IMG/VR virus record: IMGVR_UViG_2568526312_000003
Strand: one strand, 5' to 3'
Length of the DNA: 30,348 nt
Source of the DNA: a virus
Lineage: Duplodnaviria > Heunggongvirae > Uroviricota > Caudoviricetes
Part shown: one piece after another, positions 1 to 30,348 of the stretch
Layout of the letters: the number at the start of each line of letters is the position of its first letter
Position numbering within the stretch: the stretch's first letter is position 1
Notes under the pieces: model-generated
Databases searched by the model: none
Seen by the model: only the letters and a program-made list of their open reading frames with translations
Told to the model about the DNA's origin: nothing
Position numbers and translations under genes: made by a program

Positions 1-9116: not shown

Positions 9117-9435
9117 CTGATGTATGTCTCCGTCACCGCCGACAGAAAATGAAAGTAAAGGAAAACAAAAAGCCGCCAGTGTCGCCCACTGACGGCCAAC
9201 GCCGGGAGCCGTGATTATGGCATTCAGGCTCTGCTAAAAATGCCAGATAACATTCCGGCTCCCCCCCCTGATTCAGGTTATAAATGACACAATATCTTGA
9301 CAACACCCATCACTGTCTGTCAGAAAATGTACTGCCAGATATAAGTATCATGTGAAACCCAACTATCCTTCTTAGCCAGTATGAACCGCCCCGGAAATCC
9401 TGGAGACTAAACTCCCTGAGAAAGAGGTAAACAGG

Positions 9436-9762
9436 ATGACTAAAAATACTCGTTTTTCCCCCGAAGTCCGTCAGCGGGCGATTCGTATGGTTCTGGAAAG
9501 TCAGGATGAATATGACTCACAGTGGGCGGCAATTTGTTCCATTGCCCCAAAGATTGGCTGTACGCCGGAGACTCTGCGTGTCTGGGTTCGCCAGCATGAG
9601 CGGGATACCGGGGGCGGTGATGGTGGGCTCACCAGCGCTGAACGTCAGCGTCTGAAAGAGCTGGAACGTGAAAATCGTGAACTGCGCCGCAGTAACGATA
9701 TCCTTCGCCAGGCTTCCGCTTATTTTGCGAAGGCGGAGTTCGACCGCCTCTGGAAAAAATGA
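9436..9762 (+). CDS. IS629 transposase OrfA (HTH)
   Basis: 108 aa [22 protein letters not shown]... matches IS629/IS3-family OrfA as recalled. Confidence 0.9.
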
Positions 9763-10649
9763 TGCCACTGCTGGATAAGCTGCGTGAGCAGTACGGGGTC
9801 GGACCGGTATGCAGCGAACTGCATATTGCCCCGTCAACGTATTACCATTGTCAGCAACAGCGACATCATCCGGATAAACGCAGTGCCCGTGCGCAGCACG
9901 ACGACTGGCTGAAGAGAGAGATACAGCGCGTATACGATGAAAATCATCAGGTGTACGGTGTGCGTAAAGTCTGGCGTCAGTTGTTACGGGAAGGAATCAG
10001 GGTGGCCAGATGTACAGTGGCACGTCTCATGGCGGTTATGGGACTTGCCGGTGTTCTCCGGGGTAAAAAGGTCCGTACGACCATCAGCCGGAAAGCCGTT
10101 GCCGCAGGCGACCGCGTAAACCGTCAGTTCGTGGCAGAACGACCTGACCAGCTGTGGGTGGCTGATTTTACTTACGTCAGCACATGGCAGGGCTTCGTCT
10201 ATGTGGCGTTTATCATTGATGTGTTTGCCGGATACATCGTGGGGTGGCGGGTCTCATCGTCTATGGAAACGACATTCGTGCTGGATGCGCTGGAGCAGGC
10301 GTTGTGGGCCCGTCGTCCGTCTGGCACCATCCATCACAGCGATAAAGGCTCTCAGTATGTGTCACTGGCCTATACGGAGCGACTAAAAGAAGCCGGATTA
10401 CTGGCATCAACAGGGAGTACAGGCGACTCGTATGACAACGCGATGGCTGAGAGCATCAATGGTCTTTACAAAGCGGAGGTAATACACCGTAAGAGCTGGA
10501 AAAACCGTGCAGAAGTGGAACTGGCCACACTAACGTGGGTGGACTGGTATAACAATCGACGATTGCTGGGAAGGCTGGGCCATACTCCTCCGGCAGAAGC
10601 AGAAAAAGCTTATTATGCTTCCATCGGAAACGATGATCTGGCAGCCTGA
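9759..10649 (+). CDS. IS629 transposase OrfB (DDE integrase core)
   Basis: 296 aa with the DDE region (WVADFTYV...HSDKGSQY...[15 protein letters not shown]); frameshift window ggaaaaaatga at 9752-9762. Confidence 0.9.
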
Positions 10650-10730
10650 GTTCACAGATAAAACACTCTCCAGGAAACCCGGGGCGGTTCAGTACTTCTC
10701 CGACGAAAGTCAGTACTGGCTGTTTTTTTA

Positions 10731-12581
10731 TTATGCTGCCGGTGCATTTATCTCCAGCATCAGACTTTCTATCTCAACGCCATACGCTGCATTTTTTGTA
10801 ACATCCGTCAGCGTCAGCGCATTCAGTCCCAGTGTCAGACTGTCTTTTATAACCTGGAATGCCGGGCCAGCCACTCCATTCAGTTTCGGAGTAACCATGG
10901 CACTGCCGGCGGTGAACACCAGCTCCAGCGTCTGCCAGTCGTTACCGTAATCGCCGAACTCCCCCAGCTTCGTGTTTCCGGCTTTCCTGTGATGCATCAG
11001 ATTCACCCTGCCGTCAGTGGTCTGAGTGAAGTACGACATCAGGAACGGATTACCGGTACCCGTCATCGCCACACCATCAGGAACGGGAGCATCCGTATAC
11101 AGATAAATCCCCAGCCCGAACTGATTGTTGGTCAGTGCGCCTGACAGGCGGAACTTACAGGTCAGTCTGCCGCCCTGTGTCAGCAGGGTAATTGCGTCAT
11201 CCACCGGATGCGTCAGGGACCAGGTTTTATTGCTCTGCCTGGTGATCTTAAATACACCATCTGACAACTGAATTCCGCCATCCTTAATGCTCCAGCCCTG
11301 CGCAGCAGCCTCTCCGGCTGCCGGCAGCAGGGAGATTGTGCGAACGGACGTATCTGCAGACGGACCCGATGGCGTGTTGCCGCCGGGCGAGGGTTTGATT
11401 TCCGGTGCCTTACCACTGATGAAGGCTGAGGTGCGCCCGGCTGCGTTCAGAATAGCGGTTGCCAGACGATCCGGAATAATGCTCCTGCGCGCCCATGAAC
11501 TGAAATGTGTCGGGCGGTTTGATGATACCTGGTTTCCATTCGTTCTCGATGCCGCACCGTAATATCCTGATGCCGGAATATCCGGATCTTCTGCCGGCGC
11601 GTTAGTGGCGGTATTGACGCCGTTACCGTCTGTCATGAAGGGCACAAAATAAACGCCCTCACTCTCCCTGTTTTTATACCCGCCGTACACGGTGTCGTAC
11701 TGGGTAGCGTATGTATTTTTCCAGTAATACGTCGTGTCACCACAAATCCACGGCACATCTGCAGCGCTGCCACCATGGCACTGCGCGTTAAACACGGAGA
11801 GGTCAGCACGAAACTGTGTCAGCATGGCTGTAAACAGCGCAGGTTGCTGTGCGTGGGTGGCGGCGCTCATGTCAAACTCACCCTGCATCCAGCAGACGGC
11901 CAGCAGAACGTTTTTGGGATTTTTCTGCAATGCCGCTTTTGTGCGGGAAATCAGATCCTGATATAACGGCTTGCCCACCCCCCAGCGTGCCGAATCCTGA
12001 CTGGCCCCCGTGGACTCGCTGAATGTCCCCTCCGCGCCCTGGGTAAATGCCGAACCACCACGACAGCATGGTACCAGCAGGATCCCCGCGTTATTCGGGA
12101 TATACGGGAGCAGTTTTTTGGCAATATGTAAACCCTGGCCGACACAGCCGTACTGCCCTTTGCTCAGGTCAGCCCTCGGATGATTCAGCGTACTCATATC
12201 CTGCACATCATGCAGACAGTGGTCAGCCGGAATAATATCGTTATATCTGCAGGCAGCCCCGCCCGGCGTCACTGTACTGCGGCGCGCCAGCTGTTTAATG
12301 CGCGGATCCGGAGCATCGTATGAATCCGGCAGCGGAAGCCCTTCACCGTAAGCCATGGCATTGGACTGCCCGGCCAGTACGATGACGTAGTACCAATCCG
12401 GCTCAGATGAAGGGCCGACCTGTGGCTCTCCTTCAATAGCCACCGCCTGCATCAGTGTGTACGGCGTAATGGCAACCGGTCCGCCGTATGGCTGCCAGCC
12501 CTCTTTCAGTTTGTGTGTCAGCTTTTCCGCAAGGTCTGACGGCGACGCCGCCCTGACAACATCATAATGTTTAATCGACAT
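10731..12581 (-). CDS. nanS: prophage sialate O-acetylesterase (NanS-p-like, SGNH/SASA domain)
   Basis: 616 aa, VLAGQSNAMAYGEG (GQSN esterase motif); location between the Q-tRNA region and the holin matches nanS-p of Stx-type phages. Confidence 0.65.
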   Translation of the reverse strand: MSIKHYDVVRAASPSDLAEKLTHKLKEGWQPYGGPVAITPYTLMQAVAIEGEPQVGPSSEPDWYYVIVLAGQSNAMAYGEGLPLPDSYDAPDPRIKQLARRSTVTPGGAACRYNDIIPADHCLHDVQDMSTLNHPRADLSKGQYGCVGQGLHIAKKLLPYIPNNAGILLVPCCRGGSAFTQGAEGTFSESTGASQDSARWGVGKPLYQDLISRTKAALQKNPKNVLLAVCWMQGEFDMSAATHAQQPALFTAMLTQFRADLSVFNAQCHGGSAADVPWICGDTTYYWKNTYATQYDTVYGGYKNRESEGVYFVPFMTDGNGVNTATNAPAEDPDIPASGYYGAASRTNGNQVSSNRPTHFSSWARRSIIPDRLATAILNAAGRTSAFISGKAPEIKPSPGGNTPSGPSADTSVRTISLLPAAGEAAAQGWSIKDGGIQLSDGVFKITRQSNKTWSLTHPVDDAITLLTQGGRLTCKFRLSGALTNNQFGLGIYLYTDAPVPDGVAMTGTGNPFLMSYFTQTTDGRVNLMHHRKAGNTKLGEFGDYGNDWQTLELVFTAGSAMVTPKLNGVAGPAFQVIKDSLTLGLNALTLTDVTKNAAYGVEIESLMLEINAPAA

Positions 12582-12661
12582 CGAATTTCTCCCGTGTAGA
12601 GGAACAGAGTTAAAAAGCCGGAAGCGGAATCAAATCACAGGATGACCATCTGCCAGTGGCT

Positions 12662-12695
12662 GGTCGTAAAAAAAGGCCGCGCCATGCGCAGCCGA
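12662..12695 (-). terminator. rho-independent terminator (minus strand)
   Basis: Minus strand ggctgcgcatggcgcggcc hairpin followed by ttttttt. Confidence 0.55.
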
Positions 12696-12894
12696 AAATA
12701 AAGGGATAACGATGATAGTTTGAGAAAAACAGAAATAACACTTTTGTGGCAAAGCATGGTGCCGGGTGCCTCCCGGTGAATTCAGTATCAGCACCTGAAT
12801 CCGCGATTACCCCATATTCCTTCTTGCTGATTGCCCCACCGCACAGGGGGATTCACCATGCAGAAGTGTTTTTAATAAACAGCAAACAAAAAAA

Positions 12895-13062
12895 TCAAGC
12901 ATTATGCAGGCTGTTTCTTTTTATCACCGGCCACAGCAATACCATAATGCCGCAGACCAGCACCCCATCCGCCAGCACCGACATGATTCTGCTGGTGAAA
13001 TCCACCATCACCACCAGAAACAGCAGGAGTGCAGCCACAGTCAGGCGCAGTTTTACCGTCAC
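12895..13062 (-). CDS. small hydrophobic membrane protein (55 aa, GTG start overlapping the upstream stop)
   Basis: VTVKLRLTVAALLLFLVVMVDFTSRIMSVLADGVLVCGIMVLLWPVIKRNSLHNA; ctGTGAcgg overlap with the TerB-like gene; not in the ORF track (<60 aa). Confidence 0.4.
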   Translation of the reverse strand: MTVKLRLTVAALLLFLVVMVDFTSRIMSVLADGVLVCGIMVLLWPVIKRNSLHNA

Positions 13063-13491
13063 AGGTAATTCTCCAGACGAAGACCCAGAACACCGGCAAT
13101 CTCTTCCAGCACCTTGCGCTCTTCCGGCTCAATTTCGCCGTCTGCCTCCGCAATGGCCACCGCCACATCCAGCACATCTTCCGCTTCACGCGTATCGTGT
13201 TTCACATCCTCGATCTCACGTAACGCCGCACGACGACCAGTTTTAAAGTTCGTATCCAGCTGACCGATAATGGTTGCGCTAATCGCATTAATTTCTGACG
13301 TAAACGCGTACAGCGCAGGCTGATTACGCAGTACCTGTTCGATCTTCGCTTTCTAGGAAGCCTCACATTCACCATCTGCACAGGCCACCAGGTATGCGGC
13401 GTTAATCACCACCTGTGCCAGATCGCGTTTTTCAAACTTTTTAATTTCCGTTGCCGCTCTGCGGGCTTTTTTTACCAAAAATACCAAACAT
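13059..13491 (-). pseudogene. TerB-like domain protein, inactivated by a frameshift in a T7/A7 run and an in-frame amber codon
   Basis: Minus strand: MFGIFGKK, frameshift at 13467-13473, then EIKKFEKRDLAQVVINAAYLVACADGECEAS, TAG at 13353-13355, then KAKIEQVL...IAEADGEIEPEERKVLEEIAGVLG. Assignment to TerB from recalled motif style. Confidence 0.5.
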
Positions 13492-13660
13492 CGTGACGTT
13501 CCTTTGGGTGGGTGAGCCAACGCCCGGGAGCGATCTGCCCACAGAGAAAGTCACACTGACCACTCCATAAGCTCCCCCCGAAAGGCTCTGTGGTTGGTAT
13601 GCGCCGGGCGTGGTGCGGATACAAAAAAGGTCCGCAAAAGCGAGCGAGGGAAAATAAGTG

Positions 13661-13737
13661 TGGTGCGTTGTACTGGGTTCGAACCAGTGACCGATTGCTT
13701 AGAAGGCAATTGCTCTGTCCGGCTGAGCTAAAAACGC
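13661..13737 (-). tRNA. tRNA-Arg (anticodon UCU)
   Basis: Cloverleaf on minus strand, anticodon loop CTTCTAA, T-arm GGTTCGAAC, 3' CCA encoded. Confidence 0.8.
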
Positions 13738-13750
13738 AGAATACCGATAA

Positions 13751-13829
13751 TGGACCGCCATCGGAGACTCGAACCCCGCGAAACCAGCTTCGAAGGCTGG
13801 CGTTCTATCCCGATGAGCTAATGGCGGTA
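13751..13829 (-). tRNA. tRNA-Arg (anticodon UCG)
   Basis: Anticodon stem CCAGC/GCTGG, loop CTTCGAA, T-arm GGTTCGAGT, CCA end; exact 5' end uncertain by 1-2 nt. Confidence 0.7.
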
Positions 13830-13834
13830 TGTGA

Positions 13835-13910
13835 TGGTGGCCCTTGCTGGATTTGAACCAGCGGCCTGGCGATTATGAGTCGCTCGCTCTCACCACTGAG
13901 CTAAAGGGCC
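13835..13910 (-). tRNA. tRNA with CAU anticodon (Ile2/Met, ileZ-like)
   Basis: GGCCCTTTAGCTCAGTGG...CTCATAA...GGTTCAAATCC...AAGGGCCACCA; 7-bp acceptor stem, anticodon CAT. Confidence 0.8.
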
Positions 13911-14030
13911 GGGCGCAGGATAATAACGTTACGAAATCAATGTTGCAAGCATTCAAGAATCACCTGGTTAAAAATTACCCTTGCTTCCTCCACCAGCGCA
14001 TTCACCATGTCTATCCGAGATAAGTGGCAC

Positions 14031-14060
14031 AAAAAAACCCGCTTGTGGGCGGGTTTTGTT
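14031..14060 (-). terminator. tR'-like intrinsic terminator downstream of Q (late-operon terminator)
   Basis: Minus strand aaacccgcccacaagcgggttttttt, about 60 nt downstream of the Q stop. Confidence 0.65.
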
Positions 14061-14120
14061 TGCTTTTGCCATCACGTACAAAATCGGCAAAATATCAGAT
14101 TTGCATGAAATATATGCCTT

Positions 14121-14816
14121 TCAATCTACTTTTGCAACACTTTGCTTTGAAAATGCCGCCTTTTGTTTTGAACGCGTTCTCATTACAAACAATAAAGCCT
14201 CACTATCCAGTCGGTGAAAAATGTGTTTCATTGCAACCCAGTGACGAGTAAATGTTTTGGACCAGTTTTTAGTTGTCACTCCCACCAGTAATGCCAGCTC
14301 CTTGTATTCATAACCTTCCCCACCAAAAAGTTCTGCTTTTACTGCCTGCGCCGCCAGCCAGATTAATTTTTTCAGGCGTTCCTGCGTTTTCCCTGCAATT
14401 TTTCTGGTACCGGATTGAGTATTAAATTCATTCCACGCCCACTGTGTTATCGCGATCTGATATTCCCAACAAATACTCCCGCTGTAACACCACAACAACC
14501 AGGCTTTATGATGTTCTTCAAGAGACAGAACAGCCCGCCGCCACGATGATGTCGAAAACTCAACCGGACTGACCAGAGGAATTGACGTCACCTTCGCCAG
14601 CGATTGCTTTCCCGGGATTGGTGGATTATCCCGCGTTATCATTTTTCCAGTCACTTCATCGCGGTACCGGATTTTTTTTCGCCTGTAACGCCCTGTATCG
14701 AACATGGCATTCTCCTGCCAGGCTTCAAGCTGACCTTTTGTTGCCCCACTCAAATCGGCGGTAGCGATAATGAGCAGCTCACGCACAAACTGTAAATAGT
14801 GGTTATTCATGCGCAC
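14121..14816 (-). CDS. Q: late-gene antiterminator Q (phage 82/Stx-phage type)
   Basis: 231 aa with TKGQLEAWQENAMF motif; located upstream of tR', the tRNAs and the lysis genes. Confidence 0.7.
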   Translation of the reverse strand: MRMNNHYLQFVRELLIIATADLSGATKGQLEAWQENAMFDTGRYRRKKIRYRDEVTGKMITRDNPPIPGKQSLAKVTSIPLVSPVEFSTSSWRRAVLSLEEHHKAWLLWCYSGSICWEYQIAITQWAWNEFNTQSGTRKIAGKTQERLKKLIWLAAQAVKAELFGGEGYEYKELALLVGVTTKNWSKTFTRHWVAMKHIFHRLDSEALLFVMRTRSKQKAAFSKQSVAKVD

Positions 14817-15166
14817 TCCAGTTCTGTGATTTTTATCCCCAGCCGCTCACCAGGAACGAGCTGACCGCGCACAATATTGATTTCATCAAACTGCTCATCG
14901 TCCATTAGCAACCCCGCATGCGTCAGCGCATCCAGCGGCGCTTTCAGAATATTGTCCAGGTCACGGCGGCGCTTATCCGGTGGCTCGGCAATAATCTTTA
15001 TCGCCAGCCTTCCGGACAGGCTTAATTTCAGCCGCTGCTGGCGAACAATAAGCGCCACAGCCCGGCGATAACGCTCACCGGCTTTTGATACAAAATATGT
15101 GCTGCCACGACGTCGCCAGTAGGTGTTCACCGTCGGCGGGTAAGGTAAAACCAAATCTATGAGCAT
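14807..15166 (-). CDS. rusA: Holliday junction resolvase RusA
   Basis: 119 aa, PPTVNTYWRR...PDKRRRDLDNILKAPLDALTHAGLL matches RusA. Confidence 0.85.
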   Translation of the reverse strand: MLIDLVLPYPPTVNTYWRRRGSTYFVSKAGERYRRAVALIVRQQRLKLSLSGRLAIKIIAEPPDKRRRDLDNILKAPLDALTHAGLLMDDEQFDEINIVRGQLVPGERLGIKITELECA

Positions 15167-15178
15167 CAGTCACCTCTT

Positions 15179-16228
15179 TTACCCGAGCACGCCAGTCGCA
15201 AAGGCGTGATCAAGAAAACGAAAAATTAACTCAATCTGAGAGCCGTACTTTTTCTCAAACTCCAGCGGGTCTGCATGAAGTTCGTTGTGGTGCTCCCGGC
15301 ACAACGGTAGCGTGAAAATATCGTGGGCCTTTGTCCCCATTCCCCCCTGACCATGACCAATCAGGTGATGCGGATCGTCAGCAGGCTTACCACAACACGC
15401 ACACGGCTGTGTCTTTACCCAGCGCGTGTATTTCTCATTAACCCAGCGGCAACGTTTAGGCCGCCTCATGAACGATTCAGGAGACTCCGGATCAACGGCG
15501 ATACTGACAACCGTTTTTTTCTGTGGTGGATTTTGTTGCTGGTGGACGTGAAGTGGCAGCGCAATATTTTTTGTGCGCTGCTTCAGTATGCTGATGGCTG
15601 TCTGTTCTCCCGGTACGATGTCACTCTCACGGTATACGGAGCGGATTTTTTCCGCTGGTAATCCCAGCGAACGACGCGCTACTGCCTCAGGTAGTGCATC
15701 CACCACCTGATTGCAGGCCGCCCACCAGGATAATTCAGCCAGCGATAATTCACGCTCCTGTGTGCCATTCATTGCGTGACGAATGACGTCAATCATCCAT
15801 GCTGACAGGTTTTGGTGAGCAAGTTGCTCAAGTGATTCGGAGGTCTGGTCACGCAACTGGTTGTCGCAGTGCCAGCACAACACCATTGCGCCGGTACCAT
15901 AACGGTGAATGACGGTTTCACTGTGGTGATAATCGCCGTGTGGCCACTGGCAGGATTTAACATGGCGCAGTAACCAGTCAGACAGTGCGCCAGCGCCACC
16001 CGCAGCACGAATCACTCGTTCGTCGCTGAAAAATGGCAGTAATGATTTATCCTCCGCCAGCGGCTGGCGAACGGCAGGAACGACCCCGGACGGCAGATTA
16101 CGCATGCTTTTCGGTTCCGGCTCCACCAGTACCCGGGTATTGTGGAATACCGGCATGGATTCACGGCCCGGCTTAACGATCACCAGCCCGAGTTCCGGTA
16201 CCAGAACAGGTCGAAGTAATACCCGCAC
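15179..16228 (-). CDS. DUF968-type prophage protein (YdfU-like) with C-terminal HNH-like Cys/His motif
   Basis: 349 aa; C-terminus CACCGKPADDPHHLIGHGQGG...LCREHHNELH; position between rusA and hok matches the Qin ydfU neighbourhood (memory). Confidence 0.6.
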   Translation of the reverse strand: MRVLLRPVLVPELGLVIVKPGRESMPVFHNTRVLVEPEPKSMRNLPSGVVPAVRQPLAEDKSLLPFFSDERVIRAAGGAGALSDWLLRHVKSCQWPHGDYHHSETVIHRYGTGAMVLCWHCDNQLRDQTSESLEQLAHQNLSAWMIDVIRHAMNGTQERELSLAELSWWAACNQVVDALPEAVARRSLGLPAEKIRSVYRESDIVPGEQTAISILKQRTKNIALPLHVHQQQNPPQKKTVVSIAVDPESPESFMRRPKRCRWVNEKYTRWVKTQPCACCGKPADDPHHLIGHGQGGMGTKAHDIFTLPLCREHHNELHADPLEFEKKYGSQIELIFRFLDHAFATGVLG

Positions 16229-16229
16229 G

Positions 16230-16507
16230 TTACCTCCAGATGCGTTGCTGGAATGTGCGGGACGGACGCGGTGGGCGTTCGGAGTAAGGAAGCCTGACGG
16301 AGATTATCCAGTGACGATAATCGAGACTGAGGGCTTTCTTAACCTCGTATCCGCGCCTGCGGTAACACTGAATCAGCCATTCAGCCTGTTCTTCGGTGCA
16401 GGGGTCGTGCTGATACCAGTCAGATTTGAATGCATGAGAACGCCGCCCGTGCCTGCTGGCAGGGGCGGCAGAGTTATCCGAATTGTAAAATTTGGTATCG
16501 TGCGCCA
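16230..16507 (-). CDS. hypothetical nin-region protein (91 aa from the internal ATG; track ORF extends to 16637 across a terminator)
   Basis: Coding-like composition after the 16579-16607 terminator; no motif recognised. Confidence 0.4.
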
Positions 16508-16578
16508 TCTGTTTTCTCTGCTGGCGCAGCAGGTGCCAGTTGTTCAGGCTGACGGATGGATTGTAAACCAGAACGACC

Positions 16579-16607
16579 AGAAAAAACAAAACCCGCCGAA
16601 GCGGGTT
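16579..16607 (-). terminator. rho-independent terminator downstream of hok
   Basis: Minus strand aacccgcttcggcgggtt hairpin followed by ttgttttttct. Confidence 0.6.
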
Positions 16608-16675
16608 AAGTGCGGGTGCGTTGAGGATGCCTGACACATCAGCGGTGGCGAGGGATTTCTCCCCCGCCTGGTCTC

Positions 16676-16831
16676 TTACTCCTCAGGTTCGTAAGCTGTG
16701 AAGACAGCGACCTCCGTCTGGCCGGTTCGGATTCGTACCTCGCAGAGGTCTTTCCTCGTTACCAGTGCCGTCACTATGACGGTTAAACAGATGACGATCA
16801 GGGCGATTAACATCGCCTTTTGCTGCTTCAT
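16676..16831 (-). CDS. hok: Hok/Gef family type I toxin (HokD/RelF-like), with in-frame Mok-like upstream extension to 16888
   Basis: MKQQKAMLIALIVICLTVIVTALVTRKDLCEVRIRTGQTEVAVFTAYEPEE; SD aggaga; 70-aa in-frame extension resembles Mok. Confidence 0.85.
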   Translation of the reverse strand: MKQQKAMLIALIVICLTVIVTALVTRKDLCEVRIRTGQTEVAVFTAYEPEE

Positions 16832-17074
16832 AACCTGCTTCTCCTTGCCTTTCGGCGCGTAAGAGGCTAACCTACGTTTGTGAAGCATAGATTGGGCCTC
16901 AGATTAATGTTAAGCGTCTTGCAGGACGCGTAATGTTAACTGGGGCTTTTCTCTGTCTGCCTTACGGTGGCATGCCCGAGGCAGACAGCCTCAAGCACCC
17001 GCAGCAATTCTACTTAACTCTCGCTTTACAGCAAACCGTTTTGCCCGATATGGGAATTCCCATACGGAATGAAT

Positions 17075-17179
17075 TCAGTTCCCCAGGCGCTCCATCAAAA
17101 ACACAACCAGGCAGTAAACACCCACAACAGCAATAACAGCCAGAGCGCCTTCCATTACCAGTGAAATATCATCCGACAT
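17075..17179 (-). CDS. 34-aa hydrophobic peptide (candidate small membrane protein)
   Basis: agggaggg SD 6 nt before ATG; MSDDISLVMEGALAVIAVVGVYCLVVFLMERLGN; not in ORF track (<60 aa). Confidence 0.35.
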   Translation of the reverse strand: MSDDISLVMEGALAVIAVVGVYCLVVFLMERLGN

Positions 17180-17288
17180 ATTCCCTCCCTTGGTGTGAAT
17201 CCCGGCGAACGTTTTTACCCCCACCGACAAATAACATATACTAGAAAAGCAATAGCTATAGCAACGCCTGCAAATGCATCTGGCCGGC

Positions 17289-17852
17289 TCATTGGTTCTC
17301 CCCCTGTGTCGCTTCTACTGCGATCTGACTGGCGTATTCGTTAATGGTAACGATAAGTTCTTGCTCGGCCTCATCCAGACAACTACCGATACCTCGCCTG
17401 TCCACTTCAGAAGCATCGAAATCTGCACGAAGCCTGGCGACCTTCAGGATTGCGGACAACACCTCATCAGGGATTGCCGGAGAGTTGGTTGACGTTTCCG
17501 AGATTATCCGAAAATTATTGGTTGACGAACCCTTATTTTCCCGAAAGTTTCCAGCCTGAAGCATGGCGGCGCGGTGACACCAGATAATCCAGCCAAGCGC
17601 CATATCCCATGCCATGTATTCTCTATCGCCATTTTTTGCTCTGCGGCGATCTACAGATTCCCCGAAACGCTTCTCCATAAATAATTCATAGGCTGCCCGT
17701 TCATCCGATACTGATGCCAGTGATGCCAGTGCAATTTTTAATGCGGTAAGCATGTTGTTTTGATCTTCATCGAGTCCGAACGGTATTTCATCCCGTGATG
17801 ACTCAATTCCGGTAATCGTGTTCTGTAGCCATTCTTTGGTTAATTCAGTCAT
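17289..17852 (-). CDS. hypothetical nin-region protein (187 aa)
   Basis: Long intact ORF in operon orientation; no motif recognised. Confidence 0.5.
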   Translation of the reverse strand: MTELTKEWLQNTITGIESSRDEIPFGLDEDQNNMLTALKIALASLASVSDERAAYELFMEKRFGESVDRRRAKNGDREYMAWDMALGWIIWCHRAAMLQAGNFRENKGSSTNNFRIISETSTNSPAIPDEVLSAILKVARLRADFDASEVDRRGIGSCLDEAEQELIVTINEYASQIAVEATQGENQ

Positions 17853-17978
17853 TTTTCACTACCGCCCTTTCGGGCGGTCTCCTGATGTTCTGAGGGTGCA
17901 GGAATCCCTCCGGTTAAGGATTTAATAAAAATCATTTCTGATTTAAATTTTCAGTGTTTAGTTGTTGGTTTATAGCCT

Positions 17979-18290
17979 TTATGCTTCGGCCTTATTTCTC
18001 AGCCATACACAAACAGGACCATCTTCGGTGTCATGTATCGAACCGATAAACCATCCCTCACCTTCTGGTCGCTCAGGTTCCCATGCTGAAATATCAGGGC
18101 CATCTGCGTCCAGATTAAAATCATCTTCATCCATACTACGGATAGCCCACTGAAGATTATTTTTCTCCATCCAGGCGTTAAACTCTTCCGTTGAAATATA
18201 TTCCCGACCATCACAGAATTTTTCATATTCAGGATGCGTCCAGCAGCCATATTCATTACGTTCCACTGGCATTTCTTTAATTACGCTCAT
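17979..18290 (-). CDS. hypothetical acidic protein (103 aa)
   Basis: Intact ORF whose start overlaps the stop of the upstream gene by 4 bp. Confidence 0.5.
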   Translation of the reverse strand: MSVIKEMPVERNEYGCWTHPEYEKFCDGREYISTEEFNAWMEKNNLQWAIRSMDEDDFNLDADGPDISAWEPERPEGEGWFIGSIHDTEDGPVCVWLRNKAEA

Positions 18291-18475
18291 TTACCCCCCT
18301 TATTTAATTTTCTACGACACTTTTTACAATCATCTGGACTTTCGAATGTATCCGGCTCACGCTCATTGCCAAAATACATCCACCCACCGCAAATACTTGT
18401 TATTTCACCTTCAGCAAAATAATGATGTTTTTTCGCCATAAGTGGCCTTGCCCAGCCCGGATTCGTTTTACTCAC
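18287..18475 (-). CDS. hypothetical small protein with CxxC (62 aa)
   Basis: CGGW...CKKCRRK cysteine pairs; 4-bp overlaps with both neighbours. Confidence 0.45.
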   Translation of the reverse strand: MSKTNPGWARPLMAKKHHYFAEGEITSICGGWMYFGNEREPDTFESPDDCKKCRRKLNKGGK

Positions 18476-18828
18476 TTGTTGCCTCCTTTGCGAAGCTCTG
18501 CGACTAACTCGTCACATATGTGCGTCAAAGAGCAAAGTTTGATTGCTGGATGTTCGCGCACCATCTCCACACCCTGCGCCCGCAATTCTGCCAGAAAAGC
18601 GTAGGGGTCAGTTTTTTCACTGTGGTACATGGCATCATAGATAATCATTGCAGCGACACCTGCCTGTCCTGCATCTGTGACGGATATATGCTCAAGGGCT
18701 ACGGCCATTGCGTGTTTCAACCTCTCATTTTCCACCTCAAGCACCACACGATTAGCCTCCAGCTCTTCTATGCGTTTTTTTGCTGCTCCCAGCTCAACAC
18801 GCAGCTCCTGATAGTTAATCTCGCTCAT
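18472..18828 (-). CDS. hypothetical protein with N-terminal coiled-coil (118 aa)
   Basis: ELRVELGAAKKRIEELEANRVVLEVENERLK heptad-like; overlapping start and stop. Confidence 0.5.
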   Translation of the reverse strand: MSEINYQELRVELGAAKKRIEELEANRVVLEVENERLKHAMAVALEHISVTDAGQAGVAAMIIYDAMYHSEKTDPYAFLAELRAQGVEMVREHPAIKLCSLTHICDELVAELRKGGNK

Positions 18829-19049
18829 TCTCCTTCCTCCCGCACTGCTGTTTTATATGCCCGAAGCACATGCGATGTTTTTCCTGACACAGTGCTTCTC
18901 AGAAAGAAAATTCCACTGGTGTTTATTACCAGATACGGGTCAGCAAGACGCAGCATATCCAGTATGTGATTATGTTTTCTTGTTTCCAGCACCGTACTTG
19001 AAATAAGCATATGTGACACGGGGCCGAAATCATGATATCTGATTTTCAT
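18825..19049 (-). CDS. hypothetical protein (74 aa)
   Basis: First ORF of a run of four genes with overlapping stops and starts; no motif recognised. Confidence 0.4.
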   Translation of the reverse strand: MKIRYHDFGPVSHMLISSTVLETRKHNHILDMLRLADPYLVINTSGIFFLRSTVSGKTSHVLRAYKTAVREEGE

Positions 19050-19070
19050 ATCATCACCCTGCTGTAAAAA

Positions 19071-19835
19071 TTACCCGTTATCTCCTGTCGTTATTTTCTG
19101 TATGACATCACGATGCTTATTAATTTCCCGCAGCGCGGCGCATAAGCGCTCCCACTTCTGAACCTGACCTTTTGCCCGGCGCAGCTCGCGGTTAGCCACA
19201 TGCAGCGATGGTAAAATCAGACCATCCGGATGCTTTCTGATGAACGACGACTGTGACTGCACTGTGACCGCCACACTTTCAGTTTTAATTTCTTCCTGTG
19301 TTTCCGCTTCCCGGACTGGTAACGCAACACCTGCCGGCTGAGGAAAGGCTTTACCATCGGTTTCCGTTACCGATGCAGCTTTCGGCTCTGCCGGTAAATT
19401 ATCGCCCGGTATGCAGTAACGATATTTACCGTCCTGATTTACGCGAATCAGACGACCTTTGCTGACAGCCATCGCCAGTGATGAATTCGCCCGGCGGGAG
19501 GTAATCCCGAACATTAACGCCAGTTCGTCAGCCGACTGAGGACCATGCTGTTCAATCGCGTTAATCAGCATCTCTGCAGTGGTTTTTGGGGCCGCTTCAG
19601 TTGCCTCACTCGTCAGCCACCACATCGACCCCTTGTTATCAGCTTCGCCACGACGCTTCAGCTTCCAGAGTTCGGTAACAGCATCGTCACGGCTGATTTC
19701 AAGACGGGCTGCAATCTCGTGCGACGAGGCTTTTTTCAGTGCTTTCAGTGCGTCAAAAACGGTTTCCATTAAATTTTCCTCCCGGTAAAAATTACTTCTC
19801 AACTCAGACAAAACCGGCCGCCTTCCGGCGCTCAT
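19071..19835 (-). CDS. hypothetical phage protein (likely starts at internal METVFDAL, about 19769)
   Basis: 254-aa ORF; N-terminal HTH-like region ([26 protein letters not shown]). Confidence 0.5.
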
Positions 19836-20466
19836 ATTCCTGTTTCAGCAATTCAATTGGCGTTGGCCCTGGCGGGCGTTTGGGTGCTGCCAGTTGTCGC
19901 CGGACTGGCGGAACACTGAGGCCATTACCAACATGCTTTGCCCATTTCGTCAGCTGCCTTTCCACAAGCCGTTTTAACTCCCCTTCGGTCATCTGGCGCT
20001 CAATCCCCTTTGAACGCATCTCGAGGCAAATGTGGTACAGCACCGGCTGTGGCCACGGGTATTTATCACTCCCGTCGTACCGCCAGGATTCATTCCTCCA
20101 GCGACGGTACTCCTCCATCACGGCATCCACCGTCAGGCCAAATGGATTTGCCCCGCTCTCCGAAATCAACGCCACAAACTCAGCCAGATCCGGAGGCCAC
20201 GTTTCACCCGCCCGGCAGCGGTCCATGCACTGACGGCAGACCTGCCGGATTTGCTGTTCAGTCATCGCGCCAATCTGAGCAATCCAGAGCTTCGACGGCG
20301 CAGCCCCGTTCTTCTGGGTCCAGCGGTTCGAATACACCTCCCCCATAAGTTCCCACAGCTTCCAGGCCGTTTCCGTTGCTGATAAATCCGTTTTCACGTT
20401 CCCACTGTTCACGTGCTGCCCGAATTTCCTGAACTGCCCGTGATGCGGTGCCACCTGGTGCTGCAT
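19804..20466 (-). CDS. P: replication protein P-like (helicase loader); start uncertain (20265-20466)
   Basis: C-terminal half ([33 protein letters not shown]...[10 protein letters not shown]) aligns with recalled lambda P; overlaps the O ORF end in another frame. Confidence 0.65.
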
Positions 20467-21301
20467 GGCTTACCCCCTTGCTGACTGGTTTTACCTGTGC
20501 CCTGACGTGCTGCACGTGACGGGCAAATTTCTGCTCCCACTGAACCTGCGTGAAAACCTTCCCCTCCGCCATCCAGTAATCCCGGAATGCGGCAAGCTCA
20601 GCAGGTGTAAACTCAGGCTCAGGCAGAGCCATACCCCACACTGCTGCCCGCTGTCGAAAATCCGGCGACGGTTGCCAGACTCCAGTCATCGGAAATTTCC
20701 CGATCGGTTCGCTCAGGCCGTCCAGGTATTCAGGTTCGGCTGTCTGCAACGACGCGTCATTCAACTCACCGGTCGTAGCACTCTCGCGCATGCGCGCGTT
20801 ATGTGTGGGGTTTAATTCTTTATCTGTATCTGTATCTGTCGTGATTTGTCGTGACATATGCGTGACGCGTCGTGACTCATCGTGACAATCAGTGTTCTGC
20901 TTCCGCAGTCTTTCCCGCTCCCGCTGCGCTCTCTTGCGCTCTGCCGGGGATTTTGCGGTTTGCGAAACATTACCGTTATCCTCCTTCATCACCTGGCGTT
21001 TTTCCCATCCGGAAATAAGATCACCATCCAGAACTCGCCCCTGCATTGCATGCAAAATTGAATCAATCACGTCTTCCGTCACATCAAGCGCATTTGCTAA
21101 ATCTTCCGTCGTGACATCAATGTGACCACGTAGTGACACGCCGTGACATGTCGTGACATTTCGTGACGCACTCACCAGAAGGTGGATATACACCGCCATC
21201 ACTGTTGCGATTGGCTGTCCTGAGACCCTGGCAATGGTTCGCCATTTGGGATCATTTGGCATGTCATGCCACAATCTGAGCCAGGCATTAGCCATACTCA
21301 C
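20258..21301 (-). CDS. O: replication initiator O-like protein with embedded origin iterons
   Basis: 347 aa; N-terminus MANAWLRLWHDMPNDPKWRTIARVSG (O-like, memory); contains two arrays of YCGTGAC repeats at 10-bp spacing. Confidence 0.65.
   Translation of the reverse strand: MSMANAWLRLWHDMPNDPKWRTIARVSGQPIATVMAVYIHLLVSASRNVTTCHGVSLRGHIDVTTEDLANALDVTEDVIDSILHAMQGRVLDGDLISGWEKRQVMKEDNGNVSQTAKSPAERKRAQRERERLRKQNTDCHDESRRVTHMSRQITTDTDTDKELNPTHNARMRESATTGELNDASLQTAEPEYLDGLSEPIGKFPMTGVWQPSPDFRQRAAVWGMALPEPEFTPAELAAFRDYWMAEGKVFTQVQWEQKFARHVQHVRAQVKPVSKGVSHAAPGGTASRAVQEIRAAREQWERENGFISNGNGLEAVGTYGGGVFEPLDPEERGCAVEALDCSDWRDD
20821..21167. repeat. phage replication origin: (TATCTG)x3 plus five iterons (20838-20886) and a second array of six iterons (21109-21167)
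   Basis: tcgtgac/gtgac cores at 20840, 20850, 20861, 20870, 20881 and at 21109, 21121, 21131, 21141, 21151, 21161. Confidence 0.7.
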
Positions 21302-21363
21302 CTCATCTGATACCGAACTTTACCCTCGAACATCCGGAAGAAATCCGGCATGAATATTGTTGG

Positions 21364-21788
21364 TCAATGCACGACAACAGCATTACCAGGCTGACCACCA
21401 CTGTTAGTCAGGGTGCCCCAGGCGATCGCCGCTGCGACAAAATCATCCACATCTTTCACCAGCCGATCCCTCCGTTCGACGATCTCACGGTAATATTCAG
21501 AGCTGTGACTGCGCATACGGGCCACCAGCAGAGGCGGCATTGCCTTTTCGATCGCCGGTAACAGAGCCTGAATTTTTCAACAGCATCAGGGGTGTCTTTA
21601 TCCAGCCAACGGAAAATTTTCTGGGTATTACGAGCCAGGGCTTCCGGATGGCTGTCGTCGTACAGTTCCGGGAACGTCATCCCCAGCTCGAAATAAGTCC
21701 GGGCTATTTCAGCTGCAGGAACTTTCTCACCGTCCGGATAGGCCCAGGCATTGATCGCCATGCGGATGTGCTCATGTTTGATTTTCAT
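21364..21788 (-). pseudogene. YdaT-like (cII-position) protein, frameshifted at a T5/A5 run near 21574-21578
   Basis: ORF 21456..21788 starts MKIKHEHI; after ...AVEKF the plausible continuation (QALLPAIEKAMPPLLVARMRSHSSEYYREIVERRDRLVKDVDDFVAAAIAWG...) is in another frame. Confidence 0.5.
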
Positions 21789-22012
21789 GAATCCCCCTTT
21801 CCTTCGCCCTGAGTGGTATCCTTCTTTTTGTAAAGTTCTGGGTTCAAAGATAATTTCCCCTTGGAGTATGCAGCAGCTTCCGCAGCCCTCCCCTTCGGAA
21901 CTATTTCACCAGGACGCTTACGCCACATGTAAATAGCTTCGCGGGTTATCCCATAAAAATCGGCAACCCTCTGAACAGAACCAAAAAACTGGACAAGTTC
22001 ATCAACTCGCAT
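21785..22012 (-). CDS. cro: Cro-like repressor (YdaS/DicC-type HTH)
   Basis: 75 aa, divergent from the cI-like gene; HTH-like VQRVADFYGITREAIYMWRKR; SD aggagg. Confidence 0.7.
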   Translation of the reverse strand: MRVDELVQFFGSVQRVADFYGITREAIYMWRKRPGEIVPKGRAAEAAAYSKGKLSLNPELYKKKDTTQGEGKGDS

Positions 22013-22021
22013 TTTACCTCC

Positions 22022-22090
22022 TAAATCTAAGCATTTTTAGATTACAAGATAATTTTTTTTAGGTCAATGCAATCTAAAATAATTTATATT
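22022..22090. promoter_or_regulatory. OR operator region with PR (minus) and probable PRM (plus)
   Basis: Repeated ATCTAA/TTAGAT half-sites at 22024-22043 and 22070-22078; minus-strand PR TTGACC-17-TAATCT (-35 at 22062-22067, -10 at 22038-22043). Confidence 0.6.
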
Positions 22091-22106
22091 CAATTTGCAG
22101 GAGAAA

Positions 22107-22754
22107 ATGATGGAAAGCCTTGGCTTCAGGCTTAAGAGACTTAGAAAAGATAAGGGGCTGACCCAAGTAGAACTGGGTAAGCTTTCAGGCGTGACTGGGG
22201 TTACTATAGGGTACTGGGAGAAAGATCTAAACGAACCAGGTAGCAAAGCTCTAAGTAAGTTAGCCCAGGCATTAGGAACTACTGAGTCCTATCTCCTATA
22301 TGGAGTATCGTCTCCTGAATTATCTTTTGTACAAAGTACCTCAGGCACCAAGATCCCCTACCTTTCGTGGGGTGAGGCGATTTCTTTCCTAATCTTAAAA
22401 GGAGAGAAAACAATGGGAAATGTCGATAGAATCACCACATTCTTTGATGTCGAGGAAGGTGATTTTGCCGTTTCAATGCCTGATGACACAATGCATAACC
22501 CATCAGGATCACCGAGTATCCCAGTTGGTGCTACTGTGATCCTAAGGCCAGGAGAAAGTTATAAAAATGGCAGCATCGTCGCTGTAATAGTTCCGGATCC
22601 GCTTAAAAATGAACCATCTATGACTATAAAGAAATTAGTTATTGATGGGAAGCTTGTGTATTTAAGCCCTCTCAATCCACGCTATCAGTCATCCTTACTT
22701 ACACCAGAGTGTAAAATTGTTGCCGTAGCAAAAGGTGTACAGTTCAACTTATAA
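22107..22754 (+). CDS. cI: CI-like prophage repressor (HTH plus S24/LexA-like peptidase domain)
   Basis: N-terminal HTH (GLTQVELGKLSGVTGVTIGYWEK); C-terminal S24-like region (SMPDDTMHNP...GSIVAVIV...KKLVIDGKLVYLSPLNP). Confidence 0.8.
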   Translation: MMESLGFRLKRLRKDKGLTQVELGKLSGVTGVTIGYWEKDLNEPGSKALSKLAQALGTTESYLLYGVSSPELSFVQSTSGTKIPYLSWGEAISFLILKGEKTMGNVDRITTFFDVEEGDFAVSMPDDTMHNPSGSPSIPVGATVILRPGESYKNGSIVAVIVPDPLKNEPSMTIKKLVIDGKLVYLSPLNPRYQSSLLTPECKIVAVAKGVQFNL

Positions 22755-22775
22755 CCCGCCACGTCCTTTACTTGA

Positions 22776-22800
22776 GGTCGGCAATGCCGACCTTTTTTTT
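22776..22800 (+). terminator. rho-independent terminator after the repressor gene
   Basis: ggtcggc aat gccgacc hairpin followed by T8. Confidence 0.75.
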
Positions 22801-22805
22801 AAATT

Positions 22806-22850
22806 AATCTAGATTTACCTTGACTGAAAAACTAAATACTTTTAGATTTA
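22806..22850 (+). promoter_or_regulatory. PL promoter with OL operators
   Basis: TTGACT (22820-22825), 17-bp spacer, TAGATT (22843-22848); palindrome AATCTAGATT at 22806-22815 and TTTAGATTTA over the -10. Confidence 0.6.
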
Positions 22851-23028
22851 TTACATACCACCCTACCTCGCCCCACAGAACGTCGGGCAATACCTCGAGT
22901 TACCCGGCAGTGGTCAGGGGTTAAGTAGCCAGCCCGAGGCGTATGAACATGACGGCGGGAACACTTTGTATAACAGCGCAGCAGGTTTTTAGTTCCGCGA
23001 CCCGGCGTTAAGGGTAAATGAGGTCAAC

Positions 23029-23181
23029 ATGGATATGCTCAATCTTGGCAACAATGAATCTCTGGTGTGCGGAGTATTCCCCAACCACGACGGCACGTTT
23101 ACCGCGATGACGTATACCAGAAGTAAAACGTTTAAAACCGAAGCTGGCGCGCATCGCTGGTTAGCAAGAAACGCTAACTGA
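23029..23181 (+). CDS. 50-aa protein, YdfA-like (first gene of the dicB-type operon)
   Basis: SD gagg 6 nt upstream; MDMLNLGNNESLVCGVFPNHDGTFTAMTYTRSKTFKTEAGAHRWLARNAN; not in ORF track (<60 aa); identity from memory. Confidence 0.45.
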   Translation: MDMLNLGNNESLVCGVFPNHDGTFTAMTYTRSKTFKTEAGAHRWLARNAN

Positions 23182-23444
23182 TTAGCGCCAGTAAAAACAG
23201 GTTTCCACAGGTTAATTTACCCTGAAAAGTCAGGGCATAACACGAAAGCGCACGGCGAAGTTAGTCTCTCTGTATAGGTCGTCGTTAAATTTAATTCGAC
23301 CGTGCGCTTCTGGTTGTGGCAATCCGCGAAATGGCGCGGCGGTAAGTATGGCGGGGTTATTCCTTCCCCCGTTGAGGACACCGGGTTGTCAGGTTGACCA
23401 TACGCTTAAGTGACACCCCAGCCACAACAACCTCTGTTATCACT

Positions 23445-23483
23445 TTTCTGGTGATTCGGCGGAAATGGATATCCGCCCTTTTT
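23445..23483 (+). ncRNA. dicF: DicF-like small RNA (variant with shortened or divergent body)
   Basis: tttctggtga...ggcggaaatggatatccgccctttttaaagtgaattttgtgatg resembles the 5' end, terminator and downstream flank of E. coli dicF as recalled; lies just upstream of a dicB homolog. Confidence 0.5.
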
Positions 23484-23661
23484 AAAGTGAATTTTGTGAT
23501 GCGGTGAATGCGGCTATGCGCACGCGGAACAGTTAAAGCAGTAAGGCGGTCTTTTACTGGCGTAACGAGCATCAACTAACCCGACGTTAATTGTTAACTG
23601 GTTAACGTCACCTGGAGGCACCAGGCACTGCATCACAAAATTCATTGTTGAGGACGCGATA

Positions 23662-23850
23662 ATGGAAACGTTATTACCAAACGTTAATACGTCTGAAGGT
23701 TGTTTTGATATTGGTGTTCTGCTCAGTAATAAAGCGTTTACTGAGGATGCCATTAATATGCGGAAATATGAGCCTTATCTGCTCAATGATAATTCCATTC
23801 TTTCCCGAATTGCCCTTATTAAACTTGGTATTTTCGGAGAACGTCAATGA
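23662..23850 (+). CDS. dicB: DicB-like cell division inhibitor
   Basis: METLLPNVNTSEGCFDIGV...FTEDAIN matches the recalled DicB N-terminus; 62 aa. Confidence 0.7.
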   Translation: METLLPNVNTSEGCFDIGVLLSNKAFTEDAINMRKYEPYLLNDNSILSRIALIKLGIFGERQ

Positions 23851-24035
23851 CTTCAGCATTTGCACTGGTGATGACGGTTTTTCTTATAACGGGTGAATCA
23901 CAGAATGTTATTACCGGAATTTATGCCAGTAAAGAATCCTGCCTCCAGGCAAGAGACGAGCAAAAAATTTCTGGTGAATGCCTACCGGTAAAAAAAGTAT
24001 CGCTGTACCTGAATAACGAAACACCGGCTGGATAA
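23847..24035 (+). CDS. YdfD-like small protein (N-terminal hydrophobic segment)
   Basis: 62 aa, ATGA overlap with the dicB-like gene; MTSAFALVMTVFLITG hydrophobic start. Confidence 0.5.
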   Translation: MTSAFALVMTVFLITGESQNVITGIYASKESCLQARDEQKISGECLPVKKVSLYLNNETPAG

Positions 24036-24130
24036 CCCGCCAGCCATATTAACGCCATACCAACGGATTAAAAATGCCAGCAATGGCAGGGATTCGTTCA
24101 CCCTGAAATCTGTAATGAGGTTAAAACACA

Positions 24131-26602
24131 ATGAGTAAAATCTTTATTTGCGCTGCTATTCCTGACGAACAGGCCATAAAAGAAGATAGCGCTGTTGCGG
24201 TGGCCACTGCCATTGAAGCCGGTGATGAGCGTCGCGCACGCGCAAAATTTCACTGGCAATTTCTGGAGCAATTCCCGGCAGCTCAGGACTGCGCTTATAA
24301 ATTTATTGTCTGCGAGGATAAACCCGGCATACCCCGCCCTGCCCTCGATTCCTGGGATACCGAATATATGCAGGAAAACCGCTGGGATGAGGAGTCAGCT
24401 TCCTTTGTACCGGTCGAACCAGAATCCGATCCGATGAACGTCAATTTTGACAAGCTGTCCCCTGAAGTACAGAACGCAGTCCTGGTTAAATTCGACACAT
24501 GCGAAAACATCACCGTTGATATGGTGATTAGCGCACAGGAATTACTACAGGAAGACATGGCAACATTCGGCGGACATATCGTTGAAGCGTTGATGAAAAT
24601 GCCAGAAGTTAACGCCATGTATCCTGAACTTAAACTGCATGCCATCGGGTGGGTTAAGCATAAATGTGAGCCTGGCGCTAAATGGCCTGAAATTCAGGCA
24701 GAGATGCGCATCTGGAAAAAACGTCGCGAAGGTGAACGCAAGGAAACCGGAAAATACACGTCTGTTGTTGATCTCGCCCGCGCCAGAGTCAACCAACAGA
24801 ACCCTGAAAACGCTGCTGAAAAAACCGGGGCTGTCACTGTTGCCATTCGCCGCGAATACAAACAGACATGGAAAACACTCGACAATGAACTGGCCTGCGC
24901 CCTCTGGCCCGGTGATGTGGATGCAGGAAACATTGACGGTACCATCCATCGCTGGGCGACAAATGAGGTTATCGACAAGGATCGCGAAGACTGGAAGCGT
25001 ATCTCAGCATCAATGCGCAAACAGCCCGAAGCACTTGGCTATGACCGTCAGACTATTTTTGGCCTTGTTCGCGAACGTCCGATCGATATTCACAAAGATC
25101 CCGTTGCACTGAACAAATATATCAGTGAATACCTGACGACAAAGGGCGTGTTTGAACATGAAGAAACAGACCAGAGCTCTACTGATGCTCTCCAGCCGTC
25201 AGCAGCACAAACTGCTCCAGTGGAGACGGCAGAATCCGATACTCAAAAAAATGAAATCCTGGTGGAAGCTGAACCATCTGTAGAGCGTGAAGGACCATTT
25301 TATTTCGTCTTTACCGATAAGGGCGGGGAAAAATACGGCAGGGCAAACAAACTTTCTGGTCTGGACAAGGCGCTGGCTGCCGGCGGTACCGAAATCTCAA
25401 AAGAAGAATATTTTGCCCGAAAAAATGGCACATACACGGGCTTACCGCAAAATGTGGATACCGCTGAAGATTCCGAACAATCAGAGCCGGTAAAAGTTAC
25501 CGCTGACGAAGTAAACAAAATTATGCAGGCAGCCAATATCAGCCAGCCTGACGCCGATAAATTGCTTGCTGCATCACGTGGTGAATTTGTTGAAGGGATT
25601 AGCGACCCGAATGATCCGAAATGGGTGAAAGGGATCCAGAGTCGCGACGCTGAGGACCAGAATCAGCCCAACGTGAAACAAAATGAGCCAGAAGCGGAAC
25701 AAAACAGCCCGGATACGCAACAAAACGGGCCAGAAGAACAACAACCAGAACCAGCAGTGCAACAGGAACTGGAAAAAGTTTGCACCGCATGCGGTCAGAC
25801 CGGTGGCGGCAACTGTCCTGACTGTGGTGCGGTGATGGGGAACGCAACCTACCTGGAAACATTCGATGAAGAGAATCAGGCTGAAGCTCAGAAAAATGAT
25901 CCGGAGGAAATGGAAGGCACTGAACATCTGCACAAGGAGAACACTGGCAGCGATCAGTATCACGCCAGCGATAATAAAACTGGCGAAACAGCAAATCCCT
26001 TAATTAAAGTGAACGGTCATCATGAAATCTCATCCACCAGCAGGTTGTGGCACCATCTGATGATTGACCTTGAAACAATGGGAAAAAATCCTGATGCGCC
26101 AATAAACTCTATAGCCGGTAAGTTTTTTGATCCGGCAACCGGAGAGATGGGGCCAGAATTCAGCAAAACTATCGATCTGGAAACCGCAGGTGGGGTCATC
26201 GATCGGGACACCATTAAGTGGTGGCTGAAACAGTCACGCGAAGCACAATCCTCCATTCTGACCGATGAAATCACGTTGGATGATGCACTGCTGCAATTCC
26301 GGGAATTTATCGACGAAAACTCCGGTGAATTTTTTGTTCAGGTCTGGGGTAACGGTGCAACTTTCGACAACGTGATTTTACGCCGTTCATATGAACGGCA
26401 GGGGATCCCCTGCCCGTGGCGTTACACCAATGATCGCGATGTAAGAACGATGGTTGCTCTGGGACTGGTGATGGATTTCGACGCAAGAACGACTATTCCA
26501 TTCGAAGGTGAACGCCATAACGCCCTGCACGATGCGCGTTACCAGGCAAAATACGTTTCAGCCATCTGGCAAAAACTGCTCCCGAGTCAGGCTGATTTTT
26601 AA
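24131..26602 (+). CDS. large RecE-like (exonuclease VIII family) protein with C-terminal DEDDh 3'-5' exonuclease domain
   Basis: Central segment KLLAASRGEFVEGISDPNDPKWVKGIQSRD...CTACGQTGGGNCPDCGAVMG resembles the RecE middle region (memory); C-terminus has DnaQ-like motifs MIDLETMG, VWGNGATFDNV, HNALHDARYQA. Confidence 0.6.
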   Translation: MSKIFICAAIPDEQAIKEDSAVAVATAIEAGDERRARAKFHWQFLEQFPAAQDCAYKFIVCEDKPGIPRPALDSWDTEYMQENRWDEESASFVPVEPESDPMNVNFDKLSPEVQNAVLVKFDTCENITVDMVISAQELLQEDMATFGGHIVEALMKMPEVNAMYPELKLHAIGWVKHKCEPGAKWPEIQAEMRIWKKRREGERKETGKYTSVVDLARARVNQQNPENAAEKTGAVTVAIRREYKQTWKTLDNELACALWPGDVDAGNIDGTIHRWATNEVIDKDREDWKRISASMRKQPEALGYDRQTIFGLVRERPIDIHKDPVALNKYISEYLTTKGVFEHEETDQSSTDALQPSAAQTAPVETAESDTQKNEILVEAEPSVEREGPFYFVFTDKGGEKYGRANKLSGLDKALAAGGTEISKEEYFARKNGTYTGLPQNVDTAEDSEQSEPVKVTADEVNKIMQAANISQPDADKLLAASRGEFVEGISDPNDPKWVKGIQSRDAEDQNQPNVKQNEPEAEQNSPDTQQNGPEEQQPEPAVQQELEKVCTACGQTGGGNCPDCGAVMGNATYLETFDEENQAEAQKNDPEEMEGTEHLHKENTGSDQYHASDNKTGETANPLIKVNGHHEISSTSRLWHHLMIDLETMGKNPDAPINSIAGKFFDPATGEMGPEFSKTIDLETAGGVIDRDTIKWWLKQSREAQSSILTDEITLDDALLQFREFIDENSGEFFVQVWGNGATFDNVILRRSYERQGIPCPWRYTNDRDVRTMVALGLVMDFDARTTIPFEGERHNALHDARYQAKYVSAIWQKLLPSQADF

Positions 26603-26660
26603 TGTTCAACCCGGATCGCCGCTAACGGCATATAGTTAGCGGCGGTTGTGAGATATAGCT

Positions 26661-30348: not shown

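Follow-up and report, generated by a model that had tools for sequence, protein, structure and literature searches.

The window, a stretch of 30,348 nucleotides of viral DNA, carries a segment of about 600 nucleotides in a place where Shiga toxin phages carry stxAB, and the segment holds a damaged gene overlapping a small intact one. The question is what this gene pair is, and whether the damage is real and has made it non-functional. The reading preferred here, with a probability of about 0.8, is that the segment represents tciA-tciB in pseudogenised form, as part of the late operon of a lambdoid prophage in E. coli O157:H7 that is itself defective. The decay of this prophage shows in IS1203 at 9382-10691, in ISEc8 at 27382-29820, which splits the integrase, and in portal and large terminase genes that are split or frameshifted. 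The positions of the features are given in the table. The part of the window from 10690 to 27381 is colinear with L034, and outside that range the features were taken from the window's own open reading frames.

Table. Features of the cargo region and its borders in the order of transcription (positions in the window)
Feature	Position	Strand	Basis
Q, late-gene antiterminator; upstream edge of the cargo region	14121..14810	-	ORF; L034 annotation "bacteriophage antitermination protein Q" with identical coordinates
pR'-like promoter, -35 TTGCAA and -10 TATATT	14137..14132 (-35); 14114..14109 (-10)	-	consensus scan
tR'-like terminator, stem CCCGC/GCGGG followed by T7	14053..14038 (stem); 14037..14031 (T7)	-	sequence
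Three phage tRNA genes: CAT anticodon (annotated tRNA-Ile), Arg-TCG, Arg-TCT	13661..13910	-	ARAGORN, Rfam, RefSeq
tciA pseudogene, TerB family, 143 aa when repaired	13059..13491	-	Pfam, PHROG, PDB profile, RefSeq
A7 run (T7 on the plus strand), one more than the A6 of intact alleles	13467..13473	-	allele comparison
Amber TAG (CTA on the plus strand), from GAG	13353..13355	-	allele alignment
tciB, intact, 55-aa DUF3927 protein	12895..13062	-	Pfam PF13064, phrog_1470, WP_000216649.1 (RefSeq annotation)
STnc100/PasD-family prophage sRNA gene, directly 3' of tciB and outside the protein pair	12718..12890	-	Rfam RF02076
Intrinsic terminator, GGCTGCGC-ATG-GCGCGGCC followed by T7	12668..12693	-	scan, RNA folding
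nanS-p, SASA-family sialate O-acetylesterase, 616 aa; downstream edge of the cargo slot	10731..12581	-	ORF, annotation

The first gene opens with an ATG at 13491-13489, 8 nt after a Shine-Dalgarno sequence AGGA (13503..13500), and closes with a TGA at 13061-13059. A preliminary description of the locus had proposed a TerB-like reading frame of about 145 amino acids and a small membrane partner, and had suggested a domain search with both; the repaired frame has 143 codons, and the search found the expected family for the first protein and a named one for the second. Repaired TciA matches Pfam PF05099 (TerB), for which the cut-off is 24.4, with 45.7 bits (E = 9.5e-12), and phrog_632 across 143/143 positions (2e-68), and a profile made from 10 TciA homologues matches the TerB structure 2JXU in PDB over residues 12-137 (E = 2.8e-14). 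A weak NCBIfam match to DjlA (residues 87-140, E = 4e-7) is far under the cut-off of that family. The repaired product is a single-domain TerB-fold protein. Its identity is 96.5% to TciA of JLK-2012 and about 51% (tblastn) to TciA of P1, P7 and D6.

The second gene starts with GTG at 13062-13060 and stops at 12897-12895, so that its start and the stop of tciA share the GTGA at 13062..13059, as had been described. It has a GGAG of its own at 13074..13071, 8 nt upstream of the GTG. TciB matches Pfam PF13064 (DUF3927) with 60.4 bits, above the gathering cut-off (E = 1.7e-16), and phrog_1470, "TciB-like", over its full length (1.8e-29). Its two hydrophobic stretches are read here as a membrane hairpin, and from the stop/start overlap we infer translational coupling of the two genes. 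Judged by sequence, the pair is tciA-tciB, a phage accessory operon named in P1 and annotated in JLK-2012, and not the unrecognised module for which it had been taken. The pseudogene status of tciA is already public in RefSeq; the locus is an ordinary one and not new.

The position of the pair at a site equivalent to that of stx was borne out by comparison. In an Stx1 phage yjhS, a nanS-p homologue, comes directly after stx1AB, and in JLK-2012 directly after tciAB. The sequence just 3' of stx1B is homologous to 12875..12833 and 12783..12753 of the window, which lie just 3' of tciB. By gene order and shared flank, the slot of tciAB between Q with the tRNA genes and nanS-p is that of stx1AB in the Stx1 phage. 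From its position we infer that the segment 14031..14137, with the pR'-like and tR'-like sites, provides the late transcript with its short leader; isrK/isrJ-like Rfam matches at 14104..14032 are weak and under the gathering score. A second promoter-like site at 13948..13920 could drive the tRNA genes and tciAB independently of the late promoter.

Downstream of the pair the match to RF02076 reaches 100.8 bits (E = 2.6e-22), where the gathering score is 47. It spans positions 1-206 of the model with the model's own 3' hairpin deleted, and a separate terminator stands 25 nt further on (for the context of the STnc100/PasD sRNA family see bioRxiv 10.64898/2026.05.13.724894). The stem of this terminator (12693..12675) has 8 pairs, 7 of them G-C, and when the 231-nt RNA was folded its 3' end adopted this hairpin. 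The pair had been said to be closed by its own terminator. The hairpin with its T7 is present, but it is probably not the pair's own: the sRNA gene fills 12890..12718 in between, and the terminator more likely closes the predicted sRNA and any read-through from tciAB. A 31-aa reading frame at 12902..12807, overlapping the tciB stop, was considered as an analogue of tciC and set aside; it sits inside the sRNA match, has no obvious resemblance by eye to TciC of P1, and in phage 434 a different frame is annotated there.

Intact tciA-tciB is common. Of 5426 complete E. coli genomes 806 have the pair, the median being 4 copies and the total roughly 3000. The dN/dS ratio is about 0.03 for intact tciA, which indicates strong constraint, and about 0.28 for the tciB family. 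The stop/start overlap is kept, as GTGA, TAATG or TGATG, in all 14 of the 14 tciA-tciB pairs examined. Across enterobacterial genera intact copies have Q, with or without tRNA genes, on one side and nanS-p or the lysis cassette on the other. In other species a TciB-like frame lies directly 3' of tciA in 13/19 loci (E <= 3e-9), and beyond these there is one weak TciB match and one divergent hydrophobic frame. A blastp comparison of the window proteins with these 19 loci gave few matches, and the context was read from Pfam scans of the neighbours, which gave the order Q-tciAB-holin-lysozyme in Pseudescherichia and Pantoea prophages. TciA homologues outside Enterobacterales (Pseudomonas, Paracoccus, Marinomonas) had no detectable tciB beside them. 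Two TciA-TciB fusion proteins are found in the database (P0011, P0064) and may be artefacts of frameshift or assembly. The two genes are also found apart. Phage 434 has tciB without tciA, the partner being an unrelated membrane protein of 247 aa, and in O55:H7 RM12579 and in strain TB354, each with only one tciA place in a 90-mer search, an intact tciB stands beside a dead tciA.

These separated copies bear on the suggestion that the locus is the remnant of a stress, abortive-infection or toxin-like module. Read as a toxin-antitoxin pair, the small hydrophobic TciB would be the toxin, acting in the membrane, and TciA would neutralise it or serve as a sensor. The architecture resembles that of such a module, in that the gene for a soluble protein is coupled to one for a small hydrophobic membrane peptide, and the pair is found in mobile elements beside other accessory genes. 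TerB domains associate with the membrane and are part of the defence systems Bunzi and Shango, and phage inhibition is a phenotype of ter operons (bioRxiv 10.1101/2022.05.11.491447). However, a search of PADLOC-DB v2, which includes Shango and Bunzi, gave no match for TciB and for TciA only PDC-S48 with 13.7 bits (E = 0.006), so that membership in a known defence system did not emerge from it; the neighbours are tRNA genes, an sRNA gene and nanS-p, and the locus lacks the helicase and the ATPase by which Shango is defined. The stable presence of tciB beside the dead tciA in RM12579 and TB354 makes a toxin unlikely, since a toxin without its neutraliser should be lost, except where the lysogen never expresses it. 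The occurrence of tciB alone in phage 434 points the same way, and tciA, tciB and tciC of P1 are individually non-essential by CRISPRi knockdown. The toxin or abortive-infection module is therefore an improbable explanation, and a decayed copy of the tciA-tciB accessory pair remains the preferred one.

Both lesions that had been described in tciA are present, and the suggested comparison with intact copies could be made, as intact alleles were found in the JLK-2012, O145:H28 and B1_2 loci; an intact pair of O145:H28 strain 12E115 is WP_136139198.1 with WP_000216636.1. Alignment with JLK-2012 shows both changes. All three intact alleles have A6 at the homopolymer; the A7 of the window puts the ancestral ATG out of frame, and the ATG frame ends after 16 codons. 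The amber codon falls on Glu46 of the first ADGxxxxxE motif, a residue that is invariant in a 10-sequence alignment reaching down to 49% identity. The O145:H28 allele reads TCC GAG at this point and is the exact one-step precursor. The second TerB motif (A116-D117-G118...E124) is intact in the window allele, but the two ADG-x5-E motifs are not translatable as a single polypeptide, the Glu of the first being TAG. This makes the locus the pseudogene of a TerB-family member, and not a functional member itself. With the A7 displacing the ancestral start and the amber codon at Glu46, full-length TciA cannot be made.

The two lesions do not weigh equally. As a frameshift against the ancestral ATG the A7 stands as it was described, but as a sure inactivation it has to be qualified. 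Because a TTG at 13487 lies in the TerB frame despite the A7, the additional A may by itself leave tciA active; the NCBI annotation calls the A7-only allele intact and flags only an "internal stop" in the window allele. Inactivation thus rests on the amber codon, and here the view that a substitution means real decay was upheld, with an invariant Glu replaced in an allele that is fixed in hundreds of genomes. The A run was also considered as a conserved slippery or phase-variable tract and this was rejected, as other alleles interrupt the run and encode the same lysines by AAAAAGAAAA. A programmed recoding site did not emerge either from the homologues, which have A6 or the interrupted run, and GAG at codon 46.

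A working tciA would require initiation at TTG 13487, or slippage of ribosomes or RNA polymerase on the A7, together with read-through or suppression of the amber codon, or else two halves acting as separate peptides. The TTG is the start that NCBI takes for the A7-only allele, and database proteins beginning with MVFLVKK exist. The amber allele is very common (576 genomes), and one database protein (P0004) has Trp (TGG) at the amber site, which looks like a one-step reversion. Against this, the codon removes a Glu that none of the 10 aligned homologues lacks, and known suppressor tRNAs insert residues other than Glu. None of the three phage tRNAs (0/3) has a CUA anticodon, and slippage would lack a conserved run. 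The only in-frame restart past the amber codon, GTG 13205, gives a fragment of 48 aa without the first motif. The commonness of the allele largely reflects the heavy clonal sampling of O157:H7 and copying between prophages. Continued function of this tciA is thus very unlikely, below the toxin module in probability, and the pseudogene reading is kept.

The dead allele is old and has been copied between prophages and lineages, while intact paralogues persist elsewhere in such genomes. At least 30 O157:H7 genomes, each assembled independently, share the segment 12600-13660 with 100% identity. Among 5426 complete E. coli genomes, 576 contain the exact 41-mer with the amber codon, at 960 places in all, and some of these genomes have it in two prophages. 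The exact 90-mer with the A7 is present in 554 E. coli records. Both lesions are found also in O26, O55:H7, O111 and chicken isolates. In strain PV15-279 the double-lesion allele is present in a second prophage too, and a third carries an intact paralogue of 145 aa. That the lesions are sequencing or assembly artefacts in an ordinary intact cargo gene, for which it could be said that one of them lies in a homopolymer, a classic error site, is already refuted by these counts, by the identity of the segment among complete genomes from differing laboratories and platforms, by the other serotypes and the chicken isolates, and by the amber codon being a substitution.

For the function of the intact pair, the literature searched gave annotation-level mentions of TciA and TciB only and no experiments. 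A mechanism can be proposed from homology and position; it is tentative, and that all its steps hold jointly is doubtful. Intact tciAB would belong to the late transcript that starts at pR' and depends on antitermination by Q, as the position and the consensus scan suggest. TciB could be the inner-membrane anchor or partner of an acidic, probably cation-binding TciA, by analogy with ter operons, where TerB associates with the membrane and with TerC. TciA and TciB might together stabilise or monitor the cytoplasmic membrane between the onset of late gene expression and holin-triggered lysis, and the outcome could be protection against superinfecting phages or pore-forming colicins, or tuning of lysis timing, which would echo the phage-inhibition and colicin-resistance phenotypes of ter operons. 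TciB need not act solely as an anchor of TciA, because phage 434 pairs it with an unrelated membrane protein. In the window copy the function of tciAB would be lost, with tciB still an open frame that has its own GGAG; selection may keep the tRNA genes, the STnc100/PasD-type sRNA and nanS-p nearby, and the dead tciA would ride along.

A further proposal is less likely still than this mechanism, though ahead of the toxin module: intact tciAB, with constraint on TciA like that of a housekeeping gene, as an uncharacterised late function of the phage on a conserved membrane target of the host, a device for superinfection or colicin exclusion or for lysis timing. TciA could be the sensor of this device, with its TerB fold, and TciB its small membrane component with two hydrophobic stretches. 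If this is true, the fact that tciB is repeatedly kept where tciA has been lost would mean that tciB has a function of its own, and the window copy would be only a dead witness of it.

The window locus itself matters little, being a correctly annotated pseudogene in a genome that has several paralogues of it, and the name tci has been in use for the phage P1 genes for years. A modest but real point is that the Shiga toxin slot is filled in many STEC prophages by strongly conserved tciAB together with tRNA and sRNA genes. The role of the intact pair would make clearer how cargo at this site benefits lambdoid phages, and would tell whether phage TerB-fold proteins serve membrane protection, exclusion or lysis control.

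Compared with known systems, tciAB shares with stxAB of Stx-converting phages the place after Q and directly before nanS-p/yjhS and the lysis genes, and presumably also the control by the late promoter. The genes and proteins are unrelated, and the equivalence is one of position only. TerB of the terZABCDEF operon (PDB 2JXU, Klebsiella) has the PF05099 domain and the paired motifs of the form ADG-x5-E in common with TciA. In contrast to TerB, TciA is encoded by a stand-alone phage gene without TerZ/A/C/D/E/F, and its partner is the 55-aa DUF3927 protein and not TerC; the likeness is one of sequence, and the tellurite, phage-inhibition and colicin phenotypes are on the side of the ter operon. 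Bunzi, Shango and DjlA resemble TciA in a TerB-type domain that is thought to act at the inner membrane. The locus differs from Shango in the absence of the helicase and ATPase, from Bunzi in the absence of a transmembrane and lipid-binding TerB protein, and from DjlA in the absence of a J-domain.

The tciA-tciB pairs of P1, P7 and D6 and of JLK-2012 have the same protein families (phrog_632 and phrog_1470), the same gene order and adjoining tRNA genes. The stop/start overlap is GTGA in the window and in JLK-2012 and TAATG in P1. In P1 tciC comes third, whereas in the window tciB is followed by the sRNA gene and not by a tciC homologue; JLK-2012 is also without an annotated tciC, and tciC seems to be confined to P1-type elements, so that the lambdoid form is not defined by it. 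The P1 operon sits between dmt and ban, as against the Q-dependent late operon of the window. Unlike the copies of P1 and JLK-2012, that of the window has the A7 and the amber codon in tciA, and its layout is otherwise that of the lambdoid O55:H7 element JLK-2012, Q-tRNAs-tciA-tciB-yjhS/nanS-p-lysis.

The two genes between the tRNA genes and nanS-p are a member of a pair already named tci in the deposited annotations of phages P1 and JLK-2012. For database searches the first gene was repaired by deleting one A and changing TAG to GAG. The repaired protein scores 45.7 bits with Pfam TerB (PF05099; cut-off 24.4), matches PHROG 632 ('tellurite resistance') over its full length (2e-68), and its homologue profile matches the Klebsiella TerB structure 2JXU (E = 2.8e-14). 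The preliminary description was thus right about a TerB-like gene overlapped at GTGA by a small hydrophobic ORF; the search it proposed returned the domain, and the repaired protein is 143 aa long rather than about 145. The 55-aa ORF is DUF3927 (PF13064; 60.4 bits) and also PHROG 1470, 'TciB-like'. In tblastn the same pair was found annotated as tciA-tciB in deposited phages, and the window pair therefore already bears that name. The lambdoid phage JLK-2012 from O55:H7 has a TciA of 96.5% identity and the order Q-tRNAs-tciA-tciB-yjhS-S-R-Rz, as in the window, while P1, P7 and D6 have about 51% identity; in P1 the order is tciA-tciB-tciC and tRNA genes flank the pair, as in the window. The fold of TciA is that of TerB, and the small TciB has two hydrophobic stretches.

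Features of the tciAB region and of the surrounding prophage (window coordinates)
Feature	Coordinates	Strand	Remark
Antiterminator Q	14810..14121	minus	
Promoter-like site resembling pR'	14137..14109	minus	3' of Q
Hairpin and T7 resembling tR'	14053..14031	minus	3' of Q
Three tRNA genes	13910..13661	minus	Ile(CAT)/Arg/Arg
tciA frame	ATG 13491 to TGA 13061-13059	minus	broken twice
tciB, 55-aa hydrophobic ORF	GTG 13062 to 12895	minus	GTGA overlap with tciA stop
STnc100-family sRNA	12890..12718	minus	Rfam RF02076
Intrinsic terminator	12693..12668	minus	
nanS-p esterase gene	12581..10731	minus	616 aa
IS1203/IS629 copy	9382-10691		between holin gene and nanS-p; orfA 9436..9762, orfB 9759..10649
ISEc8, IS66 family, 2.4 kb	27382-29820		splits integrase gene (region 26864-30348); transposase 27416..28954, tnpB 29004..29351, tnpA 29348..29749
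Large terminase gene, two ORFs	3130..4824 and 4775..5116	minus	
Portal gene, two ORFs	1352..1837 and 1936..2943	minus	

The minus strand is the coding strand of every relevant gene from Q through nanS-p. Weak isrK/isrJ-like Rfam matches below the gathering score (14032-14104, minus strand) lie on the short pR'-to-tR' leader after Q, in line with a short, 6S-like late transcript. The hokD toxin gene and its sok antisense RNA (16676-17000, minus strand; RF01794, 114.9 bits) precede the DUF968-RusA-Q block.

The site is equivalent in position to the stx slot, as had been proposed. In the Stx1 phage Stx1_14040 stx1A-stx1B lie 3' of Q and immediately precede yjhS/nanS-p, and short stretches just 3' of stx1B share homology with 12875..12833 and 12783..12753 of the window, just 3' of tciB. 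The slot gathers several cargo genes, and an IS element is another recorded occupant or addition. In a prophage at 2.16 Mb of O157:H7 strain PV15-279 (L013, 3837-4550) an AraC-family regulator gene (PF12833) lies between Q and an intact tciAB. Next to tciAB, tRNA genes are found in unrelated phage types (P1, L003 1415-3285; JLK-2012, L002 3599-4593; window 12895-13910): in P1 those for Asn and Thr precede the pair and one with a CAT anticodon follows it, and JLK-2012 has Asn/Thr/Gly. The tRNA genes and tciAB may form a cassette that moves as a unit.

Directly 3' of the tciB stop, an STnc100 match (100.8 bits; gathering score 47) occupies most of the gap to the terminator. The RF02076 model's own 3' hairpin is absent, and another terminator lies 25 nt further on. 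Because this sRNA intervenes, the terminator, earlier assigned to the gene pair, is more likely that of the sRNA, shared with any tciAB read-through. STnc100 is related to PasD prophage sRNAs flanking a sialate esterase gene, and TerB, RusA and DUF1627 genes are typical neighbours of PasA/PasC sRNAs (Storz laboratory 2026 preprint, bioRxiv 10.64898/2026.05.13.724894). The last part of tciB contains a CATAAT (12906..12901), a possible -10 box of the STnc100/PasD sRNA.

Intact pairs were surveyed in one genome per species, giving 19 loci with a TciA relative. A clear TciB-like ORF lies directly 3' of tciA in 13 of them; one further locus has a weak match and one a divergent hydrophobic ORF with the same ..S.VSD..L.G core, and none was found beside the Pseudomonas, Paracoccus and Marinomonas homologues. 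Stop and start overlap in all 14 pairs (GTGA, TAATG or TGATG), which points to translational coupling. Prophages of Pseudescherichia and Pantoea stewartii have the order Q ... tciA-tciB-holin-lysozyme, and the P1-type tciA genes of Dryocola, Serratia and Pectobacterium adjoin an integrase, with a P2 GPA-type replication protein also nearby in Dryocola. TciA identity is 87-90% between E. coli, Pantoea, Franconibacter and Pseudescherichia prophages (ten-sequence alignment A2; loci L015-L023). The median pairwise dN/dS of tciA is about 0.03, synonymous sites being almost saturated in comparisons across genera, and that of tciB about 0.28. Judged by these ratios both are real genes under selection; for an accessory gene, TciA is under unusually strong constraint, a hint that its target in the host is conserved. 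Also on record are TciA-TciB fusions (P0011, 197 aa; P0064, 170 aa) and a TciA of the A7 type in which Trp (TGG) stands at the amber codon, resembling a one-step TAG reversion (P0004); these may be genuine variants or errors of assembly.

Both lesions of the window tciA lie exactly where they had been reported. The T7 run (plus strand, 13467-13473) is A7 against A6 in the intact JLK-2012 gene, and the amber (CTA on the plus strand, 13353-13355) is TCC TAG against TCA GAG; in an O145:H28 allele, TCC GAG with A6 is the exact one-step precursor. ATG 13491 is the ancestral start because P1 TciA begins MFGKLFGKK and enterobacterial homologues MFG.F.KK. With A7 the ATG frame terminates after 16 codons, while TTG 13487 lies in the TerB frame, so that RefSeq records the window pseudogene with an 'internal stop' only and calls the A7-only allele of O157:H7 strain 2159 intact. 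Of the two lesions, the amber is the one that inactivates unambiguously. Residual function through initiation at this TTG and read-through of the amber is unlikely: the A run is not conserved, the amber takes the place of Glu46, invariant in ten homologues with identity down to 49%, and there is no suppressor among the three phage tRNAs. Glu46 supplies the Glu of the first A-D-G-x5-E motif (second copy A116-D117-G118...E124). The element is an already annotated, already known pseudogene of a named phage pair, accurately observed and correctly assigned to TerB.

The window copy has lost tciA and retained the tciB frame. The amber would also abolish coupling to tciB; the GGAG that tciB itself has (13074..13071) could nevertheless allow its translation, probably to a lesser extent. 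The suggestion that the pair is a remnant toxin-antitoxin or abortive-infection module is not supported, since PADLOC is silent, tciB is retained beside a dead tciA in O55:H7 RM12579 and strain TB354 with no other tciA detected, and phage 434 has tciB without tciA. In phage 434 (L005, 1832-3064) this tciB (DUF3927) lies in the slot between Q and nanS-p, and its 5' neighbour encodes a 247-aa multi-pass membrane protein without a Pfam match.

Sequencing error is excluded, and the decay is real as earlier argued: at least 30 complete O157:H7 genomes share window 12600-13660 with 100% identity, a 41-nt probe able to seed only across TAG found the amber at 960 places, spread over 576 of 5426 complete E. 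coli genomes (among these, isolates of O157:H7, of O111 and from chicken), and the exact 90-mer across A7 occurs in 554 records. The same amber allele is found in O26 and O55:H7 loci, and all five amber alleles inspected carry A7. Strain PV15-279 has the double-lesion allele in two distinct prophages, with no more than three differences between them across tciAB and with homology that stops about 38 nt before the ATG, and an intact 145-aa TciA with TciB in a third. The dead allele is therefore old and has been copied by recombination from one prophage to another, coexisting with intact paralogues, which carrier genomes have elsewhere. The pair is present in 806 of the 5426 genomes; carriers have a median of four copies. 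Intact copies occur in related phages and prophages, as in JLK-2012, O145:H28 and PV15-279.

With two IS insertions and split integrase, portal and terminase genes, the prophage is defective and unable to package its own DNA without help; the decay of tciA fits this general picture. The IS1203/IS629 copy has an ALIL frameshift pseudoknot (9717-9833) and could cut the lysis genes off from the late transcript. The window layout differs from that of the first reference strain used; other O157:H7 strains have instead IS1203 in the integrase gene or ISEc8 in terS.

The intact pair is placed between Q and the lysis genes. It would be transcribed from pR' under Q antitermination, with TciB as inner-membrane anchor or partner of TciA, an acidic protein that probably binds cations, and the two might protect or monitor the membrane in the late phase by excluding superinfecting phages or pore-forming colicins, or by timing lysis. 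This mechanism as a whole is tentative, with a probability of about 0.3, and a literature search found no published test of it. The P1 genes tciA, tciB and tciC were non-essential in a CRISPRi screen (PMC10695390), and P1-like phage-plasmids often lack the tci operon (PMC9603915). A parallel to the proposed role is given by the ter operons, to which phage-inhibition and colicin-resistance phenotypes are attributed and whose TerB is membrane-associated (for the membrane association, bioRxiv 10.1101/2022.05.11.491447).

Follow-up and report, generated by a model that had tools for sequence, protein, structure and literature searches.

A complete hok/sok cassette in an E. coli O157-type prophage and a conserved gene for a predicted membrane microprotein beside it

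The hokW-mokW-sokW locus of the Stx2 phage 933W (Sakai prophage Sp5) has been demonstrated by experiment to be a toxin–antitoxin system of type I, with a toxin that localises to the inner membrane and helps lysis upon induction, and its sokW RNA, a homologue of Sok, has been both detected and functionally tested (PMC8621323). We compared this system, the hok/sok (parB) system of plasmid R1 (through the family model RF01794) and the hokD (relF) gene of the K-12 prophage Qin with a locus in a 30,348-nt stretch of caudovirus DNA (IMG/VR record IMGVR_UViG_2568526312_000003), the whole of which we call the window. The locus lies on the minus strand in the early-right (nin) region of a lambdoid prophage, between the replication genes and Q, and its downstream neighbours are a DUF968/YdfU gene and then the Q antiterminator. 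Between the hok promoter and the fbi element its DNA is ~92% identical to hokW-mokW-sokW, and the two loci are alike in their mok/hok arrangement, in the position of Sok and in an extended Sok hairpin with TAATGTTAA repeats. The 933W locus differs in its 3' terminator region and upstream of hok, where one small gene (ORF1 below) directly abuts the hok promoter and both a 34-aa gene (ORF2) and a palindrome that are present in the window are missing; it also sits near the end of its record (58.4-58.8 kb of 61.7 kb) rather than between the replication genes and Q. In K-12 Qin the Hok CDS and the 3' UTR (fbi and terminator) are identical to those of the window and the same two genes follow downstream, but everything upstream of the hok Shine-Dalgarno has been replaced by relBE, so that the promoter of the window cassette, its tac stem, mok start and Sok gene, and also ORF2 and ORF1, are missing from Qin. 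With the R1 system, as represented by the family model, the window shares the predicted tac/fbi fold-back, a mok start overlapped by a putative Sok and predicted intrinsic terminators, and it departs from the model in an insertion of roughly 16 nt, which makes the Sok/target hairpin longer.

The hok/sok cassette in this interval, a toxin gene with its antisense RNA in a prophage of the E. coli O157 type, is complete and well known. An earlier note on this DNA had proposed a hok/mok type I toxin locus here, which the match to Pfam HOK_GEF, the full-length match to Rfam RF01794 and the 92% identity to hokW-sokW all bear out, and every sequence feature that it listed lies where it was placed, on the minus strand (read from the sequence and the ORF list). 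The features, including those added by our analysis, are as follows.

16581..17000, minus strand: putative full-length hok mRNA, its ends placed from the Rfam model start at 17000, the fold and a terminator scan
16676..16831, minus strand: hok toxin CDS, 51 aa, HokD/HokW type (ORF list, Pfam, PHROG, RefSeq)
16676..16888, minus strand: mok-like ORF of 70 aa that extends the hok frame in the 5' direction (ORF list)
16845..16873, plus strand: putative Sok promoter, TTGCCT (16845-16850), 17-nt spacer, TAACCT (16868-16873), read from the sequence
16880..16953, plus strand: putative Sok antisense RNA, ~74 nt (mapping of the 933W sokW annotation, fold)
16905..16939, no strand: two direct repeats TAATGTTAA (16905-16913 and 16931-16939) flanking GCGTC/GACGC (repeat search, folds)
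16953..16988, minus strand: hairpin with a 9-bp stem, CTGTCTGCC (16988-16980) pairing with GGCAGACAG (16961-16953) (first helix block of the Rfam model, minimum-energy fold)
17007..17035, minus strand: putative hok promoter, TTTGCT (17035-17030), 17-nt spacer, TAGAAT (17012-17007), read by sequence
17049..17064, no strand: palindrome TATGGGAATTCCCATA, 16 bp and perfect, spanning -49 to -64 relative to the putative hok start
17075..17179, minus strand: ORF2, gene for a 34-aa predicted single-helix membrane microprotein, ATG at 17179-17177 and stop at 17077-17075
17215..17292, minus strand: ORF1, gene for a 25-aa predicted single-TM microprotein (ORF list)

Family membership of the toxin is unambiguous: Hok matches Pfam HOK_GEF (PF01848) at 1.2e-23 over profile positions 1-42 of 42 and PHROG 251 at 2.8e-33, its CDS is identical to K-12 hokD, and RefSeq labels the product hokD (WP_000813254.1). 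This name denotes protein identity only, because the upstream region has been replaced in K-12, whereas the cassette of the window is complete and presumably regulated. The start of the mok-like ORF is overlapped by the putative Sok, an arrangement in which mokW and hokW of 933W are also annotated, with a shared stop codon. The hok leader matches RF01794 across positions 1-157 of 157 (114.9 bits, E 1e-25, against a gathering score of 59). At the 5' end of the putative mRNA the tac element GGGUGCUUGAGG would pair with the fbi element CCUCAACGCACCC (16614-16626); in the predicted minimum-energy fold of the mRNA (-174.9 kcal/mol, z = -6.5) positions 17000-16989 are paired with 16626-16614, and the terminator scan finds a hairpin at 16590-16607 followed by a T-run. 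The TAGAAT hexamer of the putative hok promoter and its spacing are kept in 933W, in phage Tritos and on the Shigella virulence plasmid pINV; the promoter scan calls the equivalent TTGGCG-17-TAGAAT in Tritos, and the hok promoter of the window falls under the scan threshold.

Annotated 933W sokW maps onto the Sok region of the window at high identity. The 5' tail of the putative Sok RNA overlaps the mok start and is followed by a long hairpin (16894-16948) and then by UUUUCUCU; the hairpin on the Sok strand has a computed folding energy of -33.2 kcal/mol (z = -5.4), with a hairpin plus U-tract predicted. The putative Sok promoter shows little or no variation among the aligned loci and lies under the threshold of the consensus scan. 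The plus-strand location that the earlier note gave to Sok is supported; the note had guessed 16850-16940, and we would place the RNA at ~16880-16953, with its putative promoter hexamers at 16845-16873. Two other elements that had been described between ORF2 and hok, the 9-bp-stem hairpin and the TAATGTTAA repeats, are both present, the repeats at 16905-16939, but are not separate elements; both lie inside the Rfam model. The hairpin is the standard 5' stem-loop of hok mRNA rather than a palindromic element in its own right, and the repeats form the body of two hairpins, the terminator of Sok and the target in hok mRNA, where they are a lineage-specific extension (an insertion relative to the Rfam consensus that is absent from locus L005).

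By analogy with the 92%-identical hokW-sokW, the Hok of the window would be toxic and would be neutralised by Sok. A weak constitutive promoter would produce a hok mRNA of roughly 420 nt, kept inert by pairing of its 5' end with the 3' fbi element, while the short plus-strand Sok would pair across the mok start and block mok translation, and thereby hok translation; on loss of Sok, the 51-aa Hok peptide would be made and would damage the inner membrane. This part of the locus adds nothing new, since hundreds of O157 genomes have this very sequence annotated and the 92%-identical copy has been characterised.

The earlier note had also described a 34-aa ORF with a strong Shine-Dalgarno upstream of hok on the same strand. 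We find this ORF, here ORF2, with the Shine-Dalgarno AGGGAGGG at 17190-17183, 3 nt ahead of the ATG; its product is WP_001278460.1, annotated 'hypothetical protein'. It proved to be conserved in homologous loci and to lie outside the putative hok mRNA, two of the points on which the earlier proposal had been made to depend: 74 nt separate its stop (17075) from the start of the Rfam model (17000), which lies downstream. The single hydrophobic TM core that had been noticed is likewise predicted here, by hydropathy (best 19-residue Kyte-Doolittle window 2.72, net charge -3) and by AlphaFold2 (one helix, residues 2-33, pLDDT 90). Like Hok, the peptide has conserved Cys residues.

Patterns of variation indicate that ORF2 is a genuine small protein-coding gene. 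The frame is intact in 82 of 82 type-1 loci and 83 of 83 type-2 loci (165/165 sampled). Among the 82 type-1 loci, 8 of the 11 variable sites fall at codon position 3, with 7 synonymous to 4 conservative non-synonymous changes; among type-2 loci, which were collected by a DNA pattern and were scored over the first 15 codons because this pattern biases the last 41 nt of type-2 ORF2, 10 of the 14 variable sites fall at position 3 and none at position 2 (12 synonymous to 4 non-synonymous). With both types combined, the third-position bias has p≈9e-5 and the synonymous bias p≈3e-6. dN/dS against 29-aa homologues is 0.16-0.43 in all pairs, synonymous sites are saturated between the types, and protein and DNA identity between the types are 54% and 65%, respectively. 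The position of the start and of a Shine-Dalgarno (AGGAGG or GGAGG, 4-5 nt before the start) is conserved, with the start codon itself varying between ATG and GTG.

Word-index protein and locus searches, which used a 51-codon extended frame as query, and other database searches confine the family to Escherichia/Shigella, and a type-1 profile run against 1.84 billion proteins retrieved the 29/30-aa types (E = 2e-4 and 8e-4) and nothing else. Other prophages and the Shigella virulence plasmid carry 29-aa homologues at the same place. Approximately 670 (34-aa type) and 1,700 (29-aa type) of 5,426 complete E. coli genomes carry the gene, the 29-aa type being mostly unannotated and systematically missed. 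Among 72,556 plasmid records, 144 have ORF2-like matches, 141 of them distant (<60% identity; mostly Shigella/E. coli virulence plasmids, three of which were inspected) and 3 close, of the 34-aa type. On Shigella pINV, ORF2 is intact upstream of the virulence gene icsP, adjoining a decayed hok stub. ORF2 without hok occurs there and in one S. flexneri chromosome; both examples come from Shigella, a group with decaying genomes, and chance can preserve an ORF of 87 nt. Neither ORF2 nor ORF1 gave anything significant in Pfam, PHROGs, NCBIfam or PADLOC, a literature text search with their peptide strings and WP accessions found no paper, and topical literature searches on hokW, hokD, prophage hok and icsP yielded no description of an ORF upstream of hok; the two are families of tiny predicted single-helix membrane proteins, with clear signs of selection at the codon level, for which we found neither family model nor literature. 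Bacterial small inner-membrane proteins are single-pass, shorter than 50 aa and often missed by annotation (PMC12648545). ORF2 and ORF1 resemble them in being recognised by a Shine-Dalgarno and codon-level conservation, and differ in having no sequence relation to any named small-protein family and in being phage-borne and restricted to Escherichia/Shigella.

ORF1, a second conserved microprotein gene inside the examined interval, had been overlooked by the earlier note. Its family follows the pattern M.WPEAF..G......VY.ICRWG, with pN/pS of 0.22-0.66, and its ATG overlaps the stop of an upstream 187-aa gene (ATGA), to which it would be translationally coupled. Homologues of 27 aa lie directly before hokW in 933W and after Ea22/EaA/DUF551 genes in many lambdoid phages. 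Since the family mostly follows these genes far from any hok, we rejected ORF1 as a part of the hok cassette; it belongs to the upstream ea-type gene module.

In the window prophage the promoter scan recognises no promoter for ORF2 itself, and this, together with the gene order, makes translation from the phage early-right transcript during lytic growth most likely. The peptide would then insert in the inner membrane, with its acidic N-terminus out and its C-terminal ERLGN in, if it follows the positive-inside rule. Type-2 loci may own an ORF2 promoter; a candidate, TTGAAT-17-CATATT, was seen by eye (8/12 matches, under the scan threshold). Several other readings of the region were set aside: a plus-strand promoter-like site at 17214-17242 was rejected as an antisense promoter (it is directed away from ORF2, and its occurrence is no more than chance would give), as was a structured RNA or riboregulator in 17001-17300 (fold z = +0.40 against shuffles, no Rfam match), and a duplicate of Hok was rejected when BLASTP of ORF2 against Hok gave no alignment.

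From comparison of loci we read ORF2 as a membrane microprotein of the accessory ('moron') type, independent but inherited along with hok cassettes, and as neither a toxin under antisense control nor an obligatory third part of the toxin–antitoxin system. The interval as a whole would then comprise three independent minus-strand units, the hok/mok/sok cassette, ORF2 as an independent accessory microprotein gene and ORF1, a reading that we consider probable. The main alternative is that ORF2 is a functional third component of a prophage hok/sok subfamily, a membrane partner that modulates Hok or the timing of lysis. Indeed, ORF2 lies directly 5' of the hok promoter in all sampled loci with sequence (80 type-1 and 80 type-2, IMG/VR), as it does in E. 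albertii and E. ruysiae, and this persistent adjacency across two deeply diverged lineages, saturated at synonymous sites, could reflect a functional link rather than hitch-hiking. ORF2 and Hok are, moreover, both predicted to be single-pass inner-membrane peptides; with no predicted terminator between ORF2 and the hok promoter, read-through could give a bicistronic RNA; and on induction, the time at which early-right genes are transcribed, hokW-sokW has an effect on lysis and on the release of phage (PMC8621323). However, that experimentally functional locus has no ORF2, nor do the hok cassettes of K-12 Qin, of L005 (where an ORF2 3' stub alone is left) or of IncF plasmids; ORF2 persists where hok has gone; and divergence is discordant, the hok modules of the window and of Tritos being 94.5% identical and their ORF2 DNA 65%. 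We therefore regard a third component as a minority possibility, and give the same low standing to the modes in which it might act (immunity, or gating or enhancement of Hok pore formation).

A further question is whether the palindrome upstream of the hok promoter, which is present as the earlier note stated, serves as an operator for a dimeric DNA-binding protein controlling that promoter. It is a perfect dyad with one singleton change among 22 haplotypes while the bases directly flanking it vary, it is retained with hok even where ORF2 has been replaced (L005, PPompW phages), and its position, centred at about -56, would suit an upstream activator or repressor. Yet perfect palindromes of at least 16 bp occur in 43% of Markov-simulated windows of the same size (mean 0.55 per window), the window holds no second copy of TATGGGAATTCCCATA even with up to 3 mismatches allowed, no binding protein is known, and the palindrome is missing from the Tritos and pINV loci as well as from the functional hokW promoter. 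An operator role is accordingly doubtful. The palindrome is real but statistically unremarkable, and lineage-specific: it is kept with the hok cassette in type-1 loci and L005, and is absent from 933W, Tritos and pINV. As candidates for other roles, an intrinsic terminator was rejected (there is no U-tract) and so was a repeated operator (the palindrome is unique in the window).

It is very unlikely that ORF2 is itself a small membrane toxin, be it another toxin of type I-like character or a peptide resembling a holin. The earlier note had found the ORF reminiscent of type I toxins, and ORF2 does resemble TisB, IbsC, ShoB, LdrD and ZorO (family properties from PMC12648545) in size (19-35 aa), in its single, very hydrophobic predicted helix and in its mobile-element location; it also lies in a prophage beside a bona fide type I toxin and, judging from gene order, would be silent in a lysogen, with the early operon under the repressor. 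Unlike these toxins, it has no antisense or divergent sRNA that we could find and no structured or processed leader, and it combines an accessible Shine-Dalgarno with an acidic net charge. A consensus promoter scan found no antisense promoter over 17075-17190, Rfam gave no match in the ORF2 region even at E <= 1, and the mRNA shows no unusual structure. The Shine-Dalgarno is strong and partly open (mean unpaired probability about 0.5) rather than sequestered, the net charge of -3 and the acidic N-terminus stand against the basic termini of Hok, to which the peptide has no similarity, and ORF2 is intact on Shigella pINV, outside any phage repressor circuit. What ORF2 has in common with type I toxins is thus that it is a small hydrophobic peptide, and in consensus and family scans and in fold predictions the proposed resemblance did not extend to an antisense sRNA or an inert, structured transcript.

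Finally, the reading of ORF2 as a chance open frame in a spacer, conserved through recent common ancestry alone, is disfavoured to the point of being barely credible: it would fit the missing database matches, the restriction to one genus and the fact that PGAP never calls the 29-aa type, but not the codon-position and synonymous biases, dN/dS below 0.45 in all pairs, protein similarity kept while the DNA diverged, or a start register and frame conserved in every sampled locus.

A large fraction of E. coli genomes have ORF2 beside a hok promoter. As the independent accessory gene that we take it to be, not modulating Hok or lysis, it is a well-supported candidate for the small-protein catalogue and a handy marker of hok cassette mosaicism. 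If it does modulate them, it would represent a protein layer on a classic RNA-controlled toxin. More broadly, and in our judgement improbably, a large subfamily of prophage hok/sok cassettes might be three-part modules in which ORF2 (29-34 aa) assists or opposes Hok in the inner membrane, for instance by determining at what threshold or at what time Hok-assisted lysis sets in when the prophage is induced. Were this true, the textbook picture of hok/sok as an RNA-only system would gain a protein modulator, and the retention of ORF2 upstream of icsP on the Shigella virulence plasmid would be explained.

The window represents a lambdoid prophage type present in hundreds of genomes of E. coli O157:H7 and other STEC; a 761-nt query around the hok locus matched the best-listed genomes at 100% identity, and 342 records reached 99% identity or more. 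RefSeq gene order runs from a LexA-family repressor (opposite strand) through cro, ydaT, replication O/P-like genes and several hypothetical genes to a 187-aa hypothetical protein, a 34-aa hypothetical protein (WP_001278460.1, here ORF2), hokD, a 92-aa hypothetical protein, DUF968, rusA, Q and tRNAs, with the hok-region genes on the minus strand. Because this order leads from replication genes through the hok locus to the Q antiterminator, the locus lies in the early-right (nin) region. Downstream of Q and three tRNA genes is a match to Rfam STnc100, a PasD-related prophage sRNA family (100.8 bits; entry coordinates 12718–12890 (−) and 13664–13910 (−)), and this stretch is a typical late-region sRNA/tRNA island of Stx-like prophages. 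The ALIL pseudoknot is a programmed-frameshift signal of IS3-family transposases, and a match to it at 9717–9833 (+; 121.5 bits) points to a putative IS element inserted in the prophage.

Reading of the minus strand, together with the ORF list, agreed with every coordinate in the earlier note and gave the following features:

17292–17215, minus strand: ORF1, 25 codons, single transmembrane segment (ORF list), overlooked in the earlier note
17179–17075, minus strand: ORF2, 34 codons, preceded by AGGGAGGG at 17190–17183
17049–17064: 16-bp perfect palindrome TATGGGAATTCCCATA, located 49 to 64 nt upstream of the inferred hok start
17035–17030 and 17012–17007, minus strand: putative hok promoter, TTTGCT and TAGAAT 17 nt apart, by eye; under the consensus-scan threshold in the window
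16988–16980 and 16961–16953, minus strand: 9-bp stem (strand reading)
16905–16913 and 16931–16939: direct repeats TAATGTTAA, two copies
from ATG 16888, minus strand: mok, 70 codons, in frame with hok (ORF list)
16845–16850 and 16868–16873, plus strand: putative Sok promoter, TTGCCT and TAACCT 17 nt apart, by eye; under the consensus-scan threshold in the window
16676–16831, minus strand: hok coding sequence (ORF list and strand reading)

The hok/mok type I toxin locus proposed from sequence was confirmed by matches of Hok to Pfam HOK_GEF (1.2e-23) and PHROG 251 and by a match to Rfam RF01794 from 17000 to 16826, across the whole model (114.9 bits), which lies on the hok strand, terminates at the hok AUG and therefore describes the hok mRNA leader. 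Folded as a single RNA (17000→16581), the 5′ GGGUGCUUGAGG pairs with the fold-back element CCUCAACGCACCC at 16626–16614 (z = −6.5), and a predicted intrinsic terminator (16607–16590) followed by a T-run would mark the mRNA 3′ end. The equivalent promoter in phage Tritos (TTGGCG-17-TAGAAT) was picked up by consensus scan. The cassette is thus canonical and complete, and, with its RNA elements, is already known: the Stx2 phage 933W, in which mokW, hokW and sokW are annotated, carries a cassette ~92% identical to that of the window from promoter to fold-back element. [quoted passage not shown] In the K-12 Qin hokD locus, the Hok coding sequence and 3′ untranslated region (UTR) are identical to those of the window, but relBE replaces everything upstream of the hok Shine–Dalgarno sequence; the RefSeq label 'HokD' therefore reflects protein identity, and the window holds the intact, presumably regulated version. 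A sub-threshold match to Rfam isrK on the hok 3′ UTR (16586–16667 (−); 27.2 bits where the gathering score is 50; E = 0.0013) spans the fold-back element and terminator, and may reflect chance or a common prophage 3′ UTR module. Two compared loci, L007 (2391–3487) and L038 (window-equivalent ~16840–16845), carry a ~1.1-kb insertion between the mok and hok starts that encodes a DDE transposase of 362 aa (Pfam rve/rve_3 and HTH); it occupies the inferred Sok −35 region, with flanks overlapping by 6 bp, and these prophages probably have an inactive Sok and/or hok as a result.

Transfer of the sokW annotation from 933W placed Sok on the plus strand from ~16880 to ~16953, with a 9-nt overlap with the mok start, in line with the antisense RNA anticipated at about 16850–16940. 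This stretch folds into a long hairpin (16894–16948) followed by UUUUCUCU (−33.2 kcal/mol, z = −5.4). Two elements previously regarded as separate are present but belong to the cassette: the hok leader model has the 9-bp stem as its first helix, and the TAATGTTAA repeats, with a GCGTC/GACGC mini-stem, make up the body of both the Sok terminator hairpin and its complementary target hairpin in hok mRNA, the repeats pairing mutually through G·U pairs in the Sok-strand fold. The repeat stretch is a ~16-nt insertion relative to the Rfam consensus, common to 933W and absent from locus L005 (NZ_CP148578.1). The 16-bp palindrome, also present as described, is almost unchanged across 22 type-1 haplotypes (loci with the 34-aa ORF2) and retained in L005 and PPompW phages, whose ORF2 is replaced, and is missing from the 933W, Tritos and Shigella virulence plasmid (pINV) loci. 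No second copy was found in the window with up to 3 mismatches allowed, and 43% of simulated windows have a palindrome that is perfect and 16 bp or longer. It was rejected as a terminator because it lacks a U-tract; an operator role is possible but unsupported. The window holds three such palindromes against ~0.55 expected, the others being two overlapping 18-bp perfect palindromes, GCCGTTCATATGAACGGC and GGCAGGGGATCCCCTGCC, at 26382–26414.

The strong Shine–Dalgarno sequence noted for the 34-aa ORF was upheld, and ORF2 is a real coding gene, as indicated by within-type variation, diverged homologues in the same place and between-type selection. Its frame is kept in all 82 type-1 loci sampled (IMG/VR prophage contigs plus three genomes), where 8 of 11 variable sites fall at codon position 3 and the changes are either synonymous (7) or conservative (4: V8A, M9I, I16V, E30D). 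Type-2 loci carry a 29-aa homologue, ~54% identical, in the same position directly upstream of the hok promoter; the 15 codons outside the search-pattern constraint have 14 variable sites, of which 10 fall at position 3 and none at position 2, and 16 changes, of which 12 are synonymous (combined binomial p for both types, 9e-5 for position 3 and 3e-6 for synonymous changes). Between types, dN/dS is 0.16–0.43 with synonymous sites saturated, and L7, L13, V18, Y22-C23-L24, L28 and R31 are unchanged in aligned members of all types. That ORF2 is not a gene is thus scarcely credible. It had no match in Pfam, PHROG, NCBIfam or PADLOC, its public names are only 'hypothetical', 'membrane' or 'uncharacterized' protein, and a profile run against 1.84 billion representative proteins returned 13 matches, from the ORF2 family alone (30-aa type, E = 2e-4; 29-aa type, E = 8e-4). 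The 29-aa form has a GTG start codon, or ATG in the Shigella plasmid copy, 5 nt beyond AGGAGG (for example, L087 1495–1587 and L095/L096 ~4100–4240), and occurs in phages Tritos, Evi and mEp460_ev081, in E. albertii and E. ruysiae and, together with hok, in at least 1,706 of 5,426 complete E. coli genomes; no annotated feature underlies it in the 30 RefSeq records among the matches listed or in two loci examined.

The ORF2 product has a strongly hydrophobic core and is predicted as one continuous helix (residues 2–33, pLDDT 90); in the inner membrane it would most likely form a single inserted helix and serve as an independent accessory protein. The hok leader-model start lies 74 nt beyond the end of ORF2, which is therefore not part of the hok mRNA. 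Judged from their distribution, ORF2 and hok are separable: hok occurs without ORF2 in 933W, K-12, IncF plasmids generally and L005, where the breakpoint lies within the last few ORF2 codons, beside a paa island, leaving palindrome and hok intact (L005 642–1500; in some E. coli genomes the hok cassette directly follows the adhesin gene paa), and ORF2 occurs without hok in one S. flexneri chromosome and without functional hok on the Shigella virulence plasmid. There, pWR100 (locus L089) has an intact 29-aa ORF (1998–2087) followed by a decayed hok promoter and 5′-stem stub (2088–2200), ~300 nt upstream of icsP; similar distant matches occur in ~140 Shigella and E. coli plasmids (three inspected), a S. 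dysenteriae copy has a C-terminal frameshift, and only 144 of 72,556 plasmids carry any ORF2-like sequence. Between the window and Tritos, hok modules are 94.5% identical and ORF2 DNA 65%, so recombination has shuffled these parts. The main observation that independence leaves unexplained is the persistence of ORF2 beside the hok promoter across saturated divergence, with hok following in every locus with downstream sequence (80 type-1 and 80 type-2 IMG/VR loci, two of which have variant −10 boxes); even so, we consider a functional partnership with Hok unlikely. The earlier likening to a type I toxin found no support: scanning and folding of the ORF2 region gave no antisense promoter, RNA family match or type I leader structure (z = +0.40, not unusual), the Shine–Dalgarno sequence is strong and about half-open, the product has a net charge of −3 and comparison with Hok gave no similarity, which makes a toxin in its own right very improbable. 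We therefore favour, with moderate confidence, a textbook hok/sok locus alongside an independent inner-membrane ORF2. No recognisable promoter was found by scanning upstream of ORF2 in the window, and the most economical reading is that ORF2 would be translated from the early-right operon during lytic growth; in type-2 loci, a conserved ~200-nt leader and a TTGAAT-17-CATATT seen by eye, for which the scan makes no promoter call, hint at a promoter of its own.

The ORF1 start codon overlaps the stop codon of the preceding 187-aa gene (ATGA), and ORF1 represents another genuine microprotein family. Its 27-aa relatives (M.WPEAF..G......VY.ICRWG), mostly unannotated, follow Ea22, EaA and DUF551 genes in early-left regions of many lambdoid phages, and in 933W one lies after L0139, directly before the hokW promoter; ORF1 thus moves together with the upstream module rather than with hok. 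Among the other loci examined, 27 codons is the constant length, except for a premature TGA two codons early in L003 and a 1-nt deletion near the start in L057; the window copy is shorter by an in-frame deletion of 6 nt, and pN/pS is 0.22–0.66 with heavy synonymous divergence.

Together, the conserved ORF2–hok adjacency and the two microprotein families are the only new elements here, and we found no description of either family, or of the adjacency, in the literature. They are not highly surprising in themselves and are of modest interest for specialists in small proteins and type I TA systems.

Follow-up and report, generated by a model that had tools for sequence, protein, structure and literature searches.

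Four small overlapping genes in the nin position of an O157:H7 lambdoid prophage belong to families that recur in early accessory regions of unrelated phages

Introduction

What are four tiny genes, packed so closely that each stop codon overlaps the next start codon, doing between the P and Q genes of a lambdoid prophage? The run lies within a window of 30,348 nucleotides (the whole stretch of viral DNA that was analysed, IMG/VR record IMGVR_UViG_2568526312_000003), and this window is a lambdoid prophage of Escherichia coli O157:H7. A preliminary description, made from the letters alone, had placed the genes in the nin region, had given all four as being of unknown function, and had suggested that such clusters often serve host takeover or anti-defence. 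That lambdoid early operons carry accessory clusters is already known, two of the four gene families treated below have a literature of their own, and the host lineage is among the best-sequenced. Here we ask to which families the four genes belong, where else these families are found, and which function suits them best.

Results

A compact run of genes laid out for translational coupling

Listing the open reading frames over 16-21.5 kb of the window recovered four genes on the minus strand, exactly where the preliminary description had them: g1 (18825-19049; 74 aa, basic, pI 9.6), g2 (18472-18828; 118 aa), g3 (18287-18475; 62 aa, with a GTG start) and g4 (17979-18290; 103 aa, acidic, pI 4.2). 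The junction sequences bear out the 4-bp stop/start overlaps between them, all read on the minus strand: ATGA at 18825-18828 between g1 and g2 (junction AAGGAGAATGAGC), GTGA at 18472-18475 between g2 and g3 (junction GGCAACAAGTGAGT) and again ATGA at 18287-18290 between g3 and g4 (junction GGGGTAAATGAGC). In the reverse-complement reading the three 4-bp junctions are GAATGAGC, AAGTGAGT and AAATGAGC. Each downstream gene also has its ribosome-binding site, a purine-rich run, within the gene before it. The Shine-Dalgarno run of g2, GGAGGAAGGAGA, lies inside the last codons of g1; that of g3, AAAGGAGG, within the 3' end of g2, 6 nt upstream of the GTG; and that of g4, AAGGGGGG, inside the last codons of g3. 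The C-terminal tails of the first three proteins (...REEGE in g1, ...RKGGNK in g2 and ...NKGGK in g3) are therefore largely dictated by the ribosome-binding site of the next gene, which sits there. Overlaps and embedded Shine-Dalgarno sites together give the compact arrangement of a translationally coupled operon, as first proposed, the coupling being a prediction from this layout.

The run of 4-bp overlaps is real, yet typical of phage early operons. Overlaps of the same length occur elsewhere in this prophage (Q/RusA, cro/ydaT, dicB/DUF1482 and DUF3927/TerB), and the homologues of the block genes in other phages have 1- or 4-bp overlaps with their neighbours. A promoter consensus scan of the block returned marginal matches (9 of 12 positions) in a number not clearly above that of shuffled sequence, and a terminator consensus scan returned no terminator-like site inside it.

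The block within its prophage

The annotation of one genome carrying the segment, combined with domain scans, gives the order of genes on the minus strand. A cro-like gene is followed by YdaT, a DnaT-domain initiator, a lambda-P-like loader, a DUF1627 gene and g1-g2-g3-g4; then come, after a spacer of 126 nt, g5, hokD/sok, a small hypothetical gene (provisionally rem-like) and DUF968, and finally RusA, Q, three tRNA genes, STnc100 and the lysis genes. Both immediate neighbours of the block are on the minus strand as well. Upstream, the DUF1627 gene (19071-19835; Pfam DUF1627, E 7e-79), which encodes winged-helix regions in addition to DUF1627, ends 21 nt before g1. Downstream, g5 (17289-17852) encodes a 187-aa mosaic accessory protein. 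The spacer that separates g4 from g5 holds, on the minus strand, a GC-rich hairpin (ACCGCCC-GAAA-GGGCGGT, 17861-17878; fold z-score -3.1) without a trailing U-run, which is kept in phage mEp460_4F5. Since the block sits between P and Q in this order, its nin-region position stands. The label fits the position and not the type, the families of g1, g2 and g4 being located in the pL operon in bona fide phages. The pL operon of this prophage is itself nearly bare, and runs from an exonuclease gene through a DUF4224 gene to a truncated integrase.

A 2.7-kb segment around the block (17200-19900) is 100% identical in O157:H7 chromosomes, and at least 80% of it is present in 342 of 5426 complete E. 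coli genomes. Such a prophage, fixed in O157:H7 with 100% identity among 342 genomes, and with other host-active genes (hokD/sok and dicB) near the block, could be thought to carry the four genes as morons that benefit the lysogen, expressed from the repressed prophage as a superinfection exclusion function or a toxin-antitoxin pair. The identity offers no support for this idea, because it reflects clonality and not selection. Moreover, no dedicated promoter or terminator was found around the block, whose genes are co-oriented within the early operon, and a PADLOC scan of g1-g4, with a library made of defence proteins and not of anti-defence proteins, gave no match. We hold the moron explanation to be improbable.

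Genuine genes with no kinship to Nin proteins

The prophage appears to be defective, with its truncated integrase, copies of IS629 and IS66 and a TerB pseudogene, and this would be expected if the four frames were decaying or non-functional remnants. The frames themselves argue otherwise. All four are intact and belong to conserved families that span genera, and their Shine-Dalgarno sites and overlaps are intact too. In pairwise comparisons of the three genes that were tested, dN was far below dS: 0.063/0.586 (about 0.11) for g4 against mEp460_4F5, 0.22/2.39 (about 0.09, with dS near saturation) for g3 against a Salmonella Mu-like prophage, and 0.44/2.43 (about 0.18, with dS again near saturation) for g1 against Fels-1. 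By this measure g1, g3 and g4 are under purifying selection. Decay is accordingly a very poor explanation of the block, to which we attach hardly any probability.

The position between P and Q is also the one thing that would recommend housekeeping nin functions, that is, equivalents of NinB-NinH acting in recombination or replication. Searches of g1-g4 against Pfam, NCBIfam and PHROGs found no NinB-NinH-type or characterised nin family (E <=0.1), and none of the four qualifies in these collections as a member of the Ren, NinB/Orf or NinC-NinH families. Other parts of the segment, besides, provide the recombination function through RusA and DUF968. A housekeeping role is thus scarcely credible, and the preliminary description, which had named matches to NinB-NinH equivalents as the finding that would speak against an accessory nature, was right to call the genes accessory. 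The best PHROGs of g1-g4 are all labelled 'unknown function', and a sequence search of solved structures with all four proteins returned nothing significant. Still, 'all of unknown function' proves too strong for g2, which is Ea22-like, and for g4, which falls in the orf184 family: both families have published phenotypes.

g2 is an Ea22-like protein with a separate C-terminal module

The protein that had been picked out as a coiled coil is g2, with a coiled coil at about residues 5-45 and with matches to coiled-coil families that are all below threshold, the best being Ead_Ea22. This Pfam family (PF13935) scores 18.1 bits, under its gathering cut-off of 27, and aligns over model positions 75-138 only. 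The other evidence is clearer. Against PHROGs, g2 matches phrog_492 (E 7e-24) and phrog_368 (E 4e-19), and phrog_614 is also a good match. Its N-terminus, MSEINYQELR, aligns with (M)SEINSQALR of lambda Ea22, and its overall build is that of Ead/Ea22 proteins, with an N-terminal tag, a coiled coil and a variable C-terminal domain. The C-terminal half is 58-86% identical by tblastn, in mosaic fashion, to segments in phages ev099, D6, HK629 and phiKDA1, and the matching proteins of these four phages are named ead or Ea22-like by RefSeq. No solved structure matches this C-terminal module in sequence.

Ea22 proteins have been described as combining a variable N-terminus and a coiled coil with exchangeable C-terminal domains, and the family as non-essential and pro-lysogenic in lambda and in Stx phages (PMC10834534, PMC7093339). 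The family modulates development, and tetrameric assembly belongs with the pro-lysogenic phenotype among its characteristics (PMC7093339, PMC10834534). The C-terminal domain of lambda Ea22 has an NMR structure (PMC10834534).

g4 belongs to the family of an immune-triggering phage protein

The very acidic protein of the preliminary description is g4, in which 25 of 103 residues are acidic and 9 basic. It belongs to phrog_1372 (E 4e-55), and 160 homologues, mostly of about 103-108 aa, were found across Enterobacterales (Escherichia, Salmonella, Klebsiella, Citrobacter, Pantoea, Erwinia, Serratia and Pectobacterium). The family alignment has nine invariant and 25 nearly invariant positions, with the invariant motifs YGxWTHPxY and GWFxGSIHDTEDG. 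In an AlphaFold2 model (pLDDT 83), g4 is predicted to form a small alpha/beta domain in which the YGxWTHPxY segment packs on a C-terminal hairpin, made by GWFxGSIHDTEDG, with a variable acidic loop between the two. A fold search with this model returned no known fold, and in BFVD only uncharacterised phage proteins; the predicted fold does not resemble those of the DNA mimics Ocr, ArdA and Arn. In a comparison of profiles with solved structures, Agenet domains came up for g4 at a non-significant E of 0.7. The longer homologues are chimeric: they carry other modules, and the break falls in the acidic linker. We also considered that g3 and g4 might be fused elsewhere and rejected this, the long homologues being chimeras of other kinds and no g4-family gene being found beside g3 homologues outside this block.

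A relative of g4 turned up when the supplementary tables of Silas et al. were searched with peptides: UDP0184/orf184, which corresponds to AFM76385.1 of phage mEp213. The two proteins are 46% identical over their full length (106 aligned positions, E 4e-34), and in mEp213 orf184 lies in the pL operon, two genes after N. Silas et al. included orf184 among some 200 accessory genes that they screened; when it is expressed, the gop-beta-cII abortive-infection locus of ECOR59 turns toxic and the cells die, and this triggering was reconstituted in a laboratory strain (bioRxiv 10.1101/2023.04.06.535777). [quoted passage not shown] Motif searches of their accessory-gene library for g1, g2 and g3 found nothing. 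The suggestion of host takeover or anti-defence thus gains something where g4 is concerned, by analogy with the triggering of gop-beta-cII by orf184; it does not gain as a statement about activities of g1-g4 themselves.

g3 represents a large family with four invariant His and Cys residues

The CxxC motif noticed in the smallest of the four proteins is present as C50-x2-C53, and it forms part of a wider pattern. The protein is basic and belongs to PHROG 2358, and in its family H18, C29, C50 and C53 are invariant (106-115 diverse members), at spacings that would suit zinc ligands. An AlphaFold2 model (pLDDT 86) predicts a small beta structure and, after it, a helix beginning at C50-x2-C53. The protein belongs to no described zinc-finger family or fold, and neither a Pfam family nor a relative of solved structure was detected for it, profile searches included. 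A match to BPTI/Kunitz structures (E about 0.05) was rejected as chance because g3 has only three cysteines, and in the comparison of profiles with solved structures the WWE domain of PARP11 was a non-significant candidate (E 0.23). We read g3 as a putative zinc-stabilised mini-domain of an uncatalogued family, its metal binding being suggested by the pattern of conserved residues.

Close homologues of g3 number 16, and the family at large extends much further. A profile search of 1.84 billion representatives yielded 895 clusters (at 50% identity) with E <=1e-3, mostly stand-alone proteins of 60-75 aa. Relatives are found in Mu-like prophages, between a DUF2786 gene and gemA, in the nin and pL regions of lambdoid phages, and in Sf11-type siphoviruses. 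In virulent Wifcevirus phages, the relative forms the N-terminal part of a 149-aa protein.

The family also bears on where g3 begins. RefSeq/PGAP starts the gene at an internal ATG (18439, against 18475 for the GTG), which gives a protein of 50 aa and removes the overlap with g2. The GTG start of the preliminary description is better supported, because it is preceded by a perfect AAGGAGG at 6-nt spacing and because the PGAP start drops G7, W8 and P11, residues that over 90% of 115 family members retain. The RefSeq start site of g3 is probably an error.

Directly upstream of the relatives of g3, an Ea22-like gene was found in four of 11 contexts and another gene in the other seven. We thus rejected the notion that g3 always follows an Ea22-like gene, and we take the association of the two as a recurrent adjacency and not as a fixed pair, because it holds in these four contexts only. 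The Ea22-like partners range from 118 to 310 aa, and pairwise comparison of two of them with g2 revealed no significant similarity.

g1 is a small basic protein often found after a regulator-like gene

The first gene of the block encodes a member of phrog_1001 (E 9e-24) that has no Pfam family. By tblastn it has homologues in 102 phage records, at 33-49% identity, among them Fels-1, phages of Klebsiella and Providencia and many Stx phages. No relative of known structure or function was detected, solved structures having been searched with the sequence and with a family profile. A family alignment comprised six sequences.

In Stx phages the homologue of g1 (vb_24B_2c in Phi24B, gp16 in TL-2011c) is near xis, straight after a short DUF1627-like gene, so that the order DUF1627-like gene, then g1, is common to Phi24B, TL-2011c and the O157:H7 prophage. 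The DUF1627-like protein of Phi24B has been modelled as a winged-helix domain with a coiled coil, and is a possible transcription factor (PMC8614690). The idea that g1 always follows DUF1627 was rejected, since it is true in Stx-type phages only and other genes are upstream elsewhere: a Rha-like gene in the Klebsiella phage, a gene of no known identity in the Providencia phage and, in Fels-1, an uncharacterised 81-aa gene that itself comes after an ORF6N-domain gene. The pairing is therefore not general.

The four families travel separately

In DNA comparisons, no more than parts of the block are shared by phage records. In mEp460_4F5, for instance, g4, the spacer and the start of g5 are present at 89% identity, and g1-g3 are absent. 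Among the 5426 complete E. coli genomes, near-identical DNA copies number 348 for g1 and 346 for g3, 466 for g2 (339 of them full-length) and 792 for g4, which often has two copies per genome. Across phages, the families of g1, g2 and g4 are mostly located in the leftward early (pL) region, either between exo/recT and xis or just after N. Homologues of g1 lie beside xis in Stx phages and Fels-1, and members of the g4 family lie between recT and xis in Salmonella prophages and in the pL operon of mEp460_4F5 and phiSTEC1575. Each of the four families, as these distributions show, recurs independently in the early accessory regions of unrelated phages. Because families of the block occupy pL accessory regions in other phages, we regard it as a mosaic of mobile accessory cassettes.

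These locations raise the possibility that the genes are developmental modulators, tuning lysis-lysogeny and host physiology in the manner of Ea22, Orf60a, Orf61, Orf63 and Orf73 from the exo-xis region of lambda and Stx phages. Three of the families are normally found between exo and xis in other phages, and g2 has the N-terminal tag and coiled-coil architecture of Ea22, which is pro-lysogenic (PMC7093339, PMC10834534). However, g2 does not have the C-terminal domain of lambda Ea22, the relatives of g3 are also present in strictly virulent phages, which face no lysogeny decision, and the sole known phenotype in the g4 family is the activation of an abortive-infection system. We consider a developmental role possible, if somewhat doubtful.

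Discussion

Our analysis leads us to favor counter-defence or host interference as the likeliest function of four independently mobile accessory genes, which form an insertion with the replication genes on one side and the hokD-DUF968-RusA-Q series on the other, an explanation to which we give an even chance. The block would be transcribed within the rightward early operon after induction or infection, and ribosomes would be handed over from gene to gene, which would lead to co-expression of the four products. These would be small proteins that are not enzymes and that, by binding, interfere with proteins of the host or of its defences. Within such a set, g1 would be a small basic protein, often encoded after the gene of a DNA-binding regulator; g2 could be an oligomeric coiled-coil scaffold of the Ea22 type that bears an exchangeable C-terminal module; g3 may be a mini-domain stabilised by zinc; and g4 would be an acidic domain of alpha/beta type whose hairpin ends in an invariant acidic tip and which in some hosts might be recognised by the Gop-beta-cII suicide system.

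Several observations qualify counter-defence as a function. An abortive-infection system may sense a protein that is no counter-defence factor, and Ea22, the only other family here with a phenotype, concerns lysis versus lysogeny. That the present host expresses the block is a presumption, and the defective look of the prophage, with its truncated integrase and IS insertions, also weighs against our explanation. A more specific version of it would have g3, as a member of an uncatalogued His-Cys-Cys-Cys zinc family, and an Ea22-type partner form a module for host interference or counter-defence, with g4 as an immune-sensed effector of the orf184 type. We deem it unlikely that this version is correct in full.

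The block sits in a prophage that the O157:H7 lineage carries almost throughout, and it is an example of the way in which tiny early genes are shuffled by lambdoid phages among three accessory regions: after N, between exo and xis, and in the nin position. Four elements are new. An unannotated gene of O157:H7, g4, is tied to the orf184 family and its published immune-triggering phenotype; the large His-Cys-Cys-Cys family of g3, which is absent from Pfam, is brought to light; the start of g3 receives a likely correction; and the genes found here in the nin position turn out to be cassettes of the exo-xis or pL type. This does not overturn current understanding, and the gains lie in annotation and in testable leads.

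Known systems offer points of comparison. Like lambda Ea22 and P22 Ead, g2 has an N-terminal tag, a coiled coil and a separate C-terminal module, and it matches the same PHROGs as proteins to which RefSeq gives the name ead or Ea22-like. Unlike lambda Ea22, which has 182 aa and is encoded between exo and xis, g2 has 118 aa, carries an unrelated C-terminal module, scores below the Pfam threshold and occupies the nin position. The resemblance of g4 to orf184 is closer: both are stand-alone proteins of about 105 aa from a lambdoid early accessory region, and they have in common the motifs YGxWTHPEY and GWFxGSIHDTEDGPxCVW. They differ in the length and sequence of the acidic linker and in location, orf184 belonging to the pL operon after N and g4 to the pR operon after P, and the triggering of gop-beta-cII is a finding on orf184. 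As for the block as a whole, it recalls the nin region of lambda (ren, ninA-ninI) in lying between P and Q, in its compact, co-oriented small genes and in their dispensable nature, but g1-g4 have no sequence relationship to any Nin protein. The other known counterpart is the exo-xis region of lambda, P22 and Stx phages. Although the 'ea' genes of that region are early-left and non-essential and our block is rightward, after the replication gene P, both consist of tiny overlapping early genes with a mosaic distribution.

Overlapping genes and embedded Shine-Dalgarno sites

The Gly/Glu-rich C-terminal tails that are typical of genes overlapping the next start, and that take the form of REEGE, RKGGNK and NKGGK in the accessory block studied here, arise because the same codons encode the Shine-Dalgarno site of the next gene. 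The stretches serving both purposes lie at 18829-18845, 18476-18492 and 18291-18306, and comparable ones are found in other phages (L020:2480-2501 and L025:1465-1486, with the tails GKGE and VGGE). A conserved C-terminal K/R-G-E tripeptide has been described in Ea22 proteins, its significance being termed unknown (PMC7093339). Shine-Dalgarno coding for the following gene may be the explanation of this tripeptide; the 3' end of lambda ea22 reads AAAGGAGAGTGA.

The start of g3, the cysteine-containing mini-protein gene of the block, deserves a separate comment (18439-18475, minus strand). In RefSeq/PGAP it appears as WP_001414276.1, a protein of 50 aa that begins at an internal ATG. Upstream of this annotated ATG there is a GTG with a perfect AAGGAGG Shine-Dalgarno site, and translation from the GTG adds 12 residues. 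Among these are G7, W8 and P11, each conserved at above 90% in a set of 115 members of the family. Judging from these sequence features, the database start is probably wrong. Homologues of g3 also occur in two unrelated prophages with Ea22-type coiled-coil proteins on either side (L011, GCA_002454555.1, 3072-4596; L009, 3285-4629), and every junction between them is a 4-bp overlap.

In the 126-nt spacer that separates the last gene of the block, g4, from g5, which encodes a 187-aa protein, the minus strand contains a GC-rich stable hairpin (ACCGCCC-GAAA-GGGCGGT, 17861-17878). It stands about 10 nt 5' of the g5 start, has no U-run behind it and is also kept in phage mEp460_4F5; the spacer in its entirety has a fold z-score of -3.1. 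This hairpin could be an element for RNA processing, stability or translational control.

Surroundings of the accessory block

A short way downstream of the block, on the minus strand, a type I toxin gene of the hokD kind is paired with the antisense RNA sok (16676-17000); the gene is recognized by an NCBIfam Hok match (E 1.5e-12) and the RNA by Rfam RF01794 (115 bits). Further on, downstream of Q and on the same strand, the stretches 12718-12890 and 13664-13910 hold STnc100, an sRNA with an Rfam score of 101 bits, as well as three tRNA genes. It is at this position that Stx phages have stx. A cursory look at the annotation of a near-identical reference prophage and at the ORFs scanned revealed no toxin gene there. 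Given that a recent preprint on the Pas sRNAs names RusA, TerB and DUF1627 as the conserved neighbours of PasA and PasC, an sRNA of the PasA/PasC type may be present in this prophage as well.

An IS3-family element on the plus strand (9436-10649), with orfA, orfB, rve domains and an ALIL frameshift pseudoknot at 9717-9833, is inserted with the holin gene on one side and the nanS-type esterase gene on the other; strain PV15-279 lacks it at this site, and it is therefore a strain-specific insertion. At 26864-29749, a truncated integrase gene is followed by an IS66-family element encoding TnpA, TnpB and a 512-aa transposase, in the place of which PV15-279 has an IS1203 element. The prophage is probably excision-defective.

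Finally, where the P-like gene ends, just ahead of the DUF1627 gene, a terminator-like hairpin on the minus strand (19813-19829) is followed by a T-rich stretch. With a 5-bp stem it matches the consensus only weakly; its position recalls that of lambda tR2.

Follow-up and report, generated by a model that had tools for sequence, protein, structure and literature searches.

The window, by which we mean the whole 30,348-nt stretch of DNA analyzed, holds a gene for a replication initiator and a gene for a helicase loader, with cI, cro and a YdaT/cII-like gene upstream of the initiator. In its initiator-gene part it is 100% identical to many E. coli O157:H7 chromosomes. The genes at the locus are as follows.

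19804-20265, minus strand: helicase loader gene (RefSeq coordinates), sharing 8 nt with the end of the initiator gene
20258-21295, minus strand: initiator gene, 1038 nt, coding for 345 aa from RefSeq's ATG; the open reading frame extends to a GTG at 21301
21364-21788, minus strand: YdaT/cII-like gene, between cro and the initiator gene
21785-22012, minus strand: cro, upstream of the initiator gene
22095-22754, plus strand: cI, upstream of the initiator gene

The initiator appears to be built of a winged-helix N-domain (aa ~3-100), a disordered basic and acidic linker (aa ~105-195) and a DnaT-like domain (aa 203-269). The last of these matches the Pfam model for the DnaT DNA-binding domain, PF17948 (1.4e-17, aa 203-269), and the PDB DnaT chains 6aep and 9zbt match the C-terminal part at 3e-20 to 5e-19. 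In the AlphaFold2 prediction for aa 1-175, whose pLDDT averages 73.9 and exceeds 90 over most of aa 20-100, there are helices at 4-16, 18-27 and 31-47, a loop at 48-64, helices at 65-72 and 76-86 and a beta hairpin at 87-98, followed by mostly disordered sequence. The predicted N-domain is closest to the DnaD N-terminal domain and to a RepA_N plasmid initiator; on this model it is a DnaD-like winged helix. The loader gene matches Pfam Phage_lambda_P (3.4e-16) and PHROG 109, "P-like helicase loader."

A preliminary description of this DNA, made from the sequence alone, had placed the repeats discussed below inside an O-like gene and proposed the O genes of 933W and phage 82 for comparison. The repeats are indeed inside the initiator gene. 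A Pfam scan at E<=0.01 finds the DnaT domain only, with no match to Phage_rep_O (PF04492), while PHROG matches are to "replication initiation protein" families, with weak matches to replisome organizers and DnaD-like loaders (E 1e-8 to 1e-4), and the NCBI name for relatives is "phage replisome organizer." Homology to lambda O was rejected on these grounds (no Phage_rep_O match, and PHROG matches to other initiator families), and O genes of the 933W and phage 82 kind are the wrong comparison for a protein predicted to join a DnaD-like winged helix to a DnaT-like domain.

Within and beside the repeats, the features of interest are these.

20785-20796, no strand: perfect 12-bp palindrome CGCGCATGCGCG, judged to be a chance occurrence outside the origin
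20800-20838, minus strand: AT-rich tract adjoining array 1 and including (TATCTG)x3, a candidate DNA-unwinding region
20839-20886, minus-strand feature: array 1, five units, of GTCACGA type on the coding strand, coding for aa ~139-155 in the disordered linker; on the plus strand the units read TCGTGAT (20839-20845), TCGTGAC (20849-20855), GCGTGAC (20860-20866), TCGTGAC (20870-20876) and TCGTGAC (20880-20886)
21078-21082: single inverted unit, GTCAC on the plus strand and GTGAC on the coding strand, inside Asp-Val-Thr at aa 73-75
21109-21167, minus-strand feature: array 2, six units, coding for aa 45-64, the end of helix 3 and the loop that follows; on the plus strand the units read TCGTGAC (21109-21115), ATGTGAC (21120-21126), TAGTGAC (21131-21137), CCGTGAC (21141-21147), TCGTGAC (21151-21157) and TCGTGAC (21161-21167)

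Units are spaced at 10, 11, 10 and 10 bp in array 1 and at 11, 11, 10, 10 and 10 bp in array 2, which confirms the preliminary description of five units and six, each spaced about 10 bp. Both arrays are real, their clustering and spacing being far beyond chance. Six of the eight exact copies of TCGTGAC in the window fall inside the two arrays, as do 10 of the 30 plus-strand copies of GTGAC, and the densest 60 bp holds six GTGAC, as against at most three in any of 300 shuffles. Array 2, which occupies nt 130-190 from the start of the gene, begins about 270 bp upstream of the start of array 1 within the gene, and 222 bp separate the two. Across homologs the distance between arrays is 192-319 nt (mode 229), with a clustering at a period of 10 that is partly built in, since an array that gains or loses a unit at its edge moves the distance by 10-11. 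The units of neither array show an internal dyad, and no duplication beyond the units themselves was found in the sequence around the two arrays. Model confidence is below pLDDT 50 in the segment coded by array 1 and is also lower in the loop coded by array 2.

The single inverted unit begins 33 nt downstream, in the direction of transcription, of the start of the last unit of array 2. It is present in most genes with GTCAC-type units, and the Val74 codon within it is GTG in all 21 diverged homologs compared; genes with the other motif classes described below have no reverse-strand copy of their own motif at this place. It might act as a half-site resembling an operator.

Only array 1 has an AT-rich flank. 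The AT fraction reaches a local maximum of 0.70-0.73 at 20800-20840, as against 0.43-0.57 around array 2, and the DNA between the arrays is coding sequence of 23-63% AT. Three TATCTG hexamers, also noted in the preliminary description, do stand at 20821-20838, where the coding strand reads CAGATA and codes for Thr-Asp repeats. Repeats of GATAAA/GATACA hexamers follow array 1 in all homologs examined, in every motif class, and the Asp codons of the tract are fixed as GAT (22 of 22 and 18 of 20 sequences). The hexamer tract is thus more than chance, since it is kept in homologs with these codons fixed. The palindrome reported alongside it exists, at 20785-20796 rather than two bases earlier, and was tried and rejected as a functional element: perfect 12-bp palindromes number eight in the window and 7.4 +/- 2.6 in shuffles, CGCGCATGCGCG is absent from 49 of 80 close relatives, and the homologous place in the prophage Rac-SA53 reads CGCGCGTGCGCG, which is not palindromic. 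A terminator-like match that the palindrome gives on the antisense strand was likewise set aside, as it lacks a proper T-run. There are no DnaA boxes near the arrays, their count across the window being at chance level, and there are no promoter-like sites within 20100-22200.

Repeats inside a coding sequence might be repeats of the protein. That explanation was rejected on two counts: from one unit to the next the reading frame shifts, through all three frames, so that GTCACG codes successively for Cys/Gly-His, Ser-Arg and Val-Thr, and the synonymous sites of the units are frozen. Codons were compared at conserved residues in 25 genes of the GTCAC class differing at more than 7% of nucleotides, with entropy normalized to the degeneracy of each residue. 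Normalized codon entropy is 0.10 under the unit cores (13 columns) and 0.81 at other conserved residues (64 columns; Mann-Whitney p=4e-8); outside the arrays it runs at 0.6-1.0, that is, with synonymous sites near saturation. In array 2 the frozen codons are Ala45 GCG (23/25), Ser46 TCA (23/25), Val49 GTC (24/24), Thr50 ACG (24/24), Gly59 GGT (25/25), His60 CAC (24/24), Val63 GTC (24/24) and Thr64 ACG (23/24), and in array 1 they are His CAC (22/22), Ser TCA (24/24) and Val GTC (23/23). The spacer codon for Arg58, which lies between two units, is free, with an entropy of 0.68, and the AAT codon of Asn48, which supplies the base preceding a unit, is frozen. As shown by this codon comparison, selection on both arrays acts on DNA and not on protein.

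Both arrays occur at the same two positions in 45 of the 56 gene copies examined (the window copy plus homologs). The coliphages Evi and Tritos (83% nucleotide identity, within a range of 67-84% across these four phages), Pseudomonas phita81A (67%) and Aeromonas pAEv1818 (71%) all have an array of 3-5 units adjoining TATCTT/TATCTG hexamer repeats and, about 230 nt closer to the start of the gene, a second array of four units. Scanning a single genome for each species added 52 further loci, about half of them with GTCAC units at both places, in Escherichia albertii, Shigella, Entomomonas, Aquitalea, Rahnella, Bordetella, Serratia, Pseudomonas, Gilvimarinus, Acidovorax and Chromobacterium, among others. 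That the second array is a chance similarity, with a single array conserved in homologs, is refuted by these four phages and by most of the 52 loci, which carry both. Of 5426 complete E. coli genomes, 1255 carry a member of the initiator family.

The arrays vary in length by whole units. Array 1 has 3-6 units across homologs, and array 2 has four in most of them, but six in the window copy, in the E. albertii copy and in each of the 80 close IMG/VR relatives (89-99% identity, used for unit counts only). The two extra units here amount to 21 bp and add seven residues, TCHGVSL, to the loop. One homolog, from Pseudomonas sp. JAI111 (L108), has an array-2 loop longer by about 22 residues (nt ~137-206 of its gene), the insertion being built of more GTCAC/GTGAC units, some in each orientation; array growth within a folded domain is here taken to an extreme. 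Array 2 is missing in seven homologs, where the loop reads AS.SEERG; one of these loci keeps three array 1 units, and two have TACTACG repeats together with a different C-terminal part. Since seven homologs do without it, array 2 is, on this comparison, dispensable in some lineages.

More distant homologs that lack GTCAC carry CGAACGC or GTAACGC instead, every 10 bp and at both places. Among the 56 gene copies, the two arrays are of the GTCAC(G) class in 28, of the (C)GAACGC class in 12 and of the (G)TAACG(C) class in five, and in none are the classes mixed. In a rough neighbor-joining tree of the N-domain, computed after the array-coded loop had been masked, the classes intermingle, with a parsimony minimum of 11 changes (losses counted), and GTAACG-class genes nest in both GTCACG and CGAACGC neighborhoods. 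The motif class would thus appear to have switched several times, each switch altering 6-10 units at two separate places; the number of independent events is uncertain, given a tree built from about 85 residues and a possible contribution from gene conversion. Gene conversion between the arrays could also account in part for their matching motifs. Through these switches the middle of the array 2-coded loop keeps only Arg-Gly (VTRGH, TERGRT, VKRGET), the spacer bases evidently having been chosen to preserve it, as judged from these alignments.

Taken together, the frozen synonymous sites and the joint change of motif suggest that both arrays are cis-acting DNA sites with one phage-encoded reader. 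A host reader is disfavored, since elements of different motif classes occur within one host genus, Pseudomonas. The reader of both arrays is most likely the initiator itself. The preliminary description had offered either two O-binding sites or a duplicated origin, and it is two binding sites, for the present initiator, that these two lines of evidence favor. Residues that discriminate the motif classes are confined, in the folded N-domain, to aa 48-50 and 60, which array 2 codes for, and otherwise lie in the basic linker at aa 110 and 117; none is in a recognition helix, the only class-specific positions being those of the array-coded loop and the linker. It is conceivable, though we regard it as doubtful, that the array 2-coded loop helps to determine which iteron the protein reads. 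If it did, the same nucleotides would be both a binding site and the code for the residues that recognize it, and mutations would shift site and reader together.

Comparison with relatives reveals a sharp mosaic junction at the edge of array 1. The ydaU gene of Rac-SA53 has 86-89% nucleotide identity to the window over 20258-20835, and for both Rac-SA53 and PPompW the similarity runs out at about 20835-20838, precisely at the boundary of the hexamer tract with array 1. What is shared is a module of the hexamer/AT-rich tract and the C-terminal DnaT-like half, up to the start of the P gene; upstream of it the Rac-SA53 ydaU and PPompW genes have a different N-domain, of DUF1376 type. Genes of the ydaU type have other repeats, GTTCAA-type, upstream of the same junction. 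Because the junction lies between iterons and AT tract, the N-domain with its iterons would form one module, and the AT tract with the C-domain another. A junction at this place is what would be expected if the N-domain made up a single exchangeable specificity module with its iterons, and lambdoid O genes show the same division.

The same N-domain is seen elsewhere fused to an HNH endonuclease domain (PF01844/PF14279; P0039, P0065, P0080, P0091 and P0117), and in two loci (L127 and L134) it is joined to another kind of C-terminal part, located after TACTACG repeats. These fusions suggest that a putative origin-binding module is reused with other partners.

We consider it probable that the locus is the replication origin of a lambdoid prophage with an initiator other than O, and that the two iteron arrays inside the initiator gene differ in role, array 1 being the core and array 2 an auxiliary. 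The winged-helix N-domain of the initiator would bind each unit, and a unit spacing of about one helical turn would align the bound proteins along the same face of the DNA. The origin core, where the duplex opens, would consist of array 1 (20839-20886) and the AT-rich GATA-hexamer tract (20800-20838); array 1 is taken as the start site because of its AT-rich flank alone. The DnaT-like C-terminal half would recruit the P-like loader, which in turn would bring the host DnaB helicase. Having no AT-rich flank and lying in the loop of the DNA-binding domain, array 2 is better read as an auxiliary initiator-binding array than as a duplicated origin. It would raise the local concentration of initiator and probably bridge to array 1 by looping the intervening DNA, so as to stabilize or regulate the initiation complex, and it may be expected to grow and shrink by whole units.

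Array 2 could instead be mainly regulatory and act outside the initiation complex, which we think rather unlikely. It might serve as a roadblock to transcription from pR, initiator bound in the 5' part of its own gene reducing both the amount of initiator made and the activation of the origin by transcription. Alternatively, its pairing by handcuffing, either to array 1 or to a sister copy, might limit initiation in the way the extra iteron sets of plasmids P1, F and RK2 do. Such a role would suit an array that has no AT-rich flank, that is placed 130-190 nt from the gene start, a suitable position for a roadblock, and that is lost in some lineages, as a non-essential control element might be. 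The conserved single inverted unit that follows array 2 also fits, inverted half-iterons being used as operators in iteron plasmids. However, there is no promoter-like site nearby, and the origin of a lytic phage has little obvious need of copy-number control. Control of this kind is in any case compatible with the auxiliary role preferred here, as both require the initiator to bind array 2.

That each array can start replication independently, as in the duplicated origin of the preliminary description, is very unlikely. Two arrays of one motif and similar size do invite the idea, and phage SPP1 has two origins bound by one protein (PMC6316719), but here the AT-rich tract is found at array 1 only, nothing beyond the units is repeated in the flanking sequence, and array 2 sits inside the well-conserved coding sequence of a folded domain. 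Equally hard to credit, if not slightly more so, is the reading in which the repeats are not protein-binding sites at all and are a by-product of protein constraint, of slippage-prone sequence or of some feature of the mRNA. The residues coded by the arrays are conserved, and array 2 has changed in length by whole units, as slippage would make it do. Protein constraint does not explain units in all three frames that yield no peptide repeat, nor synonymous positions frozen under the cores only, a result that already goes most of the way to refuting this reading. The two arrays also switch motif jointly, with nothing but Arg-Gly retained in the loop, and direct repeats form no RNA hairpins.

As for the copy in the window, its YdaT/cII-like gene is split into two open reading frames, with a run of T5 at 21573-21577 where strain PV15-279 has T6. 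The prophage of PV15-279 is 99.9% identical and its YdaT/cII-like gene, of 426 nt, is intact. Judged by this comparison, T5 is a 1-bp homopolymer deletion that is either a real frameshift or a sequencing error. Because the frameshifted gene lies upstream of the initiator gene, the origin may be idle in this strain. In PV15-279 (L138) the prophage lies beside tRNA-Ser and mtfA, its integrase is interrupted by an IS1203 element, and several nearby genes carry pseudogene annotations; this copy of the prophage is probably a defective one.

The origins of most lambdoid prophages that are not of lambda type are unmapped, including many in Shiga-toxin-producing E. coli, and the arrays supply a candidate origin for an initiator family that is widespread in E. 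coli and in phages of many Proteobacteria. They also present an unusually clear natural case of dual coding, in which putative protein-binding sites lie over the code for a folded domain and the loop follows the DNA motif. Codons within such arrays should not be treated as neutral in evolutionary analyses. The three motif classes, together with the lineages that lack array 2, make a ready set for studying how initiator specificity evolves and what a second array does, and the arrays may be used to predict replication incompatibility groups among co-resident prophages.

Papers on the replication regions of non-lambdoid Stx phages describe no iterons (PMC8044961, PMC8951638). In a literature search made largely without subscription journals, we found no description of origin, binding, unwinding or replication for this initiator family and none of iterons in the replication regions of Eru-type Stx phages; the same incomplete search found no second array lying over the coding sequence of a DNA-binding domain. 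The two-part iteron origin predicted here is, as far as that search shows, of a kind not yet described for this family.

The arrays have the marks of an iteron-type origin, namely at least three direct repeats, spaced at about one helical turn and conserved together with a cognate initiator. In layout the likeness to the ori of lambda, 933W and P27 is close. The predicted origin is inside the initiator gene, over the linker that joins an N-domain predicted to bind DNA to a C-domain predicted to bind the loader; iterons and then an AT-rich tract follow in the direction of transcription from pR; a gene for a P-type loader comes next; and the N-domain appears to travel with its iterons as one mosaic module. 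Stx phage origins have two additional iterons, required for plasmid replication, that lengthen O by 13 residues (PMC7466680), much as the extra units here add residues, seven in this case. The differences from lambda are that the initiator is not homologous to O, that the units are cores of about 7 bp every 10-11 bp where lambda iterons are 19 bp with an internal dyad, and that there are two arrays where lambda has one, the second being inside the coding sequence of the DNA-binding domain.

A second set of iterons modulates initiation, by looping or handcuffing, in P1 (incC/incA), F, RK2 oriV and phage P4 (ori/crr). These resemble the arrangement predicted here in having one initiator, core iterons at the origin and another set nearby, but their sets flank the rep gene or are non-coding, and their initiators belong to other families.

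Similar in the apparent kind of protein are gp38 of SPP1 (G38P, acting at oriL and oriR) and the lactococcal replisome organizers, which may share with the modeled initiator a DnaD-like or replisome-organizer N-domain, although sequence similarity is weak and the host range here is Gram-negative. SPP1 gp38 binds repeats inside its own gene and also a second, distant origin (PMC6316719). Repeats inside the gene that adjoin an AT-rich unwinding element, and one protein for two separate repeat regions (PMC6316719), are points of likeness in which binding on our side is a prediction. The two SPP1 regions are about 13 kb apart, each with its own AT-rich element, whereas the arrays described here share one gene and one AT-rich flank. 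Phage-inducible elements (PICI/SaPI) offer another phage-related case of two sets of short iterons: in PICI origins these flank an AT-rich region and are bound by the element's own initiator (PMC6092414), as we predict for the present arrays. There the sets flank the AT-rich melting region and are outside the initiator coding sequence, while here the AT-rich tract lies to one side of both arrays, which are separated by 222 bp of ordinary coding sequence.

Follow-up and report, generated by a model that had tools for sequence, protein, structure and literature searches.

Analysis of a 30,348-nucleotide stretch of viral DNA (hereafter, the window) revealed that positions 23445-23483 are, by position and descent, an allele of the small RNA gene dicF, as judged from alignment with the corresponding locus of the Qin prophage in Escherichia coli K-12. 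Both features by which DicF is defined are absent from this allele: it is not matched by the DicF covariance model, and it lacks the anti-ftsZ sequence. We consider it probable that the short allele is a minimal, "terminator-only" form of dicF that acts mainly in cis, and that the RNA released from it would be a by-product without the known DicF targets.

Genomic context of the dicF slot

The 901 bases around the slot showed 100% identity to E. coli O157:H7 PV15-279 and to other O157:H7 chromosomes. In PV15-279, the prophage adjoins a tRNA-Ser gene, mtfA and yeeJ, a position that we take to be that of Sp14/CP-933U. The region is the immunity and early-left (dicB) operon region of a lambdoid O157:H7 prophage, with the gene order repressor, ydfA-like, dicF slot, dicB, ydfD-like and exonuclease (Table 1). 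The slot was found within the dicB operon, between the conserved leader and the dicF-dicB spacer. As in K-12 Qin, the ydfA...dicF-dicB locus lies downstream of the immunity repressor gene, and the K-12 ydfA product is likewise annotated as a DUF1391 family protein. The repressors themselves are different, being DicA in K-12 Qin and a LexA-family protein in the O157:H7 prophage. A promoter-like site was found 3' of the LexA-family repressor gene and its terminator, at the position of dicBp (the P_L analogue); it is a predicted promoter whose position matches the dicA-dicBp-ydfA order of K-12.

The interval between the ydfA-like gene and dicB had been described in the earlier note as ORF-free and without ydfB or ydfC. 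This description was correct insofar as both genes, which are present in K-12 Qin, are absent here, RefSeq annotates no feature between the DUF1391 gene and dicB, and the ORFs overlapping the interval on either strand are short (30-79 aa) and unannotated. The absence of ORFs is not unusual, however, as K-12 also has 567 ORF-free bases between ydfC and dicB. The sequence strings quoted in the earlier note were all found where it had placed them when checked against the letters of the window (Table 1).

Table 1. Features of the immunity and dicB operon region, in window positions.
Feature	Position	Strand	Basis or remark
cro-like gene	21785-22012	minus	
LexA-family repressor gene	22095-22754		RefSeq start at 22111
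Terminator of LexA-family repressor gene	22774-22794		
Promoter-like site TTGACT-17-TAGATT	22820-22848	+	consensus scan
ydfA-like gene (DUF1391, 50 aa)	23029-23181	+	first in the operon; leader follows its stop codon directly
ORF-free stretch	23182-23661		between the ydfA-like gene and dicB
Hairpin CCCUGAAAAGUCAGGG	23220-23235	+	in the minimum-free-energy fold
String ccctgaaaagtcaggg	23220-23235		quoted in the earlier note
Long-range helix	23242-23311	+	CGAAAGCGCACGGCGA (23242-23257) / UCGACCGUGCGCUUC (23296-23310); extended inverted repeat
String gaaagcgcacgg	23244-23255		quoted in the earlier note
String ccgtgcgcttc	23300-23310		quoted in the earlier note
Three-hairpin junction domain	23312-23432	+	closed by GGUUGUGG/CCACAACC; nearly invariant
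Hairpin UUAUCA-CUUUUC-UGGUGA	23437-23454	+	six consensus pairs invariant in 97 loci
Short dicF allele (39 nt)	23445-23483	+	alignment, fold, terminator scan
String tttctggtga	23445-23454		quoted in the earlier note
String ggcggaaatggatatccgcc	23458-23477		quoted in the earlier note; match of the terminator scan
T-run	23479-23483		quoted in the earlier note
String aaagtgaattttgtgatg	23484-23501		quoted in the earlier note
Structured dicF-dicB spacer	23484-23646	+	encloses hairpins 23583-23609 and 23611-23625
21-bp spacer-closing helix	AAAGUGAAUUUUGUGAUGCGGUG (23484-23506) / CACUGCAUCACAAAAUUCAUU (23626-23646)	+	
dicB Shine-Dalgarno GAGGA	23650-23654	+	directly 3' of the spacer helix
dicB (62 aa, type with ..MRKYEPYLLNDNSILSRIAL..)	23662-23850	+	

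Homology and anatomy of the short allele

Window positions 23184-23661 were aligned pairwise with the region between ydfC and dicB in the K-12 Qin prophage copy. The two regions were found to be collinear with a mean column identity of 83%, which bears out the earlier identification of a DicF-like variant upstream of dicB. The earlier note had named a lack of similarity beyond the terminator as one outcome that would speak against a relationship; instead, similarity was found at the 5' end and the stem base, in the tail, and over approximately 430 nt of flanks. The flanks, with the hairpin CCCTGAAAAGTCAG and the two arms of the inverted repeat, were nearly identical to those of K-12, and an uninterrupted stretch of 27 nt after the terminator was fully identical.

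The allele shares with K-12 the DicF 5' end UUUCUGGUGA, which makes up its first 10 nt, as well as the stem base GGCGG/CCGCC and the CUUUUU tail; the downstream spacer is likewise shared. The 27-nt inner hairpin of K-12 DicF is replaced by a 10-nt segment, and "CG" is lost from the 5' tail. The body was thus found to be 19 nt shorter than in K-12 as well as different in sequence, as had been claimed, and the length to the end of the U-run is 39 nt in the short allele compared with 58 nt in K-12. At the aligned dicF position, K-12 reads TTTCTGGTGACGTTTGGCGGTATCAGTTTTACTCCGTGACTGCTCTGCCGCCCTTTTT and the window reads TTTCTGGTGA--TTCGGCGGAAATGGATAT-----------------CCGCCCTTTTT. The short allele folds into a single-stranded 5' tail UUUCUGGUGAUUC, a 6-bp stem GGCGGA/UCCGCC, an 8-nt loop AAUGGAUA, a C and five U residues. 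An origin of the short loop by inversion of part of the canonical hairpin was considered, and the similarity by eye was too weak to retain it.

The hairpin of the short allele has a folding energy of -10.7 kcal/mol (z = -1.0 against shuffles), compared with -15.9 kcal/mol for the stronger canonical stem. A G+C-rich stem-loop followed directly 3' by a U-run, as in an intrinsic terminator, was found in the terminator scan, with five G-C pairs and the tail CTTTTT. The terminator pattern alone is weak, as the scan of 1.2 kb returned 2 sites and 1.5 would be expected by chance; the terminator call is supported by homology. Only five U residues are present, and a C separates them from the stem. With its weak hairpin and a C before the short U-run, termination at the short allele may be poor.

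The Rfam DicF model (RF00039) gave no match in positions 22750-23900 at E ≤ 10 and none in the whole window at the gathering score of 48 bits, whereas K-12 DicF scored 76.7 bits on the same model.

Structured scaffold and probable RNA processing

The claim that dicF lies in a structured leader was upheld: the predicted energy of the fold was -170.2 kcal/mol, lower than in 100 of 100 dinucleotide shuffles (z = -4.43). Next, 97 distinct homologous loci were aligned, the minimum-free-energy structure of the window was mapped onto them, and the pairs were counted. Positions of roughly 23300-23535 and 23580-23640 were almost invariant. The structured leader is not special to the short allele but is a conserved scaffold common to all dicF loci.

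The elements of the scaffold were paired to different degrees across the 97 loci. The first hairpin (positions 23220-23235) was paired in 78% of cells, with changes on both sides in three of its six pairs. The 12-bp inverted repeat of the earlier note was recovered and extends to approximately 15 bp; this long-range helix of 15 pairs was 98.7% paired, and its changes were one-sided (wobble) only. The GGUUGUGG/CCACAACC helix that closes the three-hairpin domain was 99.5% paired, and the three enclosed hairpins were 95-99.7% paired. By position, this domain is the equivalent of the additional 137 nt of the 190-nt DicF precursor; it gave no Rfam match in the search of 22750-23900, and one may speculate that it is a put-like antiterminator RNA. 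The 21 pairs of the spacer-closing helix were 98.2% paired. In an RNAalifold analysis of the 97 loci, the covariation term was only -1.69; RNAalifold also proposed an A-U/G-U-rich long-range helix, which we did not trust. The region is too invariant for covariation tests. The modelled structure is kept mainly through sequence invariance with little covariation, and is not proven by compensatory change.

Published work on K-12 describes three DicF species. RNase III yields a 190-nt species that starts 137 nt upstream of DicF, the 53-nt form needs RNase E, and in an alternative form of 72 nt the end is set by an RNase III cut. By arithmetic from the published ends, K-12 position -137 lies within the 3' arm of the inverted repeat (gtcgaccgtgcg|cttcc), and position +72 within the 5' arm of the spacer helix (aagtgaattttgt|gatg). 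Since the published RNase III ends map into the two long helices, these helices are very probably RNase III substrates: the inverted repeat would be the upstream one, with the equivalent cut in the window at approximately 23308/23309, and the spacer helix the downstream one, with the equivalent cut at approximately 23497/23498. Between them, the loop of the hairpin UUAUCA-CUUUUC-UGGUGA holds the RNase E-generated DicF 5' end, as placed by homology to the 53-nt DicF of K-12, and RNase E would be expected to cleave within this hairpin. Biogenesis through RNase III, RNase E and termination is presumably shared with K-12 DicF.

The end of the spacer helix lies four bases ahead of the Shine-Dalgarno sequence of dicB, and for this reason processing at the helix could also affect the translation of dicB. 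In the P_L operon of phage lambda, the leader of gene N is processed by RNase III. The two systems share a long helix in a lambdoid early-left transcript that stops immediately ahead of a small regulatory gene's ribosome-binding site; in contrast, they have no sequence relationship, and a nut site and an N gene are missing here. By analogy, the spacer helix may act on dicB much as the N leader does on N.

The spacer also showed similarity to STnc100 (RF02076), with 29.5 bits and E = 2.8e-4 over positions 23476-23694, below the gathering score of 47; the K-12 spacer scored 34.4 bits on the same model, also below this threshold. The alignment spans the full length of the model, with the closing stem and the CACCNGGAGGCACCNGGCAC hairpin included. 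The spacer is a fold related to STnc100 and not a member of it. A full STnc100 member was found elsewhere in the window, at 12718-12890 on the minus strand (100.8 bits).

Pairing with known DicF targets

Using compensatory mutations, Balasubramanian et al. demonstrated pairing of ftsZ and pykA with the 3' part of DicF and of xylR with its 5' part; mutations in the 3' part abolish control of ftsZ and pykA, and those in the 5' part abolish control of xylR. The mRNA of manX is a further target, and canonical DicF is Hfq-dependent. The earlier note had proposed that an altered body could change the target set, and we compared the two alleles on K-12 target sequences by windowed hybridisation corrected for opening energies. 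Canonical DicF was placed on xylR at +7..+20 via GGUGACGUUUGG (-9.2 kcal/mol), on pykA at -19..+1 via ACUCCGUGACUG (-11.9 kcal/mol) and on manX at +34..+53 via GUGACUGCUCUGC (-10.7 kcal/mol), whereas the best values for the short allele were -0.4, +2.3 and +2.8 kcal/mol, respectively. For ftsZ, canonical DicF scored -4.5 kcal/mol at a site other than the known one and the short allele +1.1 kcal/mol at best; the known pairing at the ftsZ ribosome-binding site was not among the top three canonical sites in this corrected scan. The short allele reached no total better than -0.4 kcal/mol on any target. A target of DicF that is specific to EHEC is pchA. Neither allele paired well with the PerC-family (pch) gene of the prophage, for which the short allele scored +2.7 kcal/mol at best.

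A second scoring, in which hybrids were restricted to the validated sites, was used to compare six alleles. The energies of the canonical and short alleles were -19.2 and -10.1 kcal/mol at ftsZ, -20.7 and -13.9 kcal/mol at xylR, -22.5 and -12.5 kcal/mol at pykA, and -33.4 and -9.3 kcal/mol at manX. The short allele was the weakest of the six at three of the four validated sites, and at xylR it was far below the two alleles that keep the seed. In particular, the alignment revealed that the segments AGUUUUACUCC (the anti-ftsZ segment), ACUCCGUG and ACUGCUCUGC are gone from the short allele and that the xylR seed GGUGACGUUU has become GGUGAUUCGG (GGUGA), with half of it lost. The weak hybrids of the short allele are a consequence of these lost pairing segments and of the halved xylR seed. 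The conclusion for ftsZ is drawn mainly from the absence of the segment and the site-restricted energies, because the corrected scan missed the known ftsZ site. As read from the alignment, the short allele is without the mapped ftsZ, pykA and manX pairing segments and without half of that for xylR. The proposed change of target set was thus supported by computation, and it looks like a loss of the known targets rather than a gain of new ones.

The remaining alleles in this comparison behaved differently from one another. Type B keeps complementarity to ftsZ, pykA and manX, the 55-nt allele keeps xylR pairing and a reduced manX pairing, and types C and D have lost most pairing. A global RNAduplex calculation on 160-nt target windows was also tried; its duplexes were long and gapped, with huge loops, and could not be told apart from those of shuffled sequences, and it was rejected.

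The dicF slot is hypervariable

Further alleles were sought with scans anchored on the leader CAGGTTGACCATAC and the spacer AAAGTGAATTTTGTG, from which canonical and short spacings were left out. These scans returned more than 150 further loci. Counting all anchored loci, 64 distinct inserts in at least eight allele classes were found, and the dicF slot is hypervariable between two nearly invariant structured modules. Types B, C, D, 55-nt, L245 and L306 all lie between the same leader and spacer, and the well-formed ones follow the same plan. Every well-formed allele has a single-stranded 5' tail, a hairpin on the common stem base and a U-run, and the upper hairpin and often the tail vary. The hairpin is the constant feature of the slot, because the well-formed alleles keep the stem base and U-tail and differ above them. 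In type B, the stem base is the compensatory GGUGG/CCACC; in type D, the upper stem is unrelated (GGGUAUC/GAUACCC). Types B-D have a different tail, whereas the short allele keeps the canonical first 10 nt. The short allele was also found to be the shortest well-formed allele, with the weakest hairpin (-10.7 compared with -15 to -21 kcal/mol in the others).

On the DicF model, type B passed the gathering score of 48 with 62 bits, and the L306, C and L245 types scored 37.8, 28.6 and 27.9 bits, respectively; type D, like the short allele, gave no match. Among 5426 complete E. coli genomes, the canonical allele was present in 3968 (58-mer query), type B in 296, type D in 132 and type C in 92.

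Distribution of the short allele

The short allele was queried with 76 nt spanning its body and was found in 442 of the 5426 genomes, which makes it the second most common allele, at 528 places with up to three per genome. Identity was at least 99% in 315 genomes, mostly O157:H7, and 95-99% in 127 further genomes, including O22:H8, O104:H21 and mouse isolates. PV15-279 carries two canonical dicF copies and one short copy. In pattern scans, 20 IMG/VR contigs were additionally found to carry the short allele, as was Escherichia albertii NBRC 107761, the only relevant match in GTDB. In deposited phage genomes, no short allele was found at more than 95% identity, and the matches there were canonical-type loci and spacer-only matches. 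Three short sub-variants were distinguished, with the variable segment AAATGGATA, AAACGGATA or AAATGAATA, and the loop is the sole difference among them. The short allele occurs in at least three upstream contexts; its upstream flank comes in two haplotypes, and the downstream gene differs in at least one locus. An intact dicB follows the allele in 21 of 22 loci.

Proposed role of the short allele and alternative explanations

For the short allele, we infer transcription, processing and termination, together with a loss of regulation, and propose the following model. Transcription would start at the P_L-like promoter under the control of the LexA-type repressor, cross the ydfA-like gene and enter the conserved RNA scaffold. 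The transcript would then present, in order, a helix of about 20 bp that matches the RNase III 5' cut of K-12, the invariant three-hairpin domain, the hairpin with the putative RNase E site, the dicF hairpin with its U-tail, and the spacer, whose 21-bp helix matches the RNase III 3' cut of K-12 and precedes the dicB ribosome-binding site. Of DicF, the short allele retains only what is constant, namely, the initial 10 nt, the U-tail and the base of the terminator stem; a short loop has taken the place of the variable inner hairpin with its anti-ftsZ, anti-pykA and anti-manX segments. Such an allele most likely still acts in cis, with termination and processing inside the operon that limit and shape the expression of dicB. 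It would probably release a 39-nt RNA, or a 53-nt RNA if RNase III sets the 3' end, and this RNA would no longer inhibit cell division or act on the other known DicF targets. We take the conserved function of the slot to be exerted in cis because the scaffold, stem base and U-tail are constant across all alleles. The 5' tail is invariant in the short-allele loci, and this would be explained equally by selection on a trans-acting seed, which counts against the cis reading.

The same plan, in which an internal Rho-independent terminator combined with endonuclease cleavage frees a short RNA from a polycistronic transcript, is found in SroC-type intra-operonic and 3'-end-derived sRNAs (PMC9438474). 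For the short allele, such an RNA is a predicted one.

The main alternative, which is conceivable though rather unlikely, is that the short allele is instead a functional trans-acting sRNA with a new target set, in which the single-stranded 12-13-nt tail left by RNase E cleavage, possibly together with the loop, pairs with other mRNAs and provides EHEC with an extra DicF-like regulator of distinct function. The conservation of the 5' tail and stem in 22 of 22 short-allele loci, against a loop and upstream flank that vary, would be consistent with such a role, as would the rank of the allele among the 5426 genomes. The many tails and loops of the slot are as expected for seed exchange on a constant scaffold, and a single-stranded 5' seed, a terminator hairpin and a U-tail make up the architecture of an Hfq-dependent sRNA. 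However, no target was found, and the known targets score near zero or worse. When the window was searched for complements of the tail as candidate phage-encoded targets, five matches were obtained compared with approximately one expected; one was the locus itself, the other four had three mismatches, and three of these four lie opposite minus-strand genes. None of them was convincing on a transcribed strand. Moreover, the loop is free to vary, and the RNase E hairpin also needs the tail sequence, which could account for the invariance of the tail. Still less likely is a broader form of this proposal, in which the dicF position is a modular sRNA cassette with a fixed processing scaffold and interchangeable inserts that supply seed and hairpin, and the short allele is expressed as an Hfq-bound RNA of approximately 39 nt with its own targets.

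We regard as improbable the explanation that the short allele is a decaying dicF remnant that has no function itself and travels with the conserved flanks. Its invisibility to Rfam, its reduced length, the weakest hairpin of all the alleles and the loss of the mapped pairing sites would fit decay, and in PV15-279 the portal and terminase genes of the same prophage are frameshifted and its integrase is broken. Yet several separate changes from the canonical form have left a clean hairpin and U-tail. L304/L305, a truly broken derivative without the 5' stem arm, is rare (2 loci) and, unlike the short allele, does not fold. The short allele is also spread over flank haplotypes, downstream genes, serotypes and E. 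albertii with its stem unchanged.

Chance resemblance of a short motif beside a generic terminator can practically be dismissed: the pattern TTCTGGTGA..CCGCCCTTTTT alone does arise by chance in unrelated genomes (most of the 37 matching GTDB stretches), but the approximately 430 nt of flanks are collinear with K-12, including the identical 27-nt run after the terminator, and the ydfA-like and dicB genes flank the slot.

Implications for DicF biology

DicF, a textbook example of a prophage sRNA, has been credited with control of cell division, control of metabolism and activation of virulence in EHEC, which is said to carry four dicF copies. One published survey defined dicF copies by more than 99% identity to K-12, a cut-off that would exclude the short allele. 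Counts based on Rfam or on near-identity see the canonical form only, and several alleles are invisible to Rfam. A search of the accessible literature returned no paper with the sequence of the short allele or with natural DicF alleles. The short allele is a natural dicF variant of moderate interest and is apparently undescribed, although it may have been described earlier.

If the short allele is inactive in trans, arguments on DicF dosage in EHEC that proceed from copy number would need correcting; if it is active in trans, it would be a new regulator. The allele series of the slot is a more interesting by-product of this analysis than the short allele itself, as it constitutes a natural experiment in which a prophage sRNA changes its targets and keeps its biogenesis signals.

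Variable dicF alleles between invariant flanks

The dicF position upstream of dicB was found to be hypervariable. Alignment of the IMG/VR loci L184-L334 (for example L190, L212, L205, L187, L245 and L306) to window 23390-23498 revealed 64 distinct inserts in at least eight allele classes, which were flanked by a leader on one side and a spacer on the other, both invariant. Three of these alleles were common in E. coli, being present in 296, 132 and 92 of the 5426 complete genomes, respectively. Several alleles missed the Rfam DicF threshold (48 bits), and some were nowhere near it.

As evident from the 97 distinct loci, the three-hairpin junction domain was near-invariant, yet its surroundings were variable, in the sequence preceding it as well as in the dicF insert that follows. 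This domain, for which no Rfam match was found at 23312-23432, corresponds to the extra portion of the published 190-nt DicF precursor; at a guess, it may play a part in processing or terminator readthrough.

Features of the window prophage
Feature	Position	Strand	Remarks
PerC-family (pch-type) regulator gene	6241-6555	-	within the window prophage
IS3-family element, 1310 bp	9382-10691		inserted in lysis region
ALIL frameshift pseudoknot	9717-9833		carried by the IS3-family element
Full STnc100 (RF02076) copy	12718-12890	-	100.8 bits; late region, adjoins SASA-family esterase gene
tRNA genes (Arg, Arg, Ile; n=3)	13664-13910	-	RefSeq annotation; directly downstream of Q antiterminator gene
hokD/sok type I toxin-antitoxin pair	16676-17000	-	sok 114.9 bits; between replication genes and Q region
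Three-hairpin junction domain, ~120 nt	23312-23432		near-invariant in 97 distinct loci
dicF-dicB spacer, sub-threshold STnc100 relative	23476-23694	+	29.5 bits

DicB types and modules following the dicF scaffold

Comparison of dicB (23662-23850) with related loci revealed two clearly distinct C-terminal types of DicB, ..KRKQERELLNKICIVSMLARLRL.. in K-12 versus ..MRKYEPYLLNDNSILSRIAL.. in the window. The short dicF allele occurred mostly with the window type (19 of 21 loci); the canonical DicF preceded either type. In one locus (L306, 894-1359), a DicF-like allele (37.8 bits) and the spacer were followed by isrK and the C4 antisense RNA, which are P1-type immunity RNAs, in place of dicB. This arrangement shows that the dicF scaffold is reused ahead of modules other than dicB.

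The EHEC-specific target of DicF is reportedly pchA. No favourable pairing was predicted to the 5' region of the pch-type gene in the window, the best values being -2.1 kcal/mol for the canonical allele and +2.7 kcal/mol for the short one.

Prophage state and structured RNA modules

In the PV15-279 copy of the prophage, an identical IS3-family element was located in the integrase gene and not in the lysis region, which indicated that the window came from another O157:H7 strain. Since the PV15-279 portal and large-terminase genes were frameshifted and its integrase was interrupted (L183 2670-6375, 26864-29227), the prophage is probably defective in that strain. The placement of tRNA genes downstream of Q is found in many Stx-type lambdoid phages.

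The K-12 dicF-dicB spacer scored 34.4 bits against the STnc100 model, compared with 29.5 bits for the window spacer, both being below the threshold. Because a full copy lies in the late region and the spacer is related to the same model, STnc100 may represent a structured module that recurs among lambdoid prophages and possibly serves as an RNase III substrate, rather than a free-standing small RNA.

Follow-up and report, generated by a model that had tools for sequence, protein, structure and literature searches.

A RecE/YdfE scaffold with a predicted DEDDh 3'-5' exonuclease head in a common lambdoid prophage gene, and the link of head type to RecT and Chi

Across the viral loci compared in this study, the type of catalytic head carried by a RecE/YdfE-like scaffold is strictly linked to the presence of RecT and to the density of Chi sites, a relationship that is new here. 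RecT or Bet was present at none of 80 loci with a DEDDh head, as against all 80 loci with the PD-(D/E)XK head of RecE, and Chi density per 10 kb was 3.57 at the former and 0.32 at the latter, a difference of approximately 11-fold. The gene described here is a complete exonuclease coding sequence (positions 24131..26602, + strand; 823 aa) that joins such a scaffold to a predicted DEDDh 3'-5' exonuclease head, and it lies in a 30,348-nt stretch of viral DNA that was analysed as a whole and is referred to as the window. An initial annotation of this DNA had suggested that the product does not belong to a RecET-type recombineering pair, and the counts of RecT and Bet agree with that view.

A widespread gene of lambdoid phages

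The gene is an ordinary, intact copy of a widespread gene of the lambdoid-phage early-left operon. Its reading frame starts with ATG, with a GAGG Shine-Dalgarno sequence approximately 11 nt upstream, and its 823-aa product is 100% identical to the RefSeq protein WP_000034457.1 ("exonuclease") and is matched end to end by phrog_2082. Of the 5426 complete E. coli genomes searched, 3526 contained homologous DNA spanning 80% or more of the gene length, frequently in several copies per genome, and 1147 assembly-collection blocks contain the identical protein. The sequenced phage genomes of Tritos, HannyBb, PhiR42_1, and mEp460_ev081 carry the gene intact at 86–87% nucleotide identity. Few annotated prophage genes are commoner in E. 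coli, and the protein is already represented in RefSeq, PHROGs, and Pfam; the architecture, which the initial annotation had described as chimeric, is the standard annotated one of this very common gene (WP_000034457.1, phrog_2082, YdfE_N + YdfE_C + Rv2179c-like). Literature searches on the family, on ydfE, on the neighbouring genes, and on HREX found no functional study of the protein, and the labels in circulation for the family are 'exonuclease', '3'-5' exoribonuclease', and, wrongly, 'exonuclease VIII'.

A decaying relic without function in a defective prophage might be suspected, as the prophage contains IS insertions (ISEc8 in int) and the copy in the Qin prophage of K-12 is a truncated pseudogene. 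However, the reading frame is uninterrupted, both the catalytic and the zinc-binding positions are conserved over 128 homologues, the gene is carried by sequenced phage genomes, and the identical protein recurs in the 1147 assembly blocks. With reading frame and catalytic residues both conserved, this explanation was rejected as highly improbable.

Scaffold and domain modules

The N-terminal module (aa 1–260; 24131..24910, + strand) is of the YdfE type and constitutes an alternative to the PF06630 N-domain of RecE. In the AF2 model it comprises an alpha/beta unit (aa 1–100) and a helical unit (aa 105–205), and a homologue search with aa 1–260 returned fragments only, all from Escherichia. The YdfE protein of K-12, encoded by the Qin pseudogene b1577, is 89% identical to aa 1–255 and occupies the same place after dicB-ydfD, but it has been cut short by IS2 and has neither the linker nor the nuclease head, so that ydfE of K-12 amounts to a truncated N-terminus of the gene described here. 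The Pfam families YdfE_N (PF27430) and YdfE_C (PF27432) match the identical protein and all close homologues, these matches being taken from precomputed annotation.

The middle module (aa 261–460; 24911..25510, + strand), which is common to residues 200–450 of RecE, is made up of a helical unit (aa 245–340), a disordered linker (aa 344–384), and a small beta-beta-alpha-beta unit (aa 388–432) that contains the near-invariant GPFY...RANK...EIS.EEY motif; RecE of K-12 has no such small unit. It is followed by an acidic Q/E/P-rich linker (aa 461–640; 25511..26050, + strand) close to residues 447–591 of RecE, with a Q/E/P fraction of 0.30–0.47 over the likewise acidic residues 481–600. At the DNA level, blastn matches this region to recE at 76% over 450 nt (nt 1425–1874 of the gene). 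Within the linker lies a zinc-ribbon motif, CxxC-x7-CxxC (C551, C554, C562, and C565; 25781..25825, + strand), read as CTACG...CPDCG at aa 551–566, and its cysteines are kept in 122–124 of the 128 homologues.

The RecE-like centre with its acidic linker and CxxC...CxxC motif, proposed in the initial annotation, was recovered by BLASTP against the Rac RecE of MG1655, in which aa 262–625 aligned with RecE 278–591 at 38% identity (E 4e-59); as judged by eye on this alignment, aa ~465–625 are mostly identical to RecE, the CxxC..CxxC motif included. The part of RecE that is common to the 823-aa protein is the portion of RecE without known function (PMC11611040). The similarity, together with the 'exonuclease VIII' annotation in Tritos, PhiR42_1, and others, could be taken to mean that the protein is simply RecE, a 5'-3' recombination exonuclease. 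The NCBIfam equivalog NF007259 for RecE does match in part, with its best stretch at aa 453–625 against profile positions 446–602, but its score of 260.1 bits falls far below the cut-off of 1269. Moreover, PF06630, the Exonuc_VIII N-terminal domain, is absent, with the YdfE-type module in its place; PF12684, the PD-(D/E)XK domain that occupies residues ~600–866 of RecE and that RecE itself matches in a Pfam search, is absent as well; and tblastn of RecE 591–866 found no match in the window. Rac RecE thus differs from the present protein in its PF06630 N-module, its PD-(D/E)XK 5'-3' head, and its RecT partner, none of which is found here. We rejected the identification with true RecE, which has next to no probability on this evidence, and the label 'exonuclease VIII' is wrong for the family because the head is a DEDDh nuclease of opposite polarity and RecT is absent.

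The DEDDh nuclease head

The C-terminal quarter of the protein (aa 641–823; 26051..26599, + strand) is predicted by Pfam to be a DEDDh 3'-5' exonuclease domain of the Rv2179c/T4-DexA family. PF16473 (Rv2179c-like) matches aa 641–813 at a score of 209.6 bits, where the cut-off lies at 27 (E 3.6e-62), covering profile positions 1–177 of 177. The DnaQ-type motifs that had been quoted in support of a head other than PD-(D/E)XK are all present, namely DLETMG at aa 646–651, GNGATFD at 740–746, and HNALHDARYQA at 796–806, and the domain search placed the C-terminus in PF16473 only and not in the PD-(D/E)XK fold, so that the initial reading of this region stands. When residue conservation was counted across 128 homologues, the catalytic residues D646, E648, D746, H796, and D801 were kept in 126–128 of them.

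The founder of PF16473 is Rv2179c of M. tuberculosis, a stand-alone bacterial RNase, unlike the C-terminal head considered here; the head matches the family profile over its full length, and Rv2179c was not reached when the head was used in a direct sequence search of solved structures. The NCBI name '3'-5' exoribonuclease' raises the question of an activity on RNA 3' ends, e.g., those of dicF-dicB transcripts or of host RNAs. The Pfam family is named for an RNase, and in related phages the gene shares its transcript with the dicF sRNA locus. However, the only solved sequence relative is a DNase, DexA, and on the same scaffold the head takes the place of an exonuclease or annealase that acts on DNA, and we therefore regard an exoribonuclease as very unlikely.

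T4 DexA, a DNA 3'-5' exonuclease, also belongs to PF16473 and shares the DEDDh catalytic residues. Its structure (PDB 8KEL) was the sole solved relative reachable by sequence (E 1e-6 with a single sequence and 2.4e-11 with a profile), and the similarity is distant (30–46 bits). DexA (227 aa) and its E. coli homologue EcD stand alone as described, whereas here the domain makes up only the last quarter of a chain of 823 aa. Kang et al. (2025; PMC12153337) reported that EcD cleaves 5hmC DNA and that its leaky expression is enough to protect cells from T4. By analogy, the present protein could provide a prophage defence of the HREX/EcD type, in which a DexA-like exonuclease degrades the 5hmC DNA of incoming T-even phages while the host DNA is spared. 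The head is a DexA homologue of the same Pfam family, and, of the two residues of DexA proposed to recognise 5hmC (W152 and D169), D169 has an aligned Asp here (D782). DexA W152 aligns with T766, with W763 three residues upstream, and DexA D90, a tetramer-forming Asp that is Ala in EcD, aligns with a retained D718 in an alignment-dependent phmmer comparison. The alignment was made with DexA, EcD being compared by description only. All three compared positions are variable in close relatives (D in 60 and V in 68 at position 718, T/Y at 766, and D/G at 782 among alleles). Furthermore, the gene sits in a repressed early-left operon without a promoter-like site of its own and is kept at the recE position in sequenced phage genomes, and PADLOC gave no significant match. 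A defence of this type thus appears quite unlikely.

The same scaffold carries three alternative heads, i.e., PD-(D/E)XK, DEDDh, and a Rad52-like annealase fold, the last of which is found in relatives from Enterobacter. The P0387 head found no match by phmmer against PDB sequences, and in Pfam it gave only a sub-threshold match to Rad52_Rad22 (E 0.028); Pfam assigned no family in ten scaffold relatives with unassigned C-termini. All three heads have DNA-recombination functions, which counts in favour of a recombination role.

The early-left operon

The leftward region is headed by a CI/LexA-family repressor gene (22095..22754, + strand), and a weak promoter-like site at 22820–22848 is a candidate for pL; no sigma-70-like promoter site was found on the + strand between 23000 and 26600. 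Upstream of the exonuclease gene, in the same leftward operon, are dicB (23662–23850, + strand) and a ydfD-like DUF1482 gene (23847–24035, + strand), and DicF gave no Rfam match at the gathering threshold. Downstream, a DUF4224 xis-like gene (26661–26864, + strand) begins 58 nt past the exonuclease stop codon, and the 5' part of a tyrosine integrase gene (26864..27378, + strand) comes next; the integrase gene is cut by ISEc8, and its 3' part starts again at 29821 and extends past the end of the window. The host prophage carries further IS insertions besides the ISEc8 in int.

The order dicF-dicB-ydfD-exo-xis-int is found in Tritos, HannyBb, PhiR42_1, and mEp460_ev081, and the exonuclease gene occupies the position held by recE-recT in Rac. 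DicB lies ahead of the exonuclease in 70 of 80 related viral loci, and most of the remaining ten have curtailed upstream sequence. Searches by tblastn for RecT and for lambda Bet, Exo, and Gam found none in the window, and in a near-identical prophage copy no annealase was found in the RefSeq annotation or in a PHROG scan of ten poorly annotated small genes. The claim that no recT or bet is present and that xis and int follow directly was thereby confirmed, with int split by ISEc8. Taken together, the window searches and the annotation of the near-identical copy found no annealase, SSB, or anti-RecBCD gene beside the nuclease.

The initial annotation had also suggested that the enzyme may act in anti-defence or nucleic-acid processing. 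For an offensive or anti-defence nuclease, which would break down the DNA of the host or of competitors, or else the nucleic acids of host immunity systems (retron msDNA, linear oligonucleotide signals) in the lytic phase, one can point to T4 DexA, which scavenges host DNA, to the location in an early operon, which is typical for takeover and anti-defence genes, and to the missing annealase partner. Nevertheless, no homology was found between the 823-aa protein and known anti-defence proteins, and a scaffold common to RecE and to the Rad52-like annealase fusion points to recombination. Degradation of host DNA is not known from temperate lambdoid phages. No support was found for the anti-defence role, the sole PADLOC match, to a generic exonuclease, being non-significant (E 0.03), and we assign such a nuclease a low probability; nucleic-acid processing is plausible.

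Head type, RecT, and Chi

The window contains eight GCTGGTGG (Chi) sites where 1.46 are expected, a number attained in 0 of 100 shuffles. Seven of the eight lie on the - strand, which corresponds to the top strand of lambda, and are active for RecBCD entering at cos.

A nuclease without an annealase in a Chi-rich genome has been catalogued before: in the account of Zheng et al. (2025; Genome Res, PMC12315714), the 'Tritos' type of Rec module possesses a nuclease, lacks an annealase and an anti-RecBCD gene, and is rich in Chi, and RecBCD-dependent growth is proposed there for Chi-rich phages that encode a nuclease only. The main text of that article contains no description of a chimera of a RecE scaffold and a DnaQ head (PMC12315714). 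The Tritos gene TRITO_27 is 87% identical to the present gene over the full 2472 nt and has the same dicF-dicB-ydfD-exo-xis-int order, and the Tritos-type module, as presented there, is likewise without an annealase, SSB, or anti-RecBCD gene, and its numerous Chi sites have the active orientation. Unlike Tritos, the copy in the window resides in an O157:H7 prophage broken by IS elements.

Proposed function

The domain composition, the position in the operon, the conservation of the catalytic residues, the lack of any gene for an annealase or an anti-RecBCD function, and the abundance of correctly oriented Chi sites are observed here. Our overall reading, to which we give an about even chance of being right, is that the protein is an accessory DNA 3'-end processing enzyme during lytic growth, with strand exchange carried out by the RecBCD-Chi-RecA system of the host. 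Transcription of the gene would probably start at pL in the lytic phase. The scaffold, consisting of YdfE_N/YdfE_C, the middle module, and the acidic zinc-ribbon linker, would serve as a non-catalytic carrier for a C-terminal, Mg-dependent DEDDh head, which stands in the place of the PD-(D/E)XK 5'-3' nuclease of RecE. The scaffold would probably take this head to the DNA substrate or partner of RecE, i.e., to DNA ends, whose 3' ends would then probably be trimmed; for example, 3' tails may be blunted to permit the loading of RecBCD. In a phage that encodes no annealase, host RecBCD-Chi-RecA would have to perform strand exchange, and the nuclease would be an accessory end-processing enzyme and not half of a two-component recombinase.

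A broader proposal is that the RecE/YdfE scaffold is a general platform for swapping recombination heads, and that its DEDDh form represents a distinct strategy, in which no annealase is encoded and a tethered 3'-5' exonuclease readies ends for RecBCD at the phage's own Chi sites, or else a counter-defence role. We advance this proposal tentatively and consider it improbable.

Implications

With a presence in approximately two-thirds of complete E. coli genomes, the gene ranks among the most frequent prophage genes of this species, although the object itself alters nothing that is known. The label 'exonuclease VIII' needs correcting for this DEDDh-head family, and the link between head type, RecT, and Chi offers a concrete route to the function of the protein in phage Tritos or mEp460.

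Domain Architecture of the Exonuclease

The exonuclease ORF was recovered at 24131–26602 on the plus strand, exactly as initially annotated, and encodes 823 residues; its ATG lies approximately 11 nt downstream of a GAGG ribosome-binding site. The C-terminal DnaQ-type motifs reported in place of a PD-(D/E)XK nuclease are all present—that is, DLETMG at residues 646–651, GNGATFD at 740–746, and HNALHDARYQA at 796–806—as are the zinc ribbon (CTACG...CPDCG, residues 551–566) and the linker, which by composition is acidic and rich in Q, E, and P over residues 481–600. The sole Pfam-A family matched was PF16473 (Rv2179c-like 3'-5' exonuclease), whose entire profile is spanned by residues 641–813 (E = 3.6e-62; 209.6 bits against a cut-off of 27 bits), with D646, E648, D746, H796, and D801 as the DEDDh catalytic set. 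These five residues are kept in 126–128 of 128 aligned homologues, and the four zinc cysteines in 122–124.

The claimed resemblance of the central region to RecE was upheld by direct comparison with Rac RecE from MG1655. By BLASTP, residues 262–625 align to RecE 278–591 (38% identity, E = 4e-59), residues ~465–625, zinc ribbon included, being mostly identical when the alignment is judged by eye; at the DNA level, nucleotides 1425–1874 of the gene show a 76% match to recE. In contrast, the Pfam domains of Rac RecE, PF06630 at the N-terminus and PF12684 (PD-(D/E)XK) at the C-terminus, are not common to the two proteins. The common region is the part of RecE without known function, and only linear-linear recombination is stimulated by RecE at full length (PMC11611040). 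The NCBIfam exonuclease VIII equivalog gave a partial match of 260 bits, chiefly over residues 453–625, against a cut-off of 1269 bits. Identity as exonuclease VIII was ruled out on all four counts examined (nuclease domain, HMM cut-off, N-domain, and RecT); judged by its sequence, the protein belongs to PF16473, a DEDDh family.

Of the solved structures, sequence searches reached T4 DexA alone, at E = 1e-6 for the single protein and 2.4e-11 when a DEDDh-head profile was used. The DexA segment from the search output itself scores 79 bits in PF16473, and the family therefore includes a DNase (DexA) as well as an RNase (Rv2179c). NCBI names relatives either "exonuclease" or "3'-5' exoribonuclease"; specific evidence nevertheless counts against action as an RNase, which we regard as very unlikely. 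Kang et al. (NAR 2025, PMC12153337) report that EcD (HREX), an E. coli homologue of DexA, breaks down 5hmC DNA and confers protection from T4. A comparable defence role is improbable here, and specific evidence counts against it. The positions tied by Kang et al. to 5hmC recognition and tetramer formation differ among alleles (D718/V, T766/Y, D782/G). Comparison of the window gene with homologous proteins P0121–P0240 indicates that the E. coli DEDDh head apparently occurs in two variants, D718/T766/D782 (the window copy) and the commoner V/Y/G; these could differ in substrate preference.

A Mosaic Scaffold Family

A HMMER search of 1.84 billion representative proteins with the non-catalytic residues 1–640 returned only 248 hits at E ≤0.001. 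Domain-probe local BLAST revealed a combinatorial mosaic in which the middle module and zinc-ribbon linker are common, the N-terminal module is of either YdfE or RecE PF06630 type, and the C-terminal heads are alternatives; each of the two N-modules was found joined to a DEDDh head and to a PD-(D/E)XK head, so that all four pairings exist. The homologue P0248, for example, joins Rac RecE residues 1–450 (94–100% identical) to a DEDDh head 88% identical to that of the window. On the same scaffold, an Enterobacter roggenkampii homologue of 702 residues (P0244) bears a fourth kind of C-terminal region, which matches phrog_26058, has no Pfam hit, and is unlike the other three heads. An AF2 model of residues 1–460 (47 sequences, mean pLDDT 76) predicts an alpha/beta unit (1–100), two helical units (105–205 and 245–340), and a small beta-beta-alpha-beta unit (388–432) bearing the family's most conserved motif.

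Gene Neighbourhood and Other Prophage Elements

Rac RecT and lambda Bet, Exo, and Gam had no tblastn match within the window; RefSeq annotation of a near-identical prophage copy includes no annealase, SSB, or anti-RecBCD gene, and a PHROG scan of ten poorly annotated small genes of the near-identical prophage found no annealase. A DUF4224 xis-like gene begins 58 nt past the exonuclease stop codon, with int next, in agreement with the gene order first described. Since the ORF, motifs, domains, and annealase absence all checked out, the initial observation is confirmed in every detail.

A CI-like repressor gene lies upstream on the same strand. A weak promoter-like site was found at 22820–22848 and none between 23000 and 26600, a predicted pattern that fits transcription of the exonuclease from pL in lytic growth. 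Upstream of dicB, the dicF sRNA locus (~23455–23500) is a shortened variant, undetected by Rfam at the gathering threshold, in which the 5' seed TTTCTGGTGA is retained and a short terminator hairpin comes directly after it (GGCGGAAATGGATATCCGCC with a run of T behind); its flanks agree with phage Tritos and K-12.

The integrase gene is interrupted by a complete ISEc8 (IS66 family, 2442 bp, 27379–29820; tnpA, tnpB, and transposase on the minus strand) between clean 8-bp target duplications (TACCAGGC, 27371–27378 and 29821–29828), and the prophage should therefore be incapable of excising by itself. In other O157:H7 strains, the same int gene carries IS1203, or a frameshift only, in place of ISEc8. 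Rfam also located, on the minus strand, sok antitoxin RNA adjoining hokD (16826–17000), sRNA STnc100 (12718–12890), and three tRNA genes upstream of the late region (13664–13910; Arg, Arg, and Ile in the RefSeq copy), and, on the plus strand, the ALIL frameshift pseudoknot that belongs to a copy of IS1203 (9717–9833).

Head Type, Annealase, and Chi Sites

When 80 IMG/VR loci per head were compared, RecT or Bet lay within 6 kb in 0/80 DEDDh loci and in 80/80 RecE PD-(D/E)XK loci, a contrast that, like those in Chi below, is strong but not independent, as a few related lineages dominate both sets. RecE-type N-modules occur in 27 or 28 of the 80 DEDDh loci. One PD-(D/E)XK locus has a YdfE-type N-module; RecT thus tracks the head and not the N-module. 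The DEDDh gene is followed by int, or xis and int, in 75 loci (nothing recognisable in the other five), and DicB lies upstream in 70, most of the remaining ten being cut short upstream. Opposite the gene strand, DEDDh loci carry 234 Chi sites over 656 kb (3.57 per 10 kb) and PD-(D/E)XK loci 24 over 739 kb (0.32 per 10 kb); on the gene strand, the counts are 6 and 2, respectively.

Within the 30 kb of the window, Chi (GCTGGTGG) occurs 8 times versus 1.46 expected (0/100 shuffles reach 8), at 3357, 7500, 8085, 13990, 15538, 21522, 26034, and 26723. Seven are on the minus strand, which corresponds to lambda's top strand, the orientation active for RecBCD entry at cos; one site (26034–26041) falls inside the exonuclease gene.

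The contrasts between head types agree with a survey of 314 lambdoid phages (Zheng et al., Genome Res 2025, PMC12315714), in which DnaQ-type nuclease genes adjoining int are sporadic and the "Tritos" module type (Table 1: nuclease present; annealase, SSB, and anti-RecBCD absent) comprises four phages, all Chi-rich. Chi-rich phages without anti-RecBCD functions were proposed to depend on RecBCD for recombination-dependent growth (PMC12315714). The window gene is a member of this catalogued nuclease-only module. We infer that the RecE-type scaffold would carry the nuclease to DNA ends, where it would trim 3' ends in lytic growth, and that phages with the DEDDh head would rely on host RecBCD-Chi-RecA; as a whole, this mechanism has about an even chance of being correct. 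An anti-defence role, raised in the initial annotation, or an offensive nuclease would be an unlikely alternative, against which there is specific evidence. No experimental work on the protein itself was found in the literature.

Distribution and Annotation

The gene is a very common one. A 100% identical copy in many E. coli O157:H7 chromosomes is WP_000034457.1 ("exonuclease"), phrog_2082 is matched over positions 1–823 of 823, and precomputed Pfam hits comprise YdfE_N (PF27430), YdfE_C (PF27432), and Rv2179c-like. The possibility that this is the standard annotated architecture of related prophages is largely borne out, although the domain tests do not make it exonuclease VIII. The K-12 Qin pseudogene ydfE, interrupted by IS2, is 89% identical to residues 1–255. 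At least 80% of the gene is present in 16 phage records, among which Tritos, HannyBb, PhiR42_1, and mEp460_ev081 show 86–87% identity under varying labels ("exonuclease VIII", "exonuclease", "exodeoxyribonuclease"); Tritos has the same order as the window, dicF-dicB-ydfD-exonuclease-xis-int. The assembly collection lists the identical protein in 1147 blocks, and at least two prophage contexts contain it. DNA matches over at least 80% of the gene occur in 3526/5426 complete E. coli genomes; when any match length is counted, a genome has as many as 10 matching places.
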